From positions 1 through 52,943 of the forward strand of contig JAOUNA010000002.1 in NCBI GenBank assembly GCA_029881215.1: a stretch of 52,943 bases of DNA, read 5' to 3'. The stretch is from Myxococcales bacterium (GTDB taxonomy: Bacteria; Myxococcota_A; UBA9160; SMWR01). The notes under the pieces are model-generated. The model saw only the letters and a list, made by a program, of their open reading frames with translations, had not been told where the DNA came from and made no database searches. How positions within the stretch are numbered: the first letter of the stretch is position 1; the number at the start of each line of letters is the position of its first letter. The position numbers and the translations under genes are program-made. Below are positions 1 through 52,943 of the stretch, piece by piece.

Positions 1-1
1 T

Positions 2-1105
2 GCCGCGGGGCGGGAATGCCCGATTTTCACGGACGGGGCGCTCGCGACGGTCTACCGCGTGTCCGGCGGTGTACCGCGGCTGATCAATCTCCTCTGCGAG
101 CGGGCCCTGCTGGCGGCGTACGCGGATAACGCCCGTCAGGTGAATCGCGCGCTGGTGCGCGTGGTCGCGAAGGAGGTCTGGCCGCCGCGGCGCCCCCGGA
201 CGCGCCGCGCGCTGCGGCGCGCGAGCTGGGCGGCGCTGGCCGTCGTGATCACGGCGCTCGGTTTCGCCGCCGGGCTGCATCTGGGCACGACGACCGAGAC
301 CGGCGAGGCGCGGGCGAGCGCGGGGCGCGGGGCGACGCCGCCGGCCGTCGCGAGCGCCCCGCCGCGCGTTTCGGCGCCCCCGTCTCCCGCGATGCCGCCG
401 ACGACCGCGGAGCCCAGCGCGACGACGGACGACACGTCCGCTGCGGGCGACAGACGCGTGCTCGACGATCTCCTGCCGCTGAATACGAGCGATCGCGCGA
501 ACGCGGCCGCGCTGACGGCTGCGCTCGACGCCTGGCGAATGCCCGCCGCGCAGGTCGCGCCATTCGAGGTGGACGCGCTGCCGGATGCACTCGCAGCACA
601 CGATCTCCGCATGCTGCGCGTTCCGGAAAGCGACTTCGACGCGCTGCAACGCCTGGATCTTCCGGCCATCGTGTGGCTGAGCGCCGCGGCGAGCGAACCG
701 CGCGCAGTCCTGGTTCGCCGCATCGAGCGGGACACGGCGTTTCTGCGCGGCGTGCTGCCGGGCGAGACGGTGCGCATCCACCTGGACGAGCTTCTCGAGC
801 GTTGGACCGGAGACGCGATCGTGCCGTGGCGCGACTACGCCGGGCTGCCGGATCTCGTCGCCTTCGGCGATTCCGGACCCCACGTCACCTGGCTGCAGGA
901 GGTGCTCACCCGCACTGGATACTTCGTCGGGCTGCCGCGTGGCGGCTTCGACGAAGGGACGCGCATGGCCGTGCGCGCCTTCCAGCTCGCCAGTGAGATC
1001 CCGGCGGACGGACAGGTGGGTCCGCTGACCAAGATCCGCATCTATCAGACGCTCGGAGAGCACGCCGCACCTGCCCTGCTCGCGGATTCCGATCCGTCGG
1101 GCTGA
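2..1105 (+). CDS. exeA: ExeA/GspA-like AAA ATPase, C-terminal part (5'-truncated by window edge), with TM helix, Pro/Ala-rich linker and C-terminal peptidoglycan-binding domain
   Basis: Frame is open from base 2 (AAGRECPIFTDGALATVYRVSGGVPRLINLLCERALLAAY, typical ExeA AAA lid motif). Followed by hydrophobic segment WAALAVVITALGFAAG and C-terminal PG-binding motif GDSGPHVTWLQ...FDEGTRMAVRAFQ...DGQVGPLT. Confidence 0.75.
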   Translation, partial: AAGRECPIFTDGALATVYRVSGGVPRLINLLCERALLAAYADNARQVNRALVRVVAKEVWPPRRPRTRRALRRASWAALAVVITALGFAAGLHLGTTTETGEARASAGRGATPPAVASAPPRVSAPPSPAMPPTTAEPSATTDDTSAAGDRRVLDDLLPLNTSDRANAAALTAALDAWRMPAAQVAPFEVDALPDALAAHDLRMLRVPESDFDALQRLDLPAIVWLSAAASEPRAVLVRRIERDTAFLRGVLPGETVRIHLDELLERWTGDAIVPWRDYAGLPDLVAFGDSGPHVTWLQEVLTRTGYFVGLPRGGFDEGTRMAVRAFQLASEIPADGQVGPLTKIRIYQTLGEHAAPALLADSDPSG

Positions 1106-1181
1106 CGCGGGCCGGTGCGCAGCGTCCGCCGCGCGCCGCGACAGGGCCGTCCGGCAGCCGGGACCCTATAGTGAGACTGCC

Positions 1182-2168
1182 ATGAAGCTTCCGCTGTACA
1201 AGATTCTGCGCGGCCTGCTTCCGTGGATCATCTCTGGCTGCCTGCTCGCGTATGTGTTCGGCTGGGCAACCGATTGGCAACGCCTGCGGCAGGCCACGGA
1301 GCAGGCGAATCTCCCGCTCTTCGTTCTGTTCGTGACGGCGGATCGCCTGGCCTTCTTCGTGATCTGGACGTGGCTCTGGGCCGCAGCCCTGCGGCGCCTG
1401 GTGGCCAACGTGCCGCTGCGCTCCGTCTTCGCCATTCGAGGCGGCTCGGAGCTGGCGCGCGTGGTCAGCAGCCCGGTCTCCGACGCAGCCTTCTTCCTGG
1501 GCCTGGTCCAGCTCGCCGGCGGGCGCATCGAGGCCGTCGCGGCCGCGGCACTCGTCCCGGCGATCGCACACTTCGCCGTCATGCTGGTCCAGATGACGAT
1601 CGCCGCGCCCTTTCTCGAGGGTGGCGTCGCCGCGAATCCAGGCCTGGCGAGCGCGCTCGCCGTCCTGTGGACGCTCTTGATCGCGTGCGCGATCGCCGTG
1701 TGGCTGTTCCGGACCGAGCGGCTGAAGTTTCGCGCGGCCGCTCGCGTCGCAGCTTGGATCGATCGCTTCCCGCCGCGCGAGCTGGCGATCTTCTTCTGGG
1801 GCTTCGCGGCGTTGGCACTGTTCGACGTGCAGATCCAGTGGCTCGCATCGCACGCCTTCGGCGTCCCGATCGACTGGACGGCCCTCGCAGCGCGCATCCC
1901 GATCGTCTATCTGCTCTTTACGATCCCGACCCTGGGCAATTTCGGCACACGCGAGCTGGCGTGGGCCGGCTTGTTCGCCGAGTTCGGCGCGCGCGACGCC
2001 CTCATCGCCTACGCCTTTGCCGTGAATGCCCTGTTCATGGTGCTGAACCTGGCGATCGGCATCGTCTTCCTGCCGCGCGCGGTGGAATTGATTGCCGCGC
2101 TGCGCCGGGCACGGCGCGAGGGTGAGCGCGTTCCGCGGCCACTCCTGCACGACCCCACCGATCATTGA
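1182..2168 (+). CDS. Lysylphosphatidylglycerol-synthase TM-domain (UPF0104, flippase-like) integral membrane protein
   Basis: 328 aa with about 8 hydrophobic segments; N-terminal pattern LPWIISGCLLAYVF..TDWQRL and C-terminal TIPTLGNFGTRELAW..LF match the family pattern PxxxGxxGxRE. Confidence 0.6.
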   Translation: MKLPLYKILRGLLPWIISGCLLAYVFGWATDWQRLRQATEQANLPLFVLFVTADRLAFFVIWTWLWAAALRRLVANVPLRSVFAIRGGSELARVVSSPVSDAAFFLGLVQLAGGRIEAVAAAALVPAIAHFAVMLVQMTIAAPFLEGGVAANPGLASALAVLWTLLIACAIAVWLFRTERLKFRAAARVAAWIDRFPPRELAIFFWGFAALALFDVQIQWLASHAFGVPIDWTALAARIPIVYLLFTIPTLGNFGTRELAWAGLFAEFGARDALIAYAFAVNALFMVLNLAIGIVFLPRAVELIAALRRARREGERVPRPLLHDPTDH

Positions 2169-2309
2169 GTGCAGCGCGGCGCACAGCGCGCCGGGCCGGC
2201 TGGGGCCGGCAGGTGACCGCGCGGGGAAGCCGATGTAGGATCACGGGTCGGGCGGCGAGGCAGAAGTTGGGGGCGCGGGTGCCGAGCCCGACGAATCGCG
2301 AGAGCAAGC

Positions 2310-2507
2310 ATGGCCAGAAAGAGCAGAACGGCGGTTCTCAAGCGCCAGCGAGAGGCGCGAAAGGCGGAGAAGGCGGCCGCCAAGCGAGAGAAGCGCGAGC
2401 TGCGCGAATCGGACGCTTCGGGCGAGACGCAGGTGGCGACGGAAGAAGACCTGGCCGGCTACGGGTTCCCGATCGAAGAAGACGAGCCCAAGCGCAGAGG
2501 CTCCTGA
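2310..2507 (+). CDS. Small hypothetical protein (65 aa), basic helical N-terminus and acidic C-terminus
   Basis: ATG preceded by GAGAG; GC3-rich codon use; sits in the gap between two plus-strand genes. Confidence 0.6.
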   Translation: MARKSRTAVLKRQREARKAEKAAAKREKRELRESDASGETQVATEEDLAGYGFPIEEDEPKRRGS

Positions 2508-2604
2508 GTCCCCCTGCGGCGCAACGCTGCCCGAGAGCCGCGCGCTCCGCCGCTCCGCGCCGCACGACCGCACGCCCCTCGATCGAACACAGGGTGGAGT
2601 TGAA

Positions 2605-3369
2605 TTGGCCGAAGAACCGCTGATCGCCGTCTTCGTGGACTACGAGAACCTCGCCATCGGCGTGCGCCGCATGCGCAAGGGCAAGTTCAAGATCGACCTG
2701 GTCTTGCGACGCCTGCTCGAGAAGGGGCGCATCGTCTACAAACGCGCGTATTGCGATTGGAGCAACTACCGCGATGCAGTCCGCGAGTTCCACGCGCAGG
2801 GCATCGAGCTGATCGACATCCCGCAGTCGAAGGCGAGCGGAAAGAACAGCGCCGACATCCACATGGTCGTCGACGCAATCGATCTCTCCTATCAGAAGGA
2901 GCACATCGACACCTTCGCCCTGATCTCGGGGGACAGCGATTTCTCGCCGCTGGCGAGCAAGCTCAAGGAGAACGACAAGCGCGTGCTCGGCTGCGGTGTG
3001 AAGACATCCACCTCCGATCTGCTGATCGGGAGCTGCGATGAGTTCATCTACTACGACGACCTCATGCGCGAGAGCGCGGCGAAGCCGCGCCCGTCGGCCA
3101 AGTTGAAGGCGGAGCCGGAGGAGCAGAAGCGTCAGGACGCCGCGGAGAAGGTCGTCGAGATCGTGCGCTCGCTCGAACGCGACTACGACACGGTCTGGGG
3201 CTCGATGGTCAAGCAGGCGATTCGACGCGTCTACCCGGGATTCAACGAGGTCTATTACGGCCACGACTCCTTCGCCGACCTGCTGTCGAGCGTGGAGAAG
3301 GACGGACACATCGAGCTGGAATTCGACGAGCGCCGCGGCAACTACGTCGTGCGCACGCGGCGCCGCTGA
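2605..3369 (+). CDS. NYN-domain (LabA/DUF88, PIN-like) protein with C-terminal OST-HTH/LOTUS domain
   Basis: VFVDYEN, GKNSADIHMVVD and LISGDSDF NYN motifs; C-terminal GSMVKQAIRRVYPGFNEVYYGHDSFADLL LOTUS-like motif; TTG start after GGAG. Confidence 0.9.
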   Translation: MAEEPLIAVFVDYENLAIGVRRMRKGKFKIDLVLRRLLEKGRIVYKRAYCDWSNYRDAVREFHAQGIELIDIPQSKASGKNSADIHMVVDAIDLSYQKEHIDTFALISGDSDFSPLASKLKENDKRVLGCGVKTSTSDLLIGSCDEFIYYDDLMRESAAKPRPSAKLKAEPEEQKRQDAAEKVVEIVRSLERDYDTVWGSMVKQAIRRVYPGFNEVYYGHDSFADLLSSVEKDGHIELEFDERRGNYVVRTRRR

Positions 3370-3385
3370 GGGGTCCGAGGCCGCT

Positions 3386-4534
3386 TCAGCCGAGCCCGAG
3401 CCTGCGCGCGATGATGATCTTCATGATCTCGTTCGACCCGGCGTAGATCGGCTGCACGGCCGCGTCCGCGTAATCGCCGGCGATCGGGGTCTCGGACATG
3501 AAGCCGTAGCCGCCGTGCAGCTGCAGGCATTCTCCGGTGAGTCGCTTCTGCAGATCGGTCGTCCAGTACTTCGCCATGCTGACCTCGGCGACGATCTCGT
3601 CGCCGCGCACGTGCGCGGCGAGCAGCTTGTCGACGAATGCCTGACCGATCTCGACCTCCGACGCGAGCTCGGCAAGCACGAATTGGGTGTTCTGGAAGGC
3701 CGCGATGGGCCTGCCGAAGGCCCGGCGCTCCACGACGTACGCGATCGTGTCCTCGAGCGCGCGCCGCGACGACGCGACGGAGCCCACCGCGATGCAGAGT
3801 CGCTCCTGCTGCAGCTGCGCCATGAGCATCGCGAATCCGCCCCCCTCCGCACCGAGCAGGTTCTCCGCCGGCACGCGACAGTCGCGGAAGAAGAGCTCGC
3901 TCGTATCCTGTCCCTTGAGTCCGAGCTTCTCGAGATTGCGGCCGCGCTCGAAGCCCGGCGTGTCGGCGTCGACGAGGAAGAGGCTCATGCCGGCGTGGGG
4001 AGGATCGGCCGCGGGATCCGTCTTGGCCACGACGATGACGAGATCGCAGATCTGACCGTTCGAGATGAAGGTCTTGGAGCCGTTCAGCACATAGTGATCG
4101 CCGTCGCGCACCGCGCGCGTCTGGATTCCGGCAAGATCGGAGCCCGCTGCGGGCTCGGTCATGGCGATGGCGAGCAGGATCTCCCCCGCGATCGCGCCCG
4201 GGAGGTAGCGCGCCTGCTGCGCGGGGCTGCCGTAGGCCACCAGATAGGGCATGCAGATGTCCGCGTGCAGGGACACCATGAGCGCGTGCGCCCGGATGCG
4301 GGCCAGCTCCTCGATGACGATTGCGTCGAAGAGGAAATCCCCTCCCGCGCCCCCGTATGCCTCCGGCGCGCTGGCGCCCAGATAGCCGGCCGCACCGAGT
4401 CGGCGCCAGCTGTCGCGATCGGTGCAGCCCGCCCGGTTCCACTCCGCCACCCGGGGTGCAACCTCGGCCTCGGCGAAGCGGCGGAACTCGTTCCGGAAGA
4501 GCTCGTGCTCCTCTGCGAAGACGTCTCGCCGCAT
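3386..4534 (-). CDS. Acyl-CoA dehydrogenase (long-chain specific type)
   Basis: Start reassigned to MRRDVFAEEH (ATG at 4534). Motifs IAMTEPAAGSDL, LNGSKTFISNG, QDTSELFF, QERL, QLHGGYGFM and IYAGSNEIMK. Confidence 0.92.
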   Translation of the reverse strand: MRRDVFAEEHELFRNEFRRFAEAEVAPRVAEWNRAGCTDRDSWRRLGAAGYLGASAPEAYGGAGGDFLFDAIVIEELARIRAHALMVSLHADICMPYLVAYGSPAQQARYLPGAIAGEILLAIAMTEPAAGSDLAGIQTRAVRDGDHYVLNGSKTFISNGQICDLVIVVAKTDPAADPPHAGMSLFLVDADTPGFERGRNLEKLGLKGQDTSELFFRDCRVPAENLLGAEGGGFAMLMAQLQQERLCIAVGSVASSRRALEDTIAYVVERRAFGRPIAAFQNTQFVLAELASEVEIGQAFVDKLLAAHVRGDEIVAEVSMAKYWTTDLQKRLTGECLQLHGGYGFMSETPIAGDYADAAVQPIYAGSNEIMKIIIARRLGLG

Positions 4535-4583
4535 TCCCTCGATTCTCCTCTCGGGCGCCGCGCCCCCGATTCGATCCGCCGCG

Positions 4584-6899
4584 CTAGAGATGCCTCCAGA
4601 TGCGAATGCCGAGGAAGCTCGCGGCCACAGCAAAGATGAGCGTCGGCCCCCATCCGCCCACGGCGGGCGGCACCGTTCCGCCGTAGCCCAGGGATACACC
4701 CACGGCGGTCACCATGATGTAGGCCACGCCCAGGATTCCGCTCACCAGCAGGGTCTGGGCCGGACCCGGGAAGGGCGGGCCGCCCACTGCGAAGAACAGC
4801 ACGCAAACCGGGAGCACCAGACACGCCAACGCGTCGGCGAGCTTGACGTGAAAATCGACGCGCAAGGCGGTGGCATCGTAGCCGGCGGCTTCCACCTCGG
4901 CGATCTCCTCGGCGAGCTGCCCGACGCTCAGGTGCATGGTGTCCAGGTCCGCCGGCAGCGCCTCTCCGAGATTGGCGTAGGGAAGCGCGGCCACCTCCTG
5001 CGCGCGCCCCTCGCGGATCTCGACGCGGTGCGGCTCCCAGAGGCGCCAGATGCCGCGGCCGACGTGGCGCGCCGCGCGCGCATCCGAGCGGCTGATCGGA
5101 AGGCCGTTCTCCCCGATCTCGTAGATCGTGAGATTCCGCGCGTCGCCGTAATCGGGATCGAAGCGCGCGGCTTCGAGAACGCGATTTCCCGAGCGGCGCC
5201 ACACTTCCATCTTCGCCTGCTCCGAAAATCTCTGGTAGAAGTCCGCCTTGATCTCGGTCTGCTTGAGCTCGTCGGCCAACGCGTTCGCGCGCGGCACGAC
5301 CACGTTGCGCAGCACGAAATAGGCGGGCGCGACCAGCATGCTGAGCACCAGGACGGGCAGCAGCGCCCGGGGCGCGGAGATGCCGCAGGCGCGCATTCCG
5401 ATCAGCTCGCCCTCGACCGCCAGCAGACTCACCAGCAGCGCCGTGCCGACCAGCAGTGCCATGGGAACGACGCGCGATGCGAGCAGCGGAAGTCGCGCCG
5501 CATAGAAGCGCGCCACCTGGCCGCCCGATGCGTGGAAGCGCGCGAACCAGTCGAGGCGCTCCATCACGTCGATCAGCAGATACGCCACGAGCAGAACGCC
5601 GAACGCGAGGGCAACCAGCTGCAGCGCCCGCTCGGTGATGTAGATCGTGAGCGCGTAGGGCCGCGGCCTGCCGGCGGCGTGCGCGCTGAACAAGGTGAGG
5701 CGCCGCGTGGGCAGTTGGGGTCGGTCGAAGGCGAGACCGAGCACCTCGGCACGGCGCGCGCGCAGCAGCAGCAGGCCCGCCAGCAGCGCCAGCACTCCGT
5801 TGGGGAGCCAGACACCCGCGGCTACACCGACGACCTCGGCCTGAATCAGTCCTTCCCCGAACTGGACGAGCACGAAGTAGGCGAGCGTCGTCACGATCCC
5901 GAGCACGCTGCCACCGGCGCGAGAGAAGTGGCGGCGCATCAGGAACAGCGGCACCGCCAGAAGACCGAAGAGCAGGGTCGCGGCGGGCGTGGAGAATCGG
6001 CGCTGCAGCTCGATCGCGGCGCGCGGCAGCGGTTCCGCCTCGCTGGGAACGAAGGCTTCGGCGGCAGCGGCGAGCTCCTCGAGCGTGAGGCTCTGCAGCT
6101 GTTTTTCGGCGCTGCGCGCGATGGGCTGGTCGCCCGCGGGCAGCGCGGTCGTCATCGACTCGAAGCGCAGCAGGTGCGCACCCTCGCGCGGCGAGAGCAG
6201 CAAGGCGCCGTTCTCGAGCGTGATCTCCACGCCGCCATCCGGCGTGCCGATCACGAGACCGCTGCGCGCGAAGATCGTCTCGGCGATTCCGGGAGACCAG
6301 ACCAGCACCCCGCGCAGGTCGTCTCCCCGGGCCGAGACTTCGCGCGCCTCGATCTGCCAGTCCCCGAAACGACTGACGGCAGCGGGCCGGAAGTTCACCA
6401 GCGGCTTCTGACGCCCGATGCTCTCCAGGGTCGCATCGAGCGTGCGGCTCGCGAAGGGCGCGCCCCACAGCGACAGCGCCAGGGAGACCAGACCGAGCGT
6501 CGCAGCCAGACTCGCGATGGGCCCGATGAGCCGGGGCGCAGACACACCGGAGGCCTCGAGCGCCAGGATCTCGCGATCGGCACCGAGTCGACCGAGCGCC
6601 ACCATCGCACCGATCAGCACCGCGAACGGGTAGATCTCCGCGGCAACCGGCAAGGCCTCGTAGAAGGCGACGAGCGCGACCTGGCCGGCGGCGATGCCCC
6701 GATTCAGGATCAGCTGCGAGAACACCACGAGATCGCGCGTGAGGACGATCAACGTGAGGCCGACGAGCCCGAACAGGAACGGACCCAGCGCTTCGCGCGC
6801 CACATACCAGTAGAGGGTGGGCCCGGGGTGACGTCGCCACGGAAGCGAGCGACCGGCGAGCGCGTATTCACCGGACGGCGACAACGCGAGGCGATCCAT
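4584..6899 (-). CDS. Fused LptF-LptG type ABC permease (two tandem YjgP/YjgQ modules in one polypeptide)
   Basis: 771 aa with two repeats of the LptF/G architecture: TLYWYVARE...REILALEASGVS...ELQRRFS...WLPN, then TIYITERAL...GELIGMRACGIS...DFHVKLA...GWGPTLIF. RBS GGAGGA lies before the ATG. Confidence 0.85.
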   Translation of the reverse strand: MDRLALSPSGEYALAGRSLPWRRHPGPTLYWYVAREALGPFLFGLVGLTLIVLTRDLVVFSQLILNRGIAAGQVALVAFYEALPVAAEIYPFAVLIGAMVALGRLGADREILALEASGVSAPRLIGPIASLAATLGLVSLALSLWGAPFASRTLDATLESIGRQKPLVNFRPAAVSRFGDWQIEAREVSARGDDLRGVLVWSPGIAETIFARSGLVIGTPDGGVEITLENGALLLSPREGAHLLRFESMTTALPAGDQPIARSAEKQLQSLTLEELAAAAEAFVPSEAEPLPRAAIELQRRFSTPAATLLFGLLAVPLFLMRRHFSRAGGSVLGIVTTLAYFVLVQFGEGLIQAEVVGVAAGVWLPNGVLALLAGLLLLRARRAEVLGLAFDRPQLPTRRLTLFSAHAAGRPRPYALTIYITERALQLVALAFGVLLVAYLLIDVMERLDWFARFHASGGQVARFYAARLPLLASRVVPMALLVGTALLVSLLAVEGELIGMRACGISAPRALLPVLVLSMLVAPAYFVLRNVVVPRANALADELKQTEIKADFYQRFSEQAKMEVWRRSGNRVLEAARFDPDYGDARNLTIYEIGENGLPISRSDARAARHVGRGIWRLWEPHRVEIREGRAQEVAALPYANLGEALPADLDTMHLSVGQLAEEIAEVEAAGYDATALRVDFHVKLADALACLVLPVCVLFFAVGGPPFPGPAQTLLVSGILGVAYIMVTAVGVSLGYGGTVPPAVGGWGPTLIFAVAASFLGIRIWRHL

Positions 6900-6948
6900 G
6901 TTCCTCCCCGTGGGGCCGGCGATGTCGCGCCGGAGTCCGATGGGTCGG

Positions 6949-6977
6949 TTGACAAGGAGGCGGGACCCGCGCAGTCT
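6949..6977 (+). promoter_or_regulatory. Candidate sigma70-type promoter for the NTP-transferase/kdsA operon
   Basis: Perfect TTGACA (6949-6954), 17-bp spacer, weak -10 CAGTCT, in the divergent intergenic region 6900-7100. Confidence 0.35.
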
Positions 6978-7100
6978 TGCCGCTTCCCCCTCATGACGAC
7001 GGAATGAATCCTAGAGCGCCGGTGCGCCTCCAAGCAACGGCACCGCGCTCGCGCCGGCCGCACCCTCCACGCGCCGCGACCGAATTCATCGGGATACCTC

Positions 7101-7841
7101 ATGAAAGCCATCATCCTGAGCGCGGGCCAGGGTCGCCGCCTGCTTCCGATGACCGCCGAGCGGCCGAAGTGCCTGCTGCCGGTGGACGGCGATCAGTCGA
7201 TGCTGTCGATGCAGCTCGGTGCGCTCGCGCGCTGCGGCATCGAGCGCGCGAGCGTCGTCGTGGGCTTCGGAGCCGCCGCCGTCGAGGCGCAGCTGGCGGA
7301 GCGCCCGGTCCCCGGCCTGGCGGTGGAGACGCTCTTCAATCCCTTCTTCGCCTCCAGCGACAACCTCGTCAGCTGCTGGCTCGCCCGGAGCCTGATGCAC
7401 GACGACTTCCTGCTGCTCAACGGCGACACGCTCTTCGAAGACGCCGTGCTCGAGCGCCTGCTCGAGGCGCCGCCCGCACCGATCGCGGTGACGATCGATC
7501 GCAAGACGGCGTACGACGACGACGACATGAAGGTCGGCCTGGATGCAAACGGGCGCCTGCTCGCCATCGGAAAGGATCTGCCCGCGCCCACGGTGGGAGC
7601 GGAGTCGATCGGGCTCATCGCGTTCCGGGAGTCGGGAGCCAAGATCTTCGCGGACGAACTCGGTCGCGTGATCCGCGCGCCGGCGGCCCTGCGCCGCTGG
7701 TATCTCTCCGTCGTAAACGAGCTCGCGCAGCACAATGCCGTGGAGACCGTCTGCATTCAGGGTCTCTGGTGGTGCGAAATCGACTCCCCGGATGATCTGG
7801 CTCGCGCGCGAGCCGATTGTGAGGCGCGAAGCCGCGCGTAA
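7101..7841 (+). CDS. Phosphocholine-cytidylyltransferase (LicC/IPCT)-like NTP transferase; candidate CpgD-like head-group cytidylyltransferase
   Basis: MKAIILSAGQGRRLLPMTAERPKCLL, LFNPFFASSDNLVSCW, LLLNGDTLF, DDDDMKV, AESIGL and WCEIDSPDDL motifs. Confidence 0.85.
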   Translation: MKAIILSAGQGRRLLPMTAERPKCLLPVDGDQSMLSMQLGALARCGIERASVVVGFGAAAVEAQLAERPVPGLAVETLFNPFFASSDNLVSCWLARSLMHDDFLLLNGDTLFEDAVLERLLEAPPAPIAVTIDRKTAYDDDDMKVGLDANGRLLAIGKDLPAPTVGAESIGLIAFRESGAKIFADELGRVIRAPAALRRWYLSVVNELAQHNAVETVCIQGLWWCEIDSPDDLARARADCEARSRA

Positions 7842-7981
7842 CATCGCCCCCCCGGGCCCACACCGGGGCTCCCGGGAGGCACTCCGAGGCTGAACGGCTC
7901 GGTTTCGGTGCGCCGGGAGTAGTCAACCGCCCCGGTTCTCGCTATTCACCCCCCGAGGACGGGTGGGAGGCCCAGAATCCC

Positions 7982-8797
7982 ATGCAGATCCGCGACATCC
8001 CGCTTGGACACGGCGCGCCCCTCGTCCTGATCTCCGGGCTGAACGTGCTCGAGTCGCTCGAAGGTGCTCTCGCCTGCGCCGCGTCGGTTCAGGCGATTGC
8101 CGAGCGCCATGGCCTGCCCGCAATCTTCAAGGCGTCCTTCGACAAGGCGAACCGATCGAGCCACAGCAGCTTCCGGGGACCCGGTCTCGACGAAGGCCTG
8201 CGCATGCTCCAGCGGGTCAAGGCCGAGACGGGTCTGCCCATCACCACCGACGTACACGAGCCGGGCCAGGCGAAGATCGTCGCCGAGGTGGCGGATCTCC
8301 TGCAGATCCCGTCCTTCCTCTCGCGACAGACCGATCTGGTCGCCGCCTGCGCGGGGACGGGGCGCCCCCTCAACGTCAAGAAGGGCCAGTTCATGGCACC
8401 GGCGGACGTCGCGCTCGTGGTGGAGAAGGCGGAGCGCTACGGCGCGGGTGGCACGATGGTCACGGAGCGCGGCACGAGCTTCGGCTACAACGACCTCGTC
8501 GTCGACATGCGCAGCCTGGTGACCATGCGGGAGTACGCGCCGGTGTGTCTGGACGCAACGCACGCCGTGCAGAATCCGGGCGGGGGCGTGCGGTCCAGCA
8601 GCGGGGATCGCCGCTTCGTGTCGCCGCTCGCGCGGGCGGGCGTCGCGGTGGGCATCGACGCCCTCTTCGTCGAAACGCACGCCGATCCGGACGCGGCGCC
8701 GTGCGACAGCGCGTGTCAGATCCGCATCGAGGACCTGGACCGCTTGCTCGCCGAGGTCTGCGCGATCCGCGCGGCGGTCGCAGACGCCCGGCCCTGA
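7982..8797 (+). CDS. kdsA: 3-deoxy-D-manno-octulosonate 8-phosphate (Kdo8P) synthase
   Basis: KASFDKANRSS, TTDVHE, LQIPSFLSRQTDL, NVKKGQF, ERGTSFGYNDLVVD and DATHAVQ motifs. Confidence 0.95.
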   Translation: MQIRDIPLGHGAPLVLISGLNVLESLEGALACAASVQAIAERHGLPAIFKASFDKANRSSHSSFRGPGLDEGLRMLQRVKAETGLPITTDVHEPGQAKIVAEVADLLQIPSFLSRQTDLVAACAGTGRPLNVKKGQFMAPADVALVVEKAERYGAGGTMVTERGTSFGYNDLVVDMRSLVTMREYAPVCLDATHAVQNPGGGVRSSSGDRRFVSPLARAGVAVGIDALFVETHADPDAAPCDSACQIRIEDLDRLLAEVCAIRAAVADARP

Positions 8798-8798
8798 C

Positions 8799-9962
8799 GT
8801 GGCCACGCGGGGGGCAGTGCTTGCGCGGCAGGAGCCCCGCAGCGACGCCGCCCGGCACCCACCGCGCGTCTGGGTGCTCGCCGACGACCGGCCCGGCAAC
8901 ACGACCCAGTCGATCGGCCTGGCGGAGACGCTGGGCTGGCCGTACGAGCTCAAACGCCTGCAGTGTCGCTGGCCGTCGCGGCTGCACAATCGGCTGCTCG
9001 GGGCGCACCGCCTCGGCATCGACGCGCGGCGTTCGTCGCCGCTCGAGCCTCCCTGGCCGGATCTGGTGATCGCCGCGGGAAGGCGCACCGCACCCGTAGC
9101 GCTCTGGATCCGCAAGCGTGCGGGCGGCGACACGAAGATCGTGATGCTCGGGCGCAAGGGAGCCGACGATGCGCGCCGTTTCGATCTCGCGGTGACACCC
9201 TCCTATTGCCGCCTGCTGCCGCATCCTCGGCGCGTCGAGATCGCCGCGCCGCTGCACCGCGTGTCCGAAGCGCTTCTCGCGGAGGCGCGCCGCGGCTGGC
9301 AAGAGCGCCTCGGGGCAGCCCGGCGGCCGCGCATCGCGCTGCTGGTGGGTGGCACCTCGGGACAGTATCGACTGGGCGCCGCCGTGGCGCGGCGCCTCGC
9401 CGCGGACGTCGTGCGCATGTCACAATCTTGTGGCGGATCCGTCTTCGTCACCACGAGCCGCCGTCTCGGCGCGGCGGCGACGCACGCGCTGTGCAGCGGC
9501 ATGCAGGAAGTCGCTCACCTGCACCGCTGGACGCCGCGCGCGACGGAGAATCCCTATCTGGGCTATCTGGCGCTGGCCGACGCATTCGTCATCACGGGAG
9601 ACAGCGAGTCGATGCTGTCCGAGGCCTGCTCGCTGGGCAAACCGGTCTATGTGTATCCCCTCCCCGTGCGCCGCTCCTTCCGCATCTTGAGCACCCCGCG
9701 CGACGCGGTGTGGCGGCGGGCGGTCTCGGGGCGCGGCGCCCTCGCGCGCATCTGCAGCGCCCTGATCGAGCGCGGCTGGGTCCGCCCCGCGCGCGATCTC
9801 GACCGCTTCCACGCGGCGCTCCAGGCGTGCGGCGCGGCTCGGCGCTTCGCGGGTGTCTATGACCCCGCCCATGCGGCTGCCCCGCTGCACGATCGCGACG
9901 CGGTCGCCGCGCGCGTGCGCGCGCTGTGGCCGCACGGGGCCGGCGCGGCGCTTCCGCTATAG
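8799..9962 (+). CDS. ELM1/GtrOC1 (DUF1022) family putative glycosyltransferase
   Basis: WVLADDRPGNTTQSIGLAE, PWPDLVIAAGRRT, LLVGG, VTTSRR, ENPYLGYLALAD and ITGDSESMLSEA motifs; starts 1 bp after the kdsA stop. Confidence 0.85.
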   Translation: MATRGAVLARQEPRSDAARHPPRVWVLADDRPGNTTQSIGLAETLGWPYELKRLQCRWPSRLHNRLLGAHRLGIDARRSSPLEPPWPDLVIAAGRRTAPVALWIRKRAGGDTKIVMLGRKGADDARRFDLAVTPSYCRLLPHPRRVEIAAPLHRVSEALLAEARRGWQERLGAARRPRIALLVGGTSGQYRLGAAVARRLAADVVRMSQSCGGSVFVTTSRRLGAAATHALCSGMQEVAHLHRWTPRATENPYLGYLALADAFVITGDSESMLSEACSLGKPVYVYPLPVRRSFRILSTPRDAVWRRAVSGRGALARICSALIERGWVRPARDLDRFHAALQACGAARRFAGVYDPAHAAAPLHDRDAVAARVRALWPHGAGAALPL

Positions 9963-10041
9963 TTCTTGACCTGCGCGGACCCCTGAGAACTCCGCGCCTC
10001 CCCTCCCCCGCCAACCCGTGCAATTCGGTCCGGATCGCCGC

Positions 10042-11784
10042 ATGCGCCTGCTCCGCTACTTCTTGCGCGCCTATCCCTGGCAGAGCCTGGTGGTGCTCGC
10101 GTGTCTGCTCGTCGCGGCGCTGACCGAGGGCATCGGACTCTCCGCGCTGCTCCCGCTGCTCTCCCTCGCCACGGGATCGGGTGCCGACGGCGCGGTGCGC
10201 GCAGCGCCCTCCGCATACGAGCAGTGGGTGCGCGCAGAGCTCGCCGAAATCGGCGTCGAGCCGACGCTGGGCGTGCTGCTGGCGCTGATCGCCACGGCGT
10301 TCTGGCTCAAGGGCATGCTGCTGCTGCTCTCCAAGAAGCAGGTCGGATACACGGTGGCGCGCGTCGCCACCGATCTGCGCCTGAACCTCCTGCAGGCGCT
10401 TCTCACCGCGCGCTGGCGTTTCTATACGCGGCAGCCCATGGGCGCCGTCGCGAACTCGATGGCGACCGAGGCGGATCGCGCGTCGGAGGCCTACCGACAT
10501 CTGGCGCTGATCGCGAGCTACGGGGTCGAGGCGGTGCTCTACGCCGGGATCGCGCTGGCGATCTCCTGGCGCGCAACGCTGGCGGCCGGACTCGGCGCGC
10601 TGTTCACCGTCTCCGTGCTGCACGCGCTCGTGCGCATGTCGGGACGCGCCGGACGCAAGCAGACCCGGCTGCTCAAGTCGCTGCTGGAGCGGCTCACCGA
10701 CGCGCTGCAGGCCGTGAAGCTCCTCAAGGCGACCGGTCGGGAGGCGTCGATCGGACCGCTGCTCGCCGAAGACACGCGCAAGCTGAACCGCCAGCTCGAG
10801 CGCCGCGTGCTGTCGCAGGAGGCGCTCCGCGCCCTGCAAGAGCCCATCCTCGTCAGCTTGATGTGTGCGGGCGCCTTTGTCGCGCTGGTCGTGCTGGCCA
10901 TGCCTTTTTCGAGCGTCATGGTCCTGATCGTGATCGTCACCCGGACGCTGACCCGCGTGAACTCGATGCAGTCGAAGTATCAGTCGATGGTGACGGAGGC
11001 GAGCGCCCTCTGGTCGCTCAGCGAGCTCATCGATCGCGCCAGGCAGGAGCGCGAGCCGCTCGGCGGCAGCGTCGCCCCGCACCTCGATCGCGCCATCGAG
11101 TTCAAGAAGGTGAGCGTCCGCTACGAGGATCGGCCGGTCCTCGACGAGGTCTCCCTCGAGCTGCCGGCCGGACGCATCACCGCCATCGTGGGCCCCTCCG
11201 GTGCGGGCAAGACCACGTTCGTCGATCTGATCACCGGATTGCTGAAGCCGGATTCGGGTCAGGTCGTGATCGACGGCGTGCCCCTGGACGCGTTCGACCT
11301 GCACCGCTGGCGCGAGGGCATCGGCTACGTACCCCAGGAAATCCTCCTGCTGCACGACTGCATCCGTACCAACGTCACGCTGGGGGATCCGAACGTGACG
11401 GATGCCCAGGTGGAGCAGGCGCTGCGCAGCGCCGGGGCGTGGGAATTCGTCGCGAATCTGCCGGATGGCATCCGCGCCAGCGTGGGCGAGCGGGGCGCCC
11501 TGCTCTCGAGCGGGCAGCGGCAGCGCATCGCGATCGCCCGTGCGCTGGTGCACCGCCCCAGACTCCTGATCCTCGACGAGGCCACAGCTGCGCTCGACGC
11601 GGCGAACGAAGCGGCGATCTGGGCCAGCGTGGAGCGACTGCGCGGCGCAACCACGGTGGTCGCCATCTCCCACCAGCCGTCCCTCGCGAAGATCGCCGAT
11701 CGCGTCGTGCGCATCGACGACGGCCGCGCCGTCGAGACCGCGCCGGAGAGGCCGGCTCGAGCTCCAAGTCAGGAAGTGGCGTAG
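10042..11784 (+). CDS. Type IV ABC exporter, fused TMD+NBD (MsbA/PglK-like lipid or glycolipid flippase)
   Basis: N-terminal TM helices; Walker A GPSGAGKT, Q-loop YVPQE, signature LSSGQRQR, Walker B ILDEATAALD, H-loop ISH. Start set at ATG 10042 (ORF track 10018). Confidence 0.88.
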   Translation: MRLLRYFLRAYPWQSLVVLACLLVAALTEGIGLSALLPLLSLATGSGADGAVRAAPSAYEQWVRAELAEIGVEPTLGVLLALIATAFWLKGMLLLLSKKQVGYTVARVATDLRLNLLQALLTARWRFYTRQPMGAVANSMATEADRASEAYRHLALIASYGVEAVLYAGIALAISWRATLAAGLGALFTVSVLHALVRMSGRAGRKQTRLLKSLLERLTDALQAVKLLKATGREASIGPLLAEDTRKLNRQLERRVLSQEALRALQEPILVSLMCAGAFVALVVLAMPFSSVMVLIVIVTRTLTRVNSMQSKYQSMVTEASALWSLSELIDRARQEREPLGGSVAPHLDRAIEFKKVSVRYEDRPVLDEVSLELPAGRITAIVGPSGAGKTTFVDLITGLLKPDSGQVVIDGVPLDAFDLHRWREGIGYVPQEILLLHDCIRTNVTLGDPNVTDAQVEQALRSAGAWEFVANLPDGIRASVGERGALLSSGQRQRIAIARALVHRPRLLILDEATAALDAANEAAIWASVERLRGATTVVAISHQPSLAKIADRVVRIDDGRAVETAPERPARAPSQEVA

Positions 11785-11789
11785 CTCCC

Positions 11790-12596
11790 GTGGACCGCTT
11801 GAGGACATTGGTGCTCGCCGGCCAACGCGGTGCCGCAGATCCCTTCGCCGCGAGCCTCGCGGCGCGCCATCGAGCGCTCCTGCCCGTAGCGGGCATGCCG
11901 ATGCTTCTGCGCGTGATCCGCACGCTGCGCGAGACGGGTGCGGTCGGGCGCATCGCGCTGAGCATCGACGAGCCCGCCGCGCTCGACGAAGTGCCCGAGC
12001 TCCGCAACCTGATCGCGAAAGGAGAGATCGACGTACACCGCAGCCTCGACTCGCCCAGCCGAAGCGTCTCCGCCGTGCTCGCCGACTGCGCTGCGGACGA
12101 GCCCCTGCTGGTGACGACCGCGGACCATCCGCTGCTGACGCCCGAAATGGTCGCGCACTTCGCCGCAGCCGCGGGGCACAGCGACGCGGATCTGCTGGTG
12201 GGCGTTGTCGCCGCCTCGCTGCTCCGGCGCAGCTACCCCGAGACGACGCGCACCTACGTGCGCCTGCGCGGAGAGGCCTACAGCGGCGCGAATCTCTTCT
12301 GCTTTCGCACGGAGCGGGCGCGCCGCGCCGCGCGCTTCTGGCTGCGTGTCGAGCGGCAGCGCAAGAGCCCCTGGCGCATGGTGCGCGCCTTCGGGCCCCG
12401 CCTGCTGCTGCGCTTCGCGCTGCGCCGCCTCGATCTCGATGCGGCACTCGAGGCCGCCTCGCAGCGGATCGGGGCGGTGATCCGCGCGGTCTCGCTGCCC
12501 TTCCCCGAGGCTGCCATCGACGTGGATCGCCCAGCGGATCTCGAGCTGGCGGAGCGCATCCTCGCCGCGCGGGCCGGAACGGCGCCGCGCACCTGA
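11790..12596 (+). CDS. MobA-like NTP transferase (NTP_transf_3-like)
   Basis: 3' part of ORF 10101..12596; GTG start 5 bp after the ABC gene stop; LVLAGQRG..DP, ALLPVAGMPML, LLVTTADHPLL, YSGANLF and AAIDVDRPADL motifs. Confidence 0.85.
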   Translation: MDRLRTLVLAGQRGAADPFAASLAARHRALLPVAGMPMLLRVIRTLRETGAVGRIALSIDEPAALDEVPELRNLIAKGEIDVHRSLDSPSRSVSAVLADCAADEPLLVTTADHPLLTPEMVAHFAAAAGHSDADLLVGVVAASLLRRSYPETTRTYVRLRGEAYSGANLFCFRTERARRAARFWLRVERQRKSPWRMVRAFGPRLLLRFALRRLDLDAALEAASQRIGAVIRAVSLPFPEAAIDVDRPADLELAERILAARAGTAPRT

Positions 12597-12602
12597 TCGA
12601 TC

Positions 12603-13589
12603 TCACGCGGGTCCGGCGAGGAGCGTTTCGGGGCGATCGCTCTCGACGAAGCGCTGCGTCTGCGGATCCCAGCTGCGAGCGCGCAACGTGACGCGGAAGC
12701 GCGCTGTGCCCGCCCCGGCGTCGCGCGCTTCGAATGCGAGCACATGGTATTGCGCGCGCTTGTGGGGCTTCGTACCGATGTCGGAGGCGGAGCGGGCGCA
12801 CACGACCGGAATCGATCCATGCGGCCCTTCGATGCGCGCGATGCGCGTGCGGTGCAGATGCCCGTGCAGCACGATCTCCGCGCCGGCGCGCTGCAACACG
12901 TCACACAGCGCGCGCGCGTCGCAAAGCCCTCGACGCGGGGACGTCGCACCCGGATCCGGCGGATGGTGGATCAAGACCACGCGCTGCAAGCCGGTCGGTG
13001 CGAGCGCACTCAACACGCGCTCGAGGCGCGCGAGCTGCTGACCCCCGACCCGGCCCGACGCGAGAAACGGAGGCGTCGGGACCGCGGAGGATACGCCGAT
13101 GAGCGCCACGGGCTCCCGGATGCGAACACTCGGAAAGGCGAGCCCGCGATAGGCGCCACCCTGCGATTCGCCCAGCAGCGCGCGGCCCGCGGCGTCCGAT
13201 TCGAGATACTCGCTCCACAGATCCCAGGAGCACGCACGGGGCACGCGCACGTAGGTGTCGTGGTTCCCCGGCACGGCGGTGACGCGCTCGGGACTCCCGA
13301 TGCGCCGCAGCCAATCCCGAGCTACGAGGAACTCTTCCTCGAGCGAGACATTGGTCAGGTCGCCCGTGATCACGAGCTGATCCGGAGATGTGACAGCGAG
13401 GTCTTCGAGCAGCGCATCCAGCACCTCCGTGCGATGCGTTGCGCCGCGGCGCAGACGCCACGACAGCCAGCCGAGCAAGCGCTTGCCGAGCAGCGGACGC
13501 AGCGAGCCCGGAGCCACGGGCGTGGCGTGCAGATCCGAAAGGTGCGCGAGGGTGAAGATGGCTTGGACCTCCGCGCGGGCGATCGGCAA
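12603..13589 (-). CDS. Calcineurin-like metallophosphoesterase (CpdA/Icc-like)
   Basis: All five motifs present: HLSDLH, ITGDLTN, VPGNHD, IHHPP, LHGHLH. Start uncertain (TTG at 13589 chosen). Confidence 0.88.
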   Translation of the reverse strand: MPIARAEVQAIFTLAHLSDLHATPVAPGSLRPLLGKRLLGWLSWRLRRGATHRTEVLDALLEDLAVTSPDQLVITGDLTNVSLEEEFLVARDWLRRIGSPERVTAVPGNHDTYVRVPRACSWDLWSEYLESDAAGRALLGESQGGAYRGLAFPSVRIREPVALIGVSSAVPTPPFLASGRVGGQQLARLERVLSALAPTGLQRVVLIHHPPDPGATSPRRGLCDARALCDVLQRAGAEIVLHGHLHRTRIARIEGPHGSIPVVCARSASDIGTKPHKRAQYHVLAFEARDAGAGTARFRVTLRARSWDPQTQRFVESDRPETLLAGPA

Positions 13590-13633
13590 GGCTAACCCAC
13601 GCCGCGCCGCTGTGATACCTTGAGTGACTTCTG

Positions 13634-14830
13634 ATGCCCGCTTCGTCCTTCGATGACGCGTCCTCCGCGTGGGTCCTGCGCAGCAAGAAGCCGCGCGTCG
13701 AGATCTACGGACTGACGACGGAAGAGCGGCTGCTGCGCTCGCTGGCAAGAGCCGGCTGCACGTCCGCAGAGCTCGTGACGCCGGACGCGCGACCGGCGCT
13801 GCCGCGCGCGAAATCGGTCGTCGTGGTCCGCGGCGACGCGATCCTCGACGAGCGCCTCGTCGCCGGCCTCGTCGCGCGCCCCGGCGCACTGCTCGTTGCG
13901 CGCGGACCCGGGCTGTTGGGTGGCCACGTGCCGAGCGAGCGTGCCGAAGAACTCGTGCACGCGCTGGCCAGCGGCGTGCCGCCGGAGGGAATCGGGGGCG
14001 TGCCGCAAGTCTCGCCGGCAGAGTTCGCGCCGGCCTACGTGGCCAGCCTGCGCAAACGCGAGGCGCCGTTCGCGCTGTTGGCAGCTCCGGAGCGCGCGCG
14101 AGAGATCGAGGAGCGCATCTTCGGGGCTGCCTACAAGGGCGTGACGGATCTCGTCACCAAGTGGATCTGGCCGCGGCCGGCCCTGTGGGCCACGCGCGTG
14201 TGCGCGCGTGCCGGCGTGCACCCCAACACGGTCACCATCGCGAGTTGGGTGCTCGCGATCGGCGCGGTGGGCCTCTTCGCGACCGGCTGGTTCGGGACGG
14301 GCTTGCTGGTGGCGTGGCTCATGACCTTCCTCGACACGGTGGACGGCAAGCTCGCCCGCGTGACGCTCACCTCGAGCAGGCTCGGCGACGTGCTCGATCA
14401 CGGCCTCGATCTCGTCCATCCCCCATTCTGGTACGCCGCATGGGGCCTCGGACTCGGCGCCGGATACGAGCTCGCCACGGCCATCGCGGTCGGAGGCTAC
14501 CTGCTCGGGCGCTTGCAGGAAGGGATCTTCCTGGCCGCCTTCGAGATCGAGATGCACTCGTGGCACCCCCTCGACGCGTTGTTCCGCACCATCACCGCGC
14601 GCCGCAATCCCAACCTGATCCTGTTGAGCGTGGGAACGCTCGGGGGGCGCCCCGATCTCGGCCTGGTGATGGTGGCGCTCTGGACACTCGTCTCGCTCGG
14701 CTTCCACGCGATCCGAATGCTGCAGGCCTTCGCGCGGCGTCGCCGGGGCGAAGCCGTCGCCGCGTGGGACACCGGCGCAACCCCGGAGCCGCGCGAGCCC
14801 GCATCGAGCGGCGCGCTGACGCAACGCTGA
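13634..14830 (+). CDS. CDP-alcohol phosphatidyltransferase with soluble N-terminal domain; CpgA-like
   Basis: Signature DTVDGKLARVTLTSSRLGDVLDHGLD (D-x2-DG-x2-AR-x8-G-x3-D-x3-D), plus HPNTVT, YKGVTDLVTKWIWP and TARRNPNL. Confidence 0.88.
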   Translation: MPASSFDDASSAWVLRSKKPRVEIYGLTTEERLLRSLARAGCTSAELVTPDARPALPRAKSVVVVRGDAILDERLVAGLVARPGALLVARGPGLLGGHVPSERAEELVHALASGVPPEGIGGVPQVSPAEFAPAYVASLRKREAPFALLAAPERAREIEERIFGAAYKGVTDLVTKWIWPRPALWATRVCARAGVHPNTVTIASWVLAIGAVGLFATGWFGTGLLVAWLMTFLDTVDGKLARVTLTSSRLGDVLDHGLDLVHPPFWYAAWGLGLGAGYELATAIAVGGYLLGRLQEGIFLAAFEIEMHSWHPLDALFRTITARRNPNLILLSVGTLGGRPDLGLVMVALWTLVSLGFHAIRMLQAFARRRRGEAVAAWDTGATPEPREPASSGALTQR

Positions 14831-15858
14831 TGCGGCGCTGCGCGCGACCCGGCTGGCTCGCGCTCGCGTGGCTGTGCGCCGCGAGCGCCAGTGCAGGGGG
14901 CCTCGCGGAGAGCGTGGATCCGTCTGCGCGACTGCCCGGCGGATCCGCCGCGTCGGAATACTGGGATCTCGTGGCGCATTTCAGCGCCGGGCACCGCGTC
15001 TACGCGCGCTTCCAGATCACCAACGAGGGGCCCGGCGAGCGCAACGGCCTCGCCTTCGGACACGTGATCTTTCCCGACGGCAGCGTCACGCCCTTCCAGA
15101 ACGGGCGCCGCAGGGATCGCTGGACGCTCGGTCCGCAGGGGCGCCGTCTCGAGATCGGCGCGAGCGTGCTCGACCTGTCGCAGGACACGCGACGCCGGCT
15201 CTCGGTGGTCAAGCAAAAGAAGGGGATCCGGGTGCAGCTCGAGTGGGCTGCCGATGCCGCGGCCGTCTCGCTGCCGGAGTCGAGCGGCTCCGGCTTCCAG
15301 ATCGACGTGCTCGCCCTGGCCGCGCCGATCTCGGGGACGCTCTGGGTGCGCGGCATGGACGCGCCTCACGAAGTGCAGGGTCGCGCGGCGTTGACGCACA
15401 CCTGGATGAACTCGGCGGAGAGCAAGATCGTCGCGCGCCGCGTCGACATCGTGACGTTCGATCCCGATGCAGCGCTCTTCCTGGCCGACGTCACCGCGCC
15501 AGACGGCACACATCGTCAAGCCGCAGCGCTCGCGGAGCACGCGCGCATCACGTTCGTGTCACACGGAGTTGCATCCGATGCGCCGCCGCCCGGCGTCATC
15601 CCGGCGCAGCTTCGCGTCGCGCTGCCCGAGTTGAGCGGCTCGGTCTCCCTGGGGGAGGTGCGTTTGCGGCACGATCCCCTCGACGCGCTACCGCTCGCGC
15701 TGCGAATGGTGTACTCCTTCGGGACTCGACCGCATCGTGTCTGGGCCGACGCCGGCGTAGCGATGTCTCGATCGAGCGGAGCGGATCGAGCCCCTCTCTC
15801 GATTCGGGATACGGGCATCGCCGCCCTCACATTTCTCGGCTCTCCCCCCTCCAACTAG
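14830..15858 (+). CDS. Secreted/periplasmic beta-rich hypothetical protein, possibly AttH/CrtC/Svf1-like double-lipocalin fold
   Basis: 3' part of ORF 13669..15858. ATG overlaps the upstream stop (TGATG). Signal peptide MRRCARPGWLALAWLCAASASA; motifs SEYWDL...GHRVYARFQITN and GRAALTHTWMN. Fold assignment is inference. Confidence 0.65.
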   Translation: MRRCARPGWLALAWLCAASASAGGLAESVDPSARLPGGSAASEYWDLVAHFSAGHRVYARFQITNEGPGERNGLAFGHVIFPDGSVTPFQNGRRRDRWTLGPQGRRLEIGASVLDLSQDTRRRLSVVKQKKGIRVQLEWAADAAAVSLPESSGSGFQIDVLALAAPISGTLWVRGMDAPHEVQGRAALTHTWMNSAESKIVARRVDIVTFDPDAALFLADVTAPDGTHRQAAALAEHARITFVSHGVASDAPPPGVIPAQLRVALPELSGSVSLGEVRLRHDPLDALPLALRMVYSFGTRPHRVWADAGVAMSRSSGADRAPLSIRDTGIAALTFLGSPPSN

Positions 15859-15888
15859 TGGACGTCTGCGGATCCGGAGGATCCATCC

Positions 15889-16845
15889 GTGCGTATCGGT
15901 GTGGTGAACAACTTGCGCGCCGGCCAGAGCCGGCGCTGCGTCTCGAAGCTCCTCGCGCTCCTCGCGCGCTACCCCGACGTCCGCCACATCGAGACCGAGA
16001 GCGCCCATGCGCTGCCCGAGGCCCTCGCGGCCCTTCTGCACGAGCGGGTCGAGTTGCTCGTGCTCAACGGAGGCGACGGAACCCTGCAGCATGCCCTCAC
16101 CGCGCTCTTGTCGAATCCGGATCTCGAGAAGCCGCCCTGGGTTGCACCGCTGCGCGGCGGCCGCACCAACATGGCCGCGCTCGATCTCGGCGTGCGCCGC
16201 GATCCCGTCGCGGCGCTCGAGCATCTGCTGCGCAGCGCCGCGGCGGGGCGCCTGCAGGAGCTGCGCGTCGCCCGCCCCGTGTTGCGCGTCGCGTCTTCGC
16301 ACAGCAACGAGGTGCACTACGGCATGTTCTTCGGCGCCGGCATGATCCAGCGCGCCATCGGCCTCACACACCGCATCTTTCCGAAGGGCCGCAGCCAGGG
16401 CGTTCTCGGTGCGAGCCTCGTGACGACCGCCCTGATCGCGAAGACGCTCGCCCGCCCCACGCACGGGATCCTCACGCCGGACAAGGTGGAGATCCTGCTC
16501 GACGGGCGCGCCGTGCCGGACGGCGAGTTCTACCTGGTGATCGCCTCGTCGCTGCAGCGCCTCTTCCTGCGCCTGAATCCCTTCTGGGGAGAGGGGCCGG
16601 GGGGCGTGCGTTTCACAGCGCTCGCGAGCCGCGTCCCGCGCCTTGCGGCGGCCGTGCCCGGCATCCTGCGCGGCCGACCGGGCGCTGGCGTCAGGCAGGA
16701 CAGCGGCTACACCAGCGTCAATTCGCATCGGATCGAGCTGCGACTCGCCTGCGGCTTCACCGTGGACGGTGAGATCTTCCCCGCGCGCGCCGACGAGCAC
16801 GTGACGATCACCGCGGACTCGCGCATCCACTTCGTCCGCGCCTGA
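15889..16845 (+). CDS. Diacylglycerol/sphingosine kinase-fold lipid kinase; CpgB (ceramide kinase)-like
   Basis: VVNNLRAG, LNGGDGTL, GGRTNMAALDLG, GMFFGAG and FTVDGEI DAGK motifs; GGAGG RBS upstream of the GTG. Confidence 0.85.
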   Translation: MRIGVVNNLRAGQSRRCVSKLLALLARYPDVRHIETESAHALPEALAALLHERVELLVLNGGDGTLQHALTALLSNPDLEKPPWVAPLRGGRTNMAALDLGVRRDPVAALEHLLRSAAAGRLQELRVARPVLRVASSHSNEVHYGMFFGAGMIQRAIGLTHRIFPKGRSQGVLGASLVTTALIAKTLARPTHGILTPDKVEILLDGRAVPDGEFYLVIASSLQRLFLRLNPFWGEGPGGVRFTALASRVPRLAAAVPGILRGRPGAGVRQDSGYTSVNSHRIELRLACGFTVDGEIFPARADEHVTITADSRIHFVRA

Positions 16846-16853
16846 GGCCGACC

Positions 16854-17822
16854 GTGAAGCAGAGCCACGCCGCGCTCGCTCAGCTCGCATCGAATACACT
16901 GTTCCGACCCGCCTCCGAGGCGGCCAGCCGGGTCTGCGAAGAGATCCGCTCCCGACACGGGGATGCGCTGGTGGCGGTGCTCTTCTACGGCTCGTGTCTG
17001 CGCGGCGAGAGCAGCGAAGGCGTGCTCGATTTCTACGCGCTCGTGGACGATTACGTCCGCGCCTACGACGCGCGCTGGCCCGCGTGGCTCAACGCAGCGT
17101 TTCCTCCGAGCGTCTTCTATCTCGAGTGTGATGCGGGATCGCAGCGCCTGCGGGCCAAGGTCGCCGTCATCTCGGTGCGCGACTTCTTGCGGGGAGTCGG
17201 AGCCCGCAGTGTGCGCTCGGGGATCTGGGCGCGCTTCTGCCAGCCCTCCGTCGCGGTATGGGTGCGTGACGCAGCCGCGCGCGAGGCGCTGGTCGCGGCG
17301 GTGGTCCGCGCGGCGCTCACCGCCGTCGAGCGAACACTTCCGCAGCTGCCCGACGCACGCGGCATGCAGCGCTTCGACGCGACGTCGTTCTGGCAGGCGT
17401 CGTTCCGGGAGACCTACGCCGCGGAGCTGCGCGCCGAGAGCGACACCACCATCCAGAATCTCTACCACACGGCGCCGGAGTACTACGCGCGCCTGCTCGA
17501 GGCGGCGCTCGAGTCTCTCGCCGGCGAGCGGCGGATCGCGCTGCGGCGCGACGGCGCGCTGTGGATCGTCGAGCATCCGCTCCGCCGCCTGAGGCGCGCG
17601 CGCACCATCGCGCGGCTGCGCAGACCCGCTGCCAAGCTGCTCGCCCTGATCCAGCTGCTGAAGAGTGCCTGCACCTTCGGCGATTGGCTGCCCTACGCGC
17701 TGTGGAAGCTGGAACGGCATACGGGCACGCGACTCGTGCTCACGGAGAGGCAGCGCCGTCATCCGTGGCTGTTCGGCTGGCCCCTCATCCTGCGCGTGCT
17801 GCGCCGCGGCGAGCTGCGTTGA
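16854..17822 (+). CDS. Nucleotidyltransferase-fold protein resembling Caulobacter CpgC (possible CDP-lipid-forming enzyme)
   Basis: Pol-beta NTase-like AVLFYGSCLR...VLDFYALVD, plus WARFCQP, TYAAELRAE and KSACTFGDWLPYALWKLERHTG...QRRHP; lies directly after the DAGK-like gene, as cpgB-cpgC do (recalled, not searched). Confidence 0.65.
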   Translation: MKQSHAALAQLASNTLFRPASEAASRVCEEIRSRHGDALVAVLFYGSCLRGESSEGVLDFYALVDDYVRAYDARWPAWLNAAFPPSVFYLECDAGSQRLRAKVAVISVRDFLRGVGARSVRSGIWARFCQPSVAVWVRDAAAREALVAAVVRAALTAVERTLPQLPDARGMQRFDATSFWQASFRETYAAELRAESDTTIQNLYHTAPEYYARLLEAALESLAGERRIALRRDGALWIVEHPLRRLRRARTIARLRRPAAKLLALIQLLKSACTFGDWLPYALWKLERHTGTRLVLTERQRRHPWLFGWPLILRVLRRGELR

Positions 17823-17895
17823 GACCGGACGGCACGCCGCGCTCTGCAGGAGCCCTGCGCCCGGCTGACGCCCCACGCCGTGCGGGTCGCGGGAG

Positions 17896-18396
17896 TCAGG
17901 CTCCGACGGGCGGATTCGCCTCGAGATCGAGGGCGGCGGCCAGATCGGCCACCACGCCACTCACGCGCTGCAGCGTTCCGTTGGTGTCGCCCTGGAACAG
18001 GCCCAGGAAGCGCTCCGTCAGCACCTGCTCCGCGCGCAGGATGGCGCGTCGCCCTTCCTCCGCGAGCTCGAGCCGGACGCCGCGCCGATCCGAAGCCACC
18101 GGAACGCGCCGCAGCATCCCGGCGTGCTCCAGGCCGTCGACCAGGGACGTGAGCGTGGGACGGCTCACACCCAGGGTCGAGGCGAGAATACTGGCGCGCA
18201 CGGGCCCGTCCGCGATTGTGACGAGCAGGCGATACTGCGGCAGGCTGATGCCGGTGCTGCGGCAGACCTGCTCGGCCAGCCGGGCCAGCCGGGCCAGCAA
18301 GCGGATGCCAGGTCGGAAGTCCGGAAGCGGCAGCGCGAGCCGATCGGATCGTCCCCCGACCAGGAGCAGCGATTGCGAGCTCATGGGTTGATTCAC
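17896..18396 (-). CDS. MarR-family transcriptional regulator
   Basis: ISLPQYRLL, LASTLGVSRPTLTSLVDGLEHAGMLRR and wing DRRGVRLEL..EG. Confidence 0.88.
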   Translation of the reverse strand: MNQPMSSQSLLLVGGRSDRLALPLPDFRPGIRLLARLARLAEQVCRSTGISLPQYRLLVTIADGPVRASILASTLGVSRPTLTSLVDGLEHAGMLRRVPVASDRRGVRLELAEEGRRAILRAEQVLTERFLGLFQGDTNGTLQRVSGVVADLAAALDLEANPPVGA

Positions 18397-18452
18397 CTCA
18401 GGGGTTGGCGCTGATTCGATGGCGCGGCGCGAGTATAGAACCGGAAAACCTA

Positions 18453-18468
18453 ATTAGACTAGTCCAAT
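18453..18468. promoter_or_regulatory. Imperfect 16-bp palindrome ATTAGACTAGTCCAAT, candidate MarR operator
   Basis: 7 of 8 symmetric pairs match; lies in an AT-rich gap between the divergent MarR and SDR genes. A second inverted pair, AAAATCT/AGATTTT, occupies 18475-18508. Confidence 0.55.
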
Positions 18469-18552
18469 CTCTGAAAAATCTTCTAACTGATCGACAGCAG
18501 TAGATTTTCTTCTGAGGTGACAGGGGGATACGGCGCGATACGCTTGGCCCCC

Positions 18553-19359
18553 ATGGGATCTACCGCCCTGGTGACGGGCGCTTCTTCGGGGATCGGCGCC
18601 GCGACGGCTCGCGTGCTGGCGCAGCGGGGCTTCGAGGTCTTCGGCACCAGCCGCAGGCCCGAGGCGCTGCCGCCGGAGGCGCCGACCGGCATCCACTGGC
18701 TCGGCATGGACGTGCGCGACGAGGCGTCGGTCGGCCGCGCCGTGGCCCAGCTGCTGGACACGGGCTCCGGGCTCGACGCGCTCGTCTGCAACGCCGGCTG
18801 CGGCATCTTCGGCAGCGTCGAGGAGGTTCCACTCGAGGCGGCGCGGGCCCAGTTCGAGACCAACTTCTTCGGCACGCTCTGCACGCTGCGCGCCGCGCTG
18901 CCGCATCTTCGAGCGCGAGGCTCGGGCCGCGTCGTGCTGGTCGGCTCGCTTGCCGGGCGGGCCCCGATCCCGTTCCAGGCGCATTACTCGGCGTCGAAGG
19001 CGGCGATCGAAGCGCTGGCGCTGGCGCTGCGCAACGAGCTGCACCCGCTCGGCGTGCGCGTCTCCCTGGTCGAGCCCGGAGACATTCGCACGGCGTTCAA
19101 CGACGCCGTGGACTTCGGAGACCCGCAGGCCTCGGCGTACCGCGATCGCATCGCGCGCTGCCAGGGGGTCATCGAGAAGACGATGTCCGAGGCGCCGGGC
19201 CCCGAGATCGTCGCAAATGCGATTCATCGCGCGCTCACCGCACGCCGGCCGCGCGTGCGCTACGCGGTCGGTCCGGAATCGCGGCGCGTCCCCCTCGGTC
19301 GTCGCCTGCTGCCGGACGCCCTCGCGCTGCGCCTGATCCGCGCGCACTTCCGCGTTTGA
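18553..19359 (+). CDS. Classical short-chain dehydrogenase/reductase (SDR)
   Basis: [12 protein letters not shown] and YSASK catalytic motif, VEPGDIRT; start set at ATG 18553. Confidence 0.92.
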
Positions 19360-19370
19360 CACTGGGAGGT

Positions 19371-19408
19371 GCAGCGCTCGGGGATGCGGCGAGCGCTGTG
19401 CTATTTTT
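19371..19408 (+). terminator. Candidate intrinsic terminator after the SDR gene
   Basis: 9-bp stem CAGCGCTCG/CGAGCGCTG with 9-nt loop, followed by TGCTATTTTT. Confidence 0.5.
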
Positions 19409-19501
19409 CCGCTTCGCGCCACGGTTCGAATCGAGCTCTTGCGGCTCGCCTCTCACACCGGAACTCGGACCTGCGAACCCCGTGCAAGAGGAGCGCTTCC
19501 G

Positions 19502-20704
19502 ATGAGCAATCGCGTGTACGTCGTCGGCGTCGGCATGACCCGGTTCGAGAAGCCCGGCTCCCGGGAGTGGGACTATCCGGACATGGCGCGGGAAGCGGGC
19601 GAGAAGGCGCTCTCGGACGCGGGCATCGCGTATGAAGAGATCGAGCAGGTGATCGCGGGCTACACGAGCGGCGACTCCACCAGCGGCGAGCGCGCCGTCT
19701 ACACGCTCGGTCTCACGGGCATTCCCATCTACAACGTGAACAACAACTGCTCGACGGGTTCCACCGCGCTCTTCATGGGGAAGCAGCTGATCGAGGGCGG
19801 CCTCGCCGACTGCGTGCTGGCGATCGGCTTCGAGAAGATGGAGCGGGGATCCATCGGGATGAAATACACCGATCGCACGCCCCCGCTCGATCGGCACATC
19901 AAACACATGGCGGAGCTGCGCGGCTTCTCGGAGGCGCCGATGGCCCCCCAGCTCTTCGGCAATGCTGGCCGGGAGCACATGGAGCGCTACGGCACGCGAC
20001 CGGAGCAGTTCGCAAAGATCGGCTGGAAGAACCACAAGCATTCGGTCAACAATCCGTACTCGCAGTTCCGGGACGAGTACACGCTCGAAGACATCCTCGG
20101 CGCGCCGATGATCTACGAACCGCTGACGAAGCTGCAGTGCTGTCCGACGTCGGACGGTGCCGCAGCGGCCCTGCTGGCGAGCGCGACCTTCGTCGAGAAG
20201 CACGGGCTGCGAGACCAGGCGGTGGAGATCCTCGGCATGGCCATGGCCACCGATCTGCCGAGCAGCTTCGAAGAGAAGAGCTCGATCAAGCTCGTCGGCT
20301 ACGACATGACGAAGAAGGCGGCCGAGCAGGTATACGAGCAGTCGGGGTTCGGCCCCGAGAACGTGGATGTGGTGGAACTTCACGACTGCTTCTCGACGAA
20401 CGAGCTGATCACCTACGAGGCGCTCGGCTTGTGCGCGGAAGGCAAAGGCGGAGAGCTGGTGGACTCCGGCGCCACGACCTACGGCGGACAGCCGGTCGTG
20501 AACCCTTCGGGCGGATTGATCTCGAAGGGACATCCCCTGGGCGCCACCGGCCTCGCGCAGTGCGCGGAGCTCAACTGGCAGCTGCGCGGCATCGCCGACG
20601 CACGCCAGGTCGAAGGCGCCGAGCTCGCGCTCCAGCACAACCTCGGTCTCGGCGGCGCCGCCGTCGTCGCGATGTATCGCAAGGCAGCGTTCGGCGACCG
20701 CTGA
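19502..20704 (+). CDS. SCP-x type thiolase (lipid-transfer protein family)
   Basis: [48 protein letters not shown] and QHNLGLGG motifs. Confidence 0.93.
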
Positions 20705-20728
20705 GCGCTACAGCCGCCCGAGGATCGC

Positions 20729-22117
20729 TTGAGCCGAGTCGCTGCAGATCGCGCGCCCGCCGCAACGAGCGAAGACCCCCGACTGAATTCTGCGCGCAAG
20801 CTGGTCTACGCGAGCGGCGACGTCACACTCAACACGGCGCTGTCGGCGCTCTCGATCATCTTCATCCAGTACTTCCTCACCCAGGTCGCCGGGCTGAGGC
20901 CGGAGCTGGCAGCCGCCGTGCAGCTCGTGGGCCGCGCCGTGGATGCCTTCACCGATCCGGCAATGGGCCGCCTCTCGGATGCGTGTCGCTGGAAGCTCGG
21001 CCGCCGGCGCCCCTTCCTGCTGATCGGCGCCGTGCCGTTCGGTGTCACCTTCGCGCTGCTGTGGGTCGATCTCGGCGCGGCTTCCCAGTGGGAGATGTTC
21101 ACCTACTACACCGGCATCTACGTGCTGCTCAGCCTGGCGATGACCGTGCTGTCGATCCCGTACCTGGCGCTCCAGCCCGAGATGGCGCTCGGCTACGACG
21201 CGCGCACGTCGCTGAACACCTTCCGCAATGCCGGATCGGTGCTCGGCATTCTCGCAACCGTGGCGTTCCGGCCGCTGGCGCACGCCCTGGGCGACGGCCC
21301 GCGAGGCTTCGCCTGCGCGGGCATCGCGTTCGGACTGCTGCTCGCGCTGCCGTGGCTCCCGATCTTCCTCGCCACGTGGGAGCGCCCGGAGTTCCAGCAG
21401 CGCACGCCCCGCATGACGCTTCGCGCCGGCCTGCTCGCCGTCGCGCGCCACCGCGCCTTCCGGAAGCTCGTCGGCCTGTATCTGTGCGGTCGCGTGGCCA
21501 TGGATCTGGTGGGCGCGATGCTCATTCTCTACTTCACGCACTACATGGGCCGCACCCACGACTTCGAGCGCGTGATGCTGCTCTTCCTGGCCGTCGTGCT
21601 CGTCTCTCTTCCCTTCTGGCTGCGCGTCGCCCAGGGATTCGACAAGGCGTCGATCTTCATCGTGGGCTCGCTGTGGTGGATCGTGTCCCTGCTGTCGCTC
21701 CTGCTCGCGGAGCCCGATTGGCCGCGCTGGTCCGTCTTCGCGCTCGCCGCGCTCGGCGCCGTGGGGTACGCCGTCGTGGATCTGATGCCGTGGTCGATGC
21801 TGGGCGAAGTCGTCGACGCGGACGATCTCGCCACCGGCGAGCGCCGGGAGGGCATCTACAACGGCTTCTTCACCTTCCTGCGCAAGCTCGCGGGCACGAT
21901 CGCCGTGGCCCTGGCGCTCGCATCGCTGGGAGCGCTCGGCCTCACGAAGGGGGACGCCCAGTCCGAGACGGTGCGCAGCGCGATCCGATTGCTGTCCACG
22001 CTCACGCCGGCCGTGTTTCTCGCACTCGGGGTGTGGATCGCCCGCGGCTACCCGCTCTCCCGCGAGCGGCACGCCCGCATCGTGAAGCAGCTCGCGGAGC
22101 GCAACGCGAAGCGCTGA
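20729..22117 (+). CDS. MFS transporter, glycoside-pentoside-hexuronide (MelB/Mfsd2-like) family
   Basis: DAFTDPAMGRLSD...GRRRPF, IPYLALQPEM...YDARTSL and DDLATGERREGIY motifs; about 12 TM segments. Confidence 0.88.
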   Translation: MSRVAADRAPAATSEDPRLNSARKLVYASGDVTLNTALSALSIIFIQYFLTQVAGLRPELAAAVQLVGRAVDAFTDPAMGRLSDACRWKLGRRRPFLLIGAVPFGVTFALLWVDLGAASQWEMFTYYTGIYVLLSLAMTVLSIPYLALQPEMALGYDARTSLNTFRNAGSVLGILATVAFRPLAHALGDGPRGFACAGIAFGLLLALPWLPIFLATWERPEFQQRTPRMTLRAGLLAVARHRAFRKLVGLYLCGRVAMDLVGAMLILYFTHYMGRTHDFERVMLLFLAVVLVSLPFWLRVAQGFDKASIFIVGSLWWIVSLLSLLLAEPDWPRWSVFALAALGAVGYAVVDLMPWSMLGEVVDADDLATGERREGIYNGFFTFLRKLAGTIAVALALASLGALGLTKGDAQSETVRSAIRLLSTLTPAVFLALGVWIARGYPLSRERHARIVKQLAERNAKR

Positions 22118-22151
22118 GGTGAACCGCGCAGGCGCCCGCGCAGGAACCGCT

Positions 22152-23558
22152 TCAGCGCGTCAGGCCGCCGGCGCGCAGCCCCTCCTCGACGAGCGCGCGG
22201 GGCTCCGGATGCGCGGCGAAGGTGAGGTGCGCGCCCGGATACCACGCCATGCGCGGTCGCTCCCAGTGGCGCCACAGATCGCGCGCCTGCTCGGGGGGCA
22301 CGATGCGGTCGGCCGTCCCGGCGAAGAGGAAGCGCCGCTCGCGGCTCACGCGGGGTGTCAACGCGAGGGGCGAGACGACGCGGAGCACATCCGAGACGTC
22401 CCGTTCCTTGATGTCGTGGAGCTGCGCTTCGCGCACCTGCATCGCAGGGCTGTGCCGGAACAGCAGGTGCGCGAGATCCACGGCGGGGACGCCCACGATC
22501 GCGCAGGAGAGGCCCTCGCAGAGCGAGGCGAGCAGCGCGGCGTTGTATCCCCCGAGCGAGATGCCGTAGACGCCGATCTTCATGGCGCCCTGCCCCTCCA
22601 GCCAGGCGAGCATGCGGCGCACGTCCCAGACCGCCTGCGCCTCCGCGTGGAGCGTGTCGATCACGTCCGCTCCCAGGTAGCCGTCGCCGCTGCTCCAGCC
22701 GGGCGCGCGGGGCCCGTGCAGCGGGAGCACGGGGAGCAGCAGATTGAGTCCCAGCTGACGGTGCAGCCAGTCGGGGCGGAACGCGTGGAGGTCCACGATC
22801 GGTCGGCCCATTCGATAGCCGTGGATGCAGATCAACCAGGGGCGCGGGGCGCCGCGGTGGCGCAGGACCCAGGCGTGCGCCACCCGGTTCTCTGCGTAGC
22901 CGAGCCAGCGCGAGGCGCCCGGCTCTTCGTCGTGCGGCTCGTAGCCGCTCTCGAAGCGCAGGTGTTCATAGGCGATGCCGCCCGTCGCGGCGGGCGAGAG
23001 CTCGGGAGACTCGAGACCCGGAGGTCCCCGGTGATAGCTCTCCGGCTTCTCGAGCCAGCCGGCGGCGTCGAAGAGCTCGCGCGCGCGCGCCACCTCGCGC
23101 CGGATGCGCGCGAGATCGCCGCCGCTCCGGAGCATCGCCGCGAGCGTGTTGCTCGAGAGGACCAGCTCATCCAGCGCGACCTCGGCGGCCAGCCGCAGAC
23201 CCTTCGCGGACGCCGGCACCTCCTCGACGCGGGTCTCGACGCGCAGCGTGTACGCCCCCGCCGCGACGAAGCCGAGCGCCGAAGCGGCCAGCAGCAGGAG
23301 CCCGTGTCCGGCGCCCACCAGGGGGAGAGCGGGCAGTGCCGCGAGCACGCCGAGTGCGCCTCCCAGCGCCGCGAACTGACCGATGCGCAGCTCGCCCGGC
23401 ATCCCGAGCATGGCGAGACCGGATCCCAGCAGCAGGGTCCCGGGAAGCACCGAGACGAGGAAGCCGGGAAGTCCGTGCGCGGGCGCACTCCACAGCCAAT
23501 AGAGCCCCGCGATCAGCGGCAGCCAGCCCTCTCGGTACCCGCGAGACGATTCGACCAC
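22152..23558 (-). CDS. Membrane-anchored alpha/beta hydrolase
   Basis: Four N-terminal hydrophobic segments; IHGY oxyanion motif, nucleophile elbow GISLGG, acid DRIVP and His in PGAH. Confidence 0.8.
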   Translation of the reverse strand: MVESSRGYREGWLPLIAGLYWLWSAPAHGLPGFLVSVLPGTLLLGSGLAMLGMPGELRIGQFAALGGALGVLAALPALPLVGAGHGLLLLAASALGFVAAGAYTLRVETRVEEVPASAKGLRLAAEVALDELVLSSNTLAAMLRSGGDLARIRREVARARELFDAAGWLEKPESYHRGPPGLESPELSPAATGGIAYEHLRFESGYEPHDEEPGASRWLGYAENRVAHAWVLRHRGAPRPWLICIHGYRMGRPIVDLHAFRPDWLHRQLGLNLLLPVLPLHGPRAPGWSSGDGYLGADVIDTLHAEAQAVWDVRRMLAWLEGQGAMKIGVYGISLGGYNAALLASLCEGLSCAIVGVPAVDLAHLLFRHSPAMQVREAQLHDIKERDVSDVLRVVSPLALTPRVSRERRFLFAGTADRIVPPEQARDLWRHWERPRMAWYPGAHLTFAAHPEPRALVEEGLRAGGLTR

Positions 23559-23696
23559 GTATTGCGCTCCCGTCCGGCCCTGCGCGCGATGCGCCGTGCC
23601 GCGCCCACTCGGTTCTGCGCGCCCGAGCGAGCATAACCTGGGCCGTTCGATCCCGTCAGTCGCCCGCTCCCGGCTCGCCGCGTCGCTGGCGAGCGC

Positions 23697-25031
23697 TCAC
23701 GACGCGAACAGTCCGCGGATCGCGTGCCACGTCTCGGGCACGGCGAACCAGAGCACGAAGATCAGGAAGATGGGAACGGCGAAGCGAAGCAGCCAGCGCC
23801 ACAGGAAGAACCAGGGCACGCCGTGGGCTCCCGCGCGCGCCTCGGCGACGGGATCTCGCATGAACCATCCCACGAAGACCGAGAGCGCGAGGCCGCCGCC
23901 CAGCAGGAAGAGGTTGTTCGCGATCTGATCGACCACCCCGAGCACGTCGGTGCTCCAGGCGGAAGGCGTCCCGAGCAGCGTGATCGCCGTACCGCTGACG
24001 AGGGCCGCGCGCCTGCGCGACCACCCGAGTCCGTCGATCGCAGAGGCAACGACGACCTCGAGGAGCGAGATCGCCGAGGTGAGTGCGCCCACCACGAGAG
24101 CGGCGAAGAAGGCAAATCCCACCACGCGTCCCACGCCGCCCATCTCCGCGAAGGCCTGCGGCAGGGTGATGAAGAGCGCACCGACGGTGCTCGCCTCCAC
24201 GCGCGCTTCCAGCCCCAGCGCGAAGATCAGCGGAAACACCACGAGTCCGGCGAGAAACGCGATCGCAACGTCCGCGCCGACGATGATCAGCGACTCGTTG
24301 GGTAGGTGTTGATCGCGCCCGAGATAGCTGGCGAAGGTGAGCATGGCGCCCATTCCGAGGCTCAGGCTGAAGAAGGCCTGACCCGCGGCGTCCTTCAACA
24401 CGCTCCAGTGGAGCAGCTTGGAGACGTCTGCCGAGAGATAGTAGGCGTAGCCGGCCGAAGCTCCGTGGAGCGTGGTGGCGTAGACCGCGAGGCCCGCCAC
24501 GATGACGAAGAGCGCGGGCATCAAGAGCATGGCGGTGCGCTCGATTCCGCGCTTCACGCCGCCGGCCACGATCCCGATCGTGACGGCCATGAAGAGCACG
24601 TGGAAGCCGAACGCGTCCCATCCGGTCGCAATCTCGCCGAACCGGTCGGCCGCGTGGGCACCGAAGCCTTCGGTCAGCACGATCAGGCCGTAGCGGACCG
24701 TCCAGCCCGCAATCACGCCGTAGTAGGAGAGGATCAGGAAGCCTGCCGCCACGAAGACGCCGCCGAGCAGCTTCCAGCGCGGGCCGCCGAAGTGCTGCAG
24801 CGCACGGATCGGACTCTGCTGCGCCCCGCGACCGACCACGAGCTCGGCCAGCAGGACGGGCAGGCCCACGACCAACGTGACGCCGACGTAGAAGATCACG
24901 AAGGCGGCCCCGCCGTTCTCGGCGGCGAGGTACGAGAAGCGCCACATGTTGCCGAGCCCGACGGCGGAACCCACCGCGGCGAGGACGAAGCCCGTGCGGC
25001 TCGACCACTGCTCTCTGGCTGCGCTGGCCAT
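23697..25031 (-). CDS. Sodium-dependent transporter, NSS/SLC6 (LeuT/MhsT) family
   Basis: REQWSSRTGFVLAAVGSAVGLGNMWRFSY, SYYGVIAGW, GQAFFSLSLGMG and ALTSAISLLE motifs. Confidence 0.95.
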   Translation of the reverse strand: MASAAREQWSSRTGFVLAAVGSAVGLGNMWRFSYLAAENGGAAFVIFYVGVTLVVGLPVLLAELVVGRGAQQSPIRALQHFGGPRWKLLGGVFVAAGFLILSYYGVIAGWTVRYGLIVLTEGFGAHAADRFGEIATGWDAFGFHVLFMAVTIGIVAGGVKRGIERTAMLLMPALFVIVAGLAVYATTLHGASAGYAYYLSADVSKLLHWSVLKDAAGQAFFSLSLGMGAMLTFASYLGRDQHLPNESLIIVGADVAIAFLAGLVVFPLIFALGLEARVEASTVGALFITLPQAFAEMGGVGRVVGFAFFAALVVGALTSAISLLEVVVASAIDGLGWSRRRAALVSGTAITLLGTPSAWSTDVLGVVDQIANNLFLLGGGLALSVFVGWFMRDPVAEARAGAHGVPWFFLWRWLLRFAVPIFLIFVLWFAVPETWHAIRGLFAS

Positions 25032-25201
25032 GAATCCCTCCGGCGGCCGTGCCCCACGCAGGCACCCTGCCTCGCACGGGGTCGTTGCGGAGCCGGGCGA
25101 GCATACAACGCCCGGCCGGGGAGGGCCGACGGCGCACTACACCGCCGGCGCGAGCCGGTCGATAGATGGGGTCGGAGCCCTGCCGGATCACGGAGAGCTG
25201 C

Positions 25202-26167
25202 ATGCGAAGCGCGCGCTACGAACGCATGACGAAGATCCTGGCCGATCCGGACGTGATGCTGCGCGTGGCCGAACGGATCGGCCGCTTCGAGTTGGGCACG
25301 CGCGACACCCGTCCGGGCGATGCCAGCGAGAGCTTTGCGCCGCGCCAGCGCGCAGCGCTGCAGGCGCACGCAAGCTACTTCCGGGAGAGGTACTTCGAAA
25401 GCGGCAGCTCCGTCGCCGGCATCGAGCCCCTGTTGCAGCACGCAGTCTTCATCGAAGCCTCGAAGCACCTGTACGGCAGGACGCACGTGCGCCCCGTTTC
25501 CGTGTGGGCGAACCTGCTGCTGCCCGGACAGAAGATCGCCCTGCACACGGACGTGCCCGAGTTCCGCGGCATGCGTCGGGGCAAGGAGCCGGACTGGCTG
25601 CTCGTCGCGATGCACCACTCGGGGCTCTTCGACGACTGGCGCATTTCCGCGGCCACCATCGTGATCTGCTTCGGCAGCGAACCCGCCGGCGGAGAGTTCG
25701 TCTTCTACCCCGACGGCCCCTACGGGCGCTCGGTCGCCGCCCCCGCCGAGCCGAACACCGGCATCTTGTTCGACGCGGAGAGCGTGTACCACGGGGTCGA
25801 TTCGCTGGCGCGGAAGAACACGTCCCTGCCCGAGCTCACGCCGCGCGTGGCGCTGCGCTACGGCGGTGACGGCGCGTGGGTACTCGACGACGACCACTCG
25901 GAGATGGCGCGCTACCGCTGGGAAGACGTGCGCTACGCGGTGGCCTGGAAGGCACACTGCTTCGCCGACGCCGCGGAGGAGACCAAGGTGCGCGAACACA
26001 CCCGCGACATCTCGCGCCAGCGCGTGCTCGAGGTCTTGCGCGACGATCTGAACAGCCGAGGCCGCGGAGGAGACGCGCCGCGGGACGAAACCCAGCTCGC
26101 GCAGAGAATCTTCGAAAACTACGTGAAATTCCCGCCCGCCAGGCCCTCGACCGCCGCGGGGCGCTGA
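25202..26167 (+). CDS. Uncharacterised 2OG-Fe(II) oxygenase-like protein
   Basis: HxD in LHTDVP, GGEFVF strand and distal His in SVYHGV; start set at ATG 25202 after GGAGAG. Confidence 0.6.
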   Translation: MRSARYERMTKILADPDVMLRVAERIGRFELGTRDTRPGDASESFAPRQRAALQAHASYFRERYFESGSSVAGIEPLLQHAVFIEASKHLYGRTHVRPVSVWANLLLPGQKIALHTDVPEFRGMRRGKEPDWLLVAMHHSGLFDDWRISAATIVICFGSEPAGGEFVFYPDGPYGRSVAAPAEPNTGILFDAESVYHGVDSLARKNTSLPELTPRVALRYGGDGAWVLDDDHSEMARYRWEDVRYAVAWKAHCFADAAEETKVREHTRDISRQRVLEVLRDDLNSRGRGGDAPRDETQLAQRIFENYVKFPPARPSTAAGR

Positions 26168-26216
26168 GGGCGAACGGCCGGCCCCGGCACCTCTCCGTCG
26201 GCGACCCACGGCTCGC

Positions 26217-28088
26217 GTGAGCCGGAGCGGCGCAGCTCCCGCTCCTGCGAGGCTCTTCGGAGCGACATCGGGCCGCTACCCTGGGCGCGTGGGCGACGCG
26301 AACGAACTCCGGCGCATCCTCTCGCGCATCGACGGCAGGGGCTACAAAGCCTATCGCGACCTGCGCGGCGCGTTCGACCTCGGAAGCTCGACCCTGTACG
26401 TGGACCGCGTGCAGGCCGATCCCTTCGCCGCGCCGACGCGGATCCGCGTGCGCATCCCCGCCGAGCGCGCGTCGCTGCCGCCCTCTTCCCTCGAGAATCG
26501 CGTCCGCCGCCTGGCGCTCGCCGACTTCCTCGCGCGCCGGGTGCGCGACGCGACCGACCAGCTCGGCGACCGGAAGCGGGGCAGCGCCAGCAGCGGCCTC
26601 GTGCGCGTGGACGCCGGGGGGCAGCAGGTGCTGGAGCGCAGTGCCGTCGCAATCGCAGACGACTGGGTCGAGGTGCGGCTCGAGGTCGGGCTGCCGGCGG
26701 CGGGACGGCGCGTGCTCGGCCGGCAGGCGGAGGCGCTGCTGTGCGGCGATGTCGCGCGCGTCGCCGAGCGCGGACTCTGCGCGGCGCACGGGCCCGAGGG
26801 CGCGCTGCGTGAGTTCGTCGCGTGCGTCGAGAACCAGGAGGATTTGCGCGCGCAGCTCGACCGCCTCGGCCTGCTCGCATTCGTGGCGAATGGCGCGGTG
26901 CTGCCCCGTGAGAGCGGCAGGAGCGATCGACCGCTGCGCGGCGACGCGGTGATTCCCTTCGCGGCGCCGCGCAGCCTCGAGGTGGAGCTCTCGCTCACGC
27001 ATCCGATGCCGGGCCCGGAAGGCCCGCGCCGAACGCTCACGGGCCTGGGCATTCCGAAGGGCGTGACGCTCATCGTGGGCGGCGGCTACCACGGCAAGTC
27101 GACCCTGCTGCGCGCGCTCGAGCGCGCTGTGTATCCGCACATTCCGGGAGATGGCCGGGAGTGGGTGGTGAGTCGCCCGGATCTGGTGAAGATCCGCGCC
27201 GAGGATGGCCGGCGCGTGGCGTGCGTCGACATCAGCGGCTTCATCTCGGCGCTGCCCGGGGGTCGCCGCACGGACGTCTTCTCGAGCGACGACGCGAGCG
27301 GCAGCACCAGCCAGGCCGCCAACATCGTCGAAGCGGTGGAGGCCGGCGCGCGCGGCCTGCTGCTCGACGAGGACACCTCGGCCACCAACTTCATGGTGCG
27401 CGACGCGCGCATGCAGGCGCTGATCGCGAAGCAGCACGAGCCCATCACCCCCTTCCTCGACCGCGTCCGCGAGCTCTACGAGCGCCAGGGCGTCTCGAGC
27501 GTGCTGGTCATGGGCGGCTGCGGGGACTACTTCGACGTCGCCGACACCGTGATCCTGATGCGCGAGTATCGCCCCCACGACGCCACCCGCAAGGCGCGCA
27601 GCATCGCGCGCGCCCAACCCTCCGCGCGCCGCGCGGAGCTTCGCGACCCCCTGCCGGTCAGCCCCGCGCGCATTCCGCGGCCGGACAGCATCGACGCTTC
27701 GCGGGGCCGGCGCGAAGTGAAGATCGACGCGAAGCACATCGACCTCATCGTCTACGGAACCGAGCCGATCGACCTGCGCTGCGTGGAACAGCTGGTGGAC
27801 CCGAGCCAGACGCGCGCAATCGGCTTCGCGATCCACCTGGCAGCGGAGCGGTTCATGCAGGCGGACGCCTCGCTTGCCGAGATTCTCGAGGCTCTCGAGG
27901 CATTTCTCGACGCCCGGGGACTCGACGCCCTCGAGCCCTTTCACCGCCCGGAGCTTCACCCGGGCAACCTGGCCCGGCCCCGCCGCTTCGAAATCGCCGC
28001 CGCGCTCAACCGCCTGCGAACCCTCGAGATGCGCGTGCTGTCCGAGGGCGCATCCGATGGCCTCGGGCGGCGGGACAGAACCGGGTAA
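26217..28088 (+). CDS. Predicted ABC-class ATPase (COG3044 / MRB1590-like)
   Basis: IDGRGYKAY, VQADPFAAP, Walker A GGGYHGKST, HIPGDGRE, ASGSTSQA and LLDEDTSATNFM motifs. True start may be GTG 26289. Confidence 0.85.
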   Translation: MSRSGAAPAPARLFGATSGRYPGRVGDANELRRILSRIDGRGYKAYRDLRGAFDLGSSTLYVDRVQADPFAAPTRIRVRIPAERASLPPSSLENRVRRLALADFLARRVRDATDQLGDRKRGSASSGLVRVDAGGQQVLERSAVAIADDWVEVRLEVGLPAAGRRVLGRQAEALLCGDVARVAERGLCAAHGPEGALREFVACVENQEDLRAQLDRLGLLAFVANGAVLPRESGRSDRPLRGDAVIPFAAPRSLEVELSLTHPMPGPEGPRRTLTGLGIPKGVTLIVGGGYHGKSTLLRALERAVYPHIPGDGREWVVSRPDLVKIRAEDGRRVACVDISGFISALPGGRRTDVFSSDDASGSTSQAANIVEAVEAGARGLLLDEDTSATNFMVRDARMQALIAKQHEPITPFLDRVRELYERQGVSSVLVMGGCGDYFDVADTVILMREYRPHDATRKARSIARAQPSARRAELRDPLPVSPARIPRPDSIDASRGRREVKIDAKHIDLIVYGTEPIDLRCVEQLVDPSQTRAIGFAIHLAAERFMQADASLAEILEALEAFLDARGLDALEPFHRPELHPGNLARPRRFEIAAALNRLRTLEMRVLSEGASDGLGRRDRTG

Positions 28089-28099
28089 GCTCACGGCCC

Positions 28100-29038
28100 A
28101 TGAAGCGCGTGCTCTGCCTCTTCACGACGCGACCCGCGATCGTCGAGCTGACGCCCGTGCTGCGCGCGCTCGACGCACGCCGCGAGCGCATCGCGACGCG
28201 CCACGTGGCCGCCTCCCCGCGCGCAGAGCTCCTCCAGCTCTTCGCGCGCGACGTCGGCATGCGAGTCGATCACGACCTCCCGCTGGCGGAGACGTGTCAG
28301 AGTGCGGCAGAGATCGTCTCCAGCGTGCTCGCGTCGCTCGATCCGCTCTTCGAGAGCGAGCCGATCCAGCTGCTGCTCGTCCAGGGAGAGACGAGCGCGG
28401 CGCTGGCCGGCGCGCTCGGCGCCTTCCTGCGCGGCATTCCCGTCGCCTACCTGGAGGCGGATGCATCCGTTCGGGCAGGCGCGCAGCCTTCGCCCGAGGC
28501 GTTTCATCACAGACTCATCGCGCATCTGGCTTCGCTGCACTTTGCGCCGACGCAGGGCAGCGGAGACAGTGGAGAGCGCATCGCCGATGCCCTCGAACGC
28601 TTCCTCGCGGCACGATCGGCGCGCGCGCGCGACGCAGACCCGTCGCCCGGCGCGGCCCGCTCGCTCGCGGATTTCGTGGCGGCGGCGAAGCAGTGCGTCG
28701 TGGAAATCCCGCCCGAGGAGGCGCGGCGCATCCTCGACGCACCGGATCGCGAGGGCTGGAGCTTCGTGGATGTGCGCGAGCCGGACGAATACGCCGAAGG
28801 CCACGTACCCGGCGCCCGCAGCTTCCCGCGCGGCTTTCTCGAGGTTCGGGCAGACCTCGAGCACTACAAGCGCGATGCCTGGCTCGCGGACCGCAGCCGC
28901 AAGCTGATCCTCTACTGCGGCGGGGGGCATCGCAGCGCGCTGGCCGCGCAGACCCTGCGGCAGATGGGATTCCAGCGCGTGGTGTCGATGTCGGAAGGTT
29001 GGACGGGCTGGACGCAGCGCGACTACCCGCAGGAGTGA
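28100..29038 (+). CDS. Fusion protein: degenerate, internally deleted UDP-GlcNAc 2-epimerase (WecB-like) domain + rhodanese domain
   Basis: 3' part of ORF 27161..29038 from ATG 28100. WecB-like motifs FTTRP, VQGET, YLEA and LHFAPT, then rhodanese motifs VDVREPDEYAEGHVPGA and YCGGGHRSALAA. Confidence 0.75.
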   Translation: MKRVLCLFTTRPAIVELTPVLRALDARRERIATRHVAASPRAELLQLFARDVGMRVDHDLPLAETCQSAAEIVSSVLASLDPLFESEPIQLLLVQGETSAALAGALGAFLRGIPVAYLEADASVRAGAQPSPEAFHHRLIAHLASLHFAPTQGSGDSGERIADALERFLAARSARARDADPSPGAARSLADFVAAAKQCVVEIPPEEARRILDAPDREGWSFVDVREPDEYAEGHVPGARSFPRGFLEVRADLEHYKRDAWLADRSRKLILYCGGGHRSALAAQTLRQMGFQRVVSMSEGWTGWTQRDYPQE

Positions 29039-29102
29039 TGCGGCGGGCGCCAGCGGGCCGCCCGCGCGGCCGCCGCGCGCCGCCGCGGCTATGCTTCGCG
29101 GC

Positions 29103-29726
29103 ATGGTCCATCGCTTCGACTCGGCGCTGCGCGGACGCGTCGCTGCCCACTTGCAGCGCTTCGATTGCCGCGCCCACGGCGGGCCCGGCCTGCGCCACGC
29201 GGCGGTCGCGGTCACGCTTCTCGCCGACGGCGAAGGCCGCGCCTGTTTCGCGCTCACGCGGCGCACCACGCGCCTGAGCGCCCACAAGGGGCAATGGGCG
29301 CTCCCCGGCGGACGCGTGGACGCCGGCGAGACACCCGCCGAGGCCGCCTTGCGCGAGCTCGGCGAAGAGCTCGGGCTCGAGCTCCCGGCCGACAGCGTGC
29401 TCGGCCGGCTCGACGACTACCCGACGCGCTCGGGCTACTGCATCAGCCCGGTGGTGATCTGGGCGGGCGACGGCGCCCGACTCGAGCCGAACCCGGACGA
29501 GGTCGCCGCCGCCTACTGCGTGCCGCTGGCGGAGCTCGAGCGCGACGACGTGCCGCGGCTGCGGGCCATTCCCGAGAGCGATCGCCCCGTGCTCTGCATC
29601 CCCCTGCTGGGCGCGCACATCCACGCGCCGACGGCGGCCATCCTGTACCAGCTGCGCGAGGTGGGGCTGCGCGGCGAGGCCACGCGCGTGGCCCACTACG
29701 AGCAGCCGGTCTTCGCCTGGCGCTGA
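29103..29726 (+). CDS. Nudix hydrolase, CoA pyrophosphatase (NudL/Pcd1-like)
   Basis: LTRR..RLSAHKGQWALPGG NuCoA-like motif; Nudix box GGRVDAGETPAEAALRELGEELGL; NPDEV. Confidence 0.88.
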   Translation: MVHRFDSALRGRVAAHLQRFDCRAHGGPGLRHAAVAVTLLADGEGRACFALTRRTTRLSAHKGQWALPGGRVDAGETPAEAALRELGEELGLELPADSVLGRLDDYPTRSGYCISPVVIWAGDGARLEPNPDEVAAAYCVPLAELERDDVPRLRAIPESDRPVLCIPLLGAHIHAPTAAILYQLREVGLRGEATRVAHYEQPVFAWR

Positions 29727-29760
29727 GCTTCGGGGATCACTCGGGAGCTGCGTCCGGTCG

Positions 29761-30522
29761 ATGAGTCCCGACATGACGCGATCCAGCGGGATCTCCACCG
29801 AGGGCTGGACGGCGCTGTGGGCTGGGGCGCTGCTCGCCGCCGTCGCGCTGTGGCTTCCGCTGGCGAGCTTCGTTCTCTCCTACTTCAGCGTGCTGGTCCA
29901 CGAGATGGGCCACGCGCTGATGGGCTGGATCTACGGCTATCCATCGCTTCCCGCGTTCGACTTCGTCTACGGAGGCGGCGTCACCTCGCACACGCAGCGG
30001 GCACCGGCGTTGGCGCTCGGCGTGCAGGGCGCGCTGCTCGGAGTCGCCTGGGTCGTCCGCCGCAATCCCGCCGGCCTGATGCTCGCCCTCGGCAGCGCCG
30101 CGCTGTATGCGCTCACCGCCTGGACCCCTCTCCACGAGCCCCTGATCGTCGCCATGGGGCCCGGCGCGGAGCTCGTCGTCTCCGCCGTCTTCCTGCACCG
30201 CGGGCTCAGCGGACGCACCTGCCACCACCGAGCCGAACGGTTCGCCTACGCTTTCCTCGGCTGGTTCGTCATCCTCGACAATCTGCGCTTCGCGCATCGG
30301 CTCCTCACCAGCGCCTTCCAGCGGGAGATCTACGCGGAGGCCAAGGGCGGCGGGCACTGGATGGACTTCTCCGTGCTGGCCGAACAGCACCTGCACGTCG
30401 CCCTCGAGCAGGTCGCCGCGCTCTTTCTCATCCTGTGCTTGCTCGCGCCGACCCTCGCCGTTCTCGGCAACTGGAACCGCCGGACGCTCGCTGCCGCGAT
30501 CCTCGAGCTGCGCCGCCTGTAA
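29761..30522 (+). CDS. Integral membrane protein with HExxH motif (peptidase M50-like)
   Basis: VHEMGH within a hydrophobic N-terminus; about 6 TM segments. Confidence 0.6.
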   Translation: MSPDMTRSSGISTEGWTALWAGALLAAVALWLPLASFVLSYFSVLVHEMGHALMGWIYGYPSLPAFDFVYGGGVTSHTQRAPALALGVQGALLGVAWVVRRNPAGLMLALGSAALYALTAWTPLHEPLIVAMGPGAELVVSAVFLHRGLSGRTCHHRAERFAYAFLGWFVILDNLRFAHRLLTSAFQREIYAEAKGGGHWMDFSVLAEQHLHVALEQVAALFLILCLLAPTLAVLGNWNRRTLAAAILELRRL

Positions 30523-30548
30523 ACGCGCGCACGGCCAGCGCGCCGCGC

Positions 30549-33350
30549 TCAGTCGGCCACGCGCTCCACGCGCACCGCGCAGAACTTGAACTCGGGGATC
30601 TTCCCGTCCGGATCGAGCTCGTCGAGGGTGAGCAAATTGGCCGCGGCCTCGCGGAAGTGGAACGGGATGAATACGGACCCCGGGTACTCGCGCACCGCGA
30701 CGCGCGCGCGCAACGTGACGCTGCCCCGAGGACTCGCGACGCGCACCCGATCCCCGTCGGCGATATCGAGCTTGGCAGCGTCATCCGGATGGATGCCGAC
30801 GAACGCCTCCGGCTCGATGGCATCCAGGGCCCGGGCGCGGCGCGTCATCGAGCCGGTGTGCCAGTGCTCGAGCAGGCGGCCGGTGTTCAGCACGAACGGA
30901 TAGACGTCGTCGGGCAGCTCGCGCGCCGCCTCCCACTCGGCCGGCACGAACTTCGCCTTGCCGCTCTCCGTGGGGAAGCCGCCCGAGAACAGCACGACGG
31001 GGCCGTCCTCGTTCTCGGGGTCCGGATTCGGCCACAACCTTCCGGTCGGGCTGAGATTCCCGTAGGAGAGCGTCGCGTAGGAGCCCGAGAGCTGCGCGAA
31101 CTCGTCGAAGATCTCCTCCGAAGAGCCGTAGTGCATCGGGTAGCCCATGCGCGTCGAGATGTCGCAGATGATCTGCCAGTCGAGTCGCGCCTGGCCGGGC
31201 ATGCGCAGGGCGGGGCGACCGATCTGCACGCGGCGGTCCGTATTGGTGTAGGTGCCGAGCTTCTCGAGATAGGCGCTGGCCGGCAGGATCACGTCTGCGA
31301 ACTCGGCCGTTTCGGTCAAGAAGATGTCCTGCACCACGAGGAAGTCGAGATTGGCCAGCGCCTGGCGCACCTTGTTGACGTTCGGGTCCGAGAGGAAGGG
31401 ATTCTCTCCCATGATGTACATGCCCTGGATGCTGCCCTCGAGCGCGCCCTTCGTGATCTCGACGACCGTGAGGCCGCGCACCGGCGAGAGCGGCCGCCCC
31501 CAAGCCCGCTCGAACTTTTCGCGAACCTCGGGGTTCTCGACGGGCTGATAGTCCGGATACGCCATGGGGATCAGGCCCGCGTCGCTGGCGCCTTGCACGT
31601 TGTTCTGACCGCGCAGCGGATGCAGTCCCGAGCCCGCCCTTCCCACGTTGCCCGTCAACAGCGCGAGCGAGATGAGACAGCGCGCGTTGTTCGTGCCGTA
31701 TACGTGCTGCGAGATGCCCATGCCCCAGAAGATGATCGCGCTCCGCGCTCGACCGAACGCGCGCGCAATCGCGCGGATGGTGTCCGGCTCGATGCCGCAG
31801 ATCTTCGCGGCCAGGTCCGGCGTGTACCTGCCGACCACCTCCCGCAGCGCATCGAAATTCTCCGTGTGCTGCTCCACGTAGGCCCGATCCACCAGATCCT
31901 CCGCGATGATGACGTGCATCATCGCGTTGTAGAAGGCCACGTCGGTACCGGGCTTGATGCGGCAGTAGAAATCCGCGTGATCGGCCAGATCGGAGCGCCG
32001 CGGATCCACGACGATGAGCTTCGTTCCCGCCTTGTGCGCCTGCTTGAAGAAGCTGGCCGCAACGGGGTGATTGGCGGTGGCATTCGAGCCAACCACCAAC
32101 GCGGCCTCGGCGTTGACGATGTCGCCGTACGTGGTGGTGACGGCGCCGCTGCCGATCATCTCGAGCAGGGCAGCCACGCTCGACGCATGACACAAGCGCG
32201 TGCAGTGATCGACGTTGTGCGTTCCCCAGGCCGCGCGGATCAACTTCTGGAAGAGATACGCCTCCTCGTTGGAGCACTTCGCGCTGCCGAAGCCCGCCAG
32301 CGCGTCCGGCCCGCTCGTGTCCCGAATGGCGCAGAGTCGCGCCGCGACGAGATCGAGCGCCTCGTCCCAGGTTGCCTCGCGGAAGGCGGGCATCACCTCC
32401 GCGTAGTCGACCAGACCACCGGGCTTGCGGCGCCCATCGTGCTCGCCGCGGACGTCTCTCGACAGGGCTCCCTTCGGGTAGTGGGAGTCCCGCCGGATCA
32501 GCGGCACCGTCAGTCGCTGCGCGTGCTGCGCGTAGTCCCAGCCGTAGCGACCCTTGACACACAGGCGCTGCTGATTCCCCGGGCTCTCGCGGCCCTCGGC
32601 GAAGACGATCGAATTCTCTTGTTCGTCCACGTAGTAGGTGAGCGCACAACCGACGCCGCAGTAGGGACAGACGCTGGCGACCCGCGCGAGCTGCGCTCGA
32701 GGCCGCAGCGGCCGAACGATCGGCTTGTCCACCAGGGCGCCGGTCGGACACACCGCGGCGCACTCGCCGCAGGACACGCAGCTGCTCGCGCCCATCGGAA
32801 GGTCCAGATCGAACGCGATGCGCGCGCTGTAGCCCTTGCCGGTACGGCCCATGACCTCGTTGTTCTGCACATCGTCACACGCGCGTATGCAGCGATCACA
32901 GAGGATGCAGGCCTGGTGATCGACGGCAATCACCGACGAGCTTGCATCCGTCGGCCGGGCGTCGCCGCGGGGCAGGCGCTCGCCCCGCGCATCGTAACGG
33001 CGGGCGAGATCGAGCAGCGCGTTGCCTCCCACGGTGGATTCCTTGGGATCCTCCGCCTCGGTCGGCTGATCCGACATCAAGAGCTCGGTGAGCATCTTGC
33101 GATGCAACTCGACTTCGGGCGTGGAGGTCTTGACTTCCATGCCCGGGGCGCAGCGGCGCACGCAGGACGCCGCCAGCACGCGCTCTCCGACGTCCACCAC
33201 GCACATGCGACAGACGCCCACGGGGTCGAGGCGGGAATCGTGACACAGCACCGGAATCTCGATGCCGCGGGAACGCGCGGCCTCCCAGATCGTGGCGCCC
33301 TCGTGCACCTCGACCCGCAACCCGTCGATCGTGAGCTCGATCCTCGACAC
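30549..33350 (-). CDS. fdhF: Formate dehydrogenase alpha subunit (NAD-linked, FDH1-type, Mo/W-bis-MGD)
   Basis: 2Fe-2S LCH...GVCRMC...ASC; two 4Fe-4S motifs CILCDRC and CVSCGEC; CPYCGVGC; active site DHCTRLCHASS (Cys ligand); LRGQNNVQG; C-terminal PEFKFCAV. Confidence 0.93.
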   Translation of the reverse strand: MSRIELTIDGLRVEVHEGATIWEAARSRGIEIPVLCHDSRLDPVGVCRMCVVDVGERVLAASCVRRCAPGMEVKTSTPEVELHRKMLTELLMSDQPTEAEDPKESTVGGNALLDLARRYDARGERLPRGDARPTDASSSVIAVDHQACILCDRCIRACDDVQNNEVMGRTGKGYSARIAFDLDLPMGASSCVSCGECAAVCPTGALVDKPIVRPLRPRAQLARVASVCPYCGVGCALTYYVDEQENSIVFAEGRESPGNQQRLCVKGRYGWDYAQHAQRLTVPLIRRDSHYPKGALSRDVRGEHDGRRKPGGLVDYAEVMPAFREATWDEALDLVAARLCAIRDTSGPDALAGFGSAKCSNEEAYLFQKLIRAAWGTHNVDHCTRLCHASSVAALLEMIGSGAVTTTYGDIVNAEAALVVGSNATANHPVAASFFKQAHKAGTKLIVVDPRRSDLADHADFYCRIKPGTDVAFYNAMMHVIIAEDLVDRAYVEQHTENFDALREVVGRYTPDLAAKICGIEPDTIRAIARAFGRARSAIIFWGMGISQHVYGTNNARCLISLALLTGNVGRAGSGLHPLRGQNNVQGASDAGLIPMAYPDYQPVENPEVREKFERAWGRPLSPVRGLTVVEITKGALEGSIQGMYIMGENPFLSDPNVNKVRQALANLDFLVVQDIFLTETAEFADVILPASAYLEKLGTYTNTDRRVQIGRPALRMPGQARLDWQIICDISTRMGYPMHYGSSEEIFDEFAQLSGSYATLSYGNLSPTGRLWPNPDPENEDGPVVLFSGGFPTESGKAKFVPAEWEAARELPDDVYPFVLNTGRLLEHWHTGSMTRRARALDAIEPEAFVGIHPDDAAKLDIADGDRVRVASPRGSVTLRARVAVREYPGSVFIPFHFREAAANLLTLDELDPDGKIPEFKFCAVRVERVAD

Positions 33351-33354
33351 GCGC

Positions 33355-35127
33355 CTAGATTCCCACCGGTTGGCTGTCGACCGCGAGGTCTGCGAGCACC
33401 GAGGCGGAAAGATATCCCCGCTCGGTCCAGCCGCGGGCGAGATTGTAGCTGCGAATCATCTCCTGGAGGCATTCGCGCGTGAGGCGCGCGCCGTCGGCCG
33501 TGCCGTCGGGGAGCGACTCCGAGAGAAAGCGCTCCGGGAGCGCGTCGTCCTCGGGCTTCCAGCCTTCGCGGATGTTGAACGACTTGCGCAGGCTGACGAT
33601 GCGCCGCGCGATCCCCTGGAGCTCGGCGGCGCTGACATCCCATCCCACGACGGCTTGCAGCAGCTCCGCCGTGTCCGCGTAGAAATCCTCGAAGACGCCG
33701 CGCAGGAACTTGCAGAGGATGAGCGAGTCGATCAACGCCGCCCGATCCTCCGTTTCGAGCGCGAGCTGCGCGGCCCGCGCGTCCCCGTGCAGGCGGTCCA
33801 CGCGATCCGAGAAATCGAGCTCGTAGGCGCCACTCCTGTTGTGATCCGCCCCGCGCGTGCCCACCGCAAAGCCGAGCGCCATCGTCTGCAACGCACGGGG
33901 CTCGTATCCCGGAATTTCGAGTCCCTTCACCTGCGGCGCAAAGTCGAGGCTGCCGCGACCGACCTGGATCGCTGCGCGGCGCGAGCCTTCCGCGAGGAGA
34001 TCGCCCAGCCCGCGCCGCTGCGCGATGTCGTCGAGCAGCGCGAGCAGCCCCGCACCGTCGCCAAAGCGCGGCGCTTCGGGCAGGTAGCCGCGCTCGCCGC
34101 ACTCCATCGCGAATGCGATGGTGCCGCCGGCCGAAACGGTGTCGAGGCCGAGTTCGTCGCAGCGCCGCGATGCGGCCAGCACGGCGTCTGCGTCCGAGAC
34201 GCCACAGAGGGAGCCCAGCGCGAAGAGGTTCTCGTACTCGATCCGCGTCCTGTCGGTCCTGTTGAAGCCGTAGATGTGCGTGCAGCCGATGGTGCAGCTC
34301 GCGCACGTCGATCGAGCCCGCTCGCGCGCGCTCTGCAGGTCCTCGGCCGCGAGCGCCTCCGCGCCGGCAAAGCTGCCGCTCTGAAAGTTTCGCGTGGGAA
34401 GCGCGGCAATCCGGTTGAACGCCATCAGATTCGCCACCGTGCCGAGCTCTCGGTACTTGGCGGTCTCGGGGCCGAGCGAGCGCCGGGACAGCTCCCGCGC
34501 GAGACGCGCGACCCGCTCCGGATCCGCGACGGGCGTGACCTGCTCGCCGTCGACCACGAGGGCCTTGAGACGCTTGGCGCCCATGACGGCGCCGAGACCT
34601 CCGCGGCCCGCGTGGCGCCCGTCGTTCGAGATCGTCGCGAAGCGCACGCCGTTCTCGCCCGCCACACCGATCGCCGCCACGCGCCCGTGAGGGGCGAGCG
34701 CCTCCGCCGCCTCCCGGGCGGAGCACCCCCACAGCGACGTCGGGCGCAGCGCGCCATTCACGAGCTCCGAAGGCTGCGCACAGCGGCCGACCAGCACGAT
34801 GGCGTCGACGCCGCTGCGCTTGCCGGCGATCGCGAAATGCGAGCCCGAGAGGCCGTCGCTGACGAATCCCGTGAGCGGCGACTTCCCCACCACCGCGAGC
34901 TTCGCGGAGGTCGTGAGCGGCGTGCCGACCAGGGGCGAGAAGCAGAAGATCAGGGGCGCCTCCGGAGACAGCGGATCCACGCGCGGCGGCGCCTCGCGGT
35001 GCAGCAGCCAGGCGCCCAGCCCCACGCCCCCCAGATGTCGGCGCAACACCGACTCGGGCAGCGGAAGGATTTCCTGGCGGCCCGTGGTCAGATCGAATCG
35101 CGCGTAGCGACCGTGGAATCCGTACAC
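33355..35127 (-). CDS. aor: Aldehyde:ferredoxin oxidoreductase (tungsten WOR/AOR family)
   Basis: GKSPLTG, AGRGGLGAVMGAKRLKA, CASCTIGC plus a distal Cys in LILCKF (4Fe-4S), EYEN, DELGLDTVS, VKGLEIPGYEPR and DALPERF motifs. Confidence 0.92.
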   Translation of the reverse strand: MYGFHGRYARFDLTTGRQEILPLPESVLRRHLGGVGLGAWLLHREAPPRVDPLSPEAPLIFCFSPLVGTPLTTSAKLAVVGKSPLTGFVSDGLSGSHFAIAGKRSGVDAIVLVGRCAQPSELVNGALRPTSLWGCSAREAAEALAPHGRVAAIGVAGENGVRFATISNDGRHAGRGGLGAVMGAKRLKALVVDGEQVTPVADPERVARLARELSRRSLGPETAKYRELGTVANLMAFNRIAALPTRNFQSGSFAGAEALAAEDLQSARERARSTCASCTIGCTHIYGFNRTDRTRIEYENLFALGSLCGVSDADAVLAASRRCDELGLDTVSAGGTIAFAMECGERGYLPEAPRFGDGAGLLALLDDIAQRRGLGDLLAEGSRRAAIQVGRGSLDFAPQVKGLEIPGYEPRALQTMALGFAVGTRGADHNRSGAYELDFSDRVDRLHGDARAAQLALETEDRAALIDSLILCKFLRGVFEDFYADTAELLQAVVGWDVSAAELQGIARRIVSLRKSFNIREGWKPEDDALPERFLSESLPDGTADGARLTRECLQEMIRSYNLARGWTERGYLSASVLADLAVDSQPVGI

Positions 35128-35130
35128 GCG

Positions 35131-35946
35131 TCAGCCCCCCACCGACGCATCCATGACGATCACGTGCTCACCGGGTCCGACGGGAATCGAGGCGTCGCGC
35201 ACGAAAGCGCGCGCCTCGATCGACACCAGGAATGGACGAGCGACGCGCTCGCCCTCGAGGAGCTCGAGCGTCGGATGCGCCCGCGACAACACCTCGGCCA
35301 GGGTCCCCACCGGCACCTCGAGCGTGCGGCACCCCATCGCGAGGCGCGCTCGCCCCAGGAACTCGAGCGTCGCGACCGCGTGCTCGTCCTCCTCCCGCAC
35401 CGCCTTCAGATATTCATCCGGCGTATTGAAGCCGCGCAGGGATTGCAGATCCGGCAGCTCGCGCGCCGGCACCCTGCGGTAGTGCAAGGCCTCGAGGAGA
35501 AAGAGCGGCCGCATGCGCCCGGCCAGGATCAGCGCCTCGGCGTGCTCGAGCGCGGCCTTCGGATAGACCGCGGAGAGCGTCTGCACGTAACCGTCCACAT
35601 CGGGCGCCGCGGCACACCCGAAAGCGAGCATCGCCTCGACATAGCGCGGCGTGATGAAGGGTGCATCCGTTGCGCAGACGAACGCGAGATCGCCGCGCAG
35701 ATGCGCCAGACCCTCGCGAATCCCGGCCAACGGCCCGAGTCCCGGCGCGCGATCTCGCACGACGCACGCAGCGAGCGGGGGCAGCCCGTGATCCTTCGAA
35801 GCGACGACGATCACCTCGCCCACGACCTGGCGCAGGATTTCGACGACGTGCGCGACGAGGGGCCGATCGCGCCAGGGAAGCCACGCCTTGTCCCTCCCCA
35901 TGCGGGAGGATCTGCCTCCGCACAATACGATGCCTGCCGCGGTCAC
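35131..35946 (-). CDS. mobA: Molybdenum cofactor guanylyltransferase fused to a C-terminal MoaD/ThiS-like ubiquitin domain ending in Gly-Gly
   Basis: Start set at GTG 35946. LCGGRSSRMGRDKA, GPLAGI, ATDAPF and FNTPDEY motifs, then about 80 aa beta-grasp-like tail ending MDASVGG-stop. Confidence 0.85.
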   Translation of the reverse strand: MTAAGIVLCGGRSSRMGRDKAWLPWRDRPLVAHVVEILRQVVGEVIVVASKDHGLPPLAACVVRDRAPGLGPLAGIREGLAHLRGDLAFVCATDAPFITPRYVEAMLAFGCAAAPDVDGYVQTLSAVYPKAALEHAEALILAGRMRPLFLLEALHYRRVPARELPDLQSLRGFNTPDEYLKAVREEDEHAVATLEFLGRARLAMGCRTLEVPVGTLAEVLSRAHPTLELLEGERVARPFLVSIEARAFVRDASIPVGPGEHVIVMDASVGG

Positions 35947-35950
35947 GGCC

Positions 35951-37549
35951 TCAATCCCGTCGGACCCGCTCGGGAAAGTTGGCGAGAATCGACAGCAGCG
36001 GCCCGAGGGCCACCTGCCCCAGGCCGCAGATGCTGGTGCGGAGCATCGTCGCGTTGAGCTCCTGGAGCAGCGCCCGCGTCTCTTCGCCGACGCCTGCGCC
36101 CGACTCGAGCAGCTTGACCGCCTTCTCGGATCCGACGCGACAGGGCACACACTTGCCACACGACTCGTTGCGGAAGAAGCGCGTCACATTGCAGCCGACC
36201 TCGATGAGATCGTGCCCTTCCGCGATGAAGACGGCCGCTCCGGAGCCCAGCATCGAACCCGCATCCGCGAGCGTCTTGAAATCGATCGGCACGTCCAGGC
36301 AATCCGGCGGCAGGAAGTTGCTGGAGGCGCCGCCCGGCGCGATCGCCGCCAGCGGCCTGCCCCCGCGCATGCCGCCGCAGCGCTCGAGCAGCTCCCCGAG
36401 CGTCGTCCCGAATGGAACGAGCGCCACGCCCGGCTCGGCGACGTGTCCGCTGACGCTGATGAACTTGTGCCCCGCGAACCCGCGCTTGCCGAGCGAACGC
36501 CACCACTCCACGCCCCGGCCCAGGATTCCGGTCGCGTGCGCGAAGGTCTCGACATTGTTGATCAGCGTCGGCTGGCCGAAGAGGCCCACCGTCCCGGGGA
36601 AGGGCGGTTTGTTGCGCGGCTCTCCGCGGCGACCCTCCATGCACTCGAGCAGCGCCGACTCCTCGCCGAGGATGTAACCGCCGGGCGAGACGAAGATGTC
36701 GATGTCGAAATCGAAATCGCTGCCGAAGATCCCGGCGCCGAGCGCGCCCCGCGCGCGCGCCTCCGCGAGGGCCACTTCGAGCGCGCGGCGCTCCGGCGCG
36801 TACTCGTGCCGGATGAAGACGAAGCCCCGCTCGGCACCGACGCAGTGGCCCGCGAGCGCCATGCCTTCGAGCACGAGATGGGGCAGATCCCGGAGGATCT
36901 CGCGATCCTTGAAGCTCCCCGGCTCGCTCTCGTCCGCGTTGCAGATGACGTACTTCGGCAGCGCCGCTTCGCCCGCCACCAGCGCCCACTTGCGACCGGT
37001 GGGAAAGCCGGCGCCACCCATGCCGCGCAGACCCGCATCTTCGAGCGCGCCGATCGATGCCGATCGCTCCCGTTTCAGCGCGCTGCGCAGCGTTCCGTAG
37101 CGATCCTGCGCGCTCGAATAGATCTCGGCCAATCCCCAGTCGCGCGGAGCGCGCTCGTCGGCGCGCGTCTGCGGGTGATCGATCGCCTCGAGAATCTCGT
37201 CGGTCCGGTCGAGTCGCAGCACGCGAGGCCCGATCGCCGCAGCCGGCGCCCCGTCGCAGCGACCCAGACACGACACTTCGCAGACTTCCACGTCGTCGCG
37301 GCCCGCGAGCACCCCGCGCAGGCGCGCGGCGCTCGCGCCGCCTTCCGCCAGGGCACAGGCGAGATCGCGACAGACCGCCACCTCGGTGCGCGCCGCAGGC
37401 TTGCGCCGGAAGTGGGGATAGAAAGTCGTGACGCTCTCCAGTCGGTGCAGCGGAACGTTCAAGCGCCGAGCCAGCTCGCGCAGCGCGGCCTCACTCAGCC
37501 AGCCTTCCCGCTCCTGCAGGAGCGTCAGCTCGTGAACGATGGAAAACAC
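35951..37549 (-). CDS. NuoE-NuoF fused NADH diaphorase subunit (FDH1 beta-type)
   Basis: N-terminal 2Fe-2S VCRDLAC...SCLGRC; FMN motif GLRGMGGAGFPTG, NADESEPGSFKD and YILGEESAL; 4Fe-4S ESCGKCVPC...ICGLG; AGGAGG RBS 6 nt before GTG 37549. Confidence 0.9.
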   Translation of the reverse strand: MFSIVHELTLLQEREGWLSEAALRELARRLNVPLHRLESVTTFYPHFRRKPAARTEVAVCRDLACALAEGGASAARLRGVLAGRDDVEVCEVSCLGRCDGAPAAAIGPRVLRLDRTDEILEAIDHPQTRADERAPRDWGLAEIYSSAQDRYGTLRSALKRERSASIGALEDAGLRGMGGAGFPTGRKWALVAGEAALPKYVICNADESEPGSFKDREILRDLPHLVLEGMALAGHCVGAERGFVFIRHEYAPERRALEVALAEARARGALGAGIFGSDFDFDIDIFVSPGGYILGEESALLECMEGRRGEPRNKPPFPGTVGLFGQPTLINNVETFAHATGILGRGVEWWRSLGKRGFAGHKFISVSGHVAEPGVALVPFGTTLGELLERCGGMRGGRPLAAIAPGGASSNFLPPDCLDVPIDFKTLADAGSMLGSGAAVFIAEGHDLIEVGCNVTRFFRNESCGKCVPCRVGSEKAVKLLESGAGVGEETRALLQELNATMLRTSICGLGQVALGPLLSILANFPERVRRD

Positions 37550-37559
37550 CCGCAACCTC

Positions 37560-37606
37560 CTGAATTGTCTTATCTTATATCTTCTGCGGCGGAAAACACA
37601 AAGACG
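37560..37606 (-). promoter_or_regulatory. AT-rich candidate promoter of the diaphorase-mobA-aor-fdh operon
   Basis: Minus strand reads TTGTGT-N16-TATAAG followed by AGGAGG; conspicuously AT-rich against the window background. Confidence 0.4.
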
Positions 37607-37781
37607 TTCTCGGGCAATCTCGAGGGCGAATCGGACAAAGGGAAGTGCGGGGCCTTTGCCCAGGTCGCTTCCGCTGGAATCGAAGCGCGTGACGCGCCCC
37701 CGGCCCGCGTACGCCGGACGCTGCGCGCCCGTTGCTGCAATCTAGCCGCCGCGTGCGCCGCGCGTCACAATGCGGGCGCGC

Positions 37782-38618
37782 ATGGCCATCCGCCTCCTCG
37801 CTCTCGATCTCGACGGCACCGCGCTGGATGCTCACGGTGCGCTCACCGGCTCCGTGCGCGCAGCGGTGGCGGCGGTGCGCAGGCGCGGCATCCGCGTGAT
37901 CCTCTGCACGGGGAGGCGATTCCGCACCGCCCTCCCGATCGCAGAGCTCTTGCATCTCACCGGCCCCATCGTGGTGAACAACGGCGTTCTCGTGAAGGAG
38001 ATCGAGAGCGGAGCGACGCTGCAGCACGCGTATCTGCCACGCGGCGTCTACGGCGAGGTCTTGGCCCTGGTGCGCACCATGGGCCCGCCGCTCGTCTATG
38101 TGGACGCCTATCACGAGCGGCGCGACATGCTGACGGAACGGATCGATCAGGCGCATCCGTTCCAGCGGGAGTACCTGTCGGAAAACGGCGAATTCTGCGA
38201 TGTCGTCGACGACCTGGCCGTCGCGGCGCCGGAAGAGATCATCATGCTGAGCGCGATGGCGGACGAGGCGACGCTCGGCGACCTGCGCGCGCGCGCCCAA
38301 GCCGCACTGGGCGAGCGCGTCAAGACCCACGCGCTCATGAACAAGAACTATCGCGGCCAGATCCTCGAGTTCCTGTCACCGGGCTCGGGCAAGTGGCCCG
38401 CGCTCGCCCGCATCGCCCGTGCCGGCGGCATCGCAGTCGAAGAGATCGCCTGCGTCGGCGACGACTGGAACGACGTCGAGATGATCCGGCACGCCGGTCT
38501 CGGCATCGCCATGGGCAATGCCGTCGAACCCGCCAAGCAGGCCGCCGCGCTGATCGTGCGCAGCAACGCAGAGGGCGGCGTCGTCGAGGCGCTCGAGCGC
38601 GTGCTGCTCCACGCCTGA
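37782..38618 (+). CDS. Cof-type HAD-IIB family hydrolase
   Basis: ALDLDGT, LCTGR, VNNG, GK and VGDDWNDVEM...AMGNA motifs. Confidence 0.92.
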   Translation: MAIRLLALDLDGTALDAHGALTGSVRAAVAAVRRRGIRVILCTGRRFRTALPIAELLHLTGPIVVNNGVLVKEIESGATLQHAYLPRGVYGEVLALVRTMGPPLVYVDAYHERRDMLTERIDQAHPFQREYLSENGEFCDVVDDLAVAAPEEIIMLSAMADEATLGDLRARAQAALGERVKTHALMNKNYRGQILEFLSPGSGKWPALARIARAGGIAVEEIACVGDDWNDVEMIRHAGLGIAMGNAVEPAKQAAALIVRSNAEGGVVEALERVLLHA

Positions 38619-38639
38619 AGAGGCGGCGCGCTGCAGCGC

Positions 38640-39860
38640 CTAACGGGGTCCGGCGACGACGCCGTCGTCGTGGAGCTTGCCCACATCCGCCTCGCTCATG
38701 CCGAGGATCGAGAGCAGGATCTCGTCCGTGTCTTCGCCGATCGCCGGCGCGTGCTCGGGGTGGACGCGGGAACACGCGTTGAACTCGAGCGGTGATCCGG
38801 GTGCGAGATAGCTGCCGATTCCGGGCTGCTCGATCATCTCGAACATGGGGTTCTCGGTGGAGCAGTCGGGATCCTTCTCGACCACCTCCCGGATCGTCCG
38901 GTATTGCGACCAGCAGACGCGATTGGCGTCGAAGATCTCGCGGATCTCGGCGAGCCTGCGCGTCTCGAACCACGGCTCGAAGACCCTCGCGATCTCGCGG
39001 CGCGCGAGGAAGCGATCGCCCTCCATGGAGAAATTCAGACCCAGGCGCTTCTGCAGCGCGTCGAGCTCAGCCGCCGCGCCGGTCGCCTTGACCAGACTGG
39101 CCCACTGACTGCGCGTCAATCCGACGACCATGACGCGCTTCTCGTCGAGCGTCTCGAAGTCCCGCCCGAAGGCGCCGTACAGATAGTTGCCGTCCCGCGC
39201 GCGATCCGAGTCGTTGATCATCACCTCGGCGATCTTGCCGAGATTCCCCAGCATGGCGAGCGCCACGTCGTGGAGGGCGACCTTCACGAACTGTCCCTCG
39301 CCCGTGAGGCGCCTGTGCCGCTCCGCCGCGAGCAGGGCGACTACGGCGAGGTTTCCCGTGATCGCATCCCAGGCGGGCAGCATGTGGTTCACCGGCCGCG
39401 GATCCTCCTTGGGTCCGGTGATGGCGGGCAGGCCCACGGCAGGATTGACGGTGTAATCCACCTGCGAGCTGCCGTCTCTGCGGCCCGTCAGGTTCACCAT
39501 CACGAGATCTCCGCGCCGCTGCTTGAGGCGCTTGTAATCGAGCCATCCGCGGGCGGGAAAATTCGTGATGAACATGCCCGCGTTCTCACCCGGTGCGCAG
39601 ATCAGCGCGGTGAGAATCTCCTGACCCCGCCGAGAGCGGATGTCGACGGCGATCGAGCGCTTCCCCTTGTTGAACCCCGCCCAGAACAAGCTCTTGCCGT
39701 CGCGCGTGACGGGCCAGCGCGTGTAATCGAGTCCACCGCCGATGGGATCGAAGCGGATGACGTCGGCGCCGAGCTGCGTGAGCGTCAGTCCCGCCAGGGG
39801 CATGGCCACGAACGCCGAGCCCTCCACGACACGCATTCCATCGAGCACTGCTTGGGTCAT
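38640..39860 (-). CDS. mct: Mesaconyl-CoA C1-C4 CoA transferase (2-methylfumaryl-CoA isomerase), family III CoA transferase
   Basis: Start ATG 39860. VVEGSAFVAMPL..TLTQLGADVIRFDPIGGGLDY.RWP, NKGKRSIAVD, ICAPGENAGMFITNFPARGWL and VNHMLPAWD closely follow the Chloroflexus Mct sequence as I recall it. Confidence 0.85.
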   Translation of the reverse strand: MTQAVLDGMRVVEGSAFVAMPLAGLTLTQLGADVIRFDPIGGGLDYTRWPVTRDGKSLFWAGFNKGKRSIAVDIRSRRGQEILTALICAPGENAGMFITNFPARGWLDYKRLKQRRGDLVMVNLTGRRDGSSQVDYTVNPAVGLPAITGPKEDPRPVNHMLPAWDAITGNLAVVALLAAERHRRLTGEGQFVKVALHDVALAMLGNLGKIAEVMINDSDRARDGNYLYGAFGRDFETLDEKRVMVVGLTRSQWASLVKATGAAAELDALQKRLGLNFSMEGDRFLARREIARVFEPWFETRRLAEIREIFDANRVCWSQYRTIREVVEKDPDCSTENPMFEMIEQPGIGSYLAPGSPLEFNACSRVHPEHAPAIGEDTDEILLSILGMSEADVGKLHDDGVVAGPR

Positions 39861-39897
39861 CTGCTGTCTCTCTCCCGACTCCAGTTCTTCAGGGCGC

Positions 39898-40929
39898 TCA
39901 CGCCATCCATCCGACGACACGCCAATCGAGCACCGCCACGTCGTCGCCGGGCGCGGGCGCTTCCGCCCCGCGCTCGGCAAAGACGTGCGCGTGCAGATCG
40001 ACCAGCCCCCCCCCGCTCTCGAGGGCGTGCTTCGCCTCCAGCGCGAACTCCGTGCGCAGCACGTCCCCTTCGAATACCGGTGCCGTGTGATCGCAGCTTC
40101 GCCAGGCCACGAAGGTGACGAGATTGGGGAGCGCGCGCACGATCTGGGACGCGGCGATCGAAATGGTATGACCGCCGTACACGAGGCGTTTCCGGTAGGC
40201 GCTGCCAGCCGCATCCGTGTGTGCGCGCGCGACGTTGAGTGTCATGCGCGCAATCTCGGGCGCGCAGCTCACCGTATCCCGGCCCTCGACTCGGAAGCGC
40301 GCTCCCTCGCGAGCGTCCGCGAAATGGCTGCCGCTGCACCGCTCGCGAAACCGGTCCAGCCGCCAGTCGCGGGGCGCCGCGGCGCGCACCTGATCCATGT
40401 CGAGCTCGGAGGGAATGGCCTCGAACGAATCGGCGTGTCCCGTGCGGGCCTCCGGGTCCCGACACGGAAGCATGGGGCAGCGCCAGAAGTGCAGGACCGT
40501 CTCGCCGTGCTGGTTCTCGACGTGGACTTCGAACACCGCCATGCCGCTCGCCGCCCGTCCCGGCTTGGGCCGGTTCTGTCGCAGCGCGACGATCTTCGTG
40601 GTGGTGCGCAGCGTGTCGCCCAGGAACGCCGGGCGCTGCAACACGAGGCCCCGATAGAAGAGATTGCCCATGACGCGGCCGGAGGGCTCCGTCGTCTGGC
40701 CGATCGCGATGTTGCAGACCAGATTCGGATTCGCCAGCAGTCGCTCCGCTCCGGTCACCGCGCGGGAGAGCTGCGCGTCGAGGGGAAGGCGCAGCCGGTC
40801 CCCGAAGACGGCCTCGTGCAGCGCCGCGTGGCCGCTCGTGAGGGTCACGGCCGGCGCCGCGTCGAAGACCTGGCCGACTTTCAAGTCCTCGAAGTAGGGG
40901 CTGCCGATCTGGAGGGTCTCGTCCCGCAT
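39898..40929 (-). CDS. Double MaoC/hotdog enoyl-CoA hydratase, mesaconyl-C1-CoA hydratase (Mch)-like
   Basis: PYFEDLKVGQ, NLFY...GDTLRTTT.IVALRQN, second domain RLVYGGHTIS...HTAPVFEGD; ATG overlaps the upstream stop (TGATG). Confidence 0.75.
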   Translation of the reverse strand: MRDETLQIGSPYFEDLKVGQVFDAAPAVTLTSGHAALHEAVFGDRLRLPLDAQLSRAVTGAERLLANPNLVCNIAIGQTTEPSGRVMGNLFYRGLVLQRPAFLGDTLRTTTKIVALRQNRPKPGRAASGMAVFEVHVENQHGETVLHFWRCPMLPCRDPEARTGHADSFEAIPSELDMDQVRAAAPRDWRLDRFRERCSGSHFADAREGARFRVEGRDTVSCAPEIARMTLNVARAHTDAAGSAYRKRLVYGGHTISIAASQIVRALPNLVTFVAWRSCDHTAPVFEGDVLRTEFALEAKHALESGGGLVDLHAHVFAERGAEAPAPGDDVAVLDWRVVGWMA

Positions 40930-41879
40930 CAACAGCCTCCACCACCGGGCAGCACGCCGGCGCGCCGGGCGCGCTCCAGGATGCGCTTCTCGATCGCCAC
41001 GAGCGGAGCGTCGACCATCTTGCCGTCGAGACTGAAGACGCCGCTGCCGCCCGCGAGCGCCCGCTCGAAGCCCTCGACGACGCGCTGCGCGTGGGCCACC
41101 CGCTCGGGCGCGGGAGTGTAGACGTCATTCGCGATCCGCACCTGGGTCGGGTGGATACAGAGCTTGCCCTCGAAGCCGAGGCGCAGCCCGAGCGCGACGT
41201 CTGCTGCGAACGCCTGCTCGTCGCGCACGTCGAGGAAGACGCAGTCGATCGGAGACACGCCCGCCGCCTTCGCGGCGATCGCCACGGCGCAGCGCGCGTG
41301 GAGGAGAACCCCGGCCGAGGCGTCCGCATCCGCGAGCCCCATTTCGCGCGCGAAGTCGGCGTGCCCGAAGCAGAGCGCGTCGATCCGCTCGCTCGCATCC
41401 GCCAGCCAGGCGACGCGGGCGACCCCGGCGGGCGTTTCGACCAGCGCGAGCAGGCGCAGCGCCGCGTCGGGAGCCCGCTCGAGCCGGCGCTCCAGGCGAT
41501 CGAGCCGCGCCGACACCTCGGCGAGCGTGTCGGCACGCTGCGACTTCGGCAGCATCACGGCGTCGGCGCCCGCAGCCACCGCCGCCTCGAGATCCGCCGC
41601 GAAGTGCGGCGTCCCGGGTGCGTTGACACGCACGATGGCCTCCGCTTCACCCAGGGCTCGCGCGCGCAGCGTGTCGGCGACGAGCTGGCGCGCGCGATCC
41701 TTCTCCTCGGGCGCCACGGAATCCTCGAGGTCCAGCACCAGGCTGTCCGCGCCCGTCTCGGGCGCCTTCTCGAGCCTGCGCGGGTGGCCGCCGGGCACGA
41801 ACAGCACGGATCGCCGCAGGCGATCGCCGCGCTGATTCCGCTCCGCCGGCGAAGCGGCGCGTGCCTCGGGTCCGGACAT
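40929..41879 (-). CDS. CitE/HpcH-family CoA-ester lyase (malyl-/methylmalyl-/citramalyl-CoA lyase-like)
   Basis: RRSVLFVPG, DLEDSV, VRVN, MLPK, LVETPAG, FGHADF, GKLCIHPTQV and GKMVDAP motifs. Confidence 0.88.
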   Translation of the reverse strand: MSGPEARAASPAERNQRGDRLRRSVLFVPGGHPRRLEKAPETGADSLVLDLEDSVAPEEKDRARQLVADTLRARALGEAEAIVRVNAPGTPHFAADLEAAVAAGADAVMLPKSQRADTLAEVSARLDRLERRLERAPDAALRLLALVETPAGVARVAWLADASERIDALCFGHADFAREMGLADADASAGVLLHARCAVAIAAKAAGVSPIDCVFLDVRDEQAFAADVALGLRLGFEGKLCIHPTQVRIANDVYTPAPERVAHAQRVVEGFERALAGGSGVFSLDGKMVDAPLVAIEKRILERARRAGVLPGGGGC

Positions 41880-41925
41880 GCGGGGGCTCCCAGGTTTCGC
41901 GACCCGAAGACGGGCGCGCGATCGC

Positions 41926-42408
41926 TCAGAGTGTGCGCAGGATCGCCTCGGCGCTGCTCACCTCGAATTTCATGGGCGCGTCGACGGCGAGCGTCTTCAC
42001 CACAGCGTCCTCGGCAACGAGCGCGTAGCGCTGTGAGCGCAGCCCGAAGCCGATGCCGGAGCCGTCGAAATCGAGGCCGAGAGCCCTGGCGAAGTCGCCG
42101 TTGCCGTCGGCGAGCATGAGCACCTTGTCGCCCGCTCCTTGGCCCTGGCCCCAGGCATCCATCACGAAGGCGTCGTTGACCGACACGCACGCGATGAGGT
42201 CGACACCCTTCGCCTTGATCTCGTCCGCCTTCTCGATGAAGCCGGGCAGGTGTTGCATCGAACACGTCGGGGTGAATGCCCCCGGAACCGCGAACAGAAC
42301 CACCTTCTTGCCGGAAAAGAGCTCGTCCGTCGTCACGGTCTGCATCTTTCCGGCTTCCATGCGCCGCAGCGTCACGCTGGGAATCTTGTCTCCGACCTGG
42401 ATCGCCAT
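41926..42408 (-). CDS. Peroxiredoxin, Prx5 (type II) family
   Basis: Start ATG 42408 (MAIQVGDKIP). VPGAFTPTCS..HLPG, SVNDAFVM, LADGNG and RSQRYA motifs. Confidence 0.93.
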   Translation of the reverse strand: MAIQVGDKIPSVTLRRMEAGKMQTVTTDELFSGKKVVLFAVPGAFTPTCSMQHLPGFIEKADEIKAKGVDLIACVSVNDAFVMDAWGQGQGAGDKVLMLADGNGDFARALGLDFDGSGIGFGLRSQRYALVAEDAVVKTLAVDAPMKFEVSSAEAILRTL

Positions 42409-42649
42409 GCTCTTCCCTCTCCGTGAGTCCAACGCCCCACCGGTTTGGTTGCCTTCATCCCGCCCCGTCGCGGCCTGCTCGCGTCGGCAACGGGGGGTCG
42501 CGAAGAGATAGCCGCTCGCCCGTGGCGCCGCATCCTGCGTCGGCGCGAGCTCCCGTGCGGCGCGCCGCGGCTGGTCGGCAAGCGCGCAGCGGATATGCTC
42601 TGCGGCGCTTCGACAGGGCGCGGTGCGGGTGGCGCGCGAGGAGACCCCG

Positions 42650-42940
42650 ATGGGCGCGGGCAGCAAGCTCTCGCGTGAGGAAATCGAGCAGGCGCTCGCG
42701 ACGCTCAGCGGCTGGTCGCTCGCGGAGGGCAAGCTGCACCGCGAATTTCGCTTCCCGGACTTCGTGCGCGCCTTCGGCTTCATGGCACGATGCGCGCTGA
42801 TCGCGGAGGCGATGGACCACCACCCCGAATGGTGCAATGTGTACGGGCGCGTGAGCGTGGATCTCATCACCCACACCGCGCAGGGCGTCACCGCCCGCGA
42901 CGTGGAGCTGGCGCAGCGCATGAACGAGCTCGCCGACTGA
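42650..42940 (+). CDS. phhB: Pterin-4a-carbinolamine dehydratase
   Basis: FPDFVRAFGFM, AEAMDHHPEW, LITH and DVELA motifs; GAGGAG RBS before ATG 42650. Confidence 0.9.
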   Translation: MGAGSKLSREEIEQALATLSGWSLAEGKLHREFRFPDFVRAFGFMARCALIAEAMDHHPEWCNVYGRVSVDLITHTAQGVTARDVELAQRMNELAD

Positions 42941-43121
42941 GCGCGCACAGCCAGGCCCATGGGTTGCGGGCTCCGGCACGCGCCACCCCTCGGGGAGATC
43001 CTGGAACCGCAGCGGATGCGCAGGCATCGTACGCTCGCCCGGGTTGCGCGCTGCCAGCGCGGACCGATGCTGAGCAGCCGCCGAGACCGTGCAACGCAAC
43101 GGACACGCGAGGGAGAATCGA

Positions 43122-44288
43122 ATGACCGCGAAAGAGCAGCGCCCGGACATCGAGCGAGCCGTCAGGGAGCGCTATGCCGCTGCTGCGCAGGAGCGCTCTG
43201 CAGCGCTGTGCTGCCCCGTCGACTACGACCCGCGCCTGCTGGAAGTGATCCCGCCGGCGGTTCTCGAGCGCGACTACGGCTGTGGCGATCCCTCCCGCCA
43301 CGTGCGTTCGGGCGACACGGTGCTCGATCTCGGCAGCGGCGGCGGCAAGATCTGCTTCGTGGCATCCCAGATCGTCGGCAAGGAAGGCCGGGTGCTGGGG
43401 GTGGACATGAACGACGAGATGCTGGCGCTGGCGCGCGGCGCGGCGCCCGCGGTGGCTGAGCGCGTCGGCTACGCCAACGTCGAGTTCCTGCGCGGCCGCA
43501 TCCAGGATCTCGCCCTGCCTCTCGATCGGGTGGACGCGTGGCTGGCCGCGCATCCGGTACGCGACACCGCGAGCCTCGCAGATCTCGACGAGACGCTCGA
43601 CCGGCTGCGCCGCGAGCAGCCGCTCGTCGCCGACGCCTCCGTCGACATCGTGATTTCGAATTGCGTGCTCAATCTGGTGCGCAGCGAACACAAACGCCAG
43701 CTCATCGACGAGATCTATCGCGTGCTCAAGCGCGGAGGACGCATCGCGATCGCGGATATCGTGAGCGACGAAGAGGTCCCCGACGCGCTGCGCGCGGACC
43801 CCGCGTTGTGGAGCGGCTGCATCTCCGGCGCCTTCCACGAGGAGGAGTTGCTCCAGGAGCTCGTGCGGGCCGGCTTCTACGGCGTCGCCATCGACACGTG
43901 GGTCCAGGAGCCCTTCGCGGTGATCGACGGAATCGAATTCCGATCGGTGACGGTGACGGCGCACAAGGGGCTCGAAGGCCCGTGCTACGAGGCCAACCAG
44001 GCAGTGATCTACCGGGGACCCTGGCGCGAGGTGCGCGACGACGACGGGCACACGTTGCGGCGGGGCGAGCGCACGGCGGTGTGCGCCAAGACCTTCGACC
44101 TGCTCACGTCGGAGCCCTACGCCGACCACGTGATCCCGATGGCTCCGCGCGATGAGGTCCCCGAAGAAGAGCGCGCGCTCTTCGACTGCTCGCGCAGCGC
44201 GCCGCGGCATCCGCGCGAGACGAAGGGCGAGGACTACGCCGAGACCCGCGCGGCTTCCGGCTGCTGCGCACCCGACAGCTGCTGCTGA
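43122..44288 (+). CDS. arsM: Arsenite methyltransferase-like SAM-dependent methyltransferase (long form)
   Basis: LCC, YGCGDP, DLGSGGG, GVDMN, ISNCVLNL, WSGCISGA, RTAVCAKT and Cys-rich C-terminus GCCAPDSCC. Confidence 0.75.
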   Translation: MTAKEQRPDIERAVRERYAAAAQERSAALCCPVDYDPRLLEVIPPAVLERDYGCGDPSRHVRSGDTVLDLGSGGGKICFVASQIVGKEGRVLGVDMNDEMLALARGAAPAVAERVGYANVEFLRGRIQDLALPLDRVDAWLAAHPVRDTASLADLDETLDRLRREQPLVADASVDIVISNCVLNLVRSEHKRQLIDEIYRVLKRGGRIAIADIVSDEEVPDALRADPALWSGCISGAFHEEELLQELVRAGFYGVAIDTWVQEPFAVIDGIEFRSVTVTAHKGLEGPCYEANQAVIYRGPWREVRDDDGHTLRRGERTAVCAKTFDLLTSEPYADHVIPMAPRDEVPEEERALFDCSRSAPRHPRETKGEDYAETRAASGCCAPDSCC

Positions 44289-44292
44289 ACCC

Positions 44293-44312
44293 GAGCCGCG
44301 CGAGCGCGGCTC
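44293..44312. terminator. GC-rich hairpin between convergent genes, possible bidirectional terminator
   Basis: 8-bp stem GAGCCGCG/CGCGGCTC with 4-nt loop; no U-tract. Confidence 0.35.
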
Positions 44313-44877
44313 AGGGAGAGCGGATCTCGAAGGAATCCAGGAATCGGGCGGCGTCTGCGCCGCCTTCCGAGGACACCGGCCAGGTGGCCAGCGCGATGTA
44401 GAGGCGGTTCTCCAGCAGGACCAGCAGTGCCGTCTCGCGCCGCGGGGGCGACCCCCCGATCTCGTAGCGGAGAGAGCGCGCGGGATGCCCGCCGCGCGGC
44501 GCGTCGTCCGCGTCGATCAAGCGACCCCCGGCCGCCTCCAGCAGCGCGTCGCGCGCCCGGTTCAGGATCCCAGCCGAGGAGAGCAGCAGCACGGCGATGC
44601 GCGGCAGATCGCGCAGCTCGACGGCCATCTCCGTGTCGGCGAGGGCCGTCGCGAAGCGCACTTCCTGGATGGAGCCCAGCACCGTGCGGCGCGTGGAGCG
44701 GACCACCTGCGGCTCCGCGGGCAGCAGCACCCGGAAGCCACCCTCGGCGGAGTCGAACCCCTGCCACCCCGACGCCTGCGCGGGATGCGTCTCGGCGCGC
44801 GCCCAGGTCGGCGCGGCGGCAAACGCCGCAGACAAGAGCAGGAGCAGCGCGCGCGGTGCGCGCGCGGCTTTCGACAT
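44311..44877 (-). CDS. Exported hypothetical protein (possible PsbP/Mog1-like fold)
   Basis: 3' part of ORF 44311..46074 from ATG 44877; signal peptide ...LLLLLSAAFAAAPTWARA; W..F.S.EGGF.V.LP N-terminus and RFLDSF C-terminus. Confidence 0.6.
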   Translation of the reverse strand: MSKAARAPRALLLLLSAAFAAAPTWARAETHPAQASGWQGFDSAEGGFRVLLPAEPQVVRSTRRTVLGSIQEVRFATALADTEMAVELRDLPRIAVLLLSSAGILNRARDALLEAAGGRLIDADDAPRGGHPARSLRYEIGGSPPRRETALLVLLENRLYIALATWPVSSEGGADAARFLDSFEIRSP

Positions 44878-44960
44878 GGCGATGCAGACATCGCGCGTGG
44901 TCCCGAACGGTCGGGACCGCCACGCGGGGATGCCTTCGGCGCGGCGAGACCTGCCCGTTC

Positions 44961-45962
44961 TCATTCGAGGCGAAGCGGGTAGATCGCGTCGAGGAGCAGG
45001 CCGATCACCAGCAACCCCCCCGCATTGCGCGCCAGACGAAATGCCCAGACCACGTACCAGAGCGGCCACTCGGGCGAATCGGGCGGTGCCGACTCGGGCC
45101 GCGGGCGGTTGTAGATGCGCAGGGCCCGCAACAGGGACGGCATCGCCAGGAAGCTCAAGAGCGTCCACACGCCGAAGGTACCGACGAGCACGAGGCAGAG
45201 CAGCAGCACGAAGAATCCGACCATGACCTCCTGGGTCAGAAAGAGCGCGCGCTCCCGCCCGAGGAGTACCGGCAGGGTTCGCACGTGGATGGCGGAATCG
45301 GCGTCGAACTTGTCGATGTGGCTGCCCATCACGACGACGGTGACGAGGAGTGCGTACGGCAGACTTGCCACCAACACCCACGGCGGGAGCACGCCGGTGG
45401 TCACGTAGTAGGTGCCGCCCGTCATGAGCGGCCCCCACACCAGCAGCACCCCGGGCTCCCCGAGGCCGCGGCGCTCGAGCTTGAGCGGTGGCGCCGCGTA
45501 GAAGACGACCACGAACAGACCCGTCAGCGCGAACGCGGCGACGGGCCAGGCGCGGGCCTCCGTGAGAAAGAGGAGCATGCCGAGGGCGAGCAAGAGCACG
45601 CCGGCGATCGCCAGCAGCAGCCCCTTCTTGGAGATCAGGCCGGAGAGCACGGGATGCGGCGCGTAACGCATGCGCGCGTACTCGTCGCGGTCGACGCCGC
45701 TCTCCAGATCGAAGTAGTCGTTGATCATGTTGCTCGCAGCGTGCGCCGCGACGAGTCCGAGCAACGCGAGGATCGCGTAGAACCAGTGGGGATCTTCGGA
45801 GCGCGCCGCCAGCAGCACGCCGATCGCGCCGGAGAACAATGTCACCGGGATCACGCTCGCGCGCGTGATCAGCAGCCAGCGGGAAACGGCGTCCATCGCC
45901 CGCTCGGACGACAGGTTCTGCGTGCGGAAGATCTCGCCCCAGTTGTGGAGGGAGCCTGCCAT
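44961..45962 (-). CDS. menA: UbiA-family prenyltransferase, MenA-like
   Basis: ITRASV, NMINDYFDLESGVD, FYAAPPLKL..GLGE and D...VRTLPV motifs; about 9 TM segments. Confidence 0.7.
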   Translation of the reverse strand: MAGSLHNWGEIFRTQNLSSERAMDAVSRWLLITRASVIPVTLFSGAIGVLLAARSEDPHWFYAILALLGLVAAHAASNMINDYFDLESGVDRDEYARMRYAPHPVLSGLISKKGLLLAIAGVLLLALGMLLFLTEARAWPVAAFALTGLFVVVFYAAPPLKLERRGLGEPGVLLVWGPLMTGGTYYVTTGVLPPWVLVASLPYALLVTVVVMGSHIDKFDADSAIHVRTLPVLLGRERALFLTQEVMVGFFVLLLCLVLVGTFGVWTLLSFLAMPSLLRALRIYNRPRPESAPPDSPEWPLWYVVWAFRLARNAGGLLVIGLLLDAIYPLRLE

Positions 45963-46212
45963 CGCCCACGCCTCCCGCGCGGCCGAGATCCCGCGGCCGC
46001 GCCGGGCAGGCTAGCGGACACACTGCGCGCGCGAGAGGGAGCGCGCGGGAAGAAGTGCGCCGCTGCAACCCCAAGGGGATATGGGGGAAGGGAGCGCCCC
46101 ATCGCGCGGGAGGCTCGAATCGGGCACGGGCGCGGCCGACGCCCTAATCTATCGAACCCTCTCGTTCGAGAGACGCCCGCCTCGAACGCCTGACGCCGAC
46201 CGAGGAATCGCG

Positions 46213-48297
46213 TTGTCCCATCCGATCGTCGCCGAGGAACTCGAGCTCCTCGAGCGTGTCCGAACGCGCCTCGAGCAGCAGCCGGAAGCGGCGGCGCCGA
46301 GCGAGCTGCCCATCCTGCGCGACCTCGAGCGACTGCGCGAGCAGCTCGTCTCGGGCCGCGAGAGCAAGGACGCGATGACGCTCATGGAGCAATGGAACCG
46401 GCAGAACGCGCTGTTGCGGCAGCTGCGCTGCTCCCGCGAGACGCCCGTCATCGATCCCCACTCCCCCTACTTCGCGCATCTGCGCCTGCGCGAGAACGGC
46501 GAGGAACGCGACCTGTGTCTCGGCCGCGCCACGTACATCCGAGGCGACGTGCGCATCGTCGATTGGCGCAACGCGCCGATCTCCCGAATCTTCTATCGCT
46601 ACCAGCAGGGCGAGGACTACGAAGAGGAGCTCGGCGGACGCCTGCGCAGCGGCGAAGTGAGGGCGCGGCGCGCCGTTCGCATCCGCGATGGCGTGCTCGA
46701 TCGGATCGAAGCCCCCGAAGGCGTCTTCACACCACACCGCGACGAGAGCAGCGAATGGCAGCGCGTCGATGCGGCGCCGCCCCGGCTGGCTGGAGGGGAA
46801 GCGCAGGCGCTCCGGGTCTACGGAGTGGATCAGGGCATCGAGCGTCGGCTCGGAACCGGCCTGCAAAGCGACCGCCGCCGCATCGACAAACACCTGCCGG
46901 AGATCACGGGACTGATCGACCCGGCGCAGTTCGAACTCATCTCGCGCCCGTCTGCGGGATTCCTCGTCATTCGCGGCAGCGCCGGTTCTGGAAAGACGAC
47001 GGTGGCGCTGCACCGCATCGCCTATCTCGCCTACGACGACGCGGCTGTCGATTCGGCTCGCACGCTGTTCGTGGTCTTCTCCATCGCCCTGCGCAACTAT
47101 GTGAGCTACGTGCTCCCGGCCCTCGGCGTCACGCGCGCGCGCGTCGTTACCTTTCGCGACTGGGCATTGGAGCAGCGCCGCCGTCACTTTCCGCAACTGC
47201 CCTCGGCGCCCCGGCCGGACACGCCGGCCGCCGTGCAGCGCCTGAAGCTCCATCCGGGCGTGGCGGCCGCGCTCGCGCTGCACGTGCAGCAGACCCCGGG
47301 GCCGCGCACGCCGGAACAGGCGCTCGACGATTGGGCGAGCGCGCTCACGCGCCCGGATCTCGTGCTCGAGTGCTGCCGGAGATCGGAGGATCGCGACATC
47401 CGGAAGAGCGACGTGGATCAGCTCGCGGAGTGGAGCCGGCTGCGCAACGAGAAACTCTTCGCGTGGATCGAAGGCGATACCGAGAGCGACGGCGCGCTCG
47501 ATCCGGAAGACGACGCGCTGCTGCTGCGCGCCTGGCAGCTGCGTGTGGGGCCACTGCGGGCCCGCGAGGACAAGCCCCTCCGCTTCCGTCACGTGGCCAT
47601 CGACGAGGTGCAGGACTTTGCGCCCATCGAAGTCCAGATCCTGCTCGAATGTCTCGATCGACACCGCAGCATCACGCTGGCGGGCGATACCCAGCAGCAC
47701 CTGATGGAGAACAGCGGCTTCACCTCCTGGAGCGCGTTCCTCTCCCATCTCGGCGTACCGGGCAAGGCCGTCGAGACGCTCCGCGTGAGCTACCGATCCA
47801 CGCGAGAGATCGTGGCGTTCTCCCTGTCGCTGCTCGGCGATCTGCAAGAAGACGACGAGGCACCGCAGGCGACGCGCACGGGCCCGCCCGTCGAGCTGTT
47901 TCGCTTCACCGATCGCGGTGCCTGCATCGCATTCCTCGCCGATGCGCTGCGCCAGCTCAGCAGAGAGGAGCCCCTGGCATCGATCGCGGTGCTGACCCCC
48001 TCGAGCGCGTCGAGCGCCGCGCACTACGAAGGGCTCGCGCGCGGCGATCTGCCCGCGCTGCGGCGCGTGGAGATGCAGGACTTCACCTTCGCGCCGGGCA
48101 TCGAAGTGACCGAAATCGAGCAGGCCAAGGGCCTGGAGTTCGACTACGTGATCCTGGTGGATGTCAACACCGTGCACTTCCCCGACACGCCCGCAGCGCG
48201 GCGCTTGCTGCACGTGGGAGCGACGCGCGCCGTGCATCAGCTCTGGCTGACGAGCGTGGGAACGCCCTCCGCGCTGGCGCACGACCTCGAGCGCTGA
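46213..48297 (+). CDS. HelD-like SF1 helicase-family ATPase
   Basis: PYFAHL, IVDWRNAPISRIFY, GSAGSGKTTVALHRIAYL, IDEVQD, AGDTQQ, SYRST, AKGLEFD and GATRA motifs; TTG 46213 after GAGGA chosen as start. Confidence 0.8.
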   Translation: MSHPIVAEELELLERVRTRLEQQPEAAAPSELPILRDLERLREQLVSGRESKDAMTLMEQWNRQNALLRQLRCSRETPVIDPHSPYFAHLRLRENGEERDLCLGRATYIRGDVRIVDWRNAPISRIFYRYQQGEDYEEELGGRLRSGEVRARRAVRIRDGVLDRIEAPEGVFTPHRDESSEWQRVDAAPPRLAGGEAQALRVYGVDQGIERRLGTGLQSDRRRIDKHLPEITGLIDPAQFELISRPSAGFLVIRGSAGSGKTTVALHRIAYLAYDDAAVDSARTLFVVFSIALRNYVSYVLPALGVTRARVVTFRDWALEQRRRHFPQLPSAPRPDTPAAVQRLKLHPGVAAALALHVQQTPGPRTPEQALDDWASALTRPDLVLECCRRSEDRDIRKSDVDQLAEWSRLRNEKLFAWIEGDTESDGALDPEDDALLLRAWQLRVGPLRAREDKPLRFRHVAIDEVQDFAPIEVQILLECLDRHRSITLAGDTQQHLMENSGFTSWSAFLSHLGVPGKAVETLRVSYRSTREIVAFSLSLLGDLQEDDEAPQATRTGPPVELFRFTDRGACIAFLADALRQLSREEPLASIAVLTPSSASSAAHYEGLARGDLPALRRVEMQDFTFAPGIEVTEIEQAKGLEFDYVILVDVNTVHFPDTPAARRLLHVGATRAVHQLWLTSVGTPSALAHDLER

Positions 48298-48355
48298 CAC
48301 GCGGCGCGCGTGTCGTGGCACGCCGAGGCGCTCTCGCCCACTCCCTCCACCCACC

Positions 48356-49249
48356 TCAGCCGTCGGCGAGAAGCATGCGCACCGAGGTGACGGCGAGGAA
48401 GAGGGCGAAGGCGCGCCGCAGACCGACCCGCGGCACGGCGTGCGCCAGTCCCGCACCCCACGGTGCCGCCAGCATCGTGACTGGCGCGATCAGGGCCAGG
48501 CCCAGCAGGTTCACGTAGCCGAGGGAGAGCGGCGGGCGCTCCGGCACGCCGACCCCCGCCAGGACGAAGCCAAGCGTGCCGGGCAGTGAGATCAGCAGGC
48601 CGAGACCTGCTGCGGTTCCCACGGCGCGCCGGATGGGTACGCCCAGGAGCGTGAGCGTCGGAACCGCCAGCGTCCCCCCGCCCAGTCCGAGGAGCACGGA
48701 GCAGCAGCCGATCGCCGCGCCCAGCGCGGAGCGCAGCAGTCCCGCCTGGGGCAGCTCCGCCACGCGCCACTCCGCATTTCCGAGTGCCATGTGCAGCGCG
48801 ACGCCGAGCGCGACGCCGCCGAAGATCAGCGCCAGAACCCGACCCCCGAGCACGCTCGCCAGCGCGACGCCGACCAGCACGCCGAACAACACGGGAGCGA
48901 TCCAGGAGCGCAGCAGCGCCTCGTCCACCGCTCCACGTGCGCGGTGTGCGCGCATCGAACGCCACGCCGTGAAGACGATCGTGGAGAGCGATGTCCCCAC
49001 CGCGAGATGCATGCGCACGTTGGGATCGACTCCGAAATGCTCGAAGACGTGATACAGGACCGGCACCAGGACGATGCCACCGCCCACACCGATGAGCCCC
49101 GCAACGAATCCGGCGACGAGGCCGGCGCCGAGCAGCAGCGCGACGAACGGCAGCAGCGCGACGATGGAATGCGGGTCCTGCAGTGGAGCCTCCCGTGCGG
49201 CGCGACGGCGCCGCCGCGACCATCCCAGCGATCGCTCCGGGGCGAGCAT
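48356..49249 (-). CDS. TauE/SafE (TSUP) family membrane transporter
   Basis: Two repeats, GFVAGLIGVGGGIVLVP...AVGTSL and LLGLGGGTLAVP...AVGTAA; start uncertain. Confidence 0.88.
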   Translation of the reverse strand: MLAPERSLGWSRRRRRAAREAPLQDPHSIVALLPFVALLLGAGLVAGFVAGLIGVGGGIVLVPVLYHVFEHFGVDPNVRMHLAVGTSLSTIVFTAWRSMRAHRARGAVDEALLRSWIAPVLFGVLVGVALASVLGGRVLALIFGGVALGVALHMALGNAEWRVAELPQAGLLRSALGAAIGCCSVLLGLGGGTLAVPTLTLLGVPIRRAVGTAAGLGLLISLPGTLGFVLAGVGVPERPPLSLGYVNLLGLALIAPVTMLAAPWGAGLAHAVPRVGLRRAFALFLAVTSVRMLLADG

Positions 49250-49286
49250 GACGCCGCCGCCGGCCGCCGCAAGGCCCGTCGCGCGC

Positions 49287-49688
49287 TCAGTCGTCCGCGG
49301 GCTCGAGCTCCAGGGCGCAGGAGTTCATGCAGTAGCGCTGACCGGTCGGCGCGGGTCCGTCGCTGAAGACGTGACCCAGATGGGCATCGCAGCGCGCGCA
49401 CAAGACCTCGATGCGCTGCATGCCGTGACTCGCGTCGTTCTCCGTGCGAATGCTCTCCGGGGCCACCGGCTGGGTGAAGCTCGGCCAGCCCGTGCCCGAG
49501 TCGTACTTGGCGGCAGAGCTGAACAGCTCGTTGCCGCAGCACGCGCAGCGATACGTCCCCGTCTCCTTGGCGTTCCAGAAGGCGCCCGAGAAGGCCGGCT
49601 CGGTGCCTTTCCTCCGGCACACTTCGAACTGCGCGGGCGTGAGCTGCTCGCGCCACTCGGCTTCGCTCTTGACGATCCGTCTGCCCAT
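49287..49688 (-). CDS. msrB: Peptide methionine-(R)-sulfoxide reductase
   Basis: Start ATG 49688 after GGAGG; [37 protein letters not shown] and RYCMNS motifs. Confidence 0.96.
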
Positions 49689-49983
49689 GCGCACCTCCCC
49701 TCGCGGATGCTCAGTGTACCCACGGCGCGCCAAGCCGGCCTGGTCCAGGACGGATCCCATGCCGACGATCTGCCACTCCCGCGAGCGCGAGGCACGCGCC
49801 GGCGCGCCGACTTTGCCAAGCGGGAGCGCGCGATAGGCGCACAAGCTGCCCGAATACCGCGCAGGACTGAGCGCATCGAACGCAGCGCCCGATTCAAGTC
49901 GCTGTCGGCGCGGGTCGATTCGCGCCAGGCGCGCTGACGACGCGGTCGCATCGCGCACACGCCGCGATTCGAGGAGTGCCCCG

Positions 49984-50853
49984 ATGCAGCACGCAAGACC
50001 TCTCGTCGTCCTGTCCCTCGCCGTTCTCTGCTTCGCGTCGGGCGCGGCCGCCGCCCCGGCGCCGCATGATCCGAAAGGGCAGATGGACGAGATCTTCTTC
50101 CTCTCGGGCCTCGAGGAGCAGCTCCGGATCCTGAGCGACGGGCTCGGCGCCGGCCTGGCGCCACACATCCAGCAGCTTCCCGCGCCGCAGGCCCAAGCGC
50201 TCGAGCGCGCCATCCTGCGCGAATTCAGCAGGGATGCGCTCCAGCGCGCGGTCGAGGCACGCCTCGAGCGCGCCTACGATGCCCGGAACGCCAGCGCGGT
50301 GCTGATCTGGCTGCGCTCACCGCTCGGACGCCGCATCTCGAAGCTCGAGATCGCTGCCTCGAGCGCCGACGCCGCGCGAGAGATGCAGTCGTACGCCCAG
50401 CTCATCCAGACCGAGAGCGGTGCGCCGCCCGCCGCACGCGTCGCGCTGATCGCGTCGCTCGAAGAGGCGACGGGCATGTCCGACTTCACCGTGGATCTCT
50501 CCCTGACCTCGGCCCTGGCGACAGCGCTTGGCGTCAACGGCGCGCTGCCCGTCGAGCATCGGGCCGACGAGGACGAGATCCGCGCCGGCATCGAGGCACA
50601 GCGCCCGATGCTCCGCGCCCAGATCCAGCAGGTGACGCAGATCGCGATGCTGTATTCCTATCGCAGTCTCAGCGACCCGGAGCTGCGAGACTACGTGGCG
50701 TTCGCGAGCGGCGGGCCGGGGCAGTGGTATCACGGCGTCGTGAAGAGCGCGCTGCTCGACGCCATCGTCAGGGCCTCGCTGCGCGTGGGAGAATCGGTCG
50801 CCACGGACCTGCGCGAGATGCCGAGTCCGCTACCCGCCAGCCCCGCGCAGTGA
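49984..50853 (+). CDS. Exported alpha-helical hypothetical protein (DUF2059-like repeats)
   Basis: Signal peptide; repeated motifs [10 protein letters not shown] and [23 protein letters not shown]; GAGGAG RBS. Confidence 0.65.
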
Positions 50854-50971
50854 ACCACCGCCCGCTTCAAGCTGCGGCGGCTGCGCGCCGACAGAGACGG
50901 CGAATGCGATTCTCCCGGATCGTGCTGTCGAACGCCGTGGCCGGAAGGCCGGAGTCGGGATCCACAGGGGC

Positions 50972-52943
<1,972 letters not shown>

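Follow-up and report, generated by a model that had tools for sequence, protein, structure and literature searches.

Analysis of the 52,943-nucleotide stretch of Myxococcota DNA under study (the window) suggests, at the level of sequence, that this organism makes a sphingolipid capped with a sugar acid and resembling lipopolysaccharide. Three consecutive genes, encoding KdsA, an ELM1-family (PF06258) protein and an ABC exporter, would belong to a single conserved cluster whose products assemble and export a complex anionic sphingolipid of the type represented by Caulobacter CPG, the ELM1 protein attaching Kdo to the head group of the phosphosphingolipid ahead of its dedicated export. We put this reading forward tentatively, at a little short of an even chance, and infer both Kdo as the sugar moved and the sphingolipid as its acceptor from gene content and context.

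The list of open reading frames and the junction sequence bear out the gene order given in the earlier note. On the + strand, kdsA (7982-8797; 271 aa, ATG start) meets the ELM1 gene (8799-9962; 387 aa, GTG start) at a TGA-C-GTG junction, a gap of 1 bp provided that GTG 8799 is the start, and the ABC exporter gene (10018-11784; 588 aa, GTG start) follows after 55 bp. Nucleotidyltransferase genes lie on both sides of the trio, the MobA-like one (approximately 11790-12596) having emerged only after GC3 frame analysis. The cluster containing the trio spans approximately 4.6-17.8 kb of the window and comprises the following genes:

4584..6899, - strand: fused LptF-LptG permease, second copy, "LptF2G2"-like (PF03739 in two stretches, E 8.9e-117; start codon uncertain, frame open to 7010)
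7101..7841, + strand: nucleotidyltransferase 1, CpgD-like (inositol-phosphate-cytidylyltransferase-like; PF00483, NTP_transferase, E 1.1e-10)
7982..8797, + strand: kdsA, 3-deoxy-8-phosphooctulonate synthase (NF003543, 363.2 bits, cut-off 242; TIGR01362, 343 bits, cut-off 314)
8799..9962, + strand: ELM1-family GT-B transferase of the sphingolipid-cluster clade "ELM1-S" (PF06258, E 7.6e-71, 239 bits, cut-off 27)
10018..11784, + strand: ABC exporter (TMD-NBD half transporter), candidate lipid flippase (Pfam ABC_membrane and ABC_tran)
11790..12596, + strand: nucleotidyltransferase 2, MobA/CofC-like (CC_1153-like; PF12804, E 4.2e-13; PF02348, E 1.5e-4; CofC, E 6.4e-5; located by GC3 frame analysis, start set at GTG 11790)
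12603..13592, - strand: metallophosphoesterase (CC_1158-like; PF00149, E 6.6e-13)
13634..14830, + strand: CDP-alcohol phosphotransferase with N-terminal extension (CpgA-like; PF01066, E 2.6e-9)
14830..15858, + strand: secreted protein, AttH-like double beta-barrel (AF2 model, pLDDT 71.7, and Foldseek)
15889..16845, + strand: DAGK_cat lipid kinase, CpgB-like ceramide kinase candidate (PF00781, E 4.1e-11)
16854..17822, + strand: CpgC-like protein, weakly Tam41-like, lipid-phosphate cytidylyltransferase candidate (profile of 9 homologues)

Related Myxococcota MAG loci carry the whole cluster too, with the gene order either kept or rearranged, a recurrence that points to more than chance. Nucleotidyltransferase 1, which also presents a weak NCBIfam match to IPCT/DIPP synthase (E 1.8e-14), shares 48-52% identity with its counterparts in alphaproteobacterial spt clusters (L013, L074, L075), and the CpgA-like phosphotransferase 44-48% with the L074 and L075 genes. 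The metallophosphoesterase gene also adjoins the CDP-alcohol transferase gene in L005, L006, L008, L011, L014, L074 and L075; the CpgC-like gene lies directly 3' of the kinase gene in L015, L074, L075, L126 and L130; and the order kinase, CpgC-like gene, ELM1 is repeated in L015, L075, L126 and L130. Pfam and NCBIfam scans returned no match for the CpgC-like or the secreted protein. The profile of nine CpgC-like homologues identified Tam41 (6IG2/6IG4) as its best PDB match (E 0.016), and the Foldseek matches of the secreted protein model were 2ICH (putative AttH; TM 0.59/0.62), CghA/Fsa2 and 25-phosphosteroid lyase (E 1e-9 to 6e-7). Among the loci compared, the gene for this AttH-like protein was present only in those of Myxococcota.

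The cpg-like character previously assigned to the flanking genes agrees with their Pfam families and with locus descriptions from Caulobacter crescentus. As far as the available text of PMC11324152, PMC12275187 and bioRxiv 10.64898/2026.04.12.717747 extends (CC_1152-CC_1161 and the LptF2/LptG2 families), the CPG2 (ceramide diphosphoglycerate) locus, CC_1152-CC_1168 with LptF2/LptG2/LptC2, clusters the same families, matched here by description only. These include an IMPCT-like cytidylyltransferase (CpgD, whose function and CDP-activated acid product are treated in the available part of PMC12275187), a CofC-like nucleotidyltransferase, a phosphoesterase, a CDP-alcohol transferase (CpgA), a ceramide-kinase-type DAGK_cat protein (CpgB), the CDP-DAG-synthase-like CpgC and a second LptF/LptG. 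Unlike in Caulobacter, LptF and LptG are fused here, spt and the ceramide-synthesis genes lie outside the cluster, no LptC2 was recognised, and kdsA, the ELM1-family gene and the ABC exporter gene are inserted relative to the locus as described in those texts; "ELM1" and "Kdo" have zero occurrences each in PMC11324152.

In the pathway that we propose, ceramide would be phosphorylated on the cytoplasmic side of the membrane and receive there a head group of phosphoglycerate type, and the ELM1-S enzyme would then add a 2-keto-3-deoxy sugar acid from its CMP-activated form. Kdo would be that acid in this genome, with the neighbouring kdsA providing for its synthesis and the kdsB of contig C4 for its activation. 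After being flipped by the cluster's own ABC exporter, the finished lipid would be delivered by the fused LptF2G2, powered probably by the LptB of the LPS pathway as in Caulobacter, to the Lpt bridge that leads to the outer leaflet.

The apparent association of ELM1-S with sphingolipid genes across Myxococcota, Alpha- and Gammaproteobacteria supports this interpretation. The window protein falls in a separate clade comprising 33 of the 97 rows of the ELM1 tree (SH-aLRT 97). All 16 rows of that tree embedded in spt/cpg clusters (at least two spt/cpg marker genes within 12 kb), which come from these same three groups, belong to the clade, as do 10 of the 11 rows with partial markers. None of the 64 rows outside it is linked: 21 have marker-free flanks of at least 10 kb, in 42 the flanks are too short for a verdict, and one is partial. 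CpgC-like genes were detected in 15 of 151 sampled Alphaproteobacteria, and the six genomes with a clade ELM1 are all among those 15.

Of the bacterial ELM1 proteins, KdoT of A. baumannii (A1S_2903) alone has been characterised; it is a proven CMP-Kdo transferase, which substantiates the link to Kdo addition that the earlier note gave for the Acinetobacter member. Kdo2-lipid IVA serves as its acceptor, and a homologue from Rickettsia can complement it. In the SRRT motif of KdoT the second arginine is essential and the first dispensable; the window protein presents SRRL at the aligned residues 220-223, and across the ELM1-S clade the second arginine is retained in 32 of 33 rows while the first varies. 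The AF2 model of the window protein (pLDDT 93.2) matched GT-B structures in Foldseek, as expected of the predicted GT-B enzyme; WaaA, with which the earlier note had suggested a comparison, was not among the top 50 matches. Window protein and KdoT share a GT-B fold, the SRR(T/L) motif and PF06258, which the former fits well only over profile positions 1-259. The partner glycosyltransferase is GnaT for KdoT; in relatives of the window it is a weakly GT8-like domain, either fused to ELM1 (approximately 350 aa; L005, L006, L007, L010, L014, L138) or encoded by a separate nearby gene (L013, L069, L070, L075, L125, L128). The window protein differs from KdoT in its separate clade, in being approximately 60-80 residues longer, and in lying in a sphingolipid cluster and not in a LOS core locus. 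Rows of a 23-row Pseudomonadales clade, presumed from taxon and length to hold the KdoT orthologues, share 20-22% identity with ELM1-S in the alignment. Given this divergence and the separate clade, the donor specificity of KdoT is not transferable to ELM1-S.

A rather unlikely alternative, if the strongest of those considered, is that the group which ELM1-S attaches to the sphingolipid head is not Kdo, and that kdsA is a housekeeping gene without mechanistic meaning. The transferred group could be a hexose or other sugar from an NDP-sugar, or a phospho-acid such as phosphoglycerate, moved from a CDP-activated donor in the manner of TagF/TarL. KdsA clears both NCBIfam equivalog cut-offs, and a search of this genome (89% complete) matched no second gene; the 15 relatives examined from the same order (G003, G004 and 13 further genomes) likewise have one copy apiece, making 16 of 16. 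The sole copy must therefore serve the lipid A core with Kdo as well, and kdsA is not dedicated to the sphingolipid pathway. A sole housekeeping kdsA had been named beforehand among the observations that would speak against the proposal, and that is what this genome has. In the phylum sample, just five of the 13 relatives that carry an ELM1 gene have kdsA at most 5 kb from it; of the other eight, one has it 25 kb off, six have it on a different contig, and in the last, a one-contig genome, the distance is 4.2 Mb. None was found near ELM1 in the proteobacterial clusters examined. In favour of the Kdo reading, kdsA adjoins ELM1, in either orientation, in all six close Myxococcota loci having the upstream flank. 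Even so, it may be a housekeeping gene merely parked among envelope-lipid genes. A non-Kdo donor also accords with the 3-4 ELM1-S paralogues of some genomes, which suggest several different donors, with the CDP-activated acid that the cluster would make through CpgD, and with the presence of TarL, a CDP-ribitol transferase, among the structural matches.

Against this alternative, the sole assayed family member uses CMP-Kdo, and three unrelated proteobacterial clusters have their own KdsB-like or PseF-like cytidylyltransferase beside or near ELM1, an arrangement easier to reconcile with a CMP-ulosonic acid as donor than with an NDP-hexose. G179 carries a second KdsB in its ELM1/spt region (NF009905, 274.5 bits, cut-off 255; the better-scoring copy is on another contig), in a run with a HAD hydrolase and an aldolase-like gene (HMGL; best match 4-hydroxy-2-oxovalerate aldolase, below cut-off), and a PseF-like CTP_transf_3 gene adjoins ELM1 in G116 and G041. 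Furthermore, ELM1-S is absent from 9 of the 15 CpgC-bearing Alphaproteobacteria and is hence not a core CPG step. The Kdo-decorated non-LPS lipid of the earlier note accordingly stands in part: the KdoT precedent, the cpg-linked clade and the additional exporters favour it, and the kdsA copy number and adjacency counts weigh against it.

It is improbable that the trio is ordinary LPS machinery, with a KdoT-like ELM1 adding an extra inner-core Kdo, the ABC protein a variant of MsbA and the sphingolipid genes mere neighbours. The acceptor of KdoT, the Rickettsia complementation and the sole kdsA are in its favour, as are the canonical LPS genes of this genome. The lpxC, lpxB, waaA and kdsB families, among those said to be lacking in the window, are absent from those of the 37 Pfam-scanned ORFs or frames that prove to be real genes (approximately eight further GC3-supported candidates lay outside the scan), and a genome-wide search of these families places lpxC on C311, lpxB-waaA on C62/C137 and kdsB on C4. 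The lipid A pathway being kept, the proposed sphingolipid would be an addition to LPS and not a substitute for it. The ordinary-LPS reading is opposed by the distinctness of ELM1-S, found only alongside cpgC-like genes in the alphaproteobacterial sample and often wedged among cpg genes, and by Pelagibius, the cultured source of L013, whose genome encodes an ELM1-S scoring 198.8 bits alongside a canonical ELM1 at 361.8 bits. The ABC protein is MsbA/HepA-like but well under the equivalog cut-offs (MsbA, 264.7 bits against 602), and three other proteins of this genome fit the MsbA profile better (451 bits for the one on C137, against 264); waaA is split between contigs, its 3' piece lying on the contig with a better MsbA-like gene. 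With its counterparts in proteobacterial ELM1 clusters, of which it is the predicted ortholog, the ABC protein shares 38-49% identity, against 29% with the best MsbA candidate, that of C137.

The favoured reading, with export by dedicated machinery, is consistent with the status of both transporters as extra paralogues, in agreement with their proposed non-housekeeping role. Separate single-domain LptF and LptG genes are found on C3 and C139, and LptFG is fused also in L005, L008, L010, L011 and L014 (734-760 aa alignments). The half-transporter exporter and LptF/LptG-family permeases have counterparts in MsbA and LptB2FGC, with which they would share a logic of flipping followed by extraction to a bridge; here that canonical set lies elsewhere in the genome. 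The available text of bioRxiv 10.64898/2026.04.12.717747 states that Myxococci have a single lptFG, against the second one seen in this Myxococcota order.

Capacity for making a sphingoid base is suggested by a lone alpha-oxoamine synthase, the one such enzyme in the genome, for which serine palmitoyltransferase is the best-scoring assignment (NF047600, 545.7 bits, short of the 640 cut-off); its gene lies apart from the cluster on a 3.6-kb contig. A non-sphingolipid anchor, with diacylglycerol, an ether lipid or another neutral lipid as the substrate of the DAGK-type kinase and the CpgC-like enzyme and a phosphoglycolipid as the product, is very unlikely: this unlinked spt, the lack of tblastn matches to alphaproteobacterial-type ceramide synthase and AasR in this 89%-complete, fragmented genome, and the 27-34% identity of the kinase to those of proteobacterial spt clusters speak for it, but an spt-like gene is present, the incomplete assembly tempers the missing matches, and spt, AasR or CerS accompanies this gene set in all of the proteobacterial clusters that have it.

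The glycosphingolipids of Sphingomonas are uronic-acid ceramides that replace LPS. They resemble the proposed lipid in placing an acidic sugar on an outer-leaflet ceramide; in Sphingomonas the sugar sits directly on ceramide and there is no LPS, whereas the present genome has lipid A genes and its head group is expected to be phosphate-based, of CPG type. The available text of bioRxiv 10.64898/2026.04.12.717747 mentions these lipids in general terms. Among the clusters compared, that of Pelagibius also contains an AT3-SGNH acyltransferase and a TylF-like methyltransferase, and that of G002 an LpxL-family acyltransferase.

Because the window has a G+C content of 70% and its mechanical ORF list is full of shadow ORFs, genes were mapped via third-position G+C (GC3) and then confirmed with Pfam and NCBIfam. 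The genome of origin (G000) comprises 3.43 Mb in 375 contigs, with 89% completeness and 5.2% contamination, and the nearest relatives of the window are MAGs of Myxococcota or 'Deltaproteobacteria'. The mapping outlined a cluster with an acyl-CoA dehydrogenase gene and a MarR gene at its edges.

Features of the cluster (window coordinates, strand, description)
4584-6899, -, fused LptF-LptG, two PF03739 domains in one ORF
7101-7841, +, nucleotidyltransferase 1
7982-8797, +, kdsA (NF003543, TIGR01362)
8799-9962, +, ELM1 (PF06258)
10018-11784, +, ABC exporter
~11790-12596, +, nucleotidyltransferase 2, MobA/CofC-like
12603-13592, -, metallophosphoesterase (GC3 frame analysis)
13634-14830, +, CDP-alcohol phosphotransferase
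14830-15858, +, secreted protein of unknown family (GC3 frame analysis)
15889-16845, +, DAGK_cat lipid kinase
16854-17822, +, protein without family matches, CpgC-like candidate

The arrangement of kdsA, ELM1 and the ABC exporter between two nucleotidyltransferase genes, described in the earlier note, was reproduced in every testable point, including the 1-bp gap between kdsA and ELM1. The ORFs at 12744-13595 (+) and 14868-16772 (+) returned no Pfam match and were discarded, with GC3 indicating real genes at 12603-13592 (-) and 14830-15858 (+). The product of the latter, seen in Myxococcota loci only, presents an AttH-like double beta-barrel in its predicted structure (pLDDT 71.7), a fold shared with the CghA/Fsa2 pericyclases and a 25-phosphosteroid lyase, and on this model it could bind or process lipids in the periplasm as part of the pathway. 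The acyl-CoA dehydrogenase gene (3386-4699, -) adjoins the fused LptFG and is 68-71% identical to a gene found immediately next to GT8-ELM1 fusions in two further members of the order (loci L154 and L166); it may also be part of the pathway, for instance via lipid desaturation.

The cluster contains the same families as the Caulobacter locus for ceramide diphosphoglycerate (CPG2), a likeness drawn by family from published descriptions rather than from Caulobacter sequences. In the accessible portions of those descriptions, CpgD is an IMPCT-like CTP:phosphoglycerate cytidylyltransferase (PMC12275187), CC_1153 is CofC-like, CC_1158 is a phosphoesterase, CC_1159/CpgA a CDP-alcohol transferase, CC_1160/CpgB a ceramide kinase and CC_1161/CpgC CDP-DAG-synthase-like (PMC11324152). 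All six CPG2-type families (CpgA-D, CC_1153 and CC_1158) are present and clustered in the window, the CofC-like (E 6.4e-5) and CpgC-like (E 0.016) assignments being weak. For the latter, the profile of gene 16854-17822 gave as its weak top PDB match the mitochondrial CDP-DAG synthase Tam41, in agreement with a CpgC-like role. Three alphaproteobacterial loci (L074, L075 and L013, the last from a cultured Pelagibius isolate) were used as a stand-in comparison set. The window cluster proteins match them at 27-52% tblastn identity with over 40% of the query covered, and in these loci the same genes adjoin the serine palmitoyltransferase gene (spt) and genes for an acyl carrier protein, AasR, a GNAT-type ceramide synthase candidate and a fatty-acid hydroxylase. 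The spt candidate of G000 lies on a separate small contig, its best NCBIfam match being serine palmitoyltransferase at 545.7 bits, below the cut-off of 640, and no proteobacterial-type ceramide synthase was found in that genome.

With the exception of kdsA, the window does not hold the housekeeping LPS set. In G000, lpxC is located on contig C311, and the lpxB gene immediately precedes waaA on C62, with waaA running on into C137, so that the pair is split over two contig ends (C62:2279-3947 and C137:2-214). The best MsbA-like gene of the genome (C137:9425-11281) is found ~9 kb further along C137, and these contigs therefore define an LPS core-lipid A cluster separate from the window. A canonical kdsB is present on C4 (203 bits, cut-off 155), and single-domain LptF/LptG genes map to C3 and C139, the fused LptFG of the head-group cluster being additional to this canonical pair. 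The ABC exporter fell short of the MsbA equivalog TIGR02203 (264.7 bits, cut-off 602) and ranks fourth among the MsbA-like genes of G000, of which the C137 gene scores best (451.4 bits). It is 29% identical to the C137 protein and 38-49% identical to the ABC genes inside proteobacterial ELM1/sphingolipid clusters. It is very probable that kdsA, ELM1 and the ABC exporter belong to a CPG-type cluster for sphingolipid synthesis and export, with the ABC exporter and LptFG as dedicated paralogues. To our knowledge, the CPG2 pathway and its Lpt-like export have been worked out only between 2022 and 2026, and in Caulobacter alone.

Assignments of individual window genes to the LPS pathway were also considered and rejected. 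A role of ELM1 and the metallophosphoesterase as stand-ins for LpxB and LpxH was rejected, given the canonical LpxB encoded directly upstream of waaA on C62 and a place of the metallophosphoesterase gene that matches the CC_1158 position of cpg clusters. Nucleotidyltransferase 2 was likewise rejected as the KdsB of the organism, given the kdsB on C4 and a match of nucleotidyltransferase 2 to CTP_transf_3 at just E 1.5e-4.

According to the accessible portion of a 2026 preprint (bioRxiv 10.64898/2026.04.12.717747), the Caulobacter locus also encodes LptF2, LptG2 and LptC2, which are required for sphingolipid transport and bind the LptB of the LPS system; LptB binding by LptF2/G2 and the need for them in sphingolipid transport are demonstrated there for Caulobacter only. 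The same source assigns a single lptFG to the Myxococci, a generalization contradicted by the second lptFG in one Myxococcota order.

The ELM1 protein encoded in the window scores 239.1 bits against PF06258 (gathering cut-off 27). Its AlphaFold2 model (pLDDT 93.2, pTM 0.89) presents a predicted GT-B fold with two Rossmann domains. A structure search with this model returned 119 PDB matches at E<=0.001, and the top 50 are mostly GT-B enzymes, including EarP, UrdGT2, CalG1, UDP-GlcNAc 2-epimerases, MurG, heptosyltransferase II and TarL. In the accessible parts of the published work, the 'ELM1-like' A. baumannii protein A1S_2903 is the CMP-Kdo transferase KdoT, a KdoIII transferase of the lipid A core with Kdo2-lipid IVA as its acceptor, R180 of its SRRT motif is essential and R179 dispensable, and a Rickettsia homologue complements the KdoT mutant (PMC12856342, PMC10936431); GtrOC1 and four other OCL proteins are described as PF06258 members (PMC10327509). 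The link between the Acinetobacter ELM1 protein and Kdo addition, named in the earlier note, is thereby borne out and now backed by KdoT enzymology, with GtrOC1 taken as a PF06258 member. We know of just one bacterial ELM1 protein that has been characterized. The window protein carries SRRL at residues 220-223, with S220 and R222 invariant in an alignment of 40 sequences, and from this motif, rather than from an alignment with KdoT, we infer that R222 may be equivalent to R180.

To place this protein among its homologs, the ELM1 domains of all fetched loci were collected, and the 97 that were non-identical and at least 270 residues long went into a quick IQ-TREE phylogeny (LG+G4, SH-aLRT support only). 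The window ELM1 falls in a clade of 33 sequences (SH-aLRT 97), hereafter ELM1-S, and a grouping with the short (~300-330 aa) Pseudomonadales or alphaproteobacterial ELM1 proteins was not recovered. All 16 sequences with two or more sphingolipid or cpg markers within 12 kb belong to ELM1-S, which also includes 10 with one marker or partner gene, 6 with none in 10 kb and 1 with short flanks. The second Arg of the motif is kept in 32 of the 33 members and the first varies, a pattern that mirrors the mutagenesis of KdoT. The remaining 64 sequences comprise an alphaproteobacterial clade (n=30, support 98), a Pseudomonadales clade of ~300-330 aa proteins (n=23, support 100), a clade of 6 and 5 ungrouped sequences. 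Linkage to two or more sphingolipid or cpg markers was detected for none of these 64: in 21 the long flanks are marker-free, in 42 the flanking sequence does not suffice for a judgement, and one is located close to an spt-like gene (31% identity). ELM1-S proteins are 20-22% identical to the presumed KdoT-like sequences, and Pelagibius encodes one ELM1 gene of each kind.

PF06258 was identified in 117 of 151 Alphaproteobacteria (a count that takes in the unpublished genome G045), in 27 of 121 Pseudomonadales and in 15 of 201 Myxococcota. Fourteen of the latter fall within the window's own order, in 4 families, and the fifteenth is a weak match, below the cut-off, in another family of the class. 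The domain also matches the Caulobacter control genome, where CC_1157 and CC_1167 are candidates for the ELM1 gene, a point with a bearing on whether the family may have escaped notice in this model organism; the accessible portions of the Caulobacter CPG2 literature make no mention of ELM1. A CpgC-like gene is present in 15 of the 151 Alphaproteobacteria, among which fall all six genomes with an ELM1-S gene; the two genes are on different contigs in 2 of these 6, and no p-value is given for the association, since relatives are non-independent. ELM1-S is missing in the other 9 of the 15, and is therefore an add-on to the cpg pathway rather than a core step.

The kdsA gene of the window exceeds both equivalog cut-offs (NF003543, 363.2 bits versus 242; TIGR01362, 343 bits versus 314). 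A dedicated second kdsA was not found: the gene is the sole copy in G000 and in each of 15 relatives (G003, G004 and 13 further sampled members of the order). It adjoins ELM1 in all six close Myxococcota loci whose sequence extends upstream: the two genes share an orientation in L005, L007 and L014 and are divergent in L008, L010 and L011; L006 and L009, which begin at ELM1, were left out of this count, and kdsA is absent from L012. In an unbiased sample of the phylum, kdsA and an ELM1 gene are no more than 5 kb apart in just 5 of 13 ELM1-bearing genomes (G302, G458, G363, G373 and G428); in the remaining eight kdsA is 25 kb away (G378), on other contigs (six genomes) or 4.2 Mb away in a one-contig genome (G403). 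Proteobacterial ELM1/sphingolipid clusters contain no kdsA. The single copy, the partial linkage and these kdsA-free clusters weaken the case for Kdo, as do the low identity of ELM1-S to the presumed KdoT-like sequences, its multiple paralogues in some genomes, and in G000 the unlinked spt candidate and the failure to find a proteobacterial-type ceramide synthase.

Evidence for a sugar-acid donor for ELM1-S comes from several lineages and is circumstantial. In Myxococcota it consists of the kdsA adjacency in the six close loci. The gammaproteobacterial genome G179 carries four ELM1-S copies around spt, AasR, a ceramide synthase candidate, a kinase and a CpgC-like gene. A second KdsB, above the NCBIfam cut-off, is encoded inside this region, with the better-scoring KdsB and the lone kdsA on another contig. 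Two alphaproteobacterial genomes (G116 and G041) present a PseF-like CTP_transf_3 gene directly adjoining ELM1-S. In addition, six loci (L005, L006, L007, L010, L014 and L138) encode ELM1 fused to a domain of ~350 aa with a DxD-like motif (NDVDQ) and a weak resemblance to GT8; in six others (L013, L069, L070, L075, L125 and L128) this domain is the product of a separate nearby gene.

GT8-like-ELM1 fusions (locus coordinates; ~750-870 aa, ELM1 C-terminal, other domain N-terminal)
L005:8942-11107
L007:1683-3842
L014:8964-11107
L010:5927-7975
L138:2645-4825

This domain is absent from the window ELM1, and tblastn found none in G000. The L007 copy has no Pfam or NCBIfam match, and since the only GT8 signals are weak (PDB profile, E 0.053; Pfam match of the Pelagibius copy, E 6.3e-5, below the cut-off), the 'GT8-like' label is tentative. 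The clusters also carry sulfotransferases, an AT3-SGNH acyltransferase, a TylF-like methyltransferase and an LpxL-family acyltransferase, and such partner genes point to a putative glycan. The presence of several ELM1-S paralogues per genome implies more than one specificity.

In G179, the segments L125:14320-19862 and L126:3708-5339 hold an aldolase-like (HMGL) gene, the second KdsB, a HAD hydrolase, an unknown gene, a 2OG-Fe oxygenase and a sulfotransferase; the best match of the aldolase-like gene is 4-hydroxy-2-oxovalerate aldolase, below the cut-off. The cluster of genome G256 contains two sulfotransferases, and this gene content hints at sulfated sphingolipids that may bear sugar acids. 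An LpxL/LpxM-family (Lip_A_acyltrans) acyltransferase gene adjoins ELM1-S in a sphingolipid cluster of genome G002 (L015:13267-14268); in E. coli, this family acts on Kdo-bearing lipid IVA.

On balance, ELM1-S probably decorates a CPG-type lipid and not lipid A. The full proposal, in which the ELM1 enzyme adds Kdo to the head group of a phosphosphingolipid ahead of dedicated export, stands just short of an even chance, and the identification of the residue added in this genome as Kdo is tentative. More doubtful still is a wider reading, with widespread, undescribed outer-membrane lipids consisting of phosphosphingolipids capped with Kdo or a related CMP-activated ulosonic acid and, in some lineages, further glycosylated, sulfated, acylated or methylated. 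Built by the ELM1-S clade and exported by a parallel ABC flippase and LptF2G2, they would give one order of Myxococcota, along with scattered members of the Alpha- and Gammaproteobacteria, a second LPS-like glycolipid system beside lipid A. A literature search at title and abstract level found no work in which bacterial sphingolipid clusters are linked to PF06258 proteins, to Kdo or to another ulosonic acid. If ELM1-S does put Kdo-type sugar acids on phosphosphingolipids, this would be a second bacterial route to an LPS-like, cation-bridged outer leaflet, with a bearing on why lipid A can turn dispensable, on the targets of polymyxin-type peptides, on what innate immunity perceives and on the ancestral role of the family to which plant mitochondrial ELM1 belongs. 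The ELM1-S cluster of the cultured Pelagibius isolate makes this reading testable, and hence of real interest.

Loci L007 and L012, whose records name Spirochaetales and Opitutales MAGs, contain genes with 63-74% identity to those of the window (kdsA, nucleotidyltransferase 1 and ELM1; SDR and thiolase), which suggests that they may be mis-binned Myxococcota contigs or the result of recent transfer. A protein with an LPG_synthase_TM (MprF flippase-type) domain is encoded at 1182-2168 (+) of the window, 2.4 kb from the cluster, and a 'potential flippase' (CC_1166) is said, in the accessible part of the literature, to be in the Caulobacter locus. Finally, the region 30549-37741 (-) encodes a molybdopterin oxidoreductase with Fe-S domains, an aldehyde:ferredoxin oxidoreductase, a MobA-like nucleotidyltransferase and a NuoF-like flavoprotein, and is unconnected to the sphingolipid cluster.
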